Shown: positions 1 to 64,000, counted from the first letter of the stretch. The stretch is DNA of 64,000 nucleotides from an uncultured Gammaproteobacteria bacterium (GCA_963797555.1 CAWCPV010000009.1:160001-224000), one strand, 5' to 3'. Translations and numbers: made by a program. Notes: generated from the letters alone by a model not told the origin.

Positions 1-34
1 CCCGAGTGGCGGCAAGCACCCCGGCCGGTTTTCC

Positions 35-622
35 GTGCGCACCCCGGTCGACGCCGGAGGGCATCCCCGGAGGGATGGTCGCCCTTTTCCCGCTGTGGCG
101 CTGAACGGCGCGTCGCTCCCTCAGCAGGCGAACCGCACCGACTTCGATGCGGCGGGCAGCGGCTGGATCAATGCTGGCCGTAACCTGGTGCTGGCAAAAT
201 CGCCGACGATGCCGGTGGCGACGGCCAAGTCGTTCACCTTTAGCTTACAGCCGGTCACCAGCACGACGTCGGTGAACTTCGTCTGCGACAACGGCGTGAC
301 CGCGCCAGGAGACAGCGTCTACGTGGTCGGCAGCATCGACAAGCTCGGCAACTGGGACCCCGCGAAGGCCGTCAAGCTCGATCCGAACATCTACTGGGAG
401 TATATCTACAATCCGCCTCCGGGACCGAGCGGTCCCGGCCCGTCGGCACCGGTCTGGACTGGGGTCATTGCCGATCTCCCGCCGAACCCCAGTTTCGAAT
501 GGAAATGTATCCGCCGCGCGGAGGACGCGGCGGGCGCTCCACTCTGGCAGCCCGGGGCGAACAACGTGTTCAGTGCCTCGGTCAAGTCGGGTTACGCCGG
601 GCGCACGTACGGCAAGTTCTAG
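35..622 (+). CDS. C-terminal CBM20 starch-binding domain (probably the 3' end of an amylase/CGTase-like gene; true start uncertain or upstream of window)
   Basis: VNFVCDNGVTAPGDSVYVVGSIDKLGNWDPAKAVKL...VWTGVIADLP...FEWKCIRR...WQPGANN matches the CBM20 pattern. Confidence 0.75.
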   Translation: MRTPVDAGGHPRRDGRPFPAVALNGASLPQQANRTDFDAAGSGWINAGRNLVLAKSPTMPVATAKSFTFSLQPVTSTTSVNFVCDNGVTAPGDSVYVVGSIDKLGNWDPAKAVKLDPNIYWEYIYNPPPGPSGPGPSAPVWTGVIADLPPNPSFEWKCIRRAEDAAGAPLWQPGANNVFSASVKSGYAGRTYGKF

Positions 623-624
623 CG

Positions 625-1692
625 AGACACGCGGTGTTGGACGGTGCCGGCCAGCCGGTGTGCTGCGAGCTGTGGTCAGGCAACACCTGCGATGTCACTT
701 CTCTGGTGCCCATCGTGGAGCGGCTGCGCACGCGCTTTGCTGTCGGGGAGCTGTGCGTGGTAGCCGACCGCGGCATGATCAGCCAGCCCACGCTCGGGGA
801 TCTCGAAGCGCAGGGCTGGCGCTACATCCTGGGGGCGCGCATGCGCCGGCACAAGGAGGTGCGCGAGGAGGTCCTGGCCCGAGCCGGCCGCTATCACGTG
901 GTCCATCCACCCGGTGCCCACGCCAAGGACCCTGCCCCCCTGCGGGTCAAGGAGGTCAACGTCGAGGGCCGCCGCTATGTGGTCTGCCTCAACGAGGCCC
1001 AGAAGCGCAAGGACGAGGCGGACCGTGCGGTCATCCTGGCGGCGTTGCGCGAGAAGCTCAAGCAGGGCGACAAGGCGCTCATCGGCAACCGTGGCTTTCG
1101 CAAGTACCTCGCAGGCCAGGGCGAGCGCTTCGTCATCGACGAGCAGGCGGTGCGCCGTGAAGCGCGTTACGACGGCAAGTGGGTGCTGCGCACCAACACC
1201 GACCTCAGCGCCGCCGAGGCGGCGCTGAAGTACAAGCAGTTGTGGATGGTGGAGGAGCTGTTTCGCGAAGCCAAGTCGCTGCTCGCCACCCGGCCCATCT
1301 TCCACCGCTGCGATGAGACCATCCGCGGTCACGTGTTCTGCTCGTTCCTGGCGCTCATCTTGCGCAAGGATCTCCAGGCGCGTCTGGAAGCCCGTGGCGA
1401 GTCCTTGGAGTGGGACGACATCGTGCGCGATCTCGATGCCCTCACCGAGACCGAGGTCTTGCACGAAGGCAAGCGTTTTCGCCTGCGGGCTGAAGCCCAG
1501 GGCACCTGCGGCAAGGTCTTCCAAGCCGTCGGCGTGGCCCTGCCGCCGACGGTGCGCCGCTTGGATGGCACCGCTCTGGCCTGAACCACCTATCCCCTCT
1601 CGGTCAGCGGCGTCCTGGTGCCACGCCCGCTCGCGACCGCCGCAAGTCATTGTCTGAACAGGGATCTGCTTCAGGGACTGTTGAAGATCAGT
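625..1692 (+). mobile_element. 5'-truncated IS1634-family element (transposase C-terminal part, stop at 1584)
   Basis: PVCCELWSGNTCD, VVADRGMIS, DGKWVLRTN, YKQLWMVEELFR...RPIFH...IRGHVFCSFLAL are IS1634-type DDE motifs; N-terminus absent; right boundary approximate. Confidence 0.75.
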
Positions 1693-1931
1693 CTTGCTGA
1701 CCCGAGCCTTGACCGCCTTGACCCCTGACCGTCCGAGGACTACCGTTGCTGGGGTGGGGGCCGTTGAAACTACTATCCGTCGATGATCAGGACGCTGAAG
1801 GTTTTTCTCAAGAACGTGTCGCTTTTCTCGGGCTCGACGAAGCCTGGGCCAGAAGGAATTCGTGACGATGGCGGCAGGCGCTTCGGGTGGGCTGGTGATC
1901 GCGTATCAAATCGGATACGGCCCTGGCGGCC

Positions 1932-2167
1932 TTCGGGGTTGGACCGCTACAGAGCGTGGGTGGAGTCGGCCTGGCGACGATCTACGGCGCGGGGAGCCTG
2001 CTCTCGGCCACCATGTTGGCGATGACGTACGTGCTCGTGCAACGGAAGTCCGTCGGTGCAGAGGCGAAGGGATAGTGTGCGGCAAAGTGAGGCTGCTGAG
2101 AGCCCGTGACTGAATTTGCTGCGCGTCTCGACTACGCGGCGAAGAGCCTGCAATCGATTCCCCGGCC
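1932..2167 (+). repeat. Copy 1 of a 236-bp direct repeat (3' end of an MFS-like membrane gene plus downstream DNA)
   Basis: Reads identical by eye to 8427-8662; encodes FGVGPLQSVGGVGLATIYGAGSLLSATMLAMTYVLVQRKSVGAEAKG*. Confidence 0.85.
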
Positions 2168-2229
2168 CTTGGCTGATGATCGTGGGTCTGTGGCTTGCGT
2201 CAGCGGTGCAGAGCGCGCAAGAGGAGTCT

Positions 2230-2480
2230 ATGCACATGCCGGACCCGCGCACTCAAGACGCCACCGCGCTCATGCTGGCTTTCGCGGAGCGTACCGGGCT
2301 CGTCTCCGAACGCCCTCCGCGGCGCTACCTGTGGACGGACGCCTTTGCGGTATGCAACTTCCTCGGCCTGGCGCGTCTGACCGGGGAGCAACGGTACACG
2401 GAGCTCGCTCTGCGGCTGGTCGATCAAGTGCATCACACGCTGGGACGGCATCGGGAAGACGATCCGCGTACCGGCCTGGA
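2230..2480 (+). pseudogene. N-terminal fragment of a conserved hypothetical protein
   Basis: MLAFAERTGL...RRYLWTDAFAVCNFLGL...LVDQVHHTLGRHREDD, then coding character is lost at ~2480. Confidence 0.5.
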
Positions 2481-3598
2481 TCAGCGGGCTGAGCCCGCTT
2501 GGGCTTCGCTGGTAGCCCCCGGAGGCTTGAGCGTAAGCCTACGTGAGCAGGCGGATATGCTAACATTTTGGAAGAAGCGGCCATCATGCTGTGGATGGTC
2601 TGGGAGAACGCGGGGGCAGTGTCATGAGGAAGCTGATATGGGCCATAGCCGCCAAAAATGAACCTCTTCTCGAAGTTTACCAGAGGGACTTTAACGGTTC
2701 TTACCGGAATCGTGTGGGTAGATATGCTTACGCTGCGGCAGCCTCTGCCTGAGGTCTGACACAAGATCGTGTGTTGAACGGCGAGGCCGGCAAGTGGGCC
2801 AGGTTGCCCGCGATGAGGTAGGCGATGGTGATGAGCGAGTGCGTGGTGCGGTAGCCCCGGGCGCGGGCTTTGGCGGCCTGGATGAGGGAGTTGATGCCCT
2901 CGGCGCGGCCGTTGGTGAGGCCGGAGTCGAACGCGGCGAGCACACCGTCCCAGTGGTCTTTCAGAGTAGCAGCGAGGTGTTTCATGGGTTGCAGGCGGCT
3001 ACGCCGTGCCCAGCTATACCAGCGCGTGAGCGCGGTCTCGGCCTGCTCGAGGGTGCTGGCCGTGGCGTAGATATCGCGCAGCGCCTCCTTGAGGCGCCAG
3101 GGGGCGCGGGAGAGCCAGTGAAAGTCGGTGAGCTGCTCCCAGGTCCAGTCGTGGGCGTCTTTGAGCCAGGTCCAGCGGGTGCCCCTGAGGGCGGGCTCGG
3201 TCTTGACCTCCTCGCGGCGCACTGTATCGACGGCCTGGTTGGCGAGCTGGATGACATGGAAGGCATCGAAGCTCACCGTGGCTTTAGGCAGATGCTTGGT
3301 CACCCCGGCGAGATAAGCGGCGGACAGGTCGATGCACACCTGCTCGATGGCCTGCGGGTCGCCCCCGTGCGCCTGGAGGTCGGCGGCAAAGGCCGCCACG
3401 GTGCTCCGGTCGCGGCCCTCGCAGGCGAACAGCAGGCGTTTGCCCGTGAGGTCATGGAACAGGCTGATGTAGTGCTGCCCACGCCGGGCGGCGGTCTCGT
3501 CCAGGCCCACGGCGCGCACCGGGGTGTCTGACGTCAATTACTCTGTCCGGTTGACGACAACTAGAATGGCCGCTCTGTAGTGTAGGCGGTAGTTGTCG

Positions 3599-4363
3599 TC
3601 AGCTCTTGTTCGATACCTCCTGGTTGCGGGTTGCTTGGCGCTTTCGGTAGCTCTGCCCGTTGAGCTCGATGATGTGGGCATGGTGGACGAGCCGGTCGAT
3701 GGCGGCGACGGCCATCATGTTGTCGGGGAAGATTGCATCCCACTCGCTGAAGGGGTGGTTGCTGGTGATCAGGAGACTGCCGCTCTCGTAGCGGTGGGCG
3801 ATGAGCTCGAAGAGCACGGAGCTTTCCATCTCGGTGCGCTTGACGTAGCCGATGTCATCGAGGACGAGCAGCGGGTACTTGTCGAGCTTGGCGAGCGCAT
3901 CGCTGAGCCTGAGGGCCTGTTTGGCGGTTTGAAGCTCCTGGACGAGGCTGGTTGCCGAGGCGAAACGCACCCGCACCCCTTGGCTGATGAGCCCGTGCCC
4001 AATGGCTGCGGCGAGATGGGTTTTGCCGACGCCGGAGGGCCCGAAGAGCAGGAGGTTGTCGGTGCGCTCGACCCAGGTGGCATCCTCGGCGAGCTGCACG
4101 ATCTGCTGGCGGTTCAGCCCGGCGCTGGCCGTGAAGTCGAAGTGCTGGAGCGTCTTGCCCGCGGGCAGGCGGGCATCGTTGAGGTGGCGCTCCAGGCGCC
4201 GCCGCTCGCGTTCGGCGAGCTCGTGCTCGCAGAGCGCGGCGAGATAGTCGGCGAGGCTCCAGTGGTGCTCGAGGGCCCGGGTTTGCAGCGGTTGATACAG
4301 CCGTGCCATGGTCGGCAGGCGCAGCTCCCTGAGCAGCAGGGGCAAGGTGGCGGCGTTAGCCAT
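3599..4363 (-). CDS. istB: IS21 helper ATPase IstB
   Basis: Walker A GPSGVGKTHLA, Walker B LLVLDDIGY, AAIDRLVHHA. Confidence 0.95.
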   Translation of the reverse strand: MANAATLPLLLRELRLPTMARLYQPLQTRALEHHWSLADYLAALCEHELAERERRRLERHLNDARLPAGKTLQHFDFTASAGLNRQQIVQLAEDATWVERTDNLLLFGPSGVGKTHLAAAIGHGLISQGVRVRFASATSLVQELQTAKQALRLSDALAKLDKYPLLVLDDIGYVKRTEMESSVLFELIAHRYESGSLLITSNHPFSEWDAIFPDNMMAVAAIDRLVHHAHIIELNGQSYRKRQATRNQEVSNKS

Positions 4364-5885
4364 GGCACACCTCCTCGGCGGCACTGCGGTGGGTGGCGGG
4401 CAGGAGCGCGTCATAGTCGGCCAGCGGGTGCTGAGCAGTGGCGCCGAGAGGGAGCGTCGCGGGGGCTGGCGGTGCGAAGCGTTGTTGCAGGGCGCTGAGC
4501 GTGGGCGATAGGCCTCGCTCCAGGGCGGCCAGCCAGTGGGTCCCCAGGGCCTCCTGGCACTCGTGCTCGGCGGCGAGCTTGAGTGCGCCGACCATGCGCT
4601 TGCAGGCGTCGGCGGGCGCAAGGGTAGCGTCCAGATGCTGCCAGATACGCTGATAGGTGGCATCCGGAAGCAGGGCGTCGCGGTACTGGAGCCGATAGAA
4701 GGCGCGGGGCTTCTTCACCAGCCATCCCACGAGATGGCGATAGTCGATGCGGCTCGCCCGGCGCTTGCCCGGGGCCGGGTAGACCCGCGGGAGGATGAGC
4801 AGGGCCTCGGTGCCGAGGAACAGCTCCAGGCGGGCGTCATAGAGGTGCACCCGCAGGCGCTCGCCGATGAGCCGCGCGGGGACCGAGTAGACCACCAAGC
4901 GCACGGTGATGGTGCTGGCGGTGGTGACCTTCACCCACAGCTCGGTGTAGTCGGCCGCGAAGGTCACCGGCAGGGGCCGCAGATGGGGGCGCTCGGCCTC
5001 GATGGCGGTGGCGTTACGCCGGTTGACGGCGGCGGTGACGGTGTCGAGAAAGTCCTGGTAGGACGCCACCGAGGGGAACTCGGCACTGCCCCGGGCCAGA
5101 AGGCGCTGCACGATACGGCGCTTCAAATGCCCGTGGGGTGACTCGATGCTGCCGTTCTCGTGGCAGGCCCCGGGGTTGTTGCGCGTCGGCCTCATCCCAT
5201 AATGGGCGCAGAGCGCCGCGTAGCGCGCCGCAAGGTCGTGCTGGGCCTCAGCCGAGAGGTTCTTGAACGCCGCCGAGAGGCTGTCAGTGCGGTGCTCGGC
5301 CGGTGCACCGCCCAGGCGCAGCAGCGCCTGGCTGAGCCCCTCGGCGAGCGCCGTGAAGCTCTCCCCGCCCAGCACCACCCGCACCGTGCACCAGCCGCTG
5401 TAGGCCAGGCGGAAATGGTAGAGGCGGTGGGCGAGCGGCTCGCCGGCGATGGTGACGGTGACGTCCTTGAGCACGGTGAAATCCGACAAACCCCGCAGTC
5501 CCGGGACCTGCTGCTGTGGGAACATCACCTCCTTCTCGGGTCCATGCGCCGCCCGCCAGGCCTTCACCCGGCGCTGCAAGGTGCGCAATAGCTTGTCCGG
5601 GTACTGGCCCGGATGGCGCTCCTGGAGCCCTTCCAAGAGCGTCAGCGCGTGCAGTGCCGGGGTGTGCTCAAGCAGTGGGACCAGCTCGCTGTCCCACACG
5701 GTGTCAAAGGGGTCGCGGCGCGTTCGATACCGCCGCGCGCCCCGCGGTGCTCGACGCTCGTCCCGCTCGTCAAGACGGCGCGCCGTGCGCTCCGAGAAAC
5801 CCGCCTTGGCGGCGGCGGTTACTTGGTTCTTACCTGCGGTTCTCTGTGACATATAGACCTTGACCTGTTGCGGTGTGACGGCCAT
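4356..5885 (-). CDS. istA: IS21 transposase IstA
   Basis: N-terminal HTH; GLSDFT, HRTDSLSAAF, HENGSIESPHGHLK DDE motifs; overlaps istB start. Confidence 0.95.
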   Translation of the reverse strand: MAVTPQQVKVYMSQRTAGKNQVTAAAKAGFSERTARRLDERDERRAPRGARRYRTRRDPFDTVWDSELVPLLEHTPALHALTLLEGLQERHPGQYPDKLLRTLQRRVKAWRAAHGPEKEVMFPQQQVPGLRGLSDFTVLKDVTVTIAGEPLAHRLYHFRLAYSGWCTVRVVLGGESFTALAEGLSQALLRLGGAPAEHRTDSLSAAFKNLSAEAQHDLAARYAALCAHYGMRPTRNNPGACHENGSIESPHGHLKRRIVQRLLARGSAEFPSVASYQDFLDTVTAAVNRRNATAIEAERPHLRPLPVTFAADYTELWVKVTTASTITVRLVVYSVPARLIGERLRVHLYDARLELFLGTEALLILPRVYPAPGKRRASRIDYRHLVGWLVKKPRAFYRLQYRDALLPDATYQRIWQHLDATLAPADACKRMVGALKLAAEHECQEALGTHWLAALERGLSPTLSALQQRFAPPAPATLPLGATAQHPLADYDALLPATHRSAAEEVCHG

Positions 5886-6669
5886 CCCTCCCCCCGAAGC
5901 ATCGGATGTCAGAACGCCGCCAGTGTGGCCGATCAACCGGACAAAGTAGTTGTCGCCAACCGGTCAACGTAATTGTCGCTCTATACCGGGGAGTGGTCCT
6001 CCTGGGCGCGGGCCGCCTCCACGTAGTGCTCGAGCACCCCCCACAGGCGCTCATCGCCCACGCCCAGGTGCCGGGCGACGGTCGCCACCGGCATCGCCTG
6101 GCACAGCGTCACCACCAGTGCCTCCATCAGCGCCGTGAAGCCACTCTGTGCGCGCGCCCACGGCGGCTCGACCTGAGTCGTCTTGCCGCAGCTCTCACAG
6201 CGCACTCGCGGCAGATGCGCGTGCAGGTCTGCCCGTGACTTAAAGAAGCTCAGGTGCTGCCAGCTGCGCTTGCGGGTATCATGCACCGGCTGGCCTGGCG
6301 CTCCGCACGCCGGGCAGGCGAAGCGGCTCCCCTTGGCAAAGGCCACCTCGAGGTCGATGCGCCCAGCCTCGGGGTCAAAGCGTACGCCGGTGACTTCCCA
6401 AGGCGCCGTGAGACCCAGTGCCGTCGTGAATAGATGCGTTGGCTCCATGGCGCTCCCCCCTTGATGGCCTGTGGATTTGTGGACGAGTCCTGCGGAGCGG
6501 CCCGCGTCCCAAGGACCGTGTGGACAACCTCCCGGTTGCCCACACTCGCGGGCCTCTCGCCCACAACCCCACAGGCCCAACCACAAGATGTTGTGATAGA
6601 CGATTGCTCAGAACGGATGCTACTCGACCACCACGATCCACACAATTACCGAAAGAGCCACTTTAACCC

Positions 6670-8322
6670 GTAGGTTTCTACCTTAGAAAAAGTATTAGTG
6701 TCGGCCCGTTGCGCTTCAATCTATCGAAATCCGGTATCGGCGTTTCTGCCGGTGTAAAGGGTTTACGCTTTGGTGTTGGGCCACGCGGCAACTACGTTCA
6801 TATGGGGCGGCGAGGGTTATACTACCGTGCAACTCTACCGGCGTCGTCCCGTTCTTCCGTCGCATCTGGCCGGCCCCCGCAGCCCGTCGCTCCGCAAGTA
6901 CCGGCAAATACACATGCGCCGCTTGAAGAGATTGAATCCGCCAACGTTCTACAAATTGTCGATTCGTCTTCGCGCGAACTCTTAAACGAACTGAACCAAA
7001 AACAAGGGAAGGTTCGCCTGTGGCCTATCGTAGTCGTCGTGTCCGGCATTGTTCTCGTTGTGGGGGTTGCTTCCAGTTGGCCTGCTTGGCTATTGGCGCT
7101 ACTTATTCTGGGTGGTTTCGCTGGAACGTACATTGCCCGCACCCGTGATGCTCTGGTAAAAACAGTAGTGTTGTTCTATGACTTCGACTCCGAAATGGAG
7201 AGTGCCTACGGCCACCTGCATCGCGCAGCAAGCGAACTCGCAAGTTGTGCAGCGATATGGCACATTGAGGCATCCGGGAAAGTCTATGACCGAAAGTATC
7301 ACGCTGGTGCCAGCAACCTTGTTCGTAGAAAGAATACGTTCATCCGGAAAGCTGAGCCACCGTACCTCAAAACGAACATCGAAACCGTCGCAATCGGTGT
7401 GGGTCGACAGGCGCTACATTTCTTCCCAGATCGCGTTCTTGTTTATGACAAAAACGGCGTTGGAGCGGTCGGTTACCAGGACCTTCGTATTGGCATTGGT
7501 ACCACGCGGTTCGTCGAAGGCGAAGCGGTTCCGAGGGATGCCAAGGTTGTCGATAGGACATGGAAATACGTTAACAAGTCTGGTGGGCCTGACCGCAGAT
7601 TCAAAGATAACAGAGAACTTCCTGTGTGTCTTTACGAAGAGATCACATTGTCGAGCCAAACGGGGCTGAATGAACTCCTGCAAGTGTCTCGCTGCGGATT
7701 CGGAAGCGCCTTCGGAGACGCTATTGCTCTCCTTGGAGAGAAAATGCCGAAAGAAAGTGGTGCTATGGCTATCTCCAAAGACAAGTCAAGTGCCCACGAG
7801 AAAGCGCGAAACTATGTGTTTCACACTGTTTTAAAAGATGAGGAGTCGCAAAACATTCGGGGAGATATTGGCGCAAAGTCTGGCCCTTCTGAAGAGCGCG
7901 GAGAAAAAGCTACAGAGAGTGGCCCACCTGGCGAGCACTCGCCGGAGGCTGCTGCCCCCGCCGCAGCACTATACGACCTTGTACTTACCGGACAGATTAT
8001 GCCGGGCGAGGATCTGGAGGCTGTCAAGCAGCGCCTGGCAAAGCTTTTACGGGTAGACACAGCGTGGGTGGAGAACCTGCTCTCGCAAGTGCCTGCCGTA
8101 GTCAAGAAAGACCTGACACCTGAGGACGCTAACAGATATCAGACCGCGCTGGTTAGAAAAACAGGCGCTGTGGCCGTGCTTCGGCCGCACGCGGGGGTGA
8201 GTGACAGCAGGCTGCGGGAGGAAGGTCCTAGTGCCCGCAGACGGCCTAGAAGCCTCGCTGAGAGGAGGAGGAATAGGAGAGACGGGATAGCCCTGGGCAC
8301 GTTCGGCGCTTGTGGGGCTTAG
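6670..8322 (+). CDS. DUF4236-domain membrane protein with a C-terminal L7/L12-CTD-like domain
   Basis: GFYLRKSISVGPLRFNLSKSGIGVSAGVKGLRFGVGPRGNY...GLYYR is the DUF4236 signature; TM hairpin; C-terminal YDLVLTG...VKQRLAKLL...VVKKDLTPEDA; lower GC; expected start codon reads GTA. Confidence 0.75.
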   Translation, partial: VGFYLRKSISVGPLRFNLSKSGIGVSAGVKGLRFGVGPRGNYVHMGRRGLYYRATLPASSRSSVASGRPPQPVAPQVPANTHAPLEEIESANVLQIVDSSSRELLNELNQKQGKVRLWPIVVVVSGIVLVVGVASSWPAWLLALLILGGFAGTYIARTRDALVKTVVLFYDFDSEMESAYGHLHRAASELASCAAIWHIEASGKVYDRKYHAGASNLVRRKNTFIRKAEPPYLKTNIETVAIGVGRQALHFFPDRVLVYDKNGVGAVGYQDLRIGIGTTRFVEGEAVPRDAKVVDRTWKYVNKSGGPDRRFKDNRELPVCLYEEITLSSQTGLNELLQVSRCGFGSAFGDAIALLGEKMPKESGAMAISKDKSSAHEKARNYVFHTVLKDEESQNIRGDIGAKSGPSEERGEKATESGPPGEHSPEAAAPAAALYDLVLTGQIMPGEDLEAVKQRLAKLLRVDTAWVENLLSQVPAVVKKDLTPEDANRYQTALVRKTGAVAVLRPHAGVSDSRLREEGPSARRRPRSLAERRRNRRDGIALGTFGACGA

Positions 8323-8426
8323 GCGAGAAGTCCAATCCCAAGATCTCTTGTGAGGGTAGCGTGACAGTTAGGGCGCGAACCTACGGCCCGCTGAACGTGT
8401 ATCAGATCGGATACGGGCTGGCCGCG

Positions 8427-8662
8427 TTCGGGGTTGGACCGCTACAGAGCGTGGGTGGAGTCGGCCTGGCGACGATCTACGGCGCGGGGAGCCTGCTCTC
8501 GGCCACCATGTTGGCGATGACGTACGTGCTCGTGCAACGGAAGTCCGTCGGTGCAGAGGCGAAGGGATAGTGTGCGGCAAAGTGAGGCTGCTGAGAGCCC
8601 GTGACTGAATTTGCTGCGCGTCTCGACTACGCGGCGAAGAGCCTGCAATCGATTCCCCGGCC
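8427..8662 (+). repeat. Copy 2 of the 236-bp direct repeat
   Basis: Matches 1932-2167. Confidence 0.85.
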
Positions 8663-8693
8663 ACCGAACGGGTAACCCAACGAAGGAGGAGAA

Positions 8694-9158
8694 ATGATCG
8701 ACCTTGCCCACATCCACCCTATGTTGGTTCACTTCCCGATCGTGCTGTTTCCGCTCGCGGTTGGTCTGCTATTCGTCGTGCTGGCGCGGGGTGGGGACCT
8801 CACGGCACGGGAGTGCCTGTCGGGAGCGGTCCTGGTCACGCTCCTCCTGGGAGCGCTCTCCGCGGTCGTCGCAGCCATTTTCGGGGACATGGCGCTGGAT
8901 AAGGCGCTCAGTCTCGGCTTCCCCAAGTCGGCCCTGGAGGAGCATGAGGACCTCGGCTTCTCCACCCTGTGGTTCTTCATCGTGCTGTCGGTGATCTACG
9001 GATTTGCCTGGTGGCGACGTTTCTCTTTGCGGCGCGGCAGGGGCTGGGTGATGTTCCTGGCGGGGCTGGCTGGAACCGCTCTCCTCCTGATCACGGCCTA
9101 CCACGGCGGCGACCTGGTCTACCGGTTGGGCGTCAATGTCCTGCCCGTCAAGCCTTGA
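8694..9158 (+). CDS. DUF2231-family membrane protein
   Basis: HPMLVHFPI N-terminal motif, four TM helices, TAYHGGDLVY...GV; RBS GGAGGA. Confidence 0.85.
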   Translation: MIDLAHIHPMLVHFPIVLFPLAVGLLFVVLARGGDLTARECLSGAVLVTLLLGALSAVVAAIFGDMALDKALSLGFPKSALEEHEDLGFSTLWFFIVLSVIYGFAWWRRFSLRRGRGWVMFLAGLAGTALLLITAYHGGDLVYRLGVNVLPVKP

Positions 9159-9783
9159 GCGAAGCGCCTGGCCTGGCGACCTCCCGCTGTCCGACTAAAG
9201 GGAGGGTGCGGTAAACGCAAGGCGGGACAGGTTTGTTTCTTGGGCCTCCCAAGAGTGTTGGCAGGGTCATGGTGTACGCTGCCACCGAAAGCTGCCAGGC
9301 ACGGAGTTTTTCAGTTTGCCTGGTAAGGTCGCAGGAACGTCGTTGGAAGCGAAAATATTCGCTGGCCAAGACGCGAGCCTCGCAAGGATGCTTGCGACGA
9401 CCTGCAGGAACGGCCCTCGCTGTCCGCGAACCGGTGAGCTTGCGGCAAGACGGGACGCTCACCGCCCCGTCTCCGAACGGCGTGGGGCGGGTACAGCACG
9501 GCACTAGTGGAACCAACCCAAGAGGGCGGGGTCACATGTGGCGTGGCGTTACGCGCGTCGTATTCCGACACGGCGGTGGGCTGAGGCGCAGGGGCCCATC
9601 TCTGCCAAGACCCGATAGAAAGCTATACCTGAGCGCACCGGGAATTCCCCCGTAGCCTGGGAAACGCCAGGCGCGATGCGCGGCCTGCGCTATCCCGGCG
9701 GCACTTGCCGCGTTCCCGATCTCTTGCTCCTGTTCCAACGGTACCCCTACCCGTCTGCGTCAGGCCGAGACCAACTGCCGATC

Positions 9784-11550
9784 ATGATGAGCCCAGAGAC
9801 ATCCCTCACCGTTGCGCAACCGAGATCACCGCGGCACCGGGCTCCATTCGAGCCGGGGTCGAGGCGCGAAGAAGCCAGCCGGTACCTCTATATCGCAGTG
9901 CTCGCGCTACCGCTCGTCATTGCCCTGCGCGTGTTGTACGCCTTCACGCACCACGTAAACGGTGACGAGCTGCAGCACTTGCACGTGGTATGGGGGTGGA
10001 CTCAGGGGCTACTCCAGTATCGCGACGTCTTCGACAATCACACCCCCCTGTTCCATCTGCTGATGGCCCCTCTGCTCGCGGCTCTCGGAGAACGGCCAGA
10101 CATTCTAATCCCCATGCGCTTGGTCATGGTCCCGCTGTTCCTGGGCACGCTCGCGAGCACCTACTGGATCGGTCGGACGCTGTTCTCCCGCTCGACCGGG
10201 GTGTGGGCCGCGGTCCTGACCGGGCTGTTTCCCCTGTTCTTCCTCACCACGGTCGAGTTCCGGCCGGACGACTTGTGGATGGCTCTGTGGGTGCTGGCGC
10301 TCGCGATCTTGGTCACGGGGCCTGGAAGCCACCGCAAGGCCTGGGTCGTCGGGCTCGTGCTCGGCGCCGCGGTCAGCGTCTCCATGAAGACAGTCGCATT
10401 GATCGCCGCTCTGGGGCTCGCAGGCGCCTGGACACTGTTTCTGGAGTCTCGGCGCAAGCGGACACCGGTGCGGCGCCTCGGGAGCTACCTCCTCAGCGGC
10501 GCCGCGGGATTTCTGCTGATCCCCGGGGTGCTGGTATCGGTCTTCGCATCCCAGAAAGACCTGGGAGCCATGTACTACGGGGTCATCCAGCACAACCTCG
10601 TCCCGAATCTCGGCCGATGGACCGAGGGGTATCGCGAGCAGGCATTCCTGGTCTTGGCGCTTCCTCTCCTGGGCTGGGGCGCACTATGGCTTCACCGAAC
10701 CACGACCGAGCAGCTTCGGGTGGCGAGGGTGCTCGTCTTTCTCACCGCCGCTCTCTCGGGGGCGGTCATGTACGCCTTCTGGCCTCTGCTGACGCCACAG
10801 GATGTCCTCCCCACCGCGCCGGTGGCGATGATCTTCGTCGCGGCGGCCGCCACTCACTTGGGAGAAGCCTGGGCTGGGCGCCCACGGCCATATGCGGCCG
10901 ACCGTCGGCGGGCGGCTCTCTTAGTACCGCTAGCCCTCGCGACGGTCGAATCGGTGTCGTTGCTGCGGCACGAGCCGCCCCTCCAAAACCGCACCGCCCA
11001 AACCGCGGAGACGCTGCACGAGGTGCTGGAGATCACCCGGCCGGGCGACTTCGTCATGGACCGCAAGGGCGAGACGATCTTTCGCAGGAGGCCTTTTTAC
11101 TTCGCGCTCGAGACCATCACGCGCTTCCGCATGAGCCACGGCCTTATCCGGGACACGATCCCGGAGGATCTGGTCGCGACGCGGACATGCGTGGCAACCC
11201 CCGATGACTGGGTGTTTCCCACGGACGCCCGGCGCTTCCTGCGCGAAAATTACCTGGCTGTGGGCCAACTGCGGGTGGTCGGCAAACTGCTAGCGGCCGA
11301 CAAGAGCAGCAGCGCTATTCCCTTCGATCTAGTCATCCCGGCACGGTACGAGATCGTGGCACCTTCTGGCCCGGAAAGAGGAGGTTGGCTGGACGGCAAG
11401 CCTTACCTCGGTCCGCTCTCCCTAACTCCGGGCCACCACGTGTTTCGACCCCCGCCTGGCACCACGGGCCCGTTAGCCGTGGTCTGGGCCAGGGCCTTCG
11501 ACCGCGGCCTGTCCCCATTCTCGCCCGGCCCGTCGCGGTCGCGCTCATGA
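9784..11550 (+). CDS. ArnT/PMT-like (GT-C fold) membrane glycosyltransferase
   Basis: First loop DE...YRDVFDNHTPL, EFRPD motif, many TM segments, soluble C-terminal domain. Confidence 0.75.
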   Translation: MMSPETSLTVAQPRSPRHRAPFEPGSRREEASRYLYIAVLALPLVIALRVLYAFTHHVNGDELQHLHVVWGWTQGLLQYRDVFDNHTPLFHLLMAPLLAALGERPDILIPMRLVMVPLFLGTLASTYWIGRTLFSRSTGVWAAVLTGLFPLFFLTTVEFRPDDLWMALWVLALAILVTGPGSHRKAWVVGLVLGAAVSVSMKTVALIAALGLAGAWTLFLESRRKRTPVRRLGSYLLSGAAGFLLIPGVLVSVFASQKDLGAMYYGVIQHNLVPNLGRWTEGYREQAFLVLALPLLGWGALWLHRTTTEQLRVARVLVFLTAALSGAVMYAFWPLLTPQDVLPTAPVAMIFVAAAATHLGEAWAGRPRPYAADRRRAALLVPLALATVESVSLLRHEPPLQNRTAQTAETLHEVLEITRPGDFVMDRKGETIFRRRPFYFALETITRFRMSHGLIRDTIPEDLVATRTCVATPDDWVFPTDARRFLRENYLAVGQLRVVGKLLAADKSSSAIPFDLVIPARYEIVAPSGPERGGWLDGKPYLGPLSLTPGHHVFRPPPGTTGPLAVVWARAFDRGLSPFSPGPSRSRS

Positions 11551-13349
11551 ACGCGGCGGGCGATCTCACGGAGTCGGACCGTGTCCTCGTGGTAGCCGTT
11601 CACCCCGATGATGAAACGCTGGGGGCGGGGGGCCTGATACAGCGGGCCCGGGGCGGGGGTGCCGCACTTCGCATCGTCTTCGTCACGGACGGGGACGACA
11701 ATCCGTGGCCGCAGCGCTTCCTGGAAAGGCGCTGGAGGATCGGGCGGGCCGAGCGCGCCCGGTGGGGTCGCCGTCGACGTCAAGAGGCTATCGCGGCCTT
11801 GCGCTGCCTCGGCGTCGAGTCCGGCCAGGCGATCTTCTTGGGATTTCGGGATCAGGGACTGACCCAGGCCCTCCTTCGAGCGGATGGCGGGGTCATCGCT
11901 GCGTTTAGGAAGCACATCGTGGACTGGCATCCAACCGTGCTCGTGGTGCCGTCCAAGCTGGATCTGCACCCTGACCACAGCGCCTGCGCAGTGCTCGTCG
12001 ATCTCGCCCTCGGCCCCCGCCCGGAGTCTACGCCCCCGCCCGTCCGATTCGGCTACCGGGTGCACGGCCATCAACAGAATGGCCCCGATGGGGCCCGGCT
12101 CCAGCTCGCGTTGACGCCGGACGAGGCGAGACGCAAGCGCGCGGCAATCCTCTGCTACACAAGCCAGACGACCCTCAGCCGCAGACGGTTCCTGGCATTC
12201 GCCGGGAGCTGGGAGAAATTCCTCACCGACGAGGAGCCCTCCGATCATCCTGTCCGGCGCGTCTGCCTGTGCGGGGACGACCTTCGGGTTCACATCCGTC
12301 GCACGGGAGGCGGTAACCCTTTCGGCCGGGCCAGCTTGTACGTCGTATCGGAACACTCGGATTCGAGCACCGGCATCGCCAGCGCCGTCCCGAGAATGTC
12401 CTCCGAGAGTCTCGTCCGGGACTGCTCCACCGGGGTCACGGTCGGCAAGGCCAAACGCCGCGGGAGCCCTCTCAATGGAGAGATCCGCCTGCCTGCTGCC
12501 GTGGTCGCGGATGCGACGCGCGCGTTCATCAAGCTGGAGCACCGGTCGGTGTTCTTCGATACAGCGGGCTGGCGTCTCGTTACCCTCCGCCGGCCGAGCT
12601 TCTACGCAAGCCCCGACCGGGGCAGGGTGGTCTGCGTCGTTCCCTGCTACAACGTAGCGACGCTGTGCGGAGGGGTCCTACGGGAGACGGTGGGCTTCGC
12701 GGAGCACGTAGTAGCCGTTGACGATGGCTCCACGGACCAGACCGCAGCCGTCCTGCGACAGGTGCAGGAGGAGTATCCAGGCCGAATGACCGTGCTCGGT
12801 TTGGGCAGCAATCGGGGTAAGGGCTTCGCGTTGCTGGCGGGATTCAAGCACGCCCTGCAGCACCTCTCATTCGATGCGCTAGTGACCCTGGACGGTGACG
12901 GTCAACATCTCCCGTGCGACATCCCCGACCTGTCCCGCCTGGTGGCCGCCGGGGCCGACATAGCCATAGGCGAGCGGTGTTTCAAGCTCATGCCCCTGCG
13001 CAGCCGGCTCGGCAATAGCCTGACCAGTGCCCTCGTCCGTCGCACCTACGCGGGCGCCCCAGTGGACACGCAGTCGGGCCTGAGGGCCTTCAGCCGAAAC
13101 TTCGTCGAGGAGGTCGTGTGCCGCGTCCCGGGGAGCCGGTACGAAATGGAGCTCCACTGTCTGCTCCTCGCCCTGAGCCAGCAACGACCGACAGCCAGGA
13201 TGCCGATCTCGACTATCTACCTCGACCACAACCGCTCTTCCCAATTCCAGGCGATTCGTGATTCCTGGCGCATCTTCAGGGCATTCCTTGCCTGGCTTCG
13301 AGGAGATGTGAAGCGCGCGCGCCCGGCAGCCACCGGGCGAGCCCGTTGA
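11547..13349 (+). CDS. PIG-L-family N-deacetylase fused to a GT2 polyprenyl-phosphate glycosyltransferase
   Basis: VHPDDETLG and DLHPDH (PIG-L); VVPCYN, VDDGSTD, NRGKG, LDGDGQH, DTQSGLRAF (GT2); ATGA overlap with upstream gene. Confidence 0.85.
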   Translation: MNAAGDLTESDRVLVVAVHPDDETLGAGGLIQRARGGGAALRIVFVTDGDDNPWPQRFLERRWRIGRAERARWGRRRRQEAIAALRCLGVESGQAIFLGFRDQGLTQALLRADGGVIAAFRKHIVDWHPTVLVVPSKLDLHPDHSACAVLVDLALGPRPESTPPPVRFGYRVHGHQQNGPDGARLQLALTPDEARRKRAAILCYTSQTTLSRRRFLAFAGSWEKFLTDEEPSDHPVRRVCLCGDDLRVHIRRTGGGNPFGRASLYVVSEHSDSSTGIASAVPRMSSESLVRDCSTGVTVGKAKRRGSPLNGEIRLPAAVVADATRAFIKLEHRSVFFDTAGWRLVTLRRPSFYASPDRGRVVCVVPCYNVATLCGGVLRETVGFAEHVVAVDDGSTDQTAAVLRQVQEEYPGRMTVLGLGSNRGKGFALLAGFKHALQHLSFDALVTLDGDGQHLPCDIPDLSRLVAAGADIAIGERCFKLMPLRSRLGNSLTSALVRRTYAGAPVDTQSGLRAFSRNFVEEVVCRVPGSRYEMELHCLLLALSQQRPTARMPISTIYLDHNRSSQFQAIRDSWRIFRAFLAWLRGDVKRARPAATGRAR

Positions 13350-13847
13350 GCTGAAGCGTACGCGCGCCGAGCGGTCCGTTAAGGACGCAGCCGGCCTGGC
13401 TGCGAAATCAGGACTCTCATGCTCGATCTGTAGGTCGTGGGGTCTGCGCCCGCCTCTAGCTGGACCGACCCACCCTACAGGTGCGTCGTGGGAGCCGGTT
13501 TTCCGGCGGATCAAGGCGCGCTTCCGTCGAAGAGCGCGGTACGGGGAGACCGTTACGCTACGTTGGGTGGGAGCCAGAGGCGGGTGACCGCCTCCGGCGA
13601 CCTGGTGAGTGACTTCCGCGATCCCGTCACCCGGACGCGATGGGACGAGAGCTGAGGGGCTTCATGCGATACGTGGGGAAGAACTGCAGAAGGCCATTGC
13701 GGCCGCGGTGCGCCATTCCAGCCGCGCTGCGGTAGACTGCTGCCATCGACAGCCAGGAGTGCCGCGAAGCCTCCCGGGTGGTTGAGTCGCCGAGGGGACA
13801 GGACGGCGTTCCGGAACGACCCGGCGCGCATATTGGAGGGTGCGGAG

Positions 13848-14231
13848 ATGAAGCCGAAGAAGACGGGTATCGACAGCAGCAGACTGGAACGGGTCGTCGC
13901 GGAGGCCCGCAAGAGCCGAGAGGAGCGCGAGCGCGGCTACCGGGAGCAGGCGCTCAAACTCTACCCTTGGGTATGCGGGCGCTGCCGCCGCGAGTTCACC
14001 CTGGCGAACGTGCAGGAGCTGACAGTCCACCACAGAGATCACGACCACGACAACAACCCGCCGGACGGCAGCAACTGGGAGCTGCTCTGCGTCTACTGCC
14101 ACGATAACGAGCACCAGCGCCACCTGGAGCAGGTGCGCGGCGGCGGTGCCTCGGTAGGCGGAGGACGCCCGGGCCCGGTGACACATCGGCCCTTCGCCAA
14201 CCTCAAGGACCTGCTCAAAGGAGGTCAGTAG
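13848..14231 (+). CDS. yajD: YajD-family HNH nuclease
   Basis: YREQALKLYPWVCGRC...LTVHHRDHDHDNNPPDGSNWELLCVYCHDNEH. Confidence 0.88.
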   Translation: MKPKKTGIDSSRLERVVAEARKSREERERGYREQALKLYPWVCGRCRREFTLANVQELTVHHRDHDHDNNPPDGSNWELLCVYCHDNEHQRHLEQVRGGGASVGGGRPGPVTHRPFANLKDLLKGGQ

Positions 14232-14545
14232 CGGGACGAATAGGCGCCGGGGCGGGCGGCGCAGCGGCCCGGGGTCCTGACTGGGCTATCGGCACGGTCT
14301 ATTCACAAGCTCTCGGGTGTTCTGGTCCGCGTATGTGGTCAAGGGGGGCGCGGAACTCCGGTGTCGGAGCACCTTCCAGCCAGCCGCATCAGCGCTTTCT
14401 CCGGCTCCCTTCCGCATCGGCCTATACCGTGGGCCGGGGCAGTCACGCCGCTTGCTGCCTGCGTGCTTGACGGACAAATCGCTTCAAGATTACCCTTTAA
14501 CATTGTGATAAAAAGAGCTAAAGTCATGCTGAGTGTGAAGGTCTC

Positions 14546-15184
14546 ATGTCCTGGGGGTCGGCTGTGACTGTGCGATACGTGACACGCGTCTGGATCCTGA
14601 TGCCGCTAGTGTTCGCAACTGGCTGCGCCTCGCAGGCCGCATCTACGGTGCATCCCATGCCGCCGCCGACCACAGACATTCGGCTGCGACAGGTTGCGGG
14701 CGTTCCCGATGGGCCACTGGCGCTGGCCGTCTTCAAGCAGAAGAGGCAGCTCGTGGTGCTTCGGCACGGGATACCGGAGCGCACCTTCTACGTCTACCTC
14801 GGCTCGAACCCCAGCGGCCCCAAGATTTGGAAAGGGGATAACCGAACCCCAGAGGGGATCTACCGCGTATGTCAAATCAAGCCCAGCCGCTTTAAGACGT
14901 TCCTGTGGCTCTCCTATCCCAATGAAGCGGACGCCAGAAAGGCGCTGGAAGCGGGCCAGATCACCTTCGGTGAGTATCAGCGCATCGTGCAGGCCCAGGA
15001 GGATGGTCAGTGTCCGCCAGCGGACACGCCGCTGGGTGGTCTGGTAGGGATCCACGGCGACTATGCGGACCCGCCGCGCCGCTACGATTGGACCGAGGGT
15101 TGCATCGCCCTCCCCGGTGACGCTGAGTTGGAGCAACTGGTGAGTCTCGTACACGCTGGCACGCCGGTAGTCATCTTTCCGTAG
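14546..15184 (+). CDS. L,D-transpeptidase (YkuD family), probable lipoprotein
   Basis: GDNRTPEGIY, LSYPN, GIHG...WTEGCIAL catalytic His/Cys. Confidence 0.88.
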   Translation: MSWGSAVTVRYVTRVWILMPLVFATGCASQAASTVHPMPPPTTDIRLRQVAGVPDGPLALAVFKQKRQLVVLRHGIPERTFYVYLGSNPSGPKIWKGDNRTPEGIYRVCQIKPSRFKTFLWLSYPNEADARKALEAGQITFGEYQRIVQAQEDGQCPPADTPLGGLVGIHGDYADPPRRYDWTEGCIALPGDAELEQLVSLVHAGTPVVIFP

Positions 15185-15322
15185 GGGACGGGGTTGGTGC
15201 CGCCGCGCTGAACTCGCCCGCACGAGGCCGCCGCTTCCGGGCCACAGGGGCTCCGAGTCGCGGGACGCTGCTGCCGCTAGAAGAGTCCCAGCGTCATCCA
15301 GGTGTCGCTCCGGGTCCGGTAG

Positions 15323-16273
15323 TCAGCCTGGGCGCTCTAGCCCGCTGTCGCCAGCCGCCATCTTCTCGGCCAGACGCTCTTCCATCAGGCGCGCCGTATG
15401 CACCCCCATGCTCTTCAGCTTCTGGTTGAGGGCCGCAATCTCTACCAGGGTGCTGGCGCTGCGTCCGGGCCTCACGGGGATGGTTACGTGGGGTATCGCC
15501 ACGTCCAATATGCTCATGGTCTCCTCGGTTAACCCGGTGCGGTCGTACTCCGTGCCGTCGTCCCAGTCGACCAGAGTGATGGCCATTGAGACGCGCTTCT
15601 CGTGGCGGATTGCGGTCACGCCAAACAGCCGGCTGACGTCGATGATCCCCAGGCCTCGCGCCTCCATGTGGTAAGGCAGCAGCTCCGAGCCCCGTCCGAT
15701 CAGGACGGAATCGCTGAGACACTGGATGGTGACCACGTCGTCGGCCACCAGGTGGAATCCCCGGCGGATCAGCTCCAGCCCGCACTCGCTCTTGCCCACG
15801 CTGCTCTTGCCCAGGATCAAGACCCCCATGTCGTGCAGATCCATGAGCACGCCGTGCACCGTGGTTTCTGGGGCGAACTCCGACTCCAGGTTTTCCCACA
15901 GCCGTTTGTAAAGCTTGGTGGTGCTGTGCGGGCAGGTGAGGACCGGGATTCCGGCCTCGTTGGCCCGCTCGCGCATGGGCAGCGGAGGCTCGTGCCCGTT
16001 CGTGACGATGGCGCAGGGCACGTCGTTGGCCACGATCCGCGCCAGGTTGTCGCACAGCTCCGCGTCTCGGGCGTTGGTCTCGATGTAGGCAACCTCGCCG
16101 TTGCCGAAGATCTGGATCCGTTCGGAGCGAAACGCCGCGAAATAGCCCGTGAGCTCCAGGGCTGGCCGATTGAGCTCTGCAGTGGTGATGGGACGATCGA
16201 GGCCGGACTCTCCGGCCCCCACGCGGAGGCCCAGCATGGGGTCTTGCAGCAGTTTGCGAACCGTGATCTCCAT
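15323..16273 (-). CDS. hprK: HPr(Ser) kinase/phosphorylase
   Basis: GVLILGKSSVGKSE, LVADD, MEARGLGII, IPVRPGR; N-terminal domain present. Confidence 0.95.
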   Translation of the reverse strand: MEITVRKLLQDPMLGLRVGAGESGLDRPITTAELNRPALELTGYFAAFRSERIQIFGNGEVAYIETNARDAELCDNLARIVANDVPCAIVTNGHEPPLPMRERANEAGIPVLTCPHSTTKLYKRLWENLESEFAPETTVHGVLMDLHDMGVLILGKSSVGKSECGLELIRRGFHLVADDVVTIQCLSDSVLIGRGSELLPYHMEARGLGIIDVSRLFGVTAIRHEKRVSMAITLVDWDDGTEYDRTGLTEETMSILDVAIPHVTIPVRPGRSASTLVEIAALNQKLKSMGVHTARLMEERLAEKMAAGDSGLERPG

Positions 16274-16411
16274 GACGGTGGACCTCAGCGCGAGCGAGAA
16301 TGGCTATGAATATTGTGAAGGAGCGTCAAGGACGCCCGAGCGCCCCGTGCGGGCGGCCAGCAGCGAAGCGCTGCCACCCGGGTGCGTGCCGTCGGAGACG
16401 TCCAGCAGTAC

Positions 16412-17017
16412 TCAACGATGCAGATTCCGCACGTGGCGCCAGACGTAAGCGGCAACCAGTAGGGCGGCGACCACGGCGAGCGCGGTGTCGTATTCGTGGA
16501 AGTAGGGGCCGATGGTTTGCCAGTTCTTCCCCAGCCGCTCGCCCACATAAGCCAGGGCAAAGCACCAGATGATCGAGCCGACGAATGTGTACCCGATGAA
16601 GCGGCCCATATGCATCCGGGCCAGCCCAGCCGGGAAGGCGATGAAGGTGCGTACCACCGGCAGCAGGCGACCGCCGAAGATGATGCCCTCTCCGTAGTGT
16701 GCGAAAGCGCGGTCCGCCAGATCCATGTCGTGTCGCGAAACGAGCAGGTACTTGCCATACCGTTCGACCGCAGGGCGACCGCCGTACATGCCCAGGTAAT
16801 ACGCCGGCACCGAACCGAGGACGCAGCCCAGTGCCCCCGCGACCGAAACGCCCCATAGGGACATCTCTCCGCGGGATACCAGGTACCCCGAGAACGGCAT
16901 GATGATCTCCGAAGGCAGGGGGATGCAGGCGCTCTCGATGGCCATCAGCAGCACGATCCCCGGATAGCCCATAGAGGAGATGACGTGCGTGATCCACTGT
17001 GCGACGGCTTCGATCAT
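16412..17017 (-). CDS. dedA: DedA-family membrane protein
   Basis: IESACIPLPSEIIMPFSG, GRLLPVVRTFIAFPAG. Confidence 0.92.
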   Translation of the reverse strand: MIEAVAQWITHVISSMGYPGIVLLMAIESACIPLPSEIIMPFSGYLVSRGEMSLWGVSVAGALGCVLGSVPAYYLGMYGGRPAVERYGKYLLVSRHDMDLADRAFAHYGEGIIFGGRLLPVVRTFIAFPAGLARMHMGRFIGYTFVGSIIWCFALAYVGERLGKNWQTIGPYFHEYDTALAVVAALLVAAYVWRHVRNLHR

Positions 17018-17020
17018 GTG

Positions 17021-17818
17021 TCACCAGAAGTAAGCGAGGACGATAGCGCCTAAAACGATGCGGTACCAGCCGAAGACGACGAACGTGTGGTCGGAGATAT
17101 AGCGCAACAGCCCCCTCACTGCAGCGAGGGCGCTGACGAAGGCCATGAAGAAGCCCGCTGCGAAGATGCCGAAGTCGGGGGCATGGAGCAAGCCCCAGTT
17201 CTCGTAGAGATCGAAGAAGGTCGCGGCGAACATCACCGGGATCGCCAGGAAGAAGGAAAACTCTGTGGCGGTCTTGCGGGACAAGCCGAACACGAGGCCC
17301 CCCATGATCGTGGCCCCGGCACGCGAGGTGCCGGGGATGAGGGAGAGGCACTGGGCGAGCCCCACCTTCAGGGCCACCTTCCAGCTCATGTCGTCCACGT
17401 GGTGAATGCGGGCGAGACCGATGCTCTTCTCGATAAAAACGATAACAATGCCGCCAACCACGAGCGCCACCGCCACGGTGACGGGACTGAAGAGGTAGGC
17501 CGTGATGGCGTGGTGGAAGAGCAGTCCGATGACGGCGGCTGGCAAGAACGCTACGAACAGGTTCAGGACGAAGCGTCGGGCCGCAGGGTTGGCGAGCAGG
17601 CCGCGTACGACCTCGGTGATCTTTGCCCTATATTCCCAGCAGACCGCCAGTATGGCGCCGAGTTGGATGACGATTTCGAAGACCTTGGCCTTGTCGTCTT
17701 TGAAGTCCAGCAGGTCGCCTACGATGATGAGGTGGCCGGTGCTGGAGATGGGCAGGAATTCGGTGATGCCTTCGACCACTCCGAGCAGCAGTGCCTTCAG
17801 GTAGAGCAACGAGTCCAT
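17021..17818 (-). CDS. uppP: Undecaprenyl-diphosphate phosphatase
   Basis: [38 protein letters not shown]. Confidence 0.96.
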
Positions 17819-18071
17819 TGGATCCTTCCTCTAGTTATCTAGTTAATCTGATACGTCAATCGCCTGTGGACCGGAGAGAACTTTACGGCTGCTTCGCCTT
17901 CGAGCCTTCATACAGGGTGCGCTGGGGTGCGTGACAGGCGCCTTTCGATGCGGGCCTTCGGCCGGGCGGATTCGGCATCAAGGGGCTTCTCCCCGCGGCT
18001 CTGGAGGAGGATTGCCGGCTGGCATCGTCGCGAGTCCGCCTGCGCGGCCGTGGTCGGCGCCGTGGTTGGAC

Positions 18072-18924
18072 TCACGGATCTCCAGTGCCCACCAGGGTCA
18101 GGAAATCCTCCGGCGGCACCGTGCCCTCGTAGCGCACCGACGCCGAGCCCCATGCCACGGCGGTCCCGAGCGCGCTCCGCATGTCCCGGCCGGCCGCCAA
18201 CGCGTGCACCAGGCCGGCGGCGAACACGTCTCCCGCTCCGGTACTGTCCGCCGCCCGGACCACAGAGGCTTTCTCTTCCAGGCGTATGCCGTCGCCATAC
18301 GCTGCGGCTCCTTCGGGCCCGCGGGTGACGACGGTCCACTCCAAGAGCGTCGCCTGCGACATGGCGACCGGCTGCATAAGGATCGGCGAGAAACGCCGCG
18401 CCCAAGTCGGAGACGGACCCCACCAGCACCCGGGCGGGGCGCGATCCGCCATCCACCGGCGGTACATGCGCCACCACCAGTCCGGTTCGGACTCGCTGTG
18501 CCAGCAGCGGCGTCAGTGCCGGGTCGGCGCTGCGCACATACCAGCAGTCGGTTGACACGTCCCCCAGATTTGGAGGAAGGGCCACGGCTGCGCGGGCCAG
18601 ATTGATCACGGTGCGCTCGCCGCCAGCTTCCAGCAGGATCAGGGAGCGGGTAGTCTCTCCGGCGTGGCGGCGGACCAGGCTTACGTCCACCCCGAGATCG
18701 GCCAGCATTGCGACCAGCCGCTTTCCGTCGGCGTCCTCTCCCACGGCGCTCACCACCGCGGCCGTGTCACCCGCCCTCGCTAGCGCCATGGCGGTGTTGG
18801 CCGCCCCACCTCCGATGCGTTTACCCACCCAGCGCCCGCTGTTGTGCGACCCCACCCGCAACGCCGTATCGAGACGCACGACCTGGTCCCAAGCTACCGA
18901 ACCGACGACGAGCACTCTGGCCAC
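18072..18924 (-). CDS. PfkB-family carbohydrate kinase, frameshifted near 18340
   Basis: GGGAANTAMALARAG in one frame; VVTRGPEGA and DSTGAGDVFAAG in another. Confidence 0.8.
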
Positions 18925-19069
18925 GTTCAGATCTTCCTGCGTGCCCACCTGTCGGGCCAATGAATCCCCCGCCCCGATTACCTGGCTATGCGGCGTGCCG
19001 CCGCTCTCGCTGCGGCACGGGCTTCGCGGGGGATGCATCTCCGGAATGGGCGCCGGCTGGCCCAAGCGC

Positions 19070-19495
19070 TCACTTCTCGGCAAGCTCGACCACCGTCACA
19101 GCGTCCGGGATCTCCCTCAGGTTTCTCGAGACCGGACACTGTTTCATGCGCCCGACGATATAGCTTACGTCACTGGCGGAGGGCGCGCCGGCCTTCAGGT
19201 GCGCGTCGAAATGCACGTGCCGTTTGCGTATGCTCCAGTCCTCCGCCGCGGCCACCTCGATGGAGCCATGCGCGAAGTCCAGTATCAGACCCCGTTGCGC
19301 GGCATTGGTGCGAAGGTAAAGGTGCTGACAACTGAACAAGCCGTACACAAAGACGACAAAACCGGGGGACCGGAGGTTCAGATCCAAGCTGCGCCATTCA
19401 CCGCCCTCCAGGTTTTCCACTCGGAGATCCGCGGGCGCGTTGTCGGGTCCGTGATACCGACAAAAGAGCCTCATCTGAAAAATGCGCTCGCCCAT
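19070..19495 (-). CDS. OsmC-like protein
   Basis: Two Cys in OsmC-like spacing (LFSCQHLY ... MKQCPVSRNL). Confidence 0.55.
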   Translation of the reverse strand: MGERIFQMRLFCRYHGPDNAPADLRVENLEGGEWRSLDLNLRSPGFVVFVYGLFSCQHLYLRTNAAQRGLILDFAHGSIEVAAAEDWSIRKRHVHFDAHLKAGAPSASDVSYIVGRMKQCPVSRNLREIPDAVTVVELAEK

Positions 19496-19642
19496 GTGAC
19501 CGCCCTCGAAGGGCAACGGAACCACCCTACGCCGCCCGAAAAGCAACCCGAAGGACCCGCTTTGCTGCGAGGGCCGATTATTCTCGAGCCCTCCGATGAC
19601 CCGCGGCTCGGCCGGCCGCACGCGTTTCGCGATCCGCCTCCG

Positions 19643-20923
19643 TCACACGGCTTGCCCAGTGCTCCAGAACCGCTCGAACCGGTAGCCGGACAGGTCTATC
19701 TCGGGGGCCTCGCCGGATATCAGGTCCGCCACCGCCTTGCCGGAGCCTGCTGCCATGGACCACCCCAGATGCCCGTGACCCGTGTTGAGATAGAGGTTCT
19801 CGTAACAGGAGCGGCCCAGTACGGGCACGCCATCCGGGGTCATGGGTCGAAACCCGGTCCAGCGTTCGTCTCCCGAGTCTCCAAGCGCCGGGCGATACTC
19901 CGGATACACGCTCGCGAGCAATGTGAACAGATTCCGCACCCGGCTGTCCGTGATCCTGTCATCGTAGCCTGTAAGCTCGGCGGTGCCGGCCACGCGGAGG
20001 CGATCGCCCAGAGGGGTGATCGCCGCGTGCAGTGCGTCGTCGACCACCGGAATCCAAGGTCCATCCTGCCAGGTCCCGCGCGGCAATGTGATGGAGTAGC
20101 CTTTGACCGGGCGGATGGGCAGTTGGATTCCGATCGGCTTCAGGATCAACGGGCTGTAGCTGCCGGCAGCGACCACAAAGGCGTCGGCCTGAAGGGGTCC
20201 CGCTGTGGTATCGGCGGCCAGCAGGCGATTCCCGCGGCGCTGGAAGCCGCGCACCGTGGTGCGGAAAAGAAACTCGACGCCGCGCTCGATCGACGCCTCG
20301 CTGAGCGCCCGACAAAACTGGTGGGCGTCCCCCGCCTCATCGCCCGGATAGTGGATGCCGCCGACGATGGCTTCGCGTATGGGGGCGAGCGCCGGCTCCA
20401 CCTCGACCACCTCCGCGCGGTCGAGAAGTCGGTACGCCACGCCCTGGTGCGACAGCACTTCGGCGAGCCCGGCGCTTCGACCCAGCGAGTGCCGATCGCG
20501 AAAGACTTTCAGCGTGCCGTGTGCCGACTGGTCGTAACGGAGGTCCGTCTCGCTGCGTAGCGCGTGCAGGACACCGAGCGTGTAGCCGGCAAGACGCGCG
20601 TTGAGGAGCGCGTTCCGAATATAGCGGCCTCGGGCGGAGTTGCGCAGGAACTCCAATCCCCACAGCCCGAGCGACGGTAACGCCTTGAGGCGCAGGAGCA
20701 GAGGCGCATCCTCCTTGCCCAGCCCGAAAAGCGCCTTCCACAACACGCCCGGTGCGTTCCACGGGTCGGCCTGACTCGGTGTCAACATGCCCCCGTTGGC
20801 GAAGCTGGTCTCCATGCCCGGCCCGTCAGCGCGGTCCAGGACCGTCACCGCGTGACCGTGACGCGAGAGGAAATAGGCAGTGGTAGTTCCCAGCAGCCCG
20901 CTGCCAACAACGACGATCTTCAT
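19643..20923 (-). CDS. dadA: D-amino acid dehydrogenase
   Basis: GSGLLG FAD motif, ETSFANGG, PVKGYS, GFRPMTPDG, NTGHGHLGW. Confidence 0.92.
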   Translation of the reverse strand: MKIVVVGSGLLGTTTAYFLSRHGHAVTVLDRADGPGMETSFANGGMLTPSQADPWNAPGVLWKALFGLGKEDAPLLLRLKALPSLGLWGLEFLRNSARGRYIRNALLNARLAGYTLGVLHALRSETDLRYDQSAHGTLKVFRDRHSLGRSAGLAEVLSHQGVAYRLLDRAEVVEVEPALAPIREAIVGGIHYPGDEAGDAHQFCRALSEASIERGVEFLFRTTVRGFQRRGNRLLAADTTAGPLQADAFVVAAGSYSPLILKPIGIQLPIRPVKGYSITLPRGTWQDGPWIPVVDDALHAAITPLGDRLRVAGTAELTGYDDRITDSRVRNLFTLLASVYPEYRPALGDSGDERWTGFRPMTPDGVPVLGRSCYENLYLNTGHGHLGWSMAAGSGKAVADLISGEAPEIDLSGYRFERFWSTGQAV

Positions 20924-21784
20924 GACGTCCTCTGCATAATCCTGGTGAGTCGGAGCGGGGCTTTCCCGTGTCGGCGGGGACTAAGCCCCTGGCACAGGGA
21001 AGACGAGCGGCGTCGATTCTCCGGTGTGGATACGGCCAATGCCGCACGCGCGCATCATGACGGCGGTCTCGTCATCATGCGGTGGGCATCCCGAAGCGCC
21101 GCTATTCGGCCATCTCCATGGCATCCCGGCGGCATGCCCACCCGTATGAGCCCGAGATTGCAGACTGGGACCGCCCGCCAGCTTCCCGCATCAGCGGGCA
21201 TGAGCGGCAGCTCGCAGGGGCGTTCGGACCCGCGTCTGCGACGCTGCGGGAGCGATCTCGTGGACGATGCTCCACGAGGTACCAAAGCGCGCCACCGACA
21301 TCGCCCGTCAAGCCACCTGCGGCCCGCTCCATCCTCCTGACACGCGTTGTCGGGGGCATATCCCAGGAGGTCCGCGTCGAGCGACAGCGCGGAAAGGCGT
21401 GCCCGCGACGCCCCAGCAGCGCCCTGCTCATATCGAAACCGTACCGGCTGGACGGCTATCCGTCAATGATCACGGTGGCCGCAGGGGCGGCTCCAGCTCG
21501 GCAATGCCCGCACAGCACGGGGCAGGGAACCGGACCGGTGGGCGGCTCTCGGCTCTCGACGCGGGCACCCTGCCCCCCTGTGACAGGGACCAGGGGTGGC
21601 GTCTCGAACCTCCTTCGACCGATACGGCGGCCCGGGTGAGCGACAGGACTGTGACCGGAGCGTGATGGCGGGGAACACGAGCCTTCTCTGAGCACGAGCG
21701 TTGGAGTAGAATGCAACGTTCTGCGAGGCCCGGGCTGGGCCTGGCGCGGTGCTCCCTTGACAGGCAGAGAGGGCCTACAGCGAC

Positions 21785-22036
21785 ATGGTGACCATCCGTT
21801 TGGCGCGCGCCGGCGCGACGAAGCGTCCCTTCTACCACATCGTCGTTACCGACAGCCGTAACAAACGCGACGGGCGTTTCATAGAGCGACTGGGCTTCTT
21901 CAACCCCATCGCCAGCGACAAGGTGGCGGAGTCCGTGCGCATCGACATGGAGCGCGTCCGGTACTGGCTGTCGCAGGGCGCCAAGACCTCCCAGCGCGTG
22001 GCGCAGATCATGAAGCAGCATCCGCCGGCGTCATAG
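21785..22036 (+). CDS. rpsP: 30S ribosomal protein S16
   Basis: [41 protein letters not shown]. Confidence 0.98.
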
Positions 22037-22043
22037 CCGCGGC

Positions 22044-22559
22044 GTGAGCGATAGCGGAGATCGTTTCGTCGTCGTCGGCCGCATCGCGGGCCTGTTCGGC
22101 GTGCGCGGCGAGGTGCGTGTGGAGTCCTACACGGAGCCGCGCCAGCAACTTCTCGAACTGTCCCCGTGGTACTTGGACCGCGGCGTGGGACAGTGGCACC
22201 CGGTGCCGTTAGGACATGGCCGCATGCACGGCAAGAGCCTGGTGGGGGTGCTGGGTGGGTCTTCGGACCGGGAAGATGCGCGCGCCTGGCTCGGCGCCCG
22301 TATCGCGGTGCGTCGGAGGCAGTTGCCCCCCACCGCGTCCGGACAGTATTACTGGGCCGATCTCGTGGGCCTCGTCGTCCTCGACGGGACGGGGGAGACG
22401 CTGGGGCGAGTGTCTTCTCTCATCGAAACGGGAGCGAACGACGTGCTGGTAGTGGCGGGCGAGCAGGAGCACCTTATCCCGTTCGTGGCGGGGGCCGTGG
22501 TCAGGCAGGTGGACCTGGATCGCGGCACCATCGAGGTCGACTGGACCACAGACACCTGA
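22044..22559 (+). CDS. rimM: Ribosome maturation factor RimM
   Basis: [33 protein letters not shown]; operon position. Confidence 0.96.
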
Positions 22560-22566
22560 TCCGGAC

Positions 22567-23325
22567 ATGTGGCTAGGGGTCGTGACCCTGTTCCCGGCCA
22601 TGTTCCGGCCGTTCCTCGAATCCGGCGTGGTGGGCCGGGCGTTGGCGCGGGGGTTGGCCGATGTCCAGCTCTGGAACCCGCGGGACTTCGCGCGCGACCG
22701 GCACCACAGGGTCGATGACCGCCCTTACGGCGGCGGGCCCGGCATGGTGATGCAGGTCCAGCCGTTGCGCGATGCCATTCGCGCCGCTCGGGCGGCGGCC
22801 GGAAACGGAGCCTCGGTGGTGCTGCTCAGCCCCCAGGGCCGGCGCCTGGATCAGCGGGGCGTCAACGAGCTGCACGCGCGAGGGCGCCTGGTGCTGGTGG
22901 CCGCGCGCTATGAAGGCGTGGATGAGCGCTTGGTGCAGCTTGAAGTCGACCAGGAATGGTCCATCGGGGACTATGTTCTGAGCGGCGGTGAGCTGGCCGC
23001 CATGGTGCTGATCGACGCCATCACGCGCCTGATCCCGGGTGCCCTCGGGCATGGGAGTTCGGCCCAGCAGGACTCCTTCATGCAGGGGCTGCTGGATCAT
23101 CCGCACTACACCAGGCCGGAGGTGGTGGAAGGCCTCCGTGTCCCCGAGGTATTGCTGAGCGGGGACCACCAAGCCATTCGCCGGTGGCGCCACAAGCAGG
23201 CGCTCGGACGCACTTGGCAGCGGCGGCCCGATCTGCTCGAGTCGATGACGGTGGACGCCGAGCAGCGTCGCATGCTGGAAGAGTTTATTGCCGAGCTACG
23301 GGATGCGCAGAGGGACCGGGTATGA
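22567..23325 (+). CDS. trmD: tRNA (guanine37-N1)-methyltransferase
   Basis: [31 protein letters not shown]. Confidence 0.98.
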
Positions 23326-23666
23326 GCGACATTATCAAGGCGATTGAAGCGGAGCAGATGGACCGGGAGATCCCCGACTTCGGACCGGGTGACACCGTCG
23401 TGGTTCAGGTCAAGGTGAAGGAGGGAAGCCGCGAGCGGCTCCAGGCCTTCGAAGGGGTGGTGATCGCGAAGCGCAACCGGGGACTGAATTCCTCGTTCAC
23501 GGTGCGCAAGATCTCGCACGGCGAGGGCGTGGAGCGCGTGTTCCAGTCGTACAGCCCCAACATTCAGAGCATCAAGGTCAAGCGGCGGGGTGCGGTGCGT
23601 CGCGCCAAGCTCTACTATCTCCGCGGTCTCCAGGGCAAGGCCGCGCGTATCAAGGAGAAGCTGTAG
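23322..23666 (+). CDS. rplS: 50S ribosomal protein L19
   Basis: [28 protein letters not shown]. Confidence 0.98.
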
Positions 23667-23671
23667 CGGCC

Positions 23672-24160
23672 GTGACACGGCTAGCAGCAGGCCGGCCCTA
23701 TGCGGCCGTTCTGCAGACCCCCATCGGCAGGTTGGGGATGGTGTTGCAGGACGGGCGTCTTGCCGCGCTGGATTTTCTGCTCTCCAGCGCAGCGCTTCGC
23801 GAGCCGCGCGACTCTGCTTGCGAGCAGGCCGCGGCATGGATCGAACAGTACTTTCGCGACCCCTGCGCGGTCTTCGACCTGCCCATAACACTCGCCGGCA
23901 CCCCGTTCCAGCGCAGGGTATGGGCGGCGCTTCGCACGATACCGCCCGGCGCCGCCCGGCGTTATGGTGATCTGGCGGGCGATCTCGACACGAGCCCGCG
24001 TGCCGTCGGAAATGCGTGCCGCGCGAACGCGTTGCCCATCGTGATTCCCTGCCATCGGGTCGTTGGGGCGACCGGCCTCGGCGGTTATGCCGGGGCGACC
24101 GCGGGCCAGGCATTGGATACCAAGGCTTGGCTGCTGCGTCATGAAGCCCGTTGCACCTGA
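23672..24160 (+). CDS. ogt: Methylated-DNA-protein-cysteine methyltransferase
   Basis: GTPFQRRVW, RAVGNAC, IVIPCHRV. Confidence 0.93.
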   Translation: MTRLAAGRPYAAVLQTPIGRLGMVLQDGRLAALDFLLSSAALREPRDSACEQAAAWIEQYFRDPCAVFDLPITLAGTPFQRRVWAALRTIPPGAARRYGDLAGDLDTSPRAVGNACRANALPIVIPCHRVVGATGLGGYAGATAGQALDTKAWLLRHEARCT

Positions 24161-25061
24161 TCCCGATCCATCGGGGCAGGCTGGCTTGGTCGATGCCTTT
24201 CTGGATGCCCTCTGGATGGAACACGGCCTGAGCAGCAATACCCTCGCCGCTTACGGCGCAGACCTGCGCGGCTGCGGTCGTTGGCTCGAGGCGCGGGGCA
24301 AGACCTTGCTGTCGGTGCAGCGGGAGGACCTGCTCCAGTACCTGGCGAGCCGCGTGTCCCTCGCCGCGAGCCCGCGCTCTACGGCGCGCCTGGTGTCCAG
24401 CCTGCGGCGCTTCTACCAGTACCTGTTGCGCGAGGGGCGGATGCGCGTCGACCCGAGCCTGCGCATCGAGTCCCCGAAGCTCGGCCGTGGCCTGCCCGAG
24501 GCGCTGACCGAGCCGGAGGTCGAGGCGCTCCTCGATGCGCCCGCAGTGAGTTCGGCCCGGGGCCTGCGCGATCGCACCATGCTGGAGGTTCTCTACGCCA
24601 CGGGCCTGCGGGTGTCCGAACTGGTCGGGCTGCGCCTCGACCAAGTCAATCTGCGCCAGGGGGTCGTGCGCGTCCTCGGCAAGGGAAGAAAAGAGCGCCT
24701 GGTGCCCCTTGGGGAGGAGTCGCTCACTTGGTTGGAGCAGTACCTCCGCGATGGGCGCCCTGACCTGGCAATGGGCCAGATGACGGACAGCCTGTTCCCG
24801 ACACGCAGGAGGGCCTTCATGACACGCGAGAACTTCTGGCACCTCGTCAAGCGTTATGCGTTCCAGGCGCGTATCGCGAAATCCATTTCCCCGCACACCC
24901 TTCGGCATTCCTTCGCCACCCACCTCCTGAACCACGGGGCGGACCTGCGCTCCGTGCAGATGCTGCTGGGTCACAGCGACCTGTCGACGACGCAGATCTA
25001 TACTCACGTCGCCCGGGCGAGACTCAAGGAATTGCACGCTCGGCACCACCCCCGCGGCTGA
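24141..25061 (+). CDS. xerD: Site-specific tyrosine recombinase XerD
   Basis: LEVLYATGLRVSELV, GKGRKERLVP, SPHTLRHSFATHLLNHGADLRSVQMLLGHSDLSTTQIYTHV, C-terminal HHPRG. Confidence 0.96.
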   Translation: MKPVAPDPDPSGQAGLVDAFLDALWMEHGLSSNTLAAYGADLRGCGRWLEARGKTLLSVQREDLLQYLASRVSLAASPRSTARLVSSLRRFYQYLLREGRMRVDPSLRIESPKLGRGLPEALTEPEVEALLDAPAVSSARGLRDRTMLEVLYATGLRVSELVGLRLDQVNLRQGVVRVLGKGRKERLVPLGEESLTWLEQYLRDGRPDLAMGQMTDSLFPTRRRAFMTRENFWHLVKRYAFQARIAKSISPHTLRHSFATHLLNHGADLRSVQMLLGHSDLSTTQIYTHVARARLKELHARHHPRG

Positions 25062-25187
25062 GCGGGTGGACCGTCTGTCGCTCGACTCCTTCCCCGAGCC
25101 CGGGTTGCTTAAGAGTAAGGGCCAGTGAGTAAGGGCTCTGACCCTGTGTCTGACCCCATTCTCCGTGACCCCTTTCTCCGCAAAGTT

Positions 25188-26081
25188 CTAGTGGGAAATC
25201 TCCTTCAGGCTGATGCTCTGCGGCAACTTCGCCGATGCAAGGTCAAGACGGTCGCCGACCAGCGGGATCTCGATGGACTGGGCGTCGTCAGTCTGCCACA
25301 CGAGCACCGGCTTGCTCGGCTTGGTCGGATCGACTACGACGTGGTTGTCGATCGGCGCGTTTTCCACTTTCCAGCCTAGGGTGGACGACCAGGACATCGC
25401 TGCCTCGCGGGGATTGTTTCCCCGGAGCCGCACAAGAATCCGCTGCAACGCCGCATCGTCGCTGGCCCAAGTGATCACCCCGACCGCTGAAGGGTCTTCG
25501 TCCAGGACCTCCTTGTCCGCCGGCGTCGTCACCATATAGACAGCCACGGTGCGGCCGACCGCCGACGGTTTGGCGAGACGAGTGTATGTCAGCAGATGCG
25601 TGCCGCTCGATTTGACGTAGAGCGTCTTGAGTGTGTTGAGGTTGAGCTGTATCTCCGCGTCACTCTCCGCGCAGCATCTTCACAAAACGATCTTGACGCC
25701 GGCGGCCCCTTCGATCTTGACTTCATCGCCGGGGATCTCGCGACGCACGAGCGGGGCGTCGAAATGCCCGGACCTGCTCAGTGGATGGACCACCAGCGTG
25801 ACGGTTCCCGTCTCGTCCCCGTTCTCCGCGAGGTCTTCCGAAATGCGCCGGCGGTGGCGGACCTCGGCCTCCACCACGGCCGTCCGCACTGTCCCCTGGT
25901 ACACAAACTGAGTCAGCTCGTAGGTGCGGGATCGCGTCGCCAGGTAAAGGTCGGCGCCGCCTTTTTACAGCGTCGCCTCCGACTGGCCACTCAGCGTCGT
26001 GCCGTCGCCCGAGTTGGCCGCCAGGGCGGGAAGAGCATGGAGCGCGAAGATGAATGAGAGTGCTGCGACATCTCGTCGCAT
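25188..26081 (-). pseudogene. Secreted hypothetical protein (~297 aa) with two in-frame stops
   Basis: Signal peptide MRRDVAALSFIFALHALPALA; single frame interrupted by TAA (25965-25967) and TGA (25680-25682). Confidence 0.65.
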
Positions 26082-26091
26082 GAGCGTTCCC

Positions 26092-26850
26092 TCACCTGGC
26101 CGGGCCGAGGTTGAACACGGTACGGGCCCGCACGAGATCGAGCAACTGCACGCTGCCGCTCAAAAGCTTGCCGCTCTTGGGGTCGGCGTTCAGCACCGCG
26201 ACGGCGCCGCGAAAATCGGGTCCCAGCATCGCCGCAAACTGCGCCAGCTCGCAATGCCAGAACGAAGCCAAGTCCTCTCGTCCTGTGTTTCCCGCCTTAG
26301 GCAGGCGTGCAACCACCGACCGGTATCGCTCTGCCGGCATCGTGCGATCGGCGATCACCAGGATTTTCTGCGCGGCCATGTCCGGGGGACTGAGATCGAG
26401 GTCCGGTTTGCCGAACGCCGCTTCGATCTGAGCGAGCGCCTCTTTGACGCGCTGGCCCCGGCGGTCGGAGTAAGGAATGTCGAGCCGTGTCCCGAACACC
26501 TTGCGCCCATCCGCCGCGCTGGAGAACCATAGCTCGAGGTCGCGGCCGTCCTTGAGCGTCGAGTTGATGTGATAGAAGGGCGATTCGTTCAGGACGCTCG
26601 AGCGGAGATTCTCTCCAATATAGCCGCCATAGTTGTGCGGCAGGTGGGTGCCGTAATCGCCTTGATACTGACCTTCCAGCGCCTGATTATCCAGCGCGGA
26701 TTGGTCGCTCAGCGGCATATCGAGTGGAACACTGACCAGGCGCCATCGCTCCGCCGCTTGCGCTCCGCCCGGCAGGACCGACACCAGCACTGCCGCTGCC
26801 AACAAGGTCTTGCGCTTCATTCCTGGGAGATTCCGCTCCACTACTTCCAC
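26092..26850 (-). CDS. Secreted hypothetical protein
   Basis: Signal peptide MKRKTLLAAAVLVSVLPGGAQA; middle gene of a co-oriented trio. Confidence 0.65.
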   Translation of the reverse strand: MEVVERNLPGMKRKTLLAAAVLVSVLPGGAQAAERWRLVSVPLDMPLSDQSALDNQALEGQYQGDYGTHLPHNYGGYIGENLRSSVLNESPFYHINSTLKDGRDLELWFSSAADGRKVFGTRLDIPYSDRRGQRVKEALAQIEAAFGKPDLDLSPPDMAAQKILVIADRTMPAERYRSVVARLPKAGNTGREDLASFWHCELAQFAAMLGPDFRGAVAVLNADPKSGKLLSGSVQLLDLVRARTVFNLGPAR

Positions 26851-27480
26851 ACTGCCTCGAGAGTCACGCGCTCACGCTTGAGGAGCTTCATGGCTCCGTT
26901 CGCGGCCGAGTATACGATTCTTTCCGCCGTCCACACCTTTCCTGGCCTCAACTCCTCCGCCAGGCCCGTGAGGTACGGGCAATGGCCGTGGTCATCGCAG
27001 GGCTTGGAATCGCTGCAATCGTAAGGAATGTCTATACCGTCCACCTGCGAAATCGTTCCGGTCTCGATCTCACACACCGACCCGTCGGACACCCGTATCA
27101 ACCATGCCCGCGGTGACGCCGGGATCCAGGGCGTCGGCTTGGGCAGAGGCTTGGACGGCTTCAGTATGAATCCCGGCCCGTTGCCGATCGGGCTGGCGTC
27201 GCAAACCACCTCCTCGCTGAGACCTGGGGCCTCGAAGCACGGGTCGAAGATCTCGTTGCCCACCATGCATCGCCAAACGCCCACGCGCGCGACCGCGATG
27301 GAATCCGTCCAGCAGTCGCCGGCTCGGGTGGGACCGCCCGGCACCGGAAGGGCTGAAGACAATGACTTCGGTCTGCGCCAGGGCACTGGCGCCGGCTCGC
27401 GCAACGCCGGCGACGAGCGCAACGGTCGCGGCTATCGCTAGCGGCAGCCAGAATCTTTCGATGTGCTTCGACGGTTTCAC
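26841..27480 (-). pseudogene. Cys-rich secreted hypothetical protein, frameshifted near 27340
   Basis: GTG with GGAGG RBS and signal peptide in one frame; GDCWTDSIAV...WRCMVGNEIFDPCF...YDCSDSKPC in another. Confidence 0.6.
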
Positions 27481-27513
27481 TGATGAGGACCTCCGGCAGG
27501 ATACCCACATGAC

Positions 27514-28928
27514 CATCCCATTACACACAACTTGATGACAATCGTGTAACATCCTGACATAACGTCACAAGATGGGGTGTCGGGATGAGCTGGGCGGCGG
27601 AGGAATTTAGGGGCATCGATTTGGGCGACAAGCGGCTGGGCAAGCGGGCCGTGTTGCTTGCCGAGCGGCTGGCGGAGAAGCCGAGCGCGAGCATTCCCGG
27701 AGCGTGTGGGGGCTGGGCCGAGACCCAGGGAGCTTACCGGTTTTTTGCCCACGACGAGATGGACTGGCGGGACATCCTGGAGCCGCACTGGCAGTGTTCT
27801 GCGGCCCGGATGCGGGAGCACGAAATCGTGCTGTGCATCCAAGACACCACGGAGGTGGACTTCAACGGGCAGGACATCGCTGGCCTGGGGCCGTTGAGCT
27901 ATGAGGCGCAACGCGGTATGTACCTGCATCCGACGTATGCCGTGACGCTCGCGCGCGAGCCCTTGGGCGTGCTGGATGCGTGGATGTGGGCACGCGAGCC
28001 GAAGGACGCCGAAGGCCCTCGGGGAGGTGTTCTGGAAAGCACCCGCTGGGTGGAGGGCTATGAGCGCATGGCAGAGCTGGCGTCCGAACTTCCACAGACC
28101 CGCCTGGTGTATGTAGCCGACCGGGAGGCTGACATCGTAGCCCTGATGGCCAAAGCGCGCGACCTGGGGCAGCCGGCCGACTGGTTGGTCCGCTCCCGGC
28201 ACAACCGTGCGCTGCCCGAGGGCGGCAAGCTGTGGGAGGAGGTGACCCGAGGCGAATGCCTGGGCGGGATACGCTTCACGATGCCGTCGCGCCACGGACA
28301 AAAAGCGCGGCAAGTCTGCCAACAGGTGTGGGCGAGGCGTGTGAAGCTCTCCGACGGCAAGGGGGGTCGGTTGGAGGCCACCTGCATCGTGGCCCGGGAA
28401 GTGGACGCGCCAGCAGGCGTGAAGCCCGTCGAATGGCGCCTGCTCACCAACCGTGAGGCCGCCAGCTTGGAGGCGGCGGCCGAGCTCATCGACTGGTATC
28501 GCGCCCGCTGGGAGATTGAACTCTTCTTCCACGTGCTGAAGAACGCCTGCCGCGTGGAGGCGTTGCAGCTCAGCACCATGGAACGCCTGGAACGGGCGCT
28601 GGCGCTATTCATGGTGGTCGCCTGGCGCATCGCCCGGCTGATGCGCCTGGGGCGCACCTGTCCGGACTTGGAGGCCGAGTGGTTGTTCGAGCGCGAGGAG
28701 TGGGAGGCAGCCTTCCTCCTGAACAAGAAACGCCCACCGAAGACGCCACCCCGACTGAACCAAGTGGTGCATCTCATCGCCAGGCTCGGCGGCTTCCTGG
28801 GGCGCAAGGGCGACGGCGAGCCCGGCGTGAAAACCCTCTGGCAAGGGCTCACGCGCGTCATGGACTTCGCGGCAGGACTGCACTACGCGCGTGAGGCTCA
28901 AGTCCTTTGAGTTGTGTGTAATGGGATG
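27514..28928 (+). mobile_element. Intact IS4-family (IS50/Tn5-like) element; transposase 27585-28910
   Basis: Perfect 19-bp IRs CATCCCATTACACACAACT; 9-bp TSD CCACATGAC (27505-27513, 28929-28937); IQDTT, VADREAD, YRARWEIELFFHVLK (YREK), LGGFLGRKGDGEPG. Confidence 0.96.
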
Positions 28929-29214
28929 CCACATGACCTAGGCCGCTTCGGTCGCAGGCAAAGCGCTCCGGTTTTGGCGATAGCGCCCCCGCCGCGGCCT
29001 CGCCCGGGAATTTGGGAGTTCCGAAGGACGACCCGTATCCGGTGCCCACCACCCTCCGGTGCGGTGGAGCCGCGTCCGGCCATCGTTCACCCGAGAAGTA
29101 GTTGCGTATCGGACCGCGCTGCCGCTCTCGGGCTGAAGCGATGGAGCCTGGGCGGCACCCCATGTGGGGCGGCGGCATGTGGGACCCAAAGGAGAGAAGC
29201 CTCCGGCGACCTGA

Positions 29215-29799
29215 TTACGGTTCTTTGCCGGCAAGGGCGTTCTCGATGCGTCGATCGGGCACAAGCCAAACCAGTGCAACCAGCACGTAGAGACCTTGAG
29301 AGAGCCGTTGCGACCAGTACGCCGCCGGAATGGCGATGATGTAGATCAGGGGCGATACCTTTCCCTTCCAATCGGCGCCGACAGCCTTCCGTAAGAGGGA
29401 GCCAGGACCTTGCGAGGCAATGATGAGTTGCTGCAGTATCCAGTACGCGATAGCGGCCATGAGCAGAACGACACCGTAGAAAGCCGATGGTGCCGCGGCG
29501 AAGTGATTCTCTCCCATCCAACCCGTGGCGAAGGGAAACAGTGATAGCCAGAACAACAGATGTAGGTTGGCCCACAGCATCGGCCCCGTCACCGTGCGAC
29601 ACGCATGCAGCATATGGTGGTGGTTGTTCCAGTAGATGCCGACGTAGACGAAGCTCAACACATAGCTCAAGAACACTGGGACCAATGGCGCAAGAGCATC
29701 GATCCTCTCGCCATGAGGCACCTTTAGCTCCAACACCATGATGGTGATGATGATGGCGATCACGCCATCGCTGAACGCTTCGAGCCTACCTTTGCCCAT
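29215..29799 (-). CDS. TMEM175/DUF1211 potassium-channel family protein
   Basis: RLEAFSDGVIAIIITIMVLEL, YWNNHHH. Confidence 0.92.
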   Translation of the reverse strand: MGKGRLEAFSDGVIAIIITIMVLELKVPHGERIDALAPLVPVFLSYVLSFVYVGIYWNNHHHMLHACRTVTGPMLWANLHLLFWLSLFPFATGWMGENHFAAAPSAFYGVVLLMAAIAYWILQQLIIASQGPGSLLRKAVGADWKGKVSPLIYIIAIPAAYWSQRLSQGLYVLVALVWLVPDRRIENALAGKEP

Positions 29800-29818
29800 T
29801 CAGGCCGCGCTCTTTCTC

Positions 29819-30085
29819 TCAAAGAAACTTCCACTTCACGACAACCGCGACCGCAGCAGGCAGCGAGAATATCAACAGGAAGATCGGCAGCTCTTCTCGT
29901 AAGGAGTATCCGGCCCGCGACATGCCACCCCACATGTTCCAAGCCGCCCCCAAAAGCCAGAGGACGACGAACGCCGTGGTGGCTGTCGTCGTGGACGAAG
30001 CGCTGGTGCTGGCAAAGAGTCTTGCAAACCCAAGGCAGACCGCCCAAAGTGCAAAGCCTCCAAGGATGATGATTACCGTGCGCAT
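29819..30085 (-). CDS. Small membrane protein
   Basis: Three hydrophobic segments, NMWGGMSRAGYSLREELPIFLLIF; RBS GGAGA. Confidence 0.6.
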   Translation of the reverse strand: MRTVIIILGGFALWAVCLGFARLFASTSASSTTTATTAFVVLWLLGAAWNMWGGMSRAGYSLREELPIFLLIFSLPAAVAVVVKWKFL

Positions 30086-30324
30086 TACGCGCTCTCCTGG
30101 TCGTTAGCAATCGATGAGCGAGGCGACTGCAGAAGGATAACGGATGGGCTAAACACACGCCATTACACGGAAGTGCTAGTTCCGACAATCACTCCGGCGG
30201 GAGGCCGGAATCCGGAGGCCACGGATGGCCTCGCTCGGCATCCCCGCCCCGGATTCCGCACACTCCTTGCGTGGAAAGACGAGATGTGTGTGAGGATATG
30301 GGCTGAACGATTCGGCCCCCCGGA

Positions 30325-30385
30325 GAGGGACTACTCTACGCCCGACCACGCCGGTCGCGCCGGTGACGAAGATTCGCATGTTCAC
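30325..30385 (-). pseudogene. N-terminal fragment of an NAD-dependent epimerase/dehydratase
   Basis: MRIFVTGATGVVGRRVVP Rossmann start, then similarity ends. Confidence 0.55.
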
Positions 30386-30722
30386 ATCGCTCCGCAGGTT
30401 CGATCAGGGGGCTCAGCGCCCGCCCAGTGCAAGCCGACCGTGGCAAGCCGACGGACAAGGCCATCTCGGTCTGGGTATGACCCCGGTTGGTGGGTCGTTG
30501 GGCAGGTTCCGACGGCGGTGCTACCATGAATCTTATACGTTCCACTTCGCCCCATAGGCGTGTCGTGGCGGTCCGGTGCCCCAGCGGACCGGGTTGCTTC
30601 GAAGTCCTGGACGAGCGATCGCTATTGCGCTATGCCCGGAGCGGCGTCATGAGGCAGCCGGGGGGCACCGGGCGTTCCGGCATCCAAACCCATCAGGTCC
30701 CGACCCTCGGAGGAGACCGGTC

Positions 30723-31878
30723 ATGAGATTCCGCTCCACGTATCCCGCCGCCGCAACCTCCGAACTCTTCCGCCTCGCCCATACGACGGGCGTCGAGCCC
30801 GGCGCGCTGGTCCAGGCTTGTCTCGCTCAGCTCGGCCCTCTGCCGGCCGATGCGAACCTGGGCTTCATCTACGCCAGCGACGCTCTGGCCCGCGAGCTGG
30901 AGGCCCTGGTGCGCCTGCTCAAGCAGGCCACCGGCATCGAGAGCTGGGTCGGCAGCGTGGGTGTGGCCATCAGTGTGACCGGCCACGAGTACTACGACCA
31001 ACCGGTCCTGGCCGTGATGGTCGGGAGCGTGCCTCCTGAAGGCCTGCATCTGATCCCCTCGCTCACGGCCGGCATCGAGGGCTTCCGCGCCGAGTGCGGC
31101 GAATGGCTGAGTGTGCACCAGCCCCACTTCGGGATCGTGCATGGAGACCCGACAAACCCCGCGACCCCCAGCCTGCTTTACAAGCTGGCGGAAGACACTG
31201 GGGCCTTCTTCGTCGGCGGCATCACCTCTTCGCAAAGCCAGAACCTGCAGGTGAGCGGCGGGATCGTCCGCGGCGGCATCTCGGGGGTGCTGTTCGACCA
31301 AGCGGTGGAGGTCCTCACCAGCCACACCCAGGGCTGTGCTCCCATCGGTCCGAAGCACCGGATCACCCACGCCGTCGGCAACGTCCTCGCCGAGCTGGAC
31401 GGAACGTCCTGCCCTGGACGTGTTCAAGGAGGACATCGGCCAGGTCCTCGCGAAGGACCTCCAGCGCGTCGCCGGCTATATCTTCGCGGGGCTGCCGATC
31501 GCAGGCTCGGATACCAGCGATTACATGGTGCGCAACCTTATCGGGATAGACCTCGGGCAGAAGCTGCTCGCCATCGGTGAGCATCTGACACCGGGGGAGG
31601 AGATCATGTTCTGCCGGCGCGATGGAAACACGGCCCGCGAGGACATGTTGCGCATGCTGCGCGACCTCAAGGCCCGCGCCCAGGGGCGCCAGATCCGGGG
31701 AGGGGTCTACTACTCCTGCCTGGGCCGCGGTCGCTACCAGTTCGGCGAGGACTCCGAAGAGCTCAAGATGATCGCCGAGGAGCACGGAGACTTCCCGCTG
31801 GTCGGTTTCTTCGCCAACGGCGAAATTTTCCACAACCGCCTCTACGGCTACACGGGTGTGCTGACGCTGTTTCTGTGA
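30723..31878 (+). CDS. FIST N/C-domain signal-transduction protein, frameshift near 31403
   Basis: FFVGGITSS, TQGCAPIG...ELDG | PALD...VRNLIGID...YYSCLGRG...PLVGFFANGEI...LYGYTGVL. Confidence 0.85.
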
Positions 31879-32206
31879 ATGCCGCGAGGGGGCCTGTTCG
31901 AGCGGCAGGCTAAATAAGCTGTCCGTTACCATTCCCTGTCCGCGGGCGCGAGAGCCGGCAGCGAGACCAGTCGAGACGATAAGGTCGCCCCAAAGCAGTA
32001 AGGCACGCATTGGTTGGGCGAGGGATGGCGTGCCCTGGAACCGTATTAACTTCGCCAGGGCCAGCCCCCTGTGCAAAGCGAACCACGAGCAAGTGTCTCC
32101 AAGTGCCCACAAGATTTCACAAGGCTGGACCTGACCCCGGTCCTCGGTCCTACAAGCGTCTTCGGGCGTCTACAAGATGGGCAGCTAGCAGCCCCGCCTT
32201 ACCCGA

Positions 32207-32509
32207 CTAGCCCCTTCGTCGCTGCCATTCTGCCGGATCGCGACTCACGTGAAGCACCGCCAGCACCACGATCACCTCGCCCTCAACGGCGAAGTAGACA
32301 GCGTACGGGAAACGGTGCGCCAGCGCTCGTCGGATCCCCGACCGCAAAGGCTGGTACTTCAGTGGCCCATCGACAACTCGGTCGTACGTCGCACGCAATT
32401 CGTCCAGGAACTCCCGACCGAGGCCAGCTTGCTCCTTCTCGTACCAGTCGAACACTGCCGCAACGTCCAGATCGGCTTGCGGCTGGGCAACAAGCCGATA
32501 CTCGGTCAC
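32207..32509 (-). CDS. RelE/ParE-family toxin
   Basis: FDWYEKEQAGLGREFLDEL...IRRALAHRFPYAVYF...VLAVLHVSRDP. Confidence 0.88.
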   Translation of the reverse strand: MTEYRLVAQPQADLDVAAVFDWYEKEQAGLGREFLDELRATYDRVVDGPLKYQPLRSGIRRALAHRFPYAVYFAVEGEVIVVLAVLHVSRDPAEWQRRRG

Positions 32510-32739
32510 CGATCTTGCTTAGCGAGGCGATCCAGCGCCTCATGTGCCGGCTGTGCACGGCTTGGATCTCGGCGGTACTCAGCAAGCCGCTCTTCGGCGA
32601 GTTTAAGGTGCGTCTCCGGGACCGGAATTTCGCCTGGCCTCTCGGCGATACGGTCCCAGAGTGCTTGCAGGTAGCGGATTTGCTCGGCCTTCGAAAGATC
32701 GCTGAACCCCATGGGTTCCGGAAGCGTAGTAGGTTGCAT
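32506..32739 (-). CDS. Putative addiction-module antitoxin
   Basis: LSKAEQIRYLQALWDRI...HLKLAEERLAEYRRDP; 4-nt overlap with toxin. Confidence 0.85.
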   Translation of the reverse strand: MQPTTLPEPMGFSDLSKAEQIRYLQALWDRIAERPGEIPVPETHLKLAEERLAEYRRDPSRAQPAHEALDRLAKQDR

Positions 32740-32820
32740 GCGTTACCCTCGCCATCAGGCTAACCCTAACCCATATCTCATGATTAGATAGATTAGATTG
32801 CATCATCCCTCCGGGCTCCG

Positions 32821-32900
32821 CGGTGGGGGCGCCGGTTAGCCGGCGCCCCCCGCTGTCCCCGCCGTGCAGTTTTCCGGCGCCGGGTTCCTCGGTTGCACTC
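32821..32900 (-). ncRNA. Degenerate group II intron domain V/VI remnant
   Basis: rc GAACCCGGCGCCGGAAAACTGCACGGCGGGGAC...GGGGGGCGCCGGCTAACCGGCGCCCCCACC resembles a D5 hairpin plus D6 stem. Confidence 0.6.
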
Positions 32901-33171
32901 GTTAGCGCGGCTTCGAGTCGAAAAACGCTAGATTACAAGACCTGACCCTCACGCGTGTGCGAGCCACACCCCCGTCAGAGCCTCATGCTACCCTTCTGAC
33001 GGACTCCCGTCACCTGCATAAATCCGATGGTAGACCCGCACGCGTGTGTGCTATCATTGGGTGCCTCCGATAGGGGAGGTTCCGGGTTGATATAGACTTG
33101 CAAACTACCGTGTTTAAGGTGTATTGGCCGTTAGGCGTCATCTTGTATTTATTCTACGGGGTTACTCCGGC

Positions 33172-33483
33172 ATGACAGACATTCAACACACACACCTTGT
33201 TTATTTGCGACAGTCCGTAGAAGAACCATGCCTTTCTTTTGTTCGCTATCAATGCGCCTCGTCTCCTTCGAACTACGACAAAACAAAAACAGATATATTT
33301 CTGTTATGCACAGATGTCGATGACCAGCACCCATACTACTTAAGCGTGACTGCTCACTATAATGAGAACGCAACAAGAAAACTTAAGATTCCGCATAATC
33401 TTGTTTTGATGATAGTCGAGGACCCGCATACTCCCGGAGAGCCACGCCTTTCATTTGGATTTGTTCCGCCTTCACCGGAATAA
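33172..33483 (+). CDS. Low-GC hypothetical protein
   Basis: AT-rich ORF MTDIQHTHLVYLRQ...RLSFGFVPPSPE; no recognisable motif. Confidence 0.5.
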   Translation: MTDIQHTHLVYLRQSVEEPCLSFVRYQCASSPSNYDKTKTDIFLLCTDVDDQHPYYLSVTAHYNENATRKLKIPHNLVLMIVEDPHTPGEPRLSFGFVPPSPE

Positions 33484-33559
33484 TCATCTTCGCTGCTTCC
33501 GGGCGGTAAAGTCCACACGGAACCACGCACCCGAATACCACTACGAGTGCGCAACTATC

Positions 33560-34355
33560 CATACAGAGATGCCACGCGATCTCGGCCATGCGTCGATTCG
33601 TCCCCGGCTCCCCGCAGAACCGGACTTGGAGGGTTACACCATCCGGCTCCCAGTTTGAGCCTTCCACCAAGGGATGGGATAGAGGTCATGGAGGATGCGA
33701 GCCACCGGCAACAAAGGACGAATGACCGCGCCGAAACGTTTCCAGGTCAATGAGCGTCGTTGGCTGCGTCGGTTCAGCCATTTGAACAGCAGGCCCGTGG
33801 CGAAGTACACGTACCCCGCCACGCCCCGACTATTGCCGCTGACGCCGTAATACTGGAGGTGGCCCCGGAGATGGCGGCCGACATAAGCCACCATGGCCGC
33901 TCCGCCCTGTGCCCGCAGGCCGCGCAGTCGCTCGCTCAGTTGCTTGAGCTTCGTGCGCACCCGCTTGGCGTCGGTCCGGCGTCCGACCACGAATCGTCCG
34001 CTGCGGCTGCACCCCACATAGTGGGTGAAGCCGAGAAAGCTGAAGGTCCGCGGTCCCTGGCTATCCCGGGCTTTGCATCCCAAGGCCTGACGGCCAAACT
34101 GCAGGAGCGCCGTCTTGCTCGGTTCGACCTCCAGGTCGAACTGCGCCAACCGTTGCGTCATCTCCATTAGGAAACTCCGCGCGTCGGCTTCCTGCTCGAA
34201 ACAGGCGACGTAATCATCGGCGTAACGAATCAGGTAGGCTTTGCCCTAACAACCCCTGGCGAAGCGTTTCTCGAACCAGAGGTCGAGCACGTAGTGCAGG
34301 TAAATGGTAAATGTTACTGAGTACGGGCGACACCAGTCCCCCTTGCGGGGTCCAC
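33560..34355 (-). pseudogene. 5'-truncated group II intron: RT/maturase pseudogene plus D5/D6
   Basis: TPQGGLVSPVLSNIY, LIRYADD, FSFLGFTH, LRGHLQYYG, WLNRRSQRR; 7-nt duplication GTAAATG and a TAG stop; D5-like GAGCCGGATGGTGTAACCCTCCAAGTCCGGTTC. Confidence 0.88.
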
Positions 34356-34401
34356 CTCAGTCTATTGTCCTTTCCAATCCCATGAAACTTCTCCTCCGCG
34401 T

Positions 34402-34655
34402 TCACTTCACCTTTTTGATGACCGGCGGCTTCCAGGTGCCGTCGAGGATGGCCTGGTCGGGCCAATAGGCGCGGAGCCAGATCGAGAAGTTCCCCACCGG
34501 CGCGGGCAGCCAGTTGGATTCCTTGTCCTTGCCCGGCGACGTGTTGCCGAGATAGATCGTCAGGCCGCCGTCGGGGTTGTACTTCAGTGTCTTGTTCTTC
34601 GTGCCGAGCGCGAAGCGCTTCAGCGCGTTCGGGTAGAAGAAGTGCGCCGGGTTGG
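34402..34655 (-). pseudogene. C-terminal fragment of a DUF1214-type protein
   Basis: [14 protein letters not shown]...[20 protein letters not shown]...DGTWKPP. Confidence 0.7.
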
Positions 34656-34664
34656 AGCGATAGT

Positions 34665-34840
34665 GGTCAGGTCTTGCAATCCAGCAGCATACAAGTAGTG
34701 GGGCCTAGTCTTGCACAGGCGTCGAGTCGCAAAACGCTAGATTACAAGACCTGACCCTCACGCGCCCTCACGCGCTAGATTACAAGACCTGACCCCACGC
34801 GTGTGTGACCCCACGCGTGTGGACCCCCACGCGTGTGCGA
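34665..34840. repeat. Palindromic GGTCAGGTCTTG...CAAGACCTGACC unit followed by tandem GACCCCACGCGTGTG repeats
   Basis: Inverted pair 34665-34682 / 34738-34756; second GCTAGATTACAAGACCTGACCC at ~34774; ~43-bp segment repeated at 32913-32955. Confidence 0.75.
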
Positions 34841-34956
34841 TTCCGCGAACCAGCAGATCCAACGTAACGGTCAAGGCATAAGCACGGCCCGGCACGAGGT
34901 GACGGCGGTAGAGGACGATTCACAACCCGCGCGCCAACGACGACAGGATACACACG

Positions 34957-34989
34957 GTAGCCCGGATGGAACGAAGTGGAATCCGGGGA
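34957..34989 (+). repeat. GTAG-type REP-like palindrome
   Basis: GTAGCCCGGATG...AATCCGGG; second copy at 60785-60815. Confidence 0.6.
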
Positions 34990-35331
34990 GCGGAAACCGG
35001 CGCCATTCCCAAGATGCTGTCGTCTCCCTCCCCGTCTGTTCCGCTGCAACCCTGTCCCTCAATTCTGCTGGGCTCCATCGAGGCTGCGAGTTACGGACTG
35101 CGCTCGCTTCCGCGTCATCAAGCTCGCGGATGAGGCGGTCAACGTGTTGGCCGCGAGGAGTCAAGCCTGTCCTGCGCTTGTCAAAGGGACCGGGCGCGCA
35201 TGGTGCCTCAAGGAGGCACAGGATGTTACAAGAATGGACCAGACCCTAACCCGACGAGGCATTGAAACTCGTCGGCCGGCTATGGCGGGGCGGGATTCGA
35301 CAAGAGTCCTGCCCTTGCTATAGTAGGGGCT

Positions 35332-35597
35332 ATGGCAAAGGTTCCCGGCAAACTGCAGGTGACTATCCCAAGGCGGTCGCCGAGCGGTTGGGCATTCGCC
35401 CCGGGGACAAGATGGATTGGGTGCCCGCCGGCGACGCCATCCGCGTCGTTCCCTAAGGCGCTGCGCCGGCTGCCCGCGCCGTGCAAGAACGGCTTCAGAG
35501 ATTCGACCAGGCCACCGAGCGCCAGCGTGAGCGCGAAAGGCAGGAACCCGCGGCACTCGCCGAAGCTCGCGTCTGGACCCGAGACCAGCTCTATTGA
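35332..35597 (+). pseudogene. AbrB/MazE-type antitoxin pseudogene (no partner toxin)
   Basis: MAKVPGKLQVTIP / AVAERLGIRPGDKMDW...WTRDQLY with a frameshift and an internal stop. Confidence 0.7.
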
Positions 35598-35723
35598 GGC
35601 TTGCCGGGCGGGGCGAGCTGCAAAAGGGCACCACAGAATTCGGTGCGCATGTGTTATAAGGTTAGACCTGACCCTGAAGCCCTTGCGGACATAGCCTAGC
35701 TGCTGACTACCTTTTGGAGTGAC

Positions 35724-36548
35724 ATGAACCTTCTCGATGAACTCGTTCGCCGCTGCAGCGATGTAATATCCCTAGCGGAAGGCGGTCAGAAGAAGGTACT
35801 TGCGGCGGTCCACCCAGAGTTCGGGCCTGTGGTCATCAAGTATGGCGAGTATCGCTACTCGTCAAGTCTAGAGCGCATCTCGCGGGAAGTCGCCCTTCTG
35901 CGAGAGATTGAGTCCCGGTACTATCCCAAGCAGTACGAGTTCCTGATCGAGCCCGTCGATCGAGTGTTTCTCGTGGTTGAAGAGCGCCTCGACGCAGTTG
36001 AACTGACGCGGGTGAAGAACCGCTTTTCCTCCGATGCCGAGATTTCGGGCCTATTGGCTCACTTGGTCTGTGCTTTGAATGTGATCTGGCAGCGCAACGT
36101 TGTTCATCGGGACATCAAGCCCGCAAACATCTTGATTACGTGCGACAACGAGCCAAGAATCATTGATCTAGGAATTGCGCGTTTCCTCGATGACACGTCT
36201 CTAACTGCAAGTATCGCCGGCCGCGGTCCTGCAACTCCGATCTATGCGGCCCCTGAACAGTTGGTCAACAGGAAGGCGATGATCAATGTGCGCACAGATT
36301 TTTTCTTGCTTGGTATTCTCGTGTTGGAGTTAATGCACGGCTTTCATCCGTTCGACCCGCAGCATGTTGGCAATCAGAATAGTCTCTTAGAAAACATCAT
36401 GCTCGGCAGTTACGTCCCAGTTGATCAAGATCGGGACGGGCGGTTAGTTGGCTTCGTAGAGCGGGTGTTGCAGACACAGCCGTTTAAGAGATTGAGGACT
36501 GTGGACGCACTGATGACTCAGCTCCGAATGGATCGTCAATCATGCTGA
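35724..36548 (+). CDS. Hanks-type Ser/Thr protein kinase (stand-alone, no TM segment)
   Basis: EGGQKKV, VVIK, HRDIKPANIL, IIDLGIAR, YAAPEQ, TDFFLLG. Confidence 0.93.
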   Translation: MNLLDELVRRCSDVISLAEGGQKKVLAAVHPEFGPVVIKYGEYRYSSSLERISREVALLREIESRYYPKQYEFLIEPVDRVFLVVEERLDAVELTRVKNRFSSDAEISGLLAHLVCALNVIWQRNVVHRDIKPANILITCDNEPRIIDLGIARFLDDTSLTASIAGRGPATPIYAAPEQLVNRKAMINVRTDFFLLGILVLELMHGFHPFDPQHVGNQNSLLENIMLGSYVPVDQDRDGRLVGFVERVLQTQPFKRLRTVDALMTQLRMDRQSC

Positions 36549-39234
36549 TCTACCACCAATGTGGACATAACTTCATCTGGGATATTCAGTCGCTCCAGGC
36601 TGACTACACTGGCGATGGATTGATTATATCTCCAGTCAACGTGGAGGCGGATCGTGTACGGGATCGGGTACCGAAGGACATTCTAGCCAAGAGCTGGATG
36701 GATCCCCAATTCTATTTGTTGCACGATAGCAAGGGCAAGCTCGCCACGTATCCGTTCTTCCCCGGCAACGTTCTGGACGACTTTACGACTGCCGAGTTCG
36801 TGAGCCACGCTCCACAAGTGGCCGAAGAATGCCTGGCCTTTCAGCATGAGCTGGGACTTAGGTATTCGGTCATTCCAACCAGGTACTTCGAGGATCTGCC
36901 CGGCGATTATTTAGAACAGCTAAGTTCACTGTTCGTCGAGCCCTTTATTGAAGCCAAGCATGCACTGGGGCTGACTGAGCCCCTGCTGCTTACGGTGATC
37001 GCCAAACCGCTGCATATCTCGCCCGGGCCTATGCGGGACGAACTGCTTTCGTGGGCAACCAGCTACGAAGATGTGGCCGGGATCTACCTGCTTCTTGACA
37101 ACAACTTTTACTCCAAGCAAATAAAGGATCCCGGGTACCTTGCTGGGGCGCTGAGGTTCGTACGCGCCCTCCGGCAGAATGACTTAGAGGTGCATCTTGG
37201 GTATTGTGGGTTGGAGGGTCTACTTTTGGGCTCTTTCGGTAATTGTGTGGATCGTGGTGGTCGAGTAGCATCCGTTCTGAGCAATCGTCTATCACAACAT
37301 CTTGTGGTTGGGCCTGTGGGGTTGTGGGCGAGAGGCCCGCGAGTGTGGGCAACCGGGAGGTTGTCCACACGGTCCTTGGGACGCGGGCCGCTCCGCAGGA
37401 CTCGTCCACAAATCCACAGGCCATCAAGGGGGGAGCGCCATGGAGCCAACGCATCTATTCACGACGGCACTGGGCCTCACGGCGCCTTGGGAAGTCACCG
37501 GCGTACGCTTTGACCCCGAGGCTGGGCGCATCGACCTCGAGGTGGCCTTTGCCAAGGGGAGCCGCTTCGCCTGCCCGGCGTGCGGAGTGCCAGGCCAGCC
37601 GGTGCATGATACCCGCAAGCGCAGCTGGCAGCACCTGAGCTTCTTTAAGTCACGGGCAGACCTGCACGCGCATCTGCCGCGAGTGCGCTGTGAGAGCTGC
37701 GGCAAGACGACTCAGGTCGAGCCGCCGTGGGCGCGCGCACACAGTGGCTTCACCGCGCTGATGGAGGCACTGGTGGTGACGCTGTGCCAGGCGATGCCGG
37801 TGGCGACCGTCGCCCGGCACCTGGGCGTGGGCGATGAGCGCCTGTGGGGGGTGCTCGAGCACTACGTGGAGGCGGCCCGCGCCCAGGAGGACCACTCCCC
37901 GGTGCGCGCCGTGGGCCTGGACGAGACCGCCGCCCGGCGTGGGCAGCACTACATCAGCCTGTTCCATGACCTCACGGGAAAACGCCTGCTGTTCGCCTGC
38001 GAGGGCCGCGACCAGAGCACCGTGGCGGCCTTTGCCGCCGACCTCCAGGCGCACGGGGGCGACCCGCAGGCCATCGAGCAGGTGTGCATCGACCTGTCCG
38101 CCGCTTATCTCGCCGGGGTGACCAAGCATCTGCCTAAAGCCACGGTGAGCTTCGATGCCTTCCATGTCATCCAGCTCGCCAACCAGGCCGTCGATACAGT
38201 GCGCCGCGAGGAGGTCAAGACCGAGCCCGCCCTCAGGGGCACCCGCTGGACCTGGCTCAAAGACGCCCACGACTGGACCTGGGAGCAGCTCACCGACTTT
38301 CACTGGCTCTCCCGCGCCCGCCTCAAGACCGCCCGTGCCTGGCGCCTCAAGGAGGCGCTGCGCGATATCTACGCCACGGCCAGCACCCTCGAGCAGGCCG
38401 AGAGCGCCCTCGGGCGCTGGTATAGCTGGGCACGGCGTAGCCGCCTGCAGCCCATGAAACGCCTCGCCACTACCCTGAAAGAGCACTGGGACGGCGTGCT
38501 CGCCGCATTCCACTCCGGCCTCACCAACGGCCGCGCCGAGGGCATCAACTCCCTCATCCAGGCTGCCAAAGCCCGCGCCCGAGGCCACCGCACCACGCGC
38601 TCGCTCATCACCATCGCCTACCTCATCGCGGGCAACCTGGCCCACTTGCCGGCCTTGCCGTTCAACACACGATCTTGTGTCAGACCTCAGGCAGAGGCTG
38701 CCGCAGCGTAAGCATATCTACCCACACGATTCCGGTAAGAACCTACTTTTGTCATTGGCGGACCCTACCTCCGTTACCGTTGGTTCTTACGAAAATCTGC
38801 GGTCATTTGGAACGCTACGTCTCGAAAGCCGTGAGCCGAGGATCCGTCGTGGACCGCGACCCAGAATCTACTCGGGTCGCCTCATACAATGGGTCGAAGA
38901 CACCTTCCTGCCTCCCCTGCGGCAGCTCATGCCGGACTGGCGGGACTACTTTGACGATTCACCATACAAAGACTACCTCCTCGATCCCCACAGCTTCCTT
39001 AGTTTTCAGCGGTCAGAGATCTACAAGCACTATTTCTTTATTTTTTCTCGGCAAATAGAGGCGCTTCCCGCTGTTCCTCAGCGTGCCGGCTACTTAAGTG
39101 GCCGGGTGACGGAGGCTCTGGAGCTGTTCGAACAGATTAGGGCAGCACGTGTGTTCCTGGACTCAGACTCCGACTACTCGCATCTACCCGGATGGTTGAA
39201 CGCCATTGCGATGTTCCAGGAGCAGCCGGAATGA
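36542..39234 (+). pseudogene. ~389-aa hypothetical protein interrupted by ISL3 (36542-37228 joined to 38752-39234)
   Basis: Removing the IS and one TSD restores the frame: ...GYCGLEGLLL|SLADPTSVTVGSYENLRSFG...; overlaps both neighbouring genes. Confidence 0.88.
37229..38743 (+). mobile_element. Intact ISL3-family element (copy 2); transposase 37440-38711
   Basis: 8-bp TSD TACTTTTG (37221-37228, 38744-38751); CPAC...CESC zinc finger, GLDE, IDLS, FDAFHV, TNGRAEGINSLIQ. Confidence 0.96.
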
Positions 39235-39848
39235 CACAAACGGCGAGCGGCTTCCAGTCAGAGGCTGCACTGGTTCAGAAAGGTCGGCGGCTCATACGTG
39301 GCGCCCTCCGAAACGTAGATGGACAAGTCCGGACGCGCTACGAGTTACCGGCCCCGGGTGCGGTCCCAGATTTGGTGATCTTTAGCAAGAGTTCCAACGA
39401 GGTGCAGTATGTGATCACCGTTGAATTCAAGCTTAGTGACTGGCGCCGAGCTATAACTCAGGCATTCCGCCATCGCAACTTCGGAAACGAGGCTTATGTA
39501 GTACTCGATCAGGCTCGATCGGCTGCCGCCGTTCGCCACGTTGATCTCTTCGAAAGAGCAAACGTTGGTCTAGTAACGGTTGATGCGGAGAATGTGGTAA
39601 GGGTATGGCATTACCCACAGCCTGGATTGCCCTTCTCGTCACAGTTTTCCCGCGCGGTGGCACGGGCACTTCTCGGCTCGCATCGAACGGTTCCAGCCGA
39701 CCCTCCTTTCGTTCGAAGCATTCGTGGTGGGATAGCCCTTGCGGGGCTGAGGAGGACTTGGGGCTCACCGCAACACGCCCCGTCGGCGGCATCATCCCCG
39801 GTCGGGCATGGCACAGCAAAAGGGCTTACGACGCCTACTCATTCGTAA
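39231..39848 (+). CDS. PD-(D/E)XK nuclease-like protein
   Basis: SEAAL...VPDLV...TVEFKLSDWRRAITQAFRHRNFGNEAYVV...VGLVTV; ATGA overlap with upstream stop. Confidence 0.7.
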   Translation: MTQTASGFQSEAALVQKGRRLIRGALRNVDGQVRTRYELPAPGAVPDLVIFSKSSNEVQYVITVEFKLSDWRRAITQAFRHRNFGNEAYVVLDQARSAAAVRHVDLFERANVGLVTVDAENVVRVWHYPQPGLPFSSQFSRAVARALLGSHRTVPADPPFVRSIRGGIALAGLRRTWGSPQHAPSAASSPVGHGTAKGLTTPTHS

Positions 39849-39875
39849 CTGCGGCAGCGAAATAATTCGACCCTG

Positions 39876-39984
39876 GCCCAACGGATTGCGCTTAACCTTC
39901 CGGGTGCGGCGGCCGCAAGCAAGACGGACTACCATCTTGGCAGGAGGGGCCGCCGCACCCGGCAGCTTCAAGTGCGTATTATGC
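39876..39984 (+). other. attC-like site
   Basis: GCCCAAC ... perfect 15-bp IR CCGGGTGCGGCGGCC/GGCCGCCGCACCCGG ... ATTATGC (one mismatch to GTTRRRY). Confidence 0.55.
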
Positions 39985-40286
39985 GGCGACTCCCCGGCCG
40001 TGACTGTGCGTTTCGGATCGCTGCATTGATCGTGTCGAGGAAGTCGTCGTCTAGTTGGCGGATGCCGCGTATCGGCCACGGGAATGCCGTGCTGCCTTAG
40101 ATACGTTGCCAACTTGTACCTAAAAGGTCAGATTCCAGACTAGCCGCGCCTGGCGGTCCGGTCAAGGGGTCGCCGCACAACAGATCGTCCAGTAACTGGA
40201 GCCGCGTGGTTACAGGACACCGGCCGCACCACCCACGAGCCAGGCGAGCGTCCCTGTTCGGGCGCCGAAGATTCGATCGAAGCCGC

Positions 40287-41204
40287 TTACCCCTCCTGCG
40301 GAGCGTCGTAGCGCTCGTCGAACTGCTGGGCCTCGCTCTTTTCCGCCTGTCTGCGTTCGGCGAGCCGCTCCCGCGCGCGCTCCAGCCGCTTCTCCCGCGC
40401 CCCCTCGCGCAGCGGGATGGTGTGCTCTCCGAACAGCACTTGCTTGAGAAAACGGAAGGCGAAGCACAGCAATGCTTCTTCGTCCGCCAGGAGCTGCCGC
40501 TGCGTCTCCGCTTCCAGGTCGAAGACTTCCTGGAAGCCGGGGCTCTGGACGAACTCGCGGAAGCTGTCCGGGTCGTAGCTGCACATGTCGAAAAGCTGCA
40601 TGCTGCGCTCCGTCGGCTTGCCGACGGTCGGGCCGCTGGAGCGCTTTTTGATGACGATGTCGCGCCACTCGGCGTTCATCTCGTCGTACTTGTCGACGCC
40701 CTGCTCCTGGCGGTACGCCCTCACGGTCAGGCGGCGGGGCTCGAAATGGCCCAGGCAGTGGGCTTCTCTGACGAGGAAGTAGATGTCCTCGACCTGCGCG
40801 CTTTCCTTCTTGCGCACTCCCATGCTCCCCAGGGCGTAGTAACGGCAGGCGGCAGGCCGGTCCTCGTAGACGCCGCAACCTTCCTCCGTGAGGAACACAC
40901 ATTCCTGGGTGCCCGGCTTGGTGAGGAGCTTGAGACCAGGCATGCCGAGGTGGTCCATCTCGAACGGCACGCTGTACCGGGCGACGAACTCCCTGGACAG
41001 CATTCCCAAGCGCTGCTTGAGCCGCAGGATGTCGTAGGGCGTCAACTGGATGTCGATGCTCTTGCAGCACGCGTTGAAGCAGGCGATTCCCTTGTGGCAA
41101 TCGAACTGGATGGTGTCGTCCAGTCCCAACTGCACGGGCTCGATGGGGCTGCGGCTGGGAAGATCGAAGGGCTTTGCCGATAGCTCGTCCAGTGCTTCTG
41201 ACAT
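40287..41204 (-). CDS. YkgJ-family cysteine-cluster protein
   Basis: FDCHKGIACFNACC, CVFLTEEGCGVYEDRPAACRYY, EAHCLG. Confidence 0.88.
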   Translation of the reverse strand: MSEALDELSAKPFDLPSRSPIEPVQLGLDDTIQFDCHKGIACFNACCKSIDIQLTPYDILRLKQRLGMLSREFVARYSVPFEMDHLGMPGLKLLTKPGTQECVFLTEEGCGVYEDRPAACRYYALGSMGVRKKESAQVEDIYFLVREAHCLGHFEPRRLTVRAYRQEQGVDKYDEMNAEWRDIVIKKRSSGPTVGKPTERSMQLFDMCSYDPDSFREFVQSPGFQEVFDLEAETQRQLLADEEALLCFAFRFLKQVLFGEHTIPLREGAREKRLERARERLAERRQAEKSEAQQFDERYDAPQEG

Positions 41205-41379
41205 ACGTGCTTACTCCCGGCGGACGCGCCTGGTAGGGGGGATGAGTAAAGCATACAACGAGTACTGGTGGGAGCCCAGCGTGACGGCGGAACGGCTCGC
41301 GGAGCACTGCCTGCAGAGAACAGAAGGGCCGGGCGCCCTCTGGGGCGCCCGGCCTGCGGTACCCGCCCGTGCGGGCGTC

Positions 41380-43356
41380 CTAGACTGCAGCAGCCGGCCG
41401 CGAGATTCCCTCGGGCTCGCCGGGGGCCGGTTTGATGAGCTGCTTGTACGCGACCTTCTTCAGGTTCCACTTGCCGGTGTTGCGGTCGTAAACGGAGTTC
41501 ACGAAACACTTCCAGTTCTGGTCGTCGATCTTCATGAAGTCCGCGCGGTAGTAGTAACCCGGATAGCGGGTCTCCTCGCGGAACTGGATGTGCTTCATGT
41601 GCGCTTCCGCGGCGATGATGCGGTGATAGTTCTCCCAAGCGCGGAGCAGCTCGTGAAGGTCCTTGGCCCGCATCTTCAGGGAGTCTTCCTTGAGCATCTG
41701 CAGCTTGCGCTCGGCCACCTCCAGCATCTTGGCGTTGGTCTGGTAGAAGGTCGAGGTGCCGCCCACATACTCGTCCATGATCTTCTGCAGGCGGAACTGC
41801 AGCATCTTGGGGGTGATGTAGTGCGGGTTGATGTCGATGGCCGTGGTGTAGTCCTTGTGCTCCAGGAAGGTGCGCACGGGACGGTAGATCTCTTCCAGCA
41901 GCTCGTCCACCGAGCGCGCCATCTCGGGCTTCCAGGTCTTGTTATCCATGACGAACTTGACCATGGCCTTGGCGGCGATGCGCCCCTCGGTATGGGACCC
42001 GGAGGAGAACTTGTGGCCGGAGGCGCCGACGCCGTCGCCCGCGGTGAACAGACCCTTCACCGTGGTCATGCGGCTGTAGCCCCAATGATAGTGATCGGGG
42101 GTGCCGGGGATGTCCGCGGGACCGGAGACCCAGATGCCGGCGCATCCCGCGTGGGAGCCGAGCAGGTAGGGCTCGGTGGGCATCAGCTCGGACATCTCCT
42201 TGTCGGGCTCGATGTTCTCGCCCGCCCACACGCCGCACTGGCCGATGGTCATGTCCAGGAAGTCTTCCCAAGCCTCGGCCTCGAGGTGCTTGATCTCCTT
42301 GGGAGTCATGGTCTCGGCCAGCTTGGCCATGGCGCTCGGGGTATCCATGAGGATGGGACCGCGGCCTTCCTTCATCTCTTTCATCATGAGATGGTTGCGC
42401 AGGCAGGTTCCCATCTTGGCGCCTTCGGCATATGCGTCGTAGCCGTGGTCCTTGAGGATGTGGGCGTTCTTGGTCTGGTAGTCCTCGCCCATGGCGTTCA
42501 TGGCCTTCGCCTTGAACAGCAGGAACCAGGCGCCCACCGGGCCGTAGCCGTCCTTGAAGCGGGCCGGCACGAAGCGGTTCTCCATCATGGTCATCTCGGC
42601 CCCGCACTCGGCCGCCATGGCGTAGGTGGAGCCCGCATTCCACACCGGATACCAGGCGCGGCCCGTGCCCTCGCCTACGGAGCGGGGACGGAACACGTTC
42701 ACGGCGCCGCCCGCGGCCAGCAGACAGGCCTTGAACTTGTAAATGAACAGCTTGTTCTCGCGGACGCTGAAGCCGGCGGCACCCGCGACGCGGCTCGGAT
42801 CGTTCTTGTCGGTCACCAGGCGCACGATGAACACGCGCTCCTCGATGTTGTCCATGCCGAGCGCCTTCTTGGCCGCCTCGGCCACGATCCACTTGTAGGA
42901 CTCGCCGTTGATCATGATCTGCCAGCGCCCGGAGCGCACCGGCTTGCCGCCCTCGGTGAGGCGCTTGCCTTCATCGCCGGGCTGCTTCCACACCGGCAGG
43001 CCCCACTCCTCGAAGTGGTGGACGGAGTCGTCCACGTGACGGCCCACGTCGTACACCAGATCCTCGCGGATGATGCCCATCAGGTCGCCACGCACGTAAC
43101 GCACGTAGTCGGCCGGGTCGTTCTCGCCCATGTAAGTGTTGATGGCCGAAAGACCCTGCGCCACAGCCCCGGACCGGTCGACGGCAGCCTTGTCCACCAG
43201 CTTAACCTTGATGTCGACACCCTGCTGCTTGGCCTTCTCGATCCAGCGCATGACCTCGAAGGCGGCGCCGCAACAGGCCATGCCGCCGCCGATGAGGAGG
43301 ATATCGACCTCTTCTTCCACAATCTGTGGGTTACCGAACCCGTATTGATCTGCCAT
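41380..43356 (-). CDS. aprA: Adenylylsulfate reductase alpha subunit
   Basis: GGGMACCGAA, RSGAVAQGLSAINTY, WQIMINGESYK, ENRFVPARFKDGYGPVGAWF. Confidence 0.98.
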   Translation of the reverse strand: MADQYGFGNPQIVEEEVDILLIGGGMACCGAAFEVMRWIEKAKQQGVDIKVKLVDKAAVDRSGAVAQGLSAINTYMGENDPADYVRYVRGDLMGIIREDLVYDVGRHVDDSVHHFEEWGLPVWKQPGDEGKRLTEGGKPVRSGRWQIMINGESYKWIVAEAAKKALGMDNIEERVFIVRLVTDKNDPSRVAGAAGFSVRENKLFIYKFKACLLAAGGAVNVFRPRSVGEGTGRAWYPVWNAGSTYAMAAECGAEMTMMENRFVPARFKDGYGPVGAWFLLFKAKAMNAMGEDYQTKNAHILKDHGYDAYAEGAKMGTCLRNHLMMKEMKEGRGPILMDTPSAMAKLAETMTPKEIKHLEAEAWEDFLDMTIGQCGVWAGENIEPDKEMSELMPTEPYLLGSHAGCAGIWVSGPADIPGTPDHYHWGYSRMTTVKGLFTAGDGVGASGHKFSSGSHTEGRIAAKAMVKFVMDNKTWKPEMARSVDELLEEIYRPVRTFLEHKDYTTAIDINPHYITPKMLQFRLQKIMDEYVGGTSTFYQTNAKMLEVAERKLQMLKEDSLKMRAKDLHELLRAWENYHRIIAAEAHMKHIQFREETRYPGYYYRADFMKIDDQNWKCFVNSVYDRNTGKWNLKKVAYKQLIKPAPGEPEGISRPAAAV

Positions 43357-43448
43357 TGCTACTTTCCCTCTGTCTTACGAATCCAACGCGGACCCGCCTC
43401 GACGAGGTCCGTGTCCCGCATAACGGCGGTGCCGAAGCGCGCAGCCGC

Positions 43449-43913
43449 TTAGCCTGCCGCGAACTGGCTCGTGTCGCAGGTGTGGGTGCCCTTGGTGAAC
43501 AGTGAGCCGTGGTCGGTGATCTCGCCCAGGTTCGCGTCGGGCTTACCCGCATAGGGCTGGATGGAGCCTTCAGGGGTGGTGCGGATGGGGAACTTGAACC
43601 GCTTCATGTTGCCGTTGCGGAAGCGGATGGTCCACATGATGGAGTCGGACCCGCGCAGCGGCTGCACCATGGCGCCGAGCGGCACCACGTCGGCGTAGTG
43701 GCGCACCTCGATGGCGTTCTGCGGGCAGATCTTCACGCAGGAATAGCACTCCCAGCACTGCTCCGGCTCCTGGTTGAAGGCTTTCATGGCGTGGCCGGTC
43801 AGCGAGCCATCCTTGTCCAGCAGCATCAGGTCGTGGGGGCAGATGTACATGCAGGCGGTCTTGTCCTGACCCTTGCAGCCATCACACTTGTCGGTACGTA
43901 CGTAGGTGGGCAT
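43449..43913 (-). CDS. aprB: Adenylylsulfate reductase beta subunit
   Basis: CDGCKGQDKTACMYICP, CWECYSCVKICP, FKFPIRTTPEG. Confidence 0.98.
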   Translation of the reverse strand: MPTYVRTDKCDGCKGQDKTACMYICPHDLMLLDKDGSLTGHAMKAFNQEPEQCWECYSCVKICPQNAIEVRHYADVVPLGAMVQPLRGSDSIMWTIRFRNGNMKRFKFPIRTTPEGSIQPYAGKPDANLGEITDHGSLFTKGTHTCDTSQFAAG

Positions 43914-43985
43914 CGAACTCCTCCGCGTCAGTTGACTGCAACACCACTGGTCGGTACGACCGGCGGATCGTTAAGAACGTAACGG

Positions 43986-45204
43986 TCAGCGGGCCGAATG
44001 ACCCGTCAACTTGACCTCGACCTTCTCGTGCTCGGCGAGACTTCCGTAATACTTCCGCAGGACGGCGAGCACCTCCGCGCGGCTGAACTCGGCCGGCACT
44101 TCCCCGCCCTCGGACAGAGCCTTGCGGAGCTTGGTGCCGGACAGCAGCAGCCGGTCCTCGGCCCGATGCGGGCAGGTCTTCATGGAGGCCATGCCGCCGC
44201 ACTTGTAGCACCAGAAGGTCCAGTCGATCTTGAGCGGCTTGGTCTCCAGCGCGTCCTTGGGAATCTCGTCGAAGATATGGTGGGCGTCGAAGGGGCCGTA
44301 GTAGTCGCCCACGCCGGCGTGGTCACGGCCGACGATGAGGTGCGAGCAGCCGTAGTTCTGGCGGAACAGGGCGTGCAACAGCGCCTCGCGCGGCCCTGCG
44401 TAGCGCATGTCCAGGGGGTAGCCGGCCTGCACCACGGTGTTCTTCACGAAGTAGTTTTCCACCAGGGTGTTAATCGCCTCGGCGCGCACCTCGGCGGGAA
44501 TGTCACCCGGCTTCAGCTTGCCGAGCAGCGAGTGGATCAGCACCCCGTCGCAGATCTCCACCGCAATCTTGGCGAGATACTCATGGGAGCGGTGCATGGG
44601 GTTGCGCGTTTGGAACGCGGCGACCGTGCTCCAGCCCTTGGACTCGAACAGCGCCCGGGTCTGGGCCGGGGTCATGTAGATATCGGGGTACTTGGTGGGG
44701 AATTCCCCTTGGGACAGCACCTTGACCGGACCCGCCAGGTTCACCTCCCCCTGCTCCATCAGCATCTTCACGCCGGGGTGGCCGCCGTCCGTGGTCTTGT
44801 ACACCATGACAGCTTCGTGCTCCTTGTCGATGGTGTACTTCTCGGTGATCTTCATGGTCGCCAGGGTCTCGCCGCTCTCGCGGTCCACCAAGGCGACGTT
44901 CCGAGCCGACCTTGACCGAGTCGGCCGTGGACGGGTCCGTCGACAGGGTGATGGGGATCGGCCAGAACAGACCGTTGGCGGTGTGATAGCCGTCACACAC
45001 CCCTGCCCAGTCGGCCCGGGTCATGAACCCTTCCAACGGGGTGAAGCCGCCGATACCCATCATGATCAGGTCTCCCGTCTCGCGGGAAGAGATGTGCACC
45101 TTGGGCAGGGTGGCGGCGCGGGCTTGCTCTTGCTCCAAGCGCTCGCCGGTAAGCAGCAGCGGCTTGAGATCTCCCCCGCCGTGGGGTTTCACTAGCTTCG
45201 ACAT
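43986..45204 (-). CDS. sat: Sulfate adenylyltransferase, apparent frameshift near 44905
   Basis: [55 protein letters not shown]. Confidence 0.95.
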
Positions 45205-45482
45205 GAGGCTTCCTCAGAGTGACCGAATCCTGGTGGGGCGCCCCGAGGCGGGGCACGTGACGACCCGCGGTACTTAAAGATCGGGCACTATATAGCGCCG
45301 TCCAGTAGATGCCAAGCAGGTTTATCTTCTCAGCACATAAAGAAGGCTTATGGTTGGGGACCTTGCGGGCGCGCCGTGCCGACTTCAGCGGATGGCGCCG
45401 GGGCACGCTCGCTGGGCGTCGCTAAGGGACGGGCATCGCGGTCTAACGCAGCCGCCCCCCGCGCGCTAGATGCCGCCCGTCG

Positions 45483-46853
45483 CTAGCCGACCCACACCGT
45501 CTTGGCGTTCACGAACTCGCGCAGGCCGTGGTGAGACAGCTCCCGCCCGTAGCCCGATGCCTTCACGCCTCCGAAGGGCAGCCGTGGGTCGCTCTTTACC
45601 ATCGCGTTGACGAACGCGCAGCCGCACTGGAGCTGCCGGGCGACGCGCTCGCCGCGCGCGGCGTCACGTGTCCAGACGCTGCCCCCGAGTCCGTACCGGG
45701 AATCGTTGGCGAGGCGCACCGCCTCGGTCTCGTCCGCTGCGCGGATGACGCTGCCCACGGGCCCGAACAGCTCCTCCTCGTACGCAAGCATGCCCGGCCG
45801 CACCCGGTCGAGGACGGAGGGCGCGTAGTAGTAACCCGGGCGGAGCAGGGGCGCGCAGCCGGTCACCGGCACCGCCCCGCGCTCGATGCTCTGCATCACT
45901 TGTTGGTGCAGCGCGTCACGCAGGTCCGAGCGGGCCAGCGGCGCCAGCGTCGTGGAGTCGTCCATGGGGTCCCCCGCCACGAGGTTTTCGGCCTCTTCGC
46001 GAAACCGCTCCACGAACTCGTCGCCGATGGCGTCCACGACGACGAAGCGTTTCGCGGCGATACAGCTCTGCCCTGCGTTGAGGTAGCGGGCGGCCGCCGC
46101 CGTGCGGGCGGTCGCATCGAGATCGGCATCTTCCAAGACGACGAAGGGGTCCGACCCTCCCAACTCCAGCACCGTCTTCTTCAGCGCGCCTCCCGCCAGC
46201 GCTGCCACCTTGCGCCCCGCTGACTCGCTTCCGGTCAGCGTCACGGCATGCACACGCGGGTCCTCGATGAGCTGGCGCAGGTGGGCGCCCGCCGATGTGA
46301 CCAACAGCGTCTGGAATACCCCCTCCGGCATACCTGCATCCGCCATGAGTTCCTCGATGGCGAGCGCGCACTGGGGCACGTTGGAGGCGTGCTTGAGCAG
46401 GGCCGTGTTGCCGGCGGCGAGGGCGGGCGCCGCAAAGCGGAATACCTGCCAGAACGGAAAGTTCCACGGCATGATGGCCAGCACGGTACCCAGGGGCTGG
46501 TAGGCGACGTAGCTGCGGCGTGCTTCGGTCGGCACCGGCTCGTCCTCCAGCCAGTCGCGCGCCTGCTGCGCGTAGTGATCGCAAACCCAGGCGCATTTCT
46601 CCACCTCGGCGCGGGACTCCTTGAAGAGCTTGCCCATCTCCCCGGTCATGAGTGCGGCCAACTCGTCCCGGCGCCTGCGCAGCACCTCGGCGACCCGCGC
46701 CAGGTGGCTGCCGCGCTCCTCGACGGCGAGCGCTCCCCAGGCTGGGGCGGACCTGGCGGCCTGGGCGAGTGCGCGCTCGATCCGGGCATCACCCCAGGCG
46801 TCCAGCCGCCTCAGCAGGGAACCGTCCGATGGGTTGATGGATTCCAGAGCCAT
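45483..46853 (-). CDS. NAD(P)-dependent succinate-semialdehyde dehydrogenase family
   Basis: IMPWNFPFWQ, LTGSE, LELGGSDP, NAGQSCIAAKR, EELFGP. Confidence 0.9.
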   Translation of the reverse strand: MALESINPSDGSLLRRLDAWGDARIERALAQAARSAPAWGALAVEERGSHLARVAEVLRRRRDELAALMTGEMGKLFKESRAEVEKCAWVCDHYAQQARDWLEDEPVPTEARRSYVAYQPLGTVLAIMPWNFPFWQVFRFAAPALAAGNTALLKHASNVPQCALAIEELMADAGMPEGVFQTLLVTSAGAHLRQLIEDPRVHAVTLTGSESAGRKVAALAGGALKKTVLELGGSDPFVVLEDADLDATARTAAAARYLNAGQSCIAAKRFVVVDAIGDEFVERFREEAENLVAGDPMDDSTTLAPLARSDLRDALHQQVMQSIERGAVPVTGCAPLLRPGYYYAPSVLDRVRPGMLAYEEELFGPVGSVIRAADETEAVRLANDSRYGLGGSVWTRDAARGERVARQLQCGCAFVNAMVKSDPRLPFGGVKASGYGRELSHHGLREFVNAKTVWVG

Positions 46854-47077
46854 AACGCCGTCCTCCTGGGCGCGCCACGCCGTCGGGCAACGGATCGGCG
46901 TCGCGCCGCCGTTCACTCCCCGCGCGTCTAAGGTAACAGAGGGTACGGTGCTAGAATAGGCTGCATTGCTTGCCGCCCGACCGGCTCAGGGCGGCTTTCC
47001 TGCACCGTGCACCATGGAAATGTTTGCTGCGCCACGGTGAGCAAATCTGCTGCGCGTCCCGATAGCCGCGTTGCGCG

Positions 47078-49195
47078 GTGCCAGCTTCTCGCCTATCGAC
47101 TGGATATGTGTCGTCGCCGCGCTCCGTGCGCCTCGCCCTCGGGCCGCTCGCGACGATTTCTTCACCAGGTTCTGAGGACGAGACCCGTTTGATCTTCCCC
47201 CTCCGGCTGCGGGTTTTCTGTGTGCTGCTGGGCGCCCTGTACACGTCAGGAGCGGTCAAGGACGCCCAGTGGGTCCACGAGCGCGAGCTGTTCTTGGAGG
47301 CGCGCAGCGCGCTCGCCGCCGGCGACAGGGCGACCTACCTCGATCTGCTGAAGGCCGTCCGGGACTATCCCCTGGTGGGCTATCTGCGCTACGAGGACCT
47401 GGAGAATCGGCTGGCCGATGCTACCGATGAGGAGATCGAGGTGTTTCTCGAGATCTACGGGGACTCACCGATCAGCGGGCGGCTGCGCAACGATTGGCTC
47501 GCTCGGCTCGCCGCCCAGGGGCGGTGGGACAAGTACCTGGAGGTGTACCAGGGAGATCAGGGTGCGGAGCTGCAGTGCTACCGCCTCCAGGCGCTGCTGC
47601 AGACGGGCAAGCGTGCCGCTGCCCTCGACAGCGTCGATGCCCTCTGGATGAACGGTCATCCCCGGCCCAGCGCCTGTGAGCCCGTCTTCTCCGCCTGGCG
47701 TGAAGAGGGCAGGATGACGGCCGACAAGGTCTGGAGGCGTATCCGTCTGGCGGTGGGGGACGGGCAGTGGGGTCTGGTCGGCTATCTGTCCACCTTCCTC
47801 AGCCCCGAGGATCGCCGGTGGGTCGAGGTGTGGAGGCGTGTCGACCGGGACCCCGGGGACGGCCTGAAGCAGCACGAGCTGCAGGGCAGCGAGCCCTTGG
47901 GGCGCGAGATCATCGCCTACGGGCTTCATCGCCTGGCGCAGCACGACGCGGAGGGCGCGCAGGGCCGCTGGCAGGAGATCAGCGCGAGCCATCGCTTCCC
48001 GGTCTCCGAGAGCACGGCGGTGGAACGCGACATCGCCCTGCACGCGGCCTATCAGCACCACCCGCGCGCTGCGGAGTGGCTTGCGGCGGTTCGCGGCGAC
48101 GACGCCACCCTGCGCACCTGGCGCGTGCGGGCCGCGCTGCGGGGACAAGACTGGAACGAGGCACTGCGCTGGATCGCAACCCTAACGCCGGAAGAGCAGC
48201 GCCAAGAGGAGTGGCGCTACTGGAAGGGCCGAGCCCTGTCCGCCGTGGGCCGGGAAGCCGTGGCGCGCCCCGACTTGGAGCCGCTGTCCGCTACGCGCGA
48301 CTACTATGGCTTCCTCGCGGCCGACTGGCTCAAGCGGCCGTACGCGCTTCAGGACCGGCCCATTGCATACACCGAGGCCGAACTAAGGGCGGTGGAGTCC
48401 ATGCCGGGTATCACCCGTGCCCGCGAGCTGCTGACGGTCGGCATGACGGTGGATGCGCGACGCGAATGGCACGAGGCCACGCGCGACTTGGACAGCCGCC
48501 GGCTGCAATTCGCCGCGGTGCTGGCACGGCGCTGGGGCTGGCTCGACCAGGCGATCCTGACCGTGGCGCGGAGCGAGCACTTCGACGACCTGGGCCTTCG
48601 TTTCCCCGTTGCGCACCAGGAGATCGTGTTGGAGAACGCCGGCGTTCAGTCGCTGGACGCGGCGTGGGTGTACGGCATTTTGCGGCAGGAAAGCGCTTTC
48701 TGGACCGACGCCCGATCCGGTGCCGGAGCCATCGGGCTCATGCAGCTCATGCCGAGCACGGCGGCGGAGACGGCACGCAGGCTCGACGAGCGCCTCAGGG
48801 ATTCTTATGAGCTGGTGGACCCGGCGCGTAACATCCGCTTGGGCAGCGCCTACCTCAAACGCGTGCTCGATGCCTTCAACGGTCACGAGGTCCTGGCGAC
48901 CGCCGCATACAACGCCGGCCCGCGCCGGGTCAGGCGCTGGCTGCCGGACGCGCGGCCGCTGCCGGCGGACATCTGGGTCGACACCATTCCGCTCAGCGAG
49001 ACCCGGAAGTACGTCAAGCACGTCCTGGAGTACACGGCGGTCTACGGCGAGCGCCTCGGGCAGCAGCTCAAGCGGCTCGCGGATCGCATGCCGCCGGTGC
49101 CCCCGAACGCCCTGGCCTTGACCACGGACCCTCCGGTGGACAAAATTCCTTCCCCGGACGGCGTCCCGCCTCGCCGCAGGCTCAATCGACCATGA
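47078..49195 (+). CDS. slt: Soluble lytic murein transglycosylase (true start probably ~47190)
   Basis: DYPLVGYL, RDYYGFLAA, ILRQESAF, GAIGLMQLMP, AAYNAGP, ETRKYV. Confidence 0.93.
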   Translation: MPASRLSTGYVSSPRSVRLALGPLATISSPGSEDETRLIFPLRLRVFCVLLGALYTSGAVKDAQWVHERELFLEARSALAAGDRATYLDLLKAVRDYPLVGYLRYEDLENRLADATDEEIEVFLEIYGDSPISGRLRNDWLARLAAQGRWDKYLEVYQGDQGAELQCYRLQALLQTGKRAAALDSVDALWMNGHPRPSACEPVFSAWREEGRMTADKVWRRIRLAVGDGQWGLVGYLSTFLSPEDRRWVEVWRRVDRDPGDGLKQHELQGSEPLGREIIAYGLHRLAQHDAEGAQGRWQEISASHRFPVSESTAVERDIALHAAYQHHPRAAEWLAAVRGDDATLRTWRVRAALRGQDWNEALRWIATLTPEEQRQEEWRYWKGRALSAVGREAVARPDLEPLSATRDYYGFLAADWLKRPYALQDRPIAYTEAELRAVESMPGITRARELLTVGMTVDARREWHEATRDLDSRRLQFAAVLARRWGWLDQAILTVARSEHFDDLGLRFPVAHQEIVLENAGVQSLDAAWVYGILRQESAFWTDARSGAGAIGLMQLMPSTAAETARRLDERLRDSYELVDPARNIRLGSAYLKRVLDAFNGHEVLATAAYNAGPRRVRRWLPDARPLPADIWVDTIPLSETRKYVKHVLEYTAVYGERLGQQLKRLADRMPPVPPNALALTTDPPVDKIPSPDGVPPRRRLNRP

Positions 49196-50157
49196 ACATC
49201 CAGACCATCTGCGTGCTCGGCGGCACCGGCTTCGTCGGACGCCACCTGCTCAACCGGCTGATGGCGGACGGCTACCGTCTGCGGGCGCTCACTCGGCACC
49301 GGGAGCGTCACCGCGACCTGCTGGTCCTGCCCACCCTGGAGCTCGTAGAAGCAGACGTCCAAGACCGGGCGACGCTGGCAGCGCAGTTCGCCGGGTGCGA
49401 CGCCGTCATCAACCTCGTGGGGATACTCAACGAGCGTGGTCGGAACGGCAAGGATTTCCACCGCGTGCACGTAGAGCTGCCCCGCAGGGTGGCCGCGGCG
49501 TGCCTGGAGACCGGGGTCCCGCGCCTGCTGCACATGAGCGCGTTGCACGCGGATGCCGAAAAGGGGCCGAGCATCTACCTGCGCACCAAGGGCGAAGGAG
49601 AGGATCTGGTGCACGCGGCGGAAGGCCGGGGCCTGCAGGTGACCAGCTTCCGGCCTTCGGTGATCTTCGGCCCCGGAGACAGCTTCTTCAACCGCTTCGC
49701 GACACTGCTCAAGCTCGCCCCCGGCATCTTTCCCCTGGCGTGCCCGGACGCGCGATTCGCGCCCGTCTACGTGGGAGACCTCACCGAATGCTTCGCAGGC
49801 GCCCTCAAGGAACGCGCCACCGCCGGCCAGCGCTACGATCTCTGTGGTCCGCAGATCTACAGTCTGAAGGAGTTGGTCCAGTACACCGCCCGTGTAGCGC
49901 GGCTGCACCGCCTCGTCGTGGGTCTCGGCGACCGCATGTCCTACCTCCAGGCGCGGTTGCTACAGCACGTACCGGGCAGGCCCTTCTCCGTGGACAACTA
50001 CCTGTCGCTGCAGGTGGACAGCATCTGCGAAGGACCGTTTCCCGGGGTATTCGGCCTGTCGCCTCAGTCCATAGAAGCGGTCGTACCCGGTTATCTGGCC
50101 GGCGGCACGCAGCGTGCTCGCTACGGCCTCTACCGCCGCAAGGCGGGGCGCGACTGA
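49192..50157 (+). CDS. NDUFA9-like NAD(P)-binding SDR
   Basis: LGGTGFVGRHL, VINLVGIL, HMSALHA, YLRTKGEGE, RPSVIFG. Confidence 0.9.
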   Translation: MNIQTICVLGGTGFVGRHLLNRLMADGYRLRALTRHRERHRDLLVLPTLELVEADVQDRATLAAQFAGCDAVINLVGILNERGRNGKDFHRVHVELPRRVAAACLETGVPRLLHMSALHADAEKGPSIYLRTKGEGEDLVHAAEGRGLQVTSFRPSVIFGPGDSFFNRFATLLKLAPGIFPLACPDARFAPVYVGDLTECFAGALKERATAGQRYDLCGPQIYSLKELVQYTARVARLHRLVVGLGDRMSYLQARLLQHVPGRPFSVDNYLSLQVDSICEGPFPGVFGLSPQSIEAVVPGYLAGGTQRARYGLYRRKAGRD

Positions 50158-51006
50158 GGGACGCAGCCGCGCGCGGGTCCCCGCCCCCGAGGCGGCGTTC
50201 CGCGGGGCGCAGGAGCGGGTGGCCGCGGCCCAGGCGGAGGCCGGCTACGCCCAGGCGCATCGGTTTCGCTCTGCAAGGTGAGTTGCGTGTCCGAGGACGA
50301 GCGCGGCCGAGCCGAGGCCCGAGCCCGAGCGGCCCAGGCCCAACCTGCGCTCGGCCAAGCAGCAACGTCGGAGATCGGAGCACCAAGATTCTCGCTCGGA
50401 GGGGCAACGTCGAAGCTCCGAGCTTTGACACCGGAGCTCGGAGCCTCGACGCCGGAACTCGGACCTTGGAAGTCGGAGCGTTGCGCACCCACGGAGGTCG
50501 CATCCGCTCCGATGAAGTACCGCCGCGCTCGATTTCGTCTCTCCGAGATCCAGCGACCGTGGCGTCCGCCTCCTTGACAGTCCCGTTAGCAGCCAGCAGA
50601 CTCGGTTCAGTTGGCAGCGCGCCCCCACCGGTTGGGCCGCAAGGGGGGCAAGCCGGCGGCATCGCGGTGTGGGATTGAAGAGGTGGCGGACAAGACCACC
50701 CGGAGAGACATGGGAGGCAGCAGCAAAGTTCCGGGTACTGTCGGCCAGCGGATCTCAGCGTACGGCGGGAGCAGGGATAGGCGGACGATGTCCGCCTATG
50801 CCCTCTGCGCAGGTTTTCCGCCTGAGCTTCTCACAGGGACCGTGCACAACGTAACCTGCTGTATACTGCGGGGAGTTGTCTCGGCCTGCGCTGTCATCAG
50901 GGCGAGGACGGGCGGAGGCGAGGGTGCGGGATAGGTGGACAATGTCCGTGTTTAAACACGGATGATGTCCGTCTACTCAGACTGTTAGGGCACCAAGGAT
51001 ACAGAC

Positions 51007-51834
51007 ATGATCGATGAATCGAATCATGACGACGAAATGGAACTACCCAAGGAAAGTAAAATCGCAAAATACTCGCGCGGAGCACTTCAAGCCGTAGGCG
51101 GTGCAGTGCCCTTCGTGGGCGGTGTATTCTCCGCAATTGCCGGGGCTTGGTCAGAAGGTGAACAAGAGAAGGTTAATCGCTTTTTTGAACACTGGGTTCG
51201 GATGCTCCAGGACGAGTTAAAAGAAAAAGAACAAACAATCATTGAAATAATGGCTCGCCTTGACCTCCAAAATGAAGCTATCGCGCAACGAGTAGAAAGC
51301 AAAGAATATCAGTCTCTTGTAAAGAAAACATTTCGCGAATGGGCAGGCGTAGAAAGCGAAGAAAAACGAGTATATATAAGAAACATACTATCAAATGCTG
51401 CAGCAACATCCCTAACCAGTGACGATGTGATACGCTTATTCATCGATTGGATAAGCAGTTATTCGGAAATGCATTTTCAAGTTATTGGAGCCATATACAA
51501 CAGTGGTGGCATAACTCGCGGTGGTATTTGGCGAAAAATTGGTAAAAGGCCTGTGCGTGAAGATTCTGCTGAAGCAGATTTATATAAGCTACTGTTTCGA
51601 GATCTGAGTACGGGTGGAATTATCAGACAGCACAGACAGGTGGACCGGTTTGGTAATTTCATCGCAAAACAACCACAGAAAAGCCCCAAGGGTAGTGGCC
51701 CAAAACCACTGGTATCGGGATTTGATAATAACGAGGGCTACGAGTTAACAGGCCTTGGACAGCAATTTGTTCACTATGCAATGAGTGAGTTGCCTCCAAA
51801 AATCGAGTTTCAACCAGAAGATGAGCAGCCCCAA
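51007..51834 (+). CDS. Low-GC cassette-like hypothetical protein that reads through an attC into the next gene
   Basis: AT-rich; preceded by GTTAGGG at 50984; ends YELTGLGQQFVHY...; CAA at 51832 sits where an attC-embedded TAA stop is expected. Confidence 0.65.
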
Positions 51835-51892
51835 CAATGGGCTCCAAGGGACGCTCCGCTTCGCTGCGCGCCCCTGAGCCCAAGCGTTCGGC
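51829..51892 (+). other. attC-like site
   Basis: CCCCAAC-AA-TGGGCTC(C)AAGGGACGC...GCGCCCCTGAGCCCA-AGC-GTTCGGC: ~64-bp hairpin with an extra-helical base. Confidence 0.7.
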
Positions 51893-51960
51893 GGGAATGG
51901 CTCGTCGACGTTTCGCACGGGCGTGGGGCCCTGTTTTATTCATCCAGGAGGTTCGGGACC

Positions 51961-52584
51961 ATGGGTCAAATATTGATTGCGACCTGCCTTGCGACAATCC
52001 TTTTCGTGGGCCAGCAGGCGATTGCGGCTGACCAGGCACAGAAGGCGGACGCTGCTGAGAGCAAGGCGAAGGTACTGGAACAGAACGCAGCGGCCGGGGG
52101 CAGCAAGGCACACCCTTCTAAGTCCGAGATCATCACCAAACCTGAATCGCAGGCGGTCGACCCTGTCGGCAAAGAGCCCTTGGATGAAGCAATCACCTGT
52201 CTTTCACGCACCATCTATTGGGAGACCAAGGGCGAGGATGCCGCCAGCATGGAAGCAGTCGCCAATGTTGTTATGAACCGGCTAGGACATAAGGGCTTTC
52301 CAAACACGATTTGTGAAGTTGTCAGGCAAGGCCACGAGCAGGGCGCCTGCCAGTTCTCCTGGTGGTGCGATGGCCGTTCAGATGACGCAGAGGATGAAAA
52401 ATCCTACGCGATAGCCAAGGAAATAGCTCGAAAAGCGCTCAATCGACAACTAAAAGACCGAACCGGTGGTGCAATGTATTTTCACAACAGGAAAGCAACC
52501 CCCAGTTGGTCCGCGGAATACATCAAGACAGTCGAGGTCGGCGAGTTTGTCTTCTACAAGCCTCACGGAGGCGCGGCAAAATAG
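51961..52584 (+). CDS. SleB-like cell-wall hydrolase
   Basis: Signal peptide; CLSRTIYWETKGE, VANVVMNR, FPNTICEVV, CQFSWWCDG; own RBS AGGAGG. Confidence 0.88.
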   Translation: MGQILIATCLATILFVGQQAIAADQAQKADAAESKAKVLEQNAAAGGSKAHPSKSEIITKPESQAVDPVGKEPLDEAITCLSRTIYWETKGEDAASMEAVANVVMNRLGHKGFPNTICEVVRQGHEQGACQFSWWCDGRSDDAEDEKSYAIAKEIARKALNRQLKDRTGGAMYFHNRKATPSWSAEYIKTVEVGEFVFYKPHGGAAK

Positions 52585-52741
52585 GCCCAACGCATTCTGC
52601 CCGGCTTCGTCTGCATTCTATAAACCCATGGGGTCAGACCATGCTTGACGAGTTAAAGGGGCCAGGGTCGAATTACTTGCTCTTATACAAGGTCGTACGG
52701 CAAGTCTTCCGCTCAGCGCCGCTATGAGAGGAGAACCGTAA

Positions 52742-53188
52742 ATGTCTACAGGTACTGTGCGATTGCATCGTGTGCTCCGTGCGCCTCCGGAGCGTGTATA
52801 TCGGGCGTTCCTAGATGCCGACGCAATGGCAAAGTGGATACCGCCATACGGTTTCACCTGCAAGGTTCACCACATGGATGCCAAGGTCGGTGGCACTTTT
52901 AGGATGTCGTTCACGAATTTCACCACCGGGAACGGTCACTCCTTCGGTGGCGAGTATCTCGAACTTGTTCCTCACGAGCGAATTCGCTACACGGACAAAT
53001 TCGACGACCCGAACTTACCCGGGGAGATACAGGTGACGGTAGTCTTGACGAAGGTGTCCTGCGGCACTGAGATCAACATCGTGCAAGAAGGGCTGCCCGA
53101 AGTTATTCCCCTCGAGATGTGCTACCTCGGGTGGCAGGAGTCCCTTGCGCAACTCGCAACACTCGTCGAGCCCGAGATTCCAGGCTAG
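52742..53188 (+). CDS. SRPBCC/AHSA1-family protein
   Basis: LHRVLRAPPERVYRAFLD...GGEYLELVPHERIRYTD...GWQESLAQLA. Confidence 0.9.
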   Translation: MSTGTVRLHRVLRAPPERVYRAFLDADAMAKWIPPYGFTCKVHHMDAKVGGTFRMSFTNFTTGNGHSFGGEYLELVPHERIRYTDKFDDPNLPGEIQVTVVLTKVSCGTEINIVQEGLPEVIPLEMCYLGWQESLAQLATLVEPEIPG

Positions 53189-53197
53189 CACCGTGAC

Positions 53198-53415
53198 GCC
53201 GAACCCCTCCATCAAACGGACCGGCTTACGGCGACACCCTTATACACAAATCAGCATCCTGCCGTCATTCCGGCATGGATTGCCGGAATCCAGGAGCCAG
53301 GAAGGCACTCCGACCACCACATCCCTGTGTTCTGGGTTCCGCCATTCCCTGGCGGAACGACGAGATGTGTATAACGGCATGGCCTACGGCCCGTCGCTTA
53401 CGTCGAACGTTGGGC
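53198..53415 (+). other. attC-like site interrupted by a MITE
   Basis: Without the insert: GCCGAACCCCTCCATCAAACGGACCGGCYTACGGCCCGTCGCTTACGTCGAACGTTGGGC. Confidence 0.65.
53233..53381. mobile_element. 149-bp IS4/IS50-type MITE with internal REP-like hairpins
   Basis: Ends TTATACACA / TGTGTATAA; 9-bp near-TSD GCTTACGGC / GCCTACGGC; right end AGATGTGTATAACGGCATG resembles the IS4 end AGTTGTGTGTAATGGGATG. Confidence 0.65.
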
Positions 53416-53525
53416 GACAAGAGTCACCGATCAAAGCGCTCACGAATACACTCGAAAGGAGAGCTAACCGGTCATGGCGACTCTCGCCGCCCCGGACAAT
53501 GAAAGCGCGCACGCCATGACCGGTT

Positions 53526-53650
53526 CCCTCACCTCTAGCCCTCTCCCGCGCCTCACCCCCGGCCCCTCTCCACAGTCGTGGAGAGGGGTGCGATCGCTCC
53601 CTTCCCCACTTGGTGGGGAAGGGTCGGGGAAGGGGCCGGGCGAGGGGGAG
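53526..53650. repeat. CCCTCACC/CCCTCTCC...GGAGAGGG palindromic repeat
   Basis: CCCCTCTCCAC/GTGGAGAGGGG and CCCTTCCCCAC/GTGGGGAAGGG hairpins. Confidence 0.6.
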
Positions 53651-53653
53651 TTT

Positions 53654-53960
53654 GTGGCGCCTTCGGCGCACTTTCACGTCAAAATCTCTGCGCGGGCTCT
53701 CCGCCCAGATCGAGGCGGTTGCCGCGTGGTGGGCGAAGAACCGGCCTTCTGCACCCGACGCGGTGCGTCGCTATGTCATCGAGATTCTGGCTCTGCTCTG
53801 TGTTCCGCCTGGGGCCGGCGCGACACAGTCGTGTGCGAGGGGGTGCGTCGCGGTTCTGCCGCGGATTCGGTACTACCTCTGCCATCGCGTGTCGGGCAGT
53901 GCTCCGGAAGTGATCGCCTTCCGGCACAGGAGTCGAAGTCGACAACCGTCCGGGTTCTGA
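53654..53960 (+). pseudogene. Degenerate ParE/RelE toxin gene
   Basis: HVKISARA / QIEAVAAWWAKNRPSAP...LPRIRYYLCHRV...EVIAFRHRSR across frameshifts. Confidence 0.6.
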
Positions 53961-53970
53961 ATGGAGCCCC

Positions 53971-54065
53971 GCCGAACCCCGCGCTCAAGCGGACGCGGCG
54001 AGAAGCGGTGCCCCTCTCTACTGGCGTGGTGCCGGTGGGCTGCTTCGTGCGAACGCCGGTTGGGC
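53971..54065 (+). other. Degenerate attC-like site
   Basis: GCCGAACCCCGCGCTCAAGCGGACGCGG...GTTGGGC directly after the toxin stop. Confidence 0.5.
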
Positions 54066-54443
54066 CGTGAAAAACCACGTCCCGTGGCGTACCCCGGACA
54101 TTCCTTGTCGGTCCAGACGACACCCTGTACCAGTAACCTTGCACCGGGTGTCCCGATCCGACCCGAGCGATGGCAGGCGCTGCGAATCGGTCGCAAACGT
54201 GAAATGATCTGCCAGGCACGCAACGACTCGGGAGTCACATCGGATGATCAGGTACTTCTTCGCGGTGCTCACCCGCAACTGGCCGACTATGGCAGGCGCC
54301 TCGGTCGCGGCCGTCGGGTCAGAGTCTGGATCAGAGTCGATTTATTCATACGGGGCGGGTGGTAAGGCAGGATTCATCCGGCCTGGGCGGGACAAGTCCC
54401 GCCCTTCGGATTCTTTTTCACAACCTCTCAGGCGAGGGATGCG

Positions 54444-55454
54444 ATGAGCGTGACAGTCCGCGTCCGGTCCAGCGGCCACGAGCTGTCGGTCGAAGAGGGC
54501 GAGACCATCCTCGACGCCGCCCTTCGGCACGGGCTTGCCTTTCCCTACGGCTGCCGCAACGGCCAGTGCGGCTCCTGCAAGGGAAAAGTCCTCGAGGGTG
54601 CGTTCGAGTACGTGGCGGAGCCCAAGGCGCTGAGTGACATGGAGCGGTCCCGGGGCTACGCGCTGTTTTGCCGCGCGCGGCCGCTGCAGGACCTCGTGAT
54701 CGAGGTCCGCGAGATCGGCAGGGCGGGAGACATCGTGGTGCGCACCCTGCCGTGCCGCGTGATCAGGATGGAGCATCTGGCCCCCGACGTGATGGGGCTG
54801 TGGCTGAAGCTGCCGGCGACCGAGCGCCTGCAGTACCTCGCCGGCCAGTACATCGACGTGTTGCTGCGCGATGGGCGGCGGCGCAGCTACTCCATGGCCA
54901 ACGCCCCTCATCACGACGAGTTGCTGGAGCTGCACTTGCGCTACGTTCCGGGGGGTGCTTTCACCGGGCATGTGTTCCACGACATGAAGGAGAAGGCCAT
55001 CCTGCGCATCGAGGGTCCACTCGGCAGCTTCTATCTGCGAGAAGACTCGGAGCGGCCCATGATCTTCGTGGCCGGCGGTACCGGCTTCGCGCCCATCAAG
55101 GCCATGCTGGAGCACGCCTTGGCCGCCGCCATCACCCGCCCCATGCACCTCTACTGGGGGGTGCGGGCGCGCCGCGACCTCTACCTGGACACGGTGCCGG
55201 GCGCCTGGGCGGAGGAGCACAGCCACTTCACCTATTCCCCGGTGCTGTCGGAGCCGCTCCCCGAGGACCGCTGGGGAGGGCGGACGGGGTTCGTCCACGA
55301 AGCGGTGGCCGCCGACTACCCCGACCTGAGCGGCCACGAGGTCTACGTCAGCGGCCCCCCGGTGATGGTGGACGCCGCCCGCGCGGCGTTCGTGGCCCGC
55401 GGTCTGGACCTGGATCATTTCTACTCGGACGCCTTCGTCTACGCCGCGGATTAG
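54444..55454 (+). CDS. 2Fe-2S/FAD/NAD oxidoreductase (CDP-6-deoxy-delta-3,4-glucoseen reductase family)
   Basis: YGCRNGQCGSCK, RRSYSMAN, AGGTGFAP, SGPPVMV. Confidence 0.88.
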   Translation: MSVTVRVRSSGHELSVEEGETILDAALRHGLAFPYGCRNGQCGSCKGKVLEGAFEYVAEPKALSDMERSRGYALFCRARPLQDLVIEVREIGRAGDIVVRTLPCRVIRMEHLAPDVMGLWLKLPATERLQYLAGQYIDVLLRDGRRRSYSMANAPHHDELLELHLRYVPGGAFTGHVFHDMKEKAILRIEGPLGSFYLREDSERPMIFVAGGTGFAPIKAMLEHALAAAITRPMHLYWGVRARRDLYLDTVPGAWAEEHSHFTYSPVLSEPLPEDRWGGRTGFVHEAVAADYPDLSGHEVYVSGPPVMVDAARAAFVARGLDLDHFYSDAFVYAAD

Positions 55455-55689
55455 CGCTCGACAACCGGGGCATTCCCTGGCCTCCCGCTCCAGCCCAATA
55501 CAGCTCTGGGTCGTGGCAGTACCGCACATACACCCATGCCGCGCCCTCCCTGACCATCTCCGTGTTCATGTAGGCCGCGGTAGTACACGCGGCCCAGCAT
55601 GCCGCCGGCTCGCTCGCTAGGGGGGTCCTTTACCCCCCCAGGCCCGAAGAAGCGGCCCTCAGGCCGCTTCTCTGGCAACCAATCCGAGG

Positions 55690-55900
55690 CTAACTAACCT
55701 CCCAAGCCGCATTCCAGGAGCGGCCGGGGCTTGATGTGTCGAGGCTCATAGTCCGACAAGTCCTTGTCGCCGAAGGCGAACACGTAGAACTGGTTCGGGT
55801 TGGGGACGGTCCTGCCAGTAGACCAGGTGGATCGGCAATGGTGCCGAGGGAGTCGTTGTCATTAGCCAGGTAAAGGGTGTGTTTCGTTACGCCGTCGATG
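55690..55900 (-). pseudogene. C-terminal remnant of an exported hydrolase-like gene
   Basis: TKHTLYLANDND...PNQFYVFAF fragments in shifting frames. Confidence 0.35.
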
Positions 55901-58678
55901 ATCGCCTCCAACACCGTCGGCCGCGTCACCAACAAGGTCATGGAAGGTCTCGCCATCACCCGGCGCAATCCTCGGCAATCCGTCCAGGTCAATCCCGACA
56001 GGCGATACCCGCCACGTATCCTCACAGTACTCACGAATCGTGCGGTCGGATGAGAACTTTCCCGATCGCGCGCTGTTGAGGACCGACATGCGCGTCCAGC
56101 GCTCCCTGTCGCGGTAGACCAGCCCGACCCGGTCCTGACAATCACGGTAAGACGCGTAATCTGCCAGCACCAGGTAGGGATCGGCATAGAGCAGATTGTC
56201 CACGATCGGGCGAAACAGGTCCGCATCGCCGTGTGTAAAGAACCCACTGCGGATCAAGTCGAGCGATTCGCGCAACTCCGCGTTCTCGCGGTAGTGCTGC
56301 TGGGGGCGATAACCGTTCGCCTTCGCGGCTTGCACCTGCTGCGCGGTCAGGCCGAACAGGAAGAAATTCTCCGCTCCCACCTCTTCGCAGATCTCGATGT
56401 TGGCCCCGTCGAGGGTGCCGATGGTGAGAGCGCCGTTCATCGTGAACTTCATGTTGCCGGTGCCGGAGGCTTCCTTGCCGGCGGTGGAAATCTGCTCGGA
56501 CAGCTCGGCGGCCGGGTATATGCGCTGCGCCTGGCCGACGTTGAAGTTCGGCAGAAACACCACGCGCAAACGGTCGCGCACGGCGCGGTCGCGATTGACC
56601 GTCTGAGCCACGGCGTTGATGAGCTTGATGATGAGCTTGGCCATCCGATATCCCGGCGCGGCCTTGCCGGCGAAAAAGAAAGTGCGCGGCTGCACATCGA
56701 GACCGGGATCGGTCCTAAGCCGGTGGTAGAGGCTGATGACGTGCAGGATGTTGAGGTGCTGGCGCTTGTACTCGTGAATCCGCTTGATCTGCACGTCGAA
56801 CAGCGAGTCCGGATCCACGCCGATGCCAGTCTGGCGGCGCACGAACGTGGCGAAGTCATGTTTCGTCGCGCGTTTCACGCTCCGCCAGCGGGCGCGGAAC
56901 GCCGCGTCGTCGGCCAGGGGCTCGAGCGCGCGCAATCGATCGAGGTCGGTCACCCATTGTTCCCCGATCGCCTCGCGAATCAGTTTCGTCAGGCGCGGAT
57001 TGCTGAGCACCATCCAGCGGCGCGGCGTGACGCCGTTGGTCTTGTTGCTGAACTTGTGCGGCCAGAGCTCGAAAAAGTCCCTGAGCACGTCCTGCTTCAG
57101 CAACCCGGTGTGCAAGGCGGCGACGCCGTTGACGGCGTGGCTGCCCACACAGGCGAGGTGGGCCATCCGCACGTAGCCCTCGCCCTGCTCGTCTATGAGC
57201 GACAGGTTCGCAACCCGCTCGTCGTCGTTCGACAAACGTCGGCGCACCTCATCGAGGTGACGGTGGTTGATCTCGTAGATGATTTCCAGGTGACGAGGCA
57301 ACAGTGCCCCGAACAGACCGAGCGGCCAGCGCTCCAGGGCTTCGGGCAGCAGCGTGTGGTTGGTGTAGGCGAAGGTGCGCTCGGTGATGGACCACGCCTG
57401 CTCCCACGGCAGGCCGCCTTCGTCCACCAGCAGGCGCATCAGCTCGGCGACGGCGATCGCCGGGTGCGTGTCGTTGAGCTGGACCGTGAACTTCTCGTGG
57501 AAGCGCTCTAGCGGGATGCGTTGCACGCGCATGATCCGCAGCATGTCCCGCAGCGAGCACGATACGAAGAAATATTGCTGCTCCAGCCGTAACTGCTTGC
57601 CCTGCAACGGCTCGTCGTTCGGGTAGAGCACCTTGGTGAGGGTCTCGGAAGCCACCTTCTGCTCGACCGCGCGATAATAGTCCCCGCGGTTGAACTCCGC
57701 GAAGTTGAAGGACTCGGGCGCCTCGGCGCTCCACAGCCGCAACGTATTGGCCGTATTCGTGCGGTAGCCGAGGATAGACGTGTCATAGGGAATACCGAGC
57801 ACGGTTCGCTCCGGCACCCAGCGCACGTGGCTGCGCCCGTGGACGTCCGTGTAGCGCTCCGTGCGTCCGCCGAACTTCACCTCGACCGCCCATTCCGGGC
57901 GCGCGATCTCCCAGGGATTCCCGAAGCGCAGCCACTTGTCGGTCTTCTCGACCTGCCAGCCGTCCACGATCGTTTGTTCGAAAATCCCGAATTCGTAGCG
58001 GATGCCGTAGCCGAGGGTTGGCACATGAAGTGTGGCGAGCGAGTCGAGAAAGCACGCCGCCAACCGACCGAGGCCACCGTTGCCGAGGCCGGGCTCCGGC
58101 TCCTCCTGCAACAGCTCCTCCAGCACCAGTCCGAACTCGGCCATCGCCTGGCGGACAGTGTCGTGTACGCCGAGGTTGACCAGGTTATTGCCGAGGTGCG
58201 GCCCCATCAGGAACTCGGCCGACAGGTAGGCGACGGTGCGTGAGCCCTGCGCCGTGTAAGTATTGGCCGTGCTTACCCAACGTTTGAGCACCTGATCGCG
58301 CACCGTGTAGGCGAGCGCGAGATAGAAGTCGTGGCGGGTCGCGAGCGCCGGAAACTTGCCCAGAACGTGAAACAGATTGTGGAGGAAGGCGCGCTTGATC
58401 GCGTCCTTGCCGAAGCCCCAACCGGGGCTGACCTCATGGGAGGGCGAACGAGCGAAGCGCGTAGGGATTCCGCCATGCCTCGGCTCGATCCGGTCGCCGA
58501 ATGGATTGCACACACTTCCCACCGCGGGATGCGCGGCGGATGCGGCTACCCACGGCTGGTTGTCACTGTGACCCACGTCGGTTTCTCCGCATCCGCTGTG
58601 CGCGGTCCCACCGTCGGGTGCTGCCCACAGCGTTCCACCATCCGGGCGACAACGGTCGCGTCTGGTCGGCACTCCCAC
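55862..58678 (-). CDS. glgP: Glycogen/starch phosphorylase (true start probably downstream of 58678)
   Basis: GLGNGGLGRLAACF, QLNDTHP, IKRIHEYKRQ, EASGTGNMKF, FSSDRTI. Confidence 0.96.
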   Translation of the reverse strand: MGVPTRRDRCRPDGGTLWAAPDGGTAHSGCGETDVGHSDNQPWVAASAAHPAVGSVCNPFGDRIEPRHGGIPTRFARSPSHEVSPGWGFGKDAIKRAFLHNLFHVLGKFPALATRHDFYLALAYTVRDQVLKRWVSTANTYTAQGSRTVAYLSAEFLMGPHLGNNLVNLGVHDTVRQAMAEFGLVLEELLQEEPEPGLGNGGLGRLAACFLDSLATLHVPTLGYGIRYEFGIFEQTIVDGWQVEKTDKWLRFGNPWEIARPEWAVEVKFGGRTERYTDVHGRSHVRWVPERTVLGIPYDTSILGYRTNTANTLRLWSAEAPESFNFAEFNRGDYYRAVEQKVASETLTKVLYPNDEPLQGKQLRLEQQYFFVSCSLRDMLRIMRVQRIPLERFHEKFTVQLNDTHPAIAVAELMRLLVDEGGLPWEQAWSITERTFAYTNHTLLPEALERWPLGLFGALLPRHLEIIYEINHRHLDEVRRRLSNDDERVANLSLIDEQGEGYVRMAHLACVGSHAVNGVAALHTGLLKQDVLRDFFELWPHKFSNKTNGVTPRRWMVLSNPRLTKLIREAIGEQWVTDLDRLRALEPLADDAAFRARWRSVKRATKHDFATFVRRQTGIGVDPDSLFDVQIKRIHEYKRQHLNILHVISLYHRLRTDPGLDVQPRTFFFAGKAAPGYRMAKLIIKLINAVAQTVNRDRAVRDRLRVVFLPNFNVGQAQRIYPAAELSEQISTAGKEASGTGNMKFTMNGALTIGTLDGANIEICEEVGAENFFLFGLTAQQVQAAKANGYRPQQHYRENAELRESLDLIRSGFFTHGDADLFRPIVDNLLYADPYLVLADYASYRDCQDRVGLVYRDRERWTRMSVLNSARSGKFSSDRTIREYCEDTWRVSPVGIDLDGLPRIAPGDGETFHDLVGDAADGVGGDHRRRNETHPLPG

Positions 58679-59064
58679 GCGTCGCGGCCTGCACCGTTCT
58701 TTCGTCCGCCCGGTAATGGTGCTTCATCATCCGCCGTCGATCACCCAATTCGTAGACCGGCGAAATACCGGTCGGGGCGTTGGGTTCCACGATCGCCTCG
58801 TCTCAAATGTCATGGAGCTGCTTCACGAACGCACGCAGACTGATCCGCCGCCCGGCGCGACGCTGCGACTGTAGGGCCTTCGGTCCAACCGTCACGGACA
58901 CGCACCAGCGTGTCGTCGAGCGATTCGCTATCCGGCGGCCGCTCGGCAGGCAGCCGCTGCTAACGCTCGTCGAAACGCGGGTGCTGCGGGGTCGTTCGCA
59001 TCGAGCGGCGGAGGCCACACCCGGTCTCCCTTCTCCACTCGTGGGCCTGATCGGCGGCCGGCAC

Positions 59065-59200
59065 TTCGCGCTGGTCTCGGCCTTGTTGAGGCCCTGCAAG
59101 GCACGGTAGTGGCGCTCGTTCAGCCGCCAGTCCTTCACGACCGGCAACCACTGGCAGTCGATCGTGTGCTGCACGATCCAGAGCGGGCGAATCGCGCGGC
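59065..59200 (-). pseudogene. gpmA: Internal fragment of 2,3-BPG-dependent phosphoglycerate mutase
   Basis: RAIRPLWIV...[26 protein letters not shown]. Confidence 0.75.
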
Positions 59201-60020
59201 GCAACAAAGGCAATGTCGAACTGAAAACCGTTGTCGCGCAGACGCGTACGGGCGTCGCGCCTCTCCTAGCAACCCTTCGGCGAGAGATCCACATCGGTCC
59301 AGCCAGTGAACCGGTCTTCCCGGTTCGAAGTGCTCTCGCAGTGGCGTAGCAAAACGAGCTTCAACAAGGCTATCCCCGTCTATCGCCGTGCGGTCGACCC
59401 GACTGGGCCGATGCGCGTTGTGACACATGTCTGTTCGTACCGTAGGCAATAAGCAGCAAGAACTGCACCACTGCCGCCTGCCACACATAAGTGGGCGCCG
59501 CTATTCAAAATCTCTCGTCACCGGCGTTTCCGGTCGCGTTTGCTCGGCACTTTCTTGGTGCAACCAACACGCGTCGCGCTCCTCCGTCGTGCAGCCCCGG
59601 CACACGCGCTCGAATGACCCAAGTATTCCGAGAGATTCCCCGCAGCTCGTGCCAGTGGTCCCGCTCAGGCGCGAAGTGGACGTAGCGCTTCGAGCGAGCG
59701 AACGTCCCCGGTTGGACAAGGGGGCAGGCTGTGAACGGCTCAGACTCCTCGGAAATGCCCGCTCCCGGCGCCCGGACTCCCCGCCTTGACTACGGACCGG
59801 ACCTATTGGCGCGAGTGGCCACAAGCGAGGTGAGAAGCGTACAACCGGCGGGCGATCTGCGGCCCCAGGACCTCGCCTTGCGGTATCTCCGGAGGGCGCG
59901 CCCGAAGGCCCCGCGCACAGGGGGCCCGTTTCCCGGCCGCAGCCCCCCTGTTACCATACGCGGGTAGGTTCAGGGCGGTCGGAACCGCCCAGACCGCTAG
60001 GCAGGGACGAAGTCGACAAG

Positions 60021-60740
60021 ATGTCGAGCAGTTCGCGTTGGTTGTTGTTGGCGGGCCTGGCGTGCCTCGGCGGGTGCGGCGGCTCCGATGAGGTGTACAA
60101 GCGCGAGACCTTCGCGCTGGATAGCCCCTTTCAGCTACCCACCACGGTACCGGCAGGCATCGCCTGCGAGAGCGCGCGGCGGGCGCTGCTCGGCCAGGGC
60201 TACGTGATCGAGTCCGCCAATGCCGGCGCCGTCAAGGGGAAGAAGGCATTCCGCGGCTCGGGTGACGAGACCACCGTCCTCGAGATGAACATCGTGTGCA
60301 TCGACAGGGGGGCGGCGTCGACCGTCTTTGCCAATGCCATCGAGACGATCTACACGGTCAAGAAGAGTGCACAGTCTGCCAGCGTGGGCGTTCCGATATT
60401 CGGCTCCCTTTCCGTGCCCCTGAGCGGCAGCAGCGATTCCATGGTGAAAGTCGGCGACGCAACCGTCAACGACAAGGCATTTTATCAGCGCTTCTTCGCG
60501 GTCGTGGACTACTACCTCGCGCAGCTTGCGGAGACCCGAGAGCCGCCGCCGAAGTCCTCCGCGCCGCAGCCCTCGACCGAGCCGCAGGCCCCGAAGCCAT
60601 CGGTGGTGCCGCCCGCGGCCCAGCCCCCTGCGCGCCCGCAGCCTGCCACGCCAGCAGGCAAGCCCGAGCCCGTGTCCCCGCAGGCACCGGGCGGCGAACC
60701 CCCGGCGTCCGCACCGGCGCGCAAGCTCGTCCCGATCTGA
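60021..60740 (+). CDS. DUF2242-like lipoprotein with Pro-rich tail
   Basis: LGGC lipobox; ACESARRALLGQGY, SASVGV, FYQRFF. Confidence 0.75.
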   Translation: MSSSSRWLLLAGLACLGGCGGSDEVYKRETFALDSPFQLPTTVPAGIACESARRALLGQGYVIESANAGAVKGKKAFRGSGDETTVLEMNIVCIDRGAASTVFANAIETIYTVKKSAQSASVGVPIFGSLSVPLSGSSDSMVKVGDATVNDKAFYQRFFAVVDYYLAQLAETREPPPKSSAPQPSTEPQAPKPSVVPPAAQPPARPQPATPAGKPEPVSPQAPGGEPPASAPARKLVPI

Positions 60741-61391
60741 AGGCGGGCGCCGCACCGCCACCGGGCCGGCACGGAGCAGCAACGGTAGCCCGGATGCAGC
60801 AGCGCGGAATCCGGGACAACGCACGACAGTCGATGAACGCCGCGACGGGGTTCGCGAGCCGCTCATCCGGTTCCCTTGGCCGTGAGCGAAACGCCACGTG
60901 CGCGTCCGCGTGAGCAACCCGTCTCTTCGACGATGATGCCGAACGGCCGGTCGCGTTGGGCCAGGGGCAATACCCGCAGCAGCCCAAGGTGCCGGACCAA
61001 CAGACCGGTGCCGCTGGATGCCTACGGCTGGATCGGCATCCCAACCGCCTATGGGCTCCTGCTCGACTCCGAGGAAGAGGGAATGACGAGGAGGGCGGCA
61101 GCCGCCGCAAGAGGCTCTGGCCCCACCTTGACCGGACGAAGTGCTGGCGCGCCTGTCGGTCTGAACGCCCGGCGTGGCGAGGAAGAGCACGTGTCGGGCC
61201 TCGCCATTCAGACCCGGACCGGCCGGTCCGGGAGCACTGGCCCCGGACGAAAGCGGCTCGAACCGAGGCGGGTTCCGCGGGTGGGCCGTTCGCGGGGCCG
61301 CAGGGCCCACAGGCGGGTGACCCCTCATGGACTTGCCCCGTCCAGTGCGCCCAGGTATGTAATACCGCATTACATCGATAGGGAGGCTGTC

Positions 61392-61631
61392 ATGGCGCTG
61401 TCGGTCAGGCTGGACCCAATTCTGGGGGCACAGATCGCTCAGGAGGCGAAACGGCTCGGCATCACCAAGTCCGAGTTCATCACGGACACGCTGGCGCGCG
61501 CGCTGGGGTTCAAGAGCCCCGCCGAACTGCTCGAGGAGGTGAGAAGCGGAACGCCGATGGGCGACCCGCACGCCTCCGAAAACGTATCGCAAAAGGTGCG
61601 GGCAAAGCTGCGTGCGAAGCGTCCTGCTTGA
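61392..61631 (+). CDS. Ribbon-helix-helix antitoxin
   Basis: MALSVRLDP...AKRLGITKSEFI; overlaps the PIN gene. Confidence 0.8.
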   Translation: MALSVRLDPILGAQIAQEAKRLGITKSEFITDTLARALGFKSPAELLEEVRSGTPMGDPHASENVSQKVRAKLRAKRPA

Positions 61632-62031
61632 TGCCGGGGCACGGATCGCCCTGTTCGCGGTAGACGACCGACACCACACGCACTTCGACCGCCTGGTCAC
61701 CGAGCTTACAGGGGCAGGGCTGCGGCTGCTGACCACTTGGCCCTGCGTGGTCGAGGCCTGTCACCTGCTCGGTGTGCCGCCGCGCTTCGAGCTGCTGCTC
61801 TGGATAGAGCCGCGCGGTGCGCTGGTGTATACCTTCGAGCCTCATCATCTGGCCGATATGGTCCGCTGGATGCAGCGCTACACGGAGCCGGGCAAACGGG
61901 AGATGGACCTCGCCGATGCGTCGCTCTGCTGGCTGGCGGCCGAGACCGGGATTACGGACATCATGACCGTGGACGCCGCCGACTTCTCGCGCTACCGACT
62001 GCCTGATGGGCGGGCATTCGTGCTCCTGTGA
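61612..62031 (+). CDS. vapC: PIN-domain (VapC-like) toxin
   Basis: VLLDAG, CVVEACHLL, MDLADASL, TVDAADFSRYR. Confidence 0.85.
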   Translation: MRSVLLDAGARIALFAVDDRHHTHFDRLVTELTGAGLRLLTTWPCVVEACHLLGVPPRFELLLWIEPRGALVYTFEPHHLADMVRWMQRYTEPGKREMDLADASLCWLAAETGITDIMTVDAADFSRYRLPDGRAFVLL

Positions 62032-62451
62032 GGACCGCGGGAATGAATTCCGCTGGCAGAGTGCATGGGCACGGCGGGGAGCGGGCAGGAGCCGATTCTG
62101 GAGCCGCGGGTTAGGGACACGGAGGAGACGTGGGGGGCAAGTGCCATGCTCGCTTCCCCCATTTCCACATAGCGTTCGGGGACAGTCCCCGCATGGGAGT
62201 GCAGGATGTTACAGGGATGGACCTGACCCCCAAGGCTGACCATACAGGGGCGCGCCCTACCTGGACGCTCACTGCATCGACCCTGATAATAACTTACGGT
62301 CGACAGTCTGTTTCTCAAACCGCAGTGTGTCTTCGATGCTCAGCAGGTCCTAGCTTACCGCGATGGAAACCCGACAGATTGCGGTCTGTGAAACCGATGA
62401 CTCGCTGACTACACCGACGCTGGATCTGGTGTTCTTCAAGGCTGGTTGATC

Positions 62452-64000
62452 ATGCAGTTCGTCCGCCACGGCCCCGACATCCCCGAGCGCCTGCTGCAGG
62501 CCCACGAGGACGGGCGCTTGGTGCTCTTCTGCGGCGCCGGCATCTCCTACCCGGCGGGCCTGCCCGGCTTCGACGGTCTGGTTCAGCGGCTGTTCGATGA
62601 CCTCGGCGAATCCCCCAATGCGGTACAGCAGGCGGCGATCAAGGCTCGGCAGTTCGACACCGCGATTGGCCTTTTAGAAGATAGGATCGTCGGCGGTCGC
62701 GAGACCGTGCGCCAAGTGCTAGCCGGCATCCTGACGCCGGACCTCAGTGCGCGGAATGCCACCGCAACCCACGAAGCCCTCTTGACCCTGGGCCGGGGCC
62801 GCGAGGGCCGCACCCGGCTGATCACCACCAACTTCGACCGTCTGTTCGAGGCCGTGATCGAGCGCGATGGTCTTGCGGTGCAGCGTTTTCACGCTCCGCT
62901 GCTACCGGTGCCGAAGAACCGGTGGGATGGCCTGGTCTACCTGCACGGGCTGTTGACAGCCCATCCGACCGCCAGCGAACTGGATTCGCTGGTGGTTTCC
63001 AGCGGCGACTTCGGCCTCGCCTACCTCAGCGAGCGCTGGGCAGCGCGTTTCGTCAGCGAGCTGTTTCGGAGCTACACCGTGTGCTTCGTTGGCTACAGCA
63101 TCAACGACCCGGTGCTGCGCTACATGATGGATGCGCTCGCCGCTGACCGCCTGCTGGGCGAGGCGCCGCCGGAAACGTATGCCTTCGGCAGTTGCTCCAG
63201 GGGCAAAGAGGAGGAACGCGCCAACGAGTGGCGCGCGAAGAACGTCACGCCCATCCTCTACCGCGAGCACAACAGCCACGCCTATCTGCACAAGACTTTG
63301 CACGCCTGGGCGGATACCTACCGCGATGGCGTCCGGGGCAAGGAACGCATCGTCGTCGAGTACGCCATGGCTCGGCCCCTGGCGAGCACGCAGCAGGACG
63401 ATTTCATCGGCCGCCTGCTCTGGGCGTTGAGCGACCCTCTTGGTCTGCCTGCGAAACGCTTTGCCGAGCTGGACCCCGTGCCATCACTCGATTGGCTGGA
63501 GCCTTTGAGCGAGGACCGCTACCGCCAGGCCGACCTGGCCTGTTTCGGCGTGCCGCCCAAGGCGGTACGCGCAGACGATCTCTCGTTCAGCCTTACCCGC
63601 AGGCCGTCGCCCTACGAAATGGCCCCGTGGATGGCGCTCGTTGACGCCGGGGCGCGCAGCACCCGCTGGGACGAGGTGCTGCGCCAGCTCGCGCGCTGGC
63701 TGATTCGACATCTCGATGACCCGGTTCTGCTGCTATGGCTCGCGAAGCGCGGCGGCCAGTTGCATGACGAGCTGGCTTGGTGGATCGAGCACCGCCTAGA
63801 AGAATTGGTCAAGCTCGAACGTAATGGCAATTCAGACGCGCTGAGCCGCATCCGTGCTGGCGCCCCCAATGCCATCCCGCGCCCGATGATGCGGACCCTG
63901 TGGCGGGTGCTGCTGACGGGACGAGTCAAATCGCCGGTGCGTGTCTTCGACCTTTACCGTTGGTGGGAACGCTTCGTTCGCGACGGCCTCACGGCCACCT
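62452..64000 (+). CDS. Dsr1-like anti-phage SIR2 protein (runs off the window; absent from the ORF track)
   Basis: My translation: MQFVRHGPDIPERLLQAHEDGRLVLFCGAGIS...ITTNFD...YLHG...DFGLAYLSERWAARFV...FVGYSINDP; open frame to the window end. Confidence 0.85.
   Translation, partial: MQFVRHGPDIPERLLQAHEDGRLVLFCGAGISYPAGLPGFDGLVQRLFDDLGESPNAVQQAAIKARQFDTAIGLLEDRIVGGRETVRQVLAGILTPDLSARNATATHEALLTLGRGREGRTRLITTNFDRLFEAVIERDGLAVQRFHAPLLPVPKNRWDGLVYLHGLLTAHPTASELDSLVVSSGDFGLAYLSERWAARFVSELFRSYTVCFVGYSINDPVLRYMMDALAADRLLGEAPPETYAFGSCSRGKEEERANEWRAKNVTPILYREHNSHAYLHKTLHAWADTYRDGVRGKERIVVEYAMARPLASTQQDDFIGRLLWALSDPLGLPAKRFAELDPVPSLDWLEPLSEDRYRQADLACFGVPPKAVRADDLSFSLTRRPSPYEMAPWMALVDAGARSTRWDEVLRQLARWLIRHLDDPVLLLWLAKRGGQLHDELAWWIEHRLEELVKLERNGNSDALSRIRAGAPNAIPRPMMRTLWRVLLTGRVKSPVRVFDLYRWWERFVRDGLTAT

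Follow-up and report, generated by a model that had tools for sequence, protein, structure and literature searches.

A protein kinase gene, a gene of no catalogued family and a putative nuclease gene lie end to end in the genome of an uncultured Gammaproteobacteria bacterium. The locus raises the question of whether these genes form one system, and of what such a system would do. They are found in the window, which is the whole stretch of 64,000 nt that was analysed (GCA_963797555.1 CAWCPV010000009.1:160001-224000); all coordinates are counted from its first letter. The initial annotation described three co-oriented open reading frames (ORFs) at 35724-39848 on the + strand, and ORF calls bear out these coordinates. 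The locus has the following features.

35724..36548, + strand: gene 1, Hanks-type Ser/Thr protein kinase, 274 aa (Pfam Pkinase match, catalytic residues kept)
36542..37228, + strand: gene 2, N-terminal part, 229 codons of a 389-aa predicted TIM-barrel protein (homologues, model)
37221..37228, no strand: left copy of the target-site duplication TACTTTTG, 8 bp (read directly)
37229..38743, + strand: ISL3-family insertion sequence, 1515 bp (Pfam transposase domains, copies in the same genome)
38744..38751, no strand: right copy of the target-site duplication TACTTTTG, 8 bp (read directly)
38752..39234, + strand: gene 2, C-terminal part, 160 codons plus stop (in frame with the ORF 38677-39234)
39231..39848, + strand: gene 3, predicted PD-(D/E)xK (restriction-endonuclease-fold) nuclease, 205 aa, ORF intact (motif, model, fold matches)

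The overlapping stop and start codons that had been reported can be read at both junctions. The kinase TGA (36546-36548) overlaps the gene 2 ATG (36542-36544) in the string ATGCTGA, and an ATGA at 39231-39234 serves as the stop of gene 2 and the start of gene 3. The lower GC content of the trio is likewise evident: it is 0.50-0.55 over 36000-37000 and 38750-39500, compared with 0.61-0.70 in the flanks. Inside the insertion it is 0.66-0.70.

Gene 2 was said to be split by an ISL3 element, and this is what the sequence contains. The 1515-bp element sits between two copies of TACTTTTG, an 8-bp target duplication, and its transposase ORF (about 37434-38711) is intact, with the Pfam domains DDE_Tnp_ISL3 (4.5e-71), HTH_Tnp_ISL3 and Zn_ribbon_ISL3. 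The genome holds 45 matches to the element, of which 15 are full length (1-1515) at 98-100% identity. The features that mark the ISL3 family, namely a DDE transposase, an 8-bp target duplication and multiple copies, are thus all present. The N-terminal ORF of gene 2 continues into the element as far as 37513. When the element and one copy of TACTTTTG are removed, the predicted protein of about 389 aa is restored; on intact homologues of 389 aa its two parts, 229 and 160 aa long, align one directly after the other. The C-terminal part holds the motifs GSYENLRSF, YKHYF and DSD.SHL..W, which are invariant in the gene 2 alignment (A1). The element probably stems from a recent burst of transposition, and it splits the barrel after strand 7, ahead of the strand-8 motif GSYENLR. 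The trio is best read as inactive in this genome, its middle gene being broken.

Whether the three genes belong together can be judged from 70 related loci. All three are present in 60 of these; of the other ten, nine are cut at a contig end and one (L061) is truncated, so that genes 2 and 3 are never absent where the contig allows. Three gene orders occur among the complete loci: kinase, gene 2, gene 3 in 53; the same order with gene 3 reversed in five; and gene 3, kinase, gene 2 in two. Most junctions overlap or lie within 10 nt. The expectation that homologues of the three genes co-occur is thereby borne out. The loci span at least ten bacterial and archaeal phyla and include a Bacillus mycoides plasmid, a haloarchaeal plasmid and three viral contigs from IMG/VR; the INPHARED phage collection gave no match. 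The genome studied here has one copy, and 60 other genomes of the same class have none (1 of 61 in all). A quick tree of gene 2 places copies from an archaeon, a viral contig, Bacillota and Chloroflexota together in a single clade (SH-aLRT 99) and pairs a Chlorobiota copy with one from Flavobacteriaceae as sisters (SH-aLRT 100). As a functional unit the trio is real, conserved, horizontally mobile and sporadic. In the window and in three further loci (L004, L048, L054) the barrel gene is broken and the nuclease ORF is intact.

Gene 1 is the most readily classified member. It matches Pfam Pkinase (PF00069) at 2.8e-29 with 102.7 bits, above the gathering score of 31.7, and it is a bare 274-aa domain without sensor or repeat domains. 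The catalytic motifs ascribed to a bare Hanks kinase are all kept: K39, HRD at 128-130, N135, D148-x-G150 and the APE Glu at 178. Across 27 kinases from trio loci, the beta3 Lys K39, the alphaC Glu E55, HRD, N135, D148 (DLG) and E178 are invariant or at least 90% conserved, and G150, T161 and D192 are invariant or nearly so. The kinase reaches no NCBIfam equivalog cut-off (MAD6, 73.4 against 460; PglW, 20.9 against 990), and it scores 69.8 against the cut-off of 450 for Stk1/PknB (PknB-PASTA). In PADLOC, whose output carries no cut-off, its best matches are mad6 at 98.8 bits and the PD-T4-6 models at up to 92.3 bits, covering positions 17-270 of a 292-position PD-T4-6 profile.

Gene 2 has no match in Pfam, NCBIfam or PADLOC. 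Its family is large (about 900 clusters at 50% identity), and the 174 homologues found, mostly of 386-395 aa, include none with a Pfam domain. For 33 intact homologues, no Pfam family was matched even at E <= 10, PF14350 included; neither half of gene 2 matched NCBIfam at E <= 0.1, and a profile search of the PDB found nothing at E <= 10. By the Pfam, NCBIfam and PADLOC searches, gene 2 represents an apparently undescribed protein family.

A structural model gives a first indication of its nature. The model of an intact homologue (P0001; pLDDT 88.8) is a TIM barrel, and its five best matches in VIA-align all belong to the TGT superfamily: ArcTGT 1iq8 (Z 19.3, rmsd 3.4, 291 aligned), bacterial TGT 3unt (Z 18.3, rmsd 3.7, 297 aligned), QTRT2 6fv5 (Z 16.8), DpdA 7ui4 (Z 14.8) and Cap10 9ntn (Z 13.4). 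Other chains reach at most 13.2. Foldseek returned weak generic barrel matches alone (E about 4e-4). The predicted fold is a TGT-type (beta/alpha)8 barrel, closest to the tRNA-guanine transglycosylases. In the model this likeness is structural only, and no sequence-level relation was found: the Pfam TGT model PF01702 matches none of the 33 intact homologues at E <= 10, and hhalign of A1 against 24 ORFs from bacterial TGT loci gives a probability of 0.1. TGTs carry a zinc site, CxCxxC...H, in their C-terminal subdomain. This site is absent from the gene 2 family, in which C97 is the sole invariant Cys (33 sequences).

The same 33 sequences have 50 invariant columns with a dense set of invariant polar residues, which suggests that the barrel is an enzyme or a sensor of ligands or nucleic acids, not a scaffold. 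The acidic invariants D54, E225 and E243 are candidates for the TGT catalytic Asp pair. Gene 2 had been proposed as a beta-family-like barrel; the model agrees with the barrel, and the family assignment fell, none of the 33 sequences matching PF14350. Identity with the beta/sce7725 proteins is ruled out by this result together with an hhalign probability of 0.3 for A1 against five genes adjoining sce7726 genes, of which the sce7725 identity is presumed and two are unrelated to the other three.

Gene 3 has the PD...ExK...QA motifs that had been read in it, as E38, PD at 46-47, E65-x-K67 and Q77. Among 40 sequences D47, E65, K67 and Q77 are invariant and E38 is at least 90% conserved. The motif lies on the alpha-beta-beta-beta-alpha-beta core of the superfamily, with strands at 33-37, 48-54, 57-67 and 87-93 in the model (pLDDT 89.4). 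The model matches 3dnx (Z 9.6; Foldseek 2.9e-4), PaqCI (Z 9.2), Can2 (Z 8.2) and the NucS-type endonuclease 2vld (Z 8.0), and nearly all of the best 50 matches are PD-(D/E)xK-fold nucleases. Motif and modelled fold agree that gene 3 belongs to the PD-(D/E)xK nuclease superfamily. It has no PADLOC match at E <= 0.1 and no NCBIfam match. The suggestion that it is sce7726-like did not hold: hhalign of the gene 3 alignment (A3) against five sce7726 proteins gives a probability of just 9% (E 0.0037), with 105 columns of the nuclease core aligned. Membership of sce7726 (NF033832, above 70 bits) was rejected for want of an NCBIfam match. A six-frame search of the genome with NF033832 gave no candidates.

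The first two proteins may act together. A complex of the window's kinase with a barrel from another genome was modelled, and ipSAE was 0.83 in three of three runs, compared with 0.00 for the best of three controls. Of 80 solved complexes, 58 come up to this mark, as do 2 of 110 mismatched pairs; these counts hold only roughly here because custom alignments were used. The runs share at least 92% of their contacts, with a partner pLDDT of at least 89. The modelled interface includes the family-conserved residues E178, K184, R190 and R258 of the kinase and L169, W171, T173 and N213 of the barrel. The kinase is predicted by this model to bind the barrel.

The surroundings of the trio vary between loci. 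Its island in the window also carries an integrase, IS elements and a ParE pair. Elsewhere it is found between hsdR and hsdS/hsdM (L046), beside type IIG RM genes (L058, L097), beside a gene resembling a PycTM effector (L035), on a contig that also carries P4-satellite genes and a retron RT (L093), and beside prophage, integrase or recombinase modules (L042, L094). About half of 15 genome loci have housekeeping neighbours only (L005, L009, L017, L019, L065 and L051/L052, the last counted so on ambiguous matches alone). The idea that the trio sits near defence genes is supported in that it often has RM, retron, prophage or integrase genes as neighbours; the housekeeping-only loci speak against it. 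Ten ORFs in the window's flanks had no PADLOC match. Of the TA modules reported nearby, a ParE/antitoxin pair (32210-32739) was recovered, and a MazE-like ORF (35262-35456) fell below the cut-off. The reported intron remnants were not recovered: 33637-34167 has no Pfam match and 24000-41500 no Rfam match.

Taken as a whole, the trio is probably an undescribed, self-contained and mobile conflict system, most likely a defence against phages or mobile elements, which is inactive here (probability roughly 0.6). The initial annotation had proposed a phosphorylation-controlled anti-phage module. The conserved unit and the catalytically intact kinase stand; the defence function, like the direction of signalling and the chemistry of the barrel, we infer. 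Phosphorylation control is plausible, given a kinase with all its catalytic residues and the PP2C or metallophosphoesterase genes that accompany the trio in some variants (PP2C in L062-L065 and L015, Metallophos in L093 and L097). Metallophos proteins are not necessarily protein phosphatases.

A mechanism may be outlined on this basis. An active Hanks-type Ser/Thr kinase and the TIM-barrel protein, with its transglycosylase-like fold, would be stably bound to each other, and the small PD-(D/E)xK protein would act as effector by cutting DNA. During infection, this complex of barrel and kinase would detect a phage-derived cue. The kinase would then phosphorylate the nuclease or other targets, so that DNA is cleaved or the cell arrested. 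In some variants, a PP2C or calcineurin-like phosphoesterase could reset the switch.

A bolder form of this proposal is speculative and rather unlikely. Here the barrel would be a new branch of the transglycosylase fold, held and switched by its bound Hanks kinase and directly excising or exchanging nucleobases in tRNA or in invading DNA, with the nuclease finishing the work. If true, this would be a phosphorylation-gated, base-targeting immunity without described counterpart, common to bacteria, archaea, plasmids and satellites.

The barrel could also protect the host. DpdA modifies a DNA base with preQ0, and it is among the best structural matches of the gene 2 model. An arrangement like that of RM systems, in which the barrel swaps or modifies a base in host DNA, the nuclease cuts unmarked DNA and the kinase tunes the balance, is thus conceivable though unlikely. 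The constant presence of the nuclease and the frequent RM neighbours agree with it. The flanks of 15 loci hold no DpdB, DpdC or QueC-type gene, however, and the gene 2 family lacks the TGT sequence signature and zinc site. Furthermore, a cell with a broken barrel gene and an intact nuclease gene, as in the window and three other loci, would hardly survive if the barrel were protective, although polar effects or assembly errors could account for these loci.

Improbable too is a type IV-like or base-excision system, whose barrel would recognise and remove unusual phage bases such as 7-deazaguanines, leaving lesions for the nuclease to cut. The TGT-superfamily fold binds 7-deazaguanine or guanine in nucleic acids and, in Cap10, on protein (10.1101/2025.04.06.647259), and the dense invariant polar residues of the barrel would suit such a role. 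This proposal draws on likeness of fold, with no catalytic residues mapped, and it leaves the kinase without an obvious role.

It is equally doubtful that the trio is an addiction or stress module of the toxin-antitoxin kind, stabilising mobile elements and not primarily directed at phages. Its copies on plasmids and beside recombinases, and the predicted kinase-partner complex, would fit, and kinase/substrate/VapC modules offer a precedent in CapK/CapS/VapC (PMC13373217). Many chromosomal copies lie in non-mobile contexts, however. Some loci also combine a broken barrel gene with an intact kinase gene and an intact nuclease gene, which makes an antitoxin role of the barrel unlikely. TA and defence functions do not exclude each other.

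It is very improbable that the trio is an ordinary signalling or metabolic operon whose kinase regulates a TIM-barrel enzyme and which has no conflict role. TIM barrels are typically metabolic enzymes, and several loci have housekeeping neighbours only, for instance the suf genes at L009. Against this stand the sporadic distribution, the mixing of phyla and domains in the tree, the obligatory nuclease, the neighbours that differ by locus, and the copies carried by plasmids, by viral contigs and within an RM operon. Very improbable too is the reading that the kinase belongs to the single-gene PD-T4-6 defence (or to Stk2 or MAD6), with genes 2 and 3 as accessories. In its favour, the best PADLOC scores are those for mad6 and PD-T4-6. 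These do not exceed the score of the generic Pfam Pkinase, however, the MAD6, PglW and Stk1/PknB cut-offs are missed, and the kinase is predicted to bind a gene 2 product whose gene, like gene 3, is never missing where the contig allows.

The conflict system proposed here was not recognised as a named system by the initial annotation, and PADLOC, NCBIfam and Pfam give no system match. In PADLOC-DB v2.0.0 (2023), the gene 2 halves and gene 3 have no matches at E <= 0.1, and the kinase matches kinase models alone. By these sequence searches, the trio appears uncatalogued in PADLOC v2, NCBIfam and Pfam.

Several known systems nevertheless share parts with it. Stk2, PD-T4-6, PglW (BREX type 2) and MAD6 (MADS) have, like the trio, a mobile, sporadic locus whose Hanks-type kinase keeps its catalytic residues, but none of them has the barrel and nuclease partners; PD-T4-6 is a single gene. 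The sce7726/sce7725/beta-protein (gop-beta-cII) pairs likewise set a small PD-(D/E)xK-type protein beside a partner, of 310-375 aa, and are sometimes convergent and sporadic in distribution. Gene 3 aligns to sce7726 with the nuclease core in register at the low hhalign probability given above, and a search of six sce7726 loci with the profiles of genes 2 and 3 has no match, even at E <= 10.

DpdA of the Dpd system and Cap10 of type IV CBASS share the TGT fold with the gene 2 model. Gene 2 differs in having neither a sequence relation to them nor CxCxxC...H, and it is accompanied by a Hanks kinase and a small nuclease. The companions of those systems (DpdB, DpdC and helicases; CD-NTase and the QueC Cap9) were not found in 150 flank ORFs of 15 trio loci or in 70 ORFs of four further loci. 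In Cap10, a TGT-type barrel has been remodelled to bind a partner enzyme within an immune system (10.1101/2025.04.06.647259); the gene 2 barrel is similarly predicted to bind its kinase.

Finally, the CapK/CapS/VapC module links a kinase-substrate pair to the control of a nuclease (PMC13373217). CapK there is a kinase of the anti-sigma-factor type and CapS a repressor with a STAS domain; the trio contains neither fold. The concept may be common to both: within an immune or toxin-antitoxin locus, a nuclease would be under the control of a kinase and its bound partner.

The initial annotation described the trio in the window as a Hanks-type Ser/Thr kinase (gene 1), a second gene interrupted by an ISL3 element (gene 2) and a gene with PD-(D/E)xK nuclease-like motifs (gene 3). 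The ORF list and direct reads of the sequence agree with this description base for base. The locus is made up of the following features.

35724-36548, plus strand: gene 1, 274 aa, a kinase domain and nothing else
36542-37228, plus strand: gene 2, N-terminal part, 229 codons, up to the ISL3 element
37221-37228: 8-bp direct repeat TACTTTTG, first copy (direct read)
37229-38743: ISL3 element, 1515 bp, between the copies of the repeat
38744-38751: the same repeat, second copy (direct read)
38752-39234, plus strand: gene 2, C-terminal part, 160 codons, in frame after the second repeat
39231-39848, plus strand: gene 3, ORF intact

In direct reads, the stop of gene 1 overlaps the start of gene 2 in ATGCTGA (36542-36548), and the stop of gene 2 overlaps the start of gene 3 in ATGA (39231-39234). 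Gene 1 matches Pfam Pkinase at 102.7 bits (cut-off 31.7). The GC content is 0.50-0.55 in the trio genes, 0.61-0.70 in the surroundings and 0.66-0.70 in the IS.

The ISL3 element encodes a complete transposase, with the DDE_Tnp_ISL3 domain (4.5e-71), an ISL3 HTH and a zinc ribbon (Pfam). Gene 2 was once a single gene, as had been proposed: when rejoined without the element, its halves align end to end on intact relatives with nothing missing (on the related locus L001, 437-1123 and then 1124-1600). The IS thus lies between codons 229 and 230. Since this point falls between strand 7 and the invariant GSYENLR motif, the gene 2 product of the window cannot fold as a barrel, and this copy of the trio is inactivated.

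The genome of the window holds 45 matches to the ISL3 element. Fifteen are full length at 98-100% identity, three of them rounding to 100%, which indicates that the element is in an active burst and that the insertion into gene 2 is recent. Two more fragments of the element lie on the window's contig (C9) at C9:162696-163527 and C9:165985-166659, equal to window 2696-3527 and 5985-6659. The trio belongs to a variable stretch some 16 kb long. On one side this stretch is bordered by rpsP-rimM-trmD-rplS/ogt and a tyrosine recombinase, on the other by aprBA-sat. Besides the trio, the following features lie in it or at its edge.

24063-25058: tyrosine recombinase, at the edge of the stretch
27585-28907: IS4/Tn5-type transposase, inside the stretch
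32210-32739: ParE/antitoxin pair, inside the stretch

The window trio is a recently acquired island gene set, knocked out by an ongoing ISL3 burst. None of ten window ORFs scanned with PADLOC was matched, Rfam gave no match over 24000-41500, and a promoter and terminator scan gave no signal above shuffles. One DNA sequencing run contained 0.09 of the sampled words; no RNA run containing them was listed.

Several other genes of the window deserve mention. About 2.4 kb 3' of the tyrosine recombinase (25100-27500) holds several ORFs of 84-252 aa, which have no Pfam or PADLOC match and are uncharacterised island cargo. The ATP-sulfurylase gene sat, by aprBA (43989-45204, minus strand), is divided into two overlapping ORFs: 44584-45204 carries PUA_2 positions 1-101, and 43989-44996 carries PUA_2 93-158 and the ATP-sulfurylase domain. 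The split points to a frameshift, or to a sequencing error, in this core gene of sulfate reduction. The FIST N and FIST C domains are likewise spread over a pair of overlapping ORFs (30576-31577 and 31336-31875), and PfkB matches two ORFs within 17911-19083; these may be further frameshifts or pseudogenes in the region.

Related loci were collected from a scan of one genome per species (65 loci), three IMG/VR contigs and two plasmids. The resulting 70 loci were scored with profiles of all three proteins and by tblastn. All three genes are found at 60 of them. One gene is missing at nine: eight of them break off no more than about 270 nt from gene 2, on the side where the missing gene would lie, and in the ninth, L061, gene 2 is reduced to a C-terminal fragment. 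At L022, gene 2 runs off the contig. The incomplete loci therefore reflect contig ends or the L061 truncation; where the sequence extends far enough for a test, no gene of the trio is absent.

The genes are arranged as kinase, gene 2, gene 3 in 53 loci (the window's type), with a convergent gene 3 after kinase and gene 2 in five, and as gene 3, kinase, gene 2 in two, both plasmid-borne. The kinase and gene 2 stay adjacent in all three arrangements, and the junctions are mostly overlaps of 1-4 nt or gaps below 10 nt. The initial annotation had asked whether homologues occur together and keep the gene order; they do occur together, in three orders. Constant gene content under a changing order is strong evidence that the three products act together. 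Equal longest-contig sizes hint that genes 2 and 3 also share metagenomic contigs.

The window's genome has a single copy of the trio, which was found in none of 60 other genomes of the same class (52 of them at least 90% complete). By the names in the records, most carriers are Bacteroidota; cultured examples are Flavobacterium potami (L009), Bacteroides timonensis (L017) and Parabacteroides gordonii (L042). Others are Ignavibacteriota, Chlorobiota, Balneolota, Chloroflexota, Bacillota, Acidobacteriota (Vicinamibacterales), Verrucomicrobiota, Spirochaetota and Thermodesulfobacteriota, and among archaea Methanocellaceae, Aenigmatarchaeota and a haloarchaeal plasmid. Gene 2 from 53 complete-trio loci, without the window's split copy and 17 incomplete loci, was placed in a quick maximum-likelihood tree. 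In this quick tree, one clade joins an archaeon, a viral contig, Bacillota and Chloroflexota (SH-aLRT 99), and copies from a chlorobiote (Chlorobiota) and a member of Flavobacteriaceae pair as sisters (SH-aLRT 100). The INPHARED phage collection gave no match, and E. coli complete genomes held no DNA near-identical to the trio of the viral contig L093. That the trio is real, conserved and mobile as a module is nearly certain.

With the N-terminal half of gene 2 as query, 174 of 623 candidate proteins pass E <= 0.001, most of them 386-395 aa long; the nearest share 79% identity and have a length of 389 aa. No Pfam domain is precomputed for any of the 174, and the few named ones are called 'hypothetical protein'. 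Among 1.84 billion cluster representatives, the gene 2 profile finds 900 proteins at E <= 0.001, of which 580 reach E <= 1e-10, so the family amounts to about 900 clusters at 50% identity. The ESM Atlas likewise gave unnamed 'hypothetical protein' clusters only. No fusions appear among 150 listed representatives (84-413 aa, the full-length ones about 380-413 aa), nor in an extra search for longer forms, which is weak evidence.

The model of an intact homologue, P0001 (pLDDT 88.8, pTM 0.90), shows a (beta/alpha)8 barrel followed by a helical extension at the C-terminus. Foldseek against PDB and BFVD returned weak generic barrels only (E about 4e-4), with a few viral queuine tRNA-ribosyltransferases at E 8e-3 to 8e-2. 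In an exhaustive VIA-align comparison, five chains of the transglycosylase superfamily rank above all unrelated barrels, which have Z <= 13.2.

Structural neighbours of the gene 2 model (VIA-align)
Rank 1: 1iq8, archaeosine tRNA-guanine transglycosylase (TGT), Z 19.3, rmsd 3.4 A, 291 aligned
Rank 2: 3unt, bacterial TGT, Z 18.3, rmsd 3.7 A, 297 aligned
Rank 3: 6fv5, QTRT2, Z 16.8
Rank 4: 7ui4, DNA preQ0 insertase DpdA, Z 14.8
Rank 5: 9ntn, CBASS Cap10, Z 13.4

Known families were considered and rejected on sequence. None of 33 members convincingly matches any Pfam family, TGT and Beta_protein included. The profile finds nothing among PDB sequences at E <= 10, and hhalign against 24 ORFs of bacterial TGT loci gives a probability of 0.1. 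With only one invariant Cys in the family, the TGT zinc site is absent. Of the initial annotation's beta-family-like barrel, the barrel is borne out by the model, whereas identity with Beta_protein/sce7725 fails every profile test. The family has 50 invariant columns, rich in polar residues sited after strands: H5, Q6, N33, D54-P-Q56, R114, K192-Q193, E225, E243-N244, R267, Q275, H322 and H373. To judge by conservation, this is the pattern of a putative active or ligand-binding site. The predicted structure makes gene 2 a transglycosylase-like barrel of an undescribed family; from the fold, it might carry out nucleobase chemistry.

Gene 2 is broken or damaged at four loci beyond the window.

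L004:2767-8000 (a Vicinamibacterales genome): split at residue 84/85 by a 5.2-kb insert with two tyrosine recombinases and an IS66-type transposase
L048:1990-2130: frameshift in a T-run
L054:8200-8330: in-frame stop
L061:5157-8471: only a C-terminal fragment left, immediately after a 943-aa ORF; no kinase at this locus

The L004 split is an independent disruption of the same barrel gene. Some of these loci come from metagenome bins, where the defects may be assembly errors instead of real decay. Wherever their sequence is present, the ORFs of the kinase and the nuclease are open. If the breaks are real, the barrel is not an antidote whose loss kills; it is more likely the part whose loss silences a costly system.

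Gene 3 keeps D47, E65, K67, W71 and Q77 invariant in 40 sequences, and E38 nearly so. Its AlphaFold model (pLDDT 89.4) matches restriction-endonuclease-fold proteins, with XisH, FokI and many more lower in the list.

Fold matches of the gene 3 model
3dnx, Z 9.6
PaqCI, Z 9.2
Can2, Z 8.2
2vld, Z 8.0

In Bacteroidota the protein is about 150 aa long, the core alone, and the window's subclade has an extra conserved C-terminal tail. Gene 3 had been likened to sce7726; membership at the family level fails the profile tests, and a weak superfamily-level likeness of the nucleases remains. In three divergent loci, the catalytic D and the ExK are separated by an insertion some 70 aa long.

L062:6262-6924, minus strand: gene 3 with the insert
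L064:4265-4909, minus strand: gene 3 with the insert
L065:9137-9799, minus strand: gene 3 with the insert

Single members of this group match the winged-helix families HTH_34, HTH_24 and Rpc34 weakly in Pfam. The insert may be DNA-binding.

Across 27 trio kinases, the glycine loop (GGQ), K39, E55, HRD 128-130, K132, N135, D148-x-G150, activation-loop T161, E178, D192 and R256 are invariant or nearly so. With its catalytic positions kept, gene 1 should be an active kinase. A complex of the window kinase (27-row alignment) and the P0001 barrel (33-row alignment) was modelled from our own alignments in three runs, with three controls. The ipSAE is 0.83 in all three runs; the best control reaches 0.00. 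Of 80 solved complexes, 58 reach this mark, as do 2 of 110 mismatched pairs; these counts hold only roughly, given our own alignments. The runs have at least 92% of contacts in common, and partner pLDDT is at least 89. The predicted interface joins the kinase C-lobe (178, 183-186, 188-190, 252-254, 258-262) to the outer helices of the barrel (122-128, 166-176, 209-214). It covers family-specific conserved residues on both sides (kinase E178, K184, R190, R258; barrel L169, W171, T173, N213). We know of no complex like it, so a score drawn from a memorised structure is unlikely. As a prediction, the model supports binding of the kinase to the barrel.

Some variants add a phosphatase. By Pfam and family search, the four divergent loci with the convergent nuclease all carry a PP2C gene immediately next to the trio, as does one standard locus, L015. 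A calcineurin-like metallophosphoesterase accompanies the trio in three others.

L062:6921-7571: PP2C, adjoining the trio
L063:1814-2497: PP2C, adjoining the trio
L064:4916-5587: PP2C, adjoining the trio
L065:9783-10445: PP2C, adjoining the trio
L015:6294-7010: PP2C, adjoining the trio
L093:11970-12728 (viral contig): metallophosphoesterase, directly beside the trio
L097:7198-7887 (archaeal plasmid): metallophosphoesterase, directly beside the trio
L095:1967-2752: metallophosphoesterase, 7 kb from the trio

The L065 PP2C weakly matches the PADLOC candidate PDC-M21C (55 bits). The three metallophosphoesterases are weakly related among themselves, and members of their family need not be protein phosphatases. 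The added phosphatase genes point to reversible phosphorylation.

Flanks were annotated with Pfam at 15 genome loci (150 ORFs) and four more (70 ORFs), and 98 selected flank ORFs were compared with PADLOC. At L046:4372-12897, the trio and then an IS200-type transposase split a type I RM operon, with hsdR before and hsdS/hsdM after (MTase_I 643 bits). L058 has Schlafen/AlbA, an Mrr-type nuclease, a type IIG RM enzyme (572 bits) and the candidate PDC-S59; L097 also has a type IIG RM enzyme, and L035 an HD-PycTM effector-like protein. The viral contig L093 (36-8091) carries the P4-satellite genes Psu, AlpA, Ash, DUF5375 and a P4-type primase. A type I-B retron RT (369 bits) lies on the far side of psu, and the trio on the other side, about 1 kb downstream of the primase. 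A P4 psu-int hotspot for defence systems has been published, and this position puts the trio outside it, as far as the available part of that source describes it (PMC9122126). L042 and L094 lie beside prophage or lysogeny modules that include an integrase or a serine recombinase. L015 has a PIN-like protein, an integrase and ISL3 copies, L036 a Uma2 nuclease (PDC-S03) and a RES-Xre pair, and on plasmid L096 the trio adjoins a recombinase and an integrase. L051 (IetA-like AAA ATPase) and L052 (dGTPase-like) are ambiguous. Apart from these two, the contexts named so far are clearly those of defence or mobile elements; five loci have housekeeping neighbours only: L005, L009 (suf genes), L017, L019 and L065 (PP2C aside). 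The contexts fit a defence-island gene, enrichment being an impression from the flanks and not a statistic.

We read the trio as a defence or conflict system, with a probability of about 0.65-0.7. A mechanism can be put forward tentatively, as one we rate less likely than not: barrel and kinase would form a sensor complex, this complex would gate the nuclease, and in some variants a phosphatase would reset the switch. Should the trio prove to be a defence system, prokaryotic immunity would gain a widespread module, its roughly 900 gene 2 clusters spanning gut and soil Bacteroidota, numerous other phyla and archaea. Of its three protein families, two are uncatalogued. After Cap10, it would be the second recruitment of the transglycosylase fold into immunity, here coupled to eukaryote-like Ser/Thr phosphorylation in place of nucleotide signalling. 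The trio offers a compact model for the gating of a nuclease by a kinase, with a phosphatase in some variants, and may yield a new nucleobase-directed enzyme.

The layout had not been recognised as a named system, and none was matched in PADLOC v2 (2023), NCBIfam 20 or Pfam. Our literature search found no account of a trio of kinase, TGT-like barrel and PD-(D/E)xK nuclease; an unnamed listing in supplementary tables is possible. The available parts of PMC12839542, PMC9122126, PMC13092281 and PMC9519451 make no mention of one. Gene 1 stays below the NCBIfam equivalog cut-offs for MAD6 (73 against 460), PglW (21 against 990) and PknB (70 against 450). Its matches to the PADLOC kinase models mad6 (98.8 bits) and PD-T4-6 (up to 92.3 bits) are no better than to generic Pfam Pkinase. 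With Stk2, PD-T4-6, PglW and MAD6, the trio has the theme of kinase defence in common, but its kinase is a bare domain and its partners are different. With sce7725/sce7726 or beta-protein pairs it has only the weak likeness of the nucleases. Dpd and type IV CBASS have the fold of the barrel; the trio, however, lacks their sequence signature and all of their companion genes. As a system we take the trio to be new, whereas the principle of a sensor-kinase gating a nuclease is a variation on known themes.
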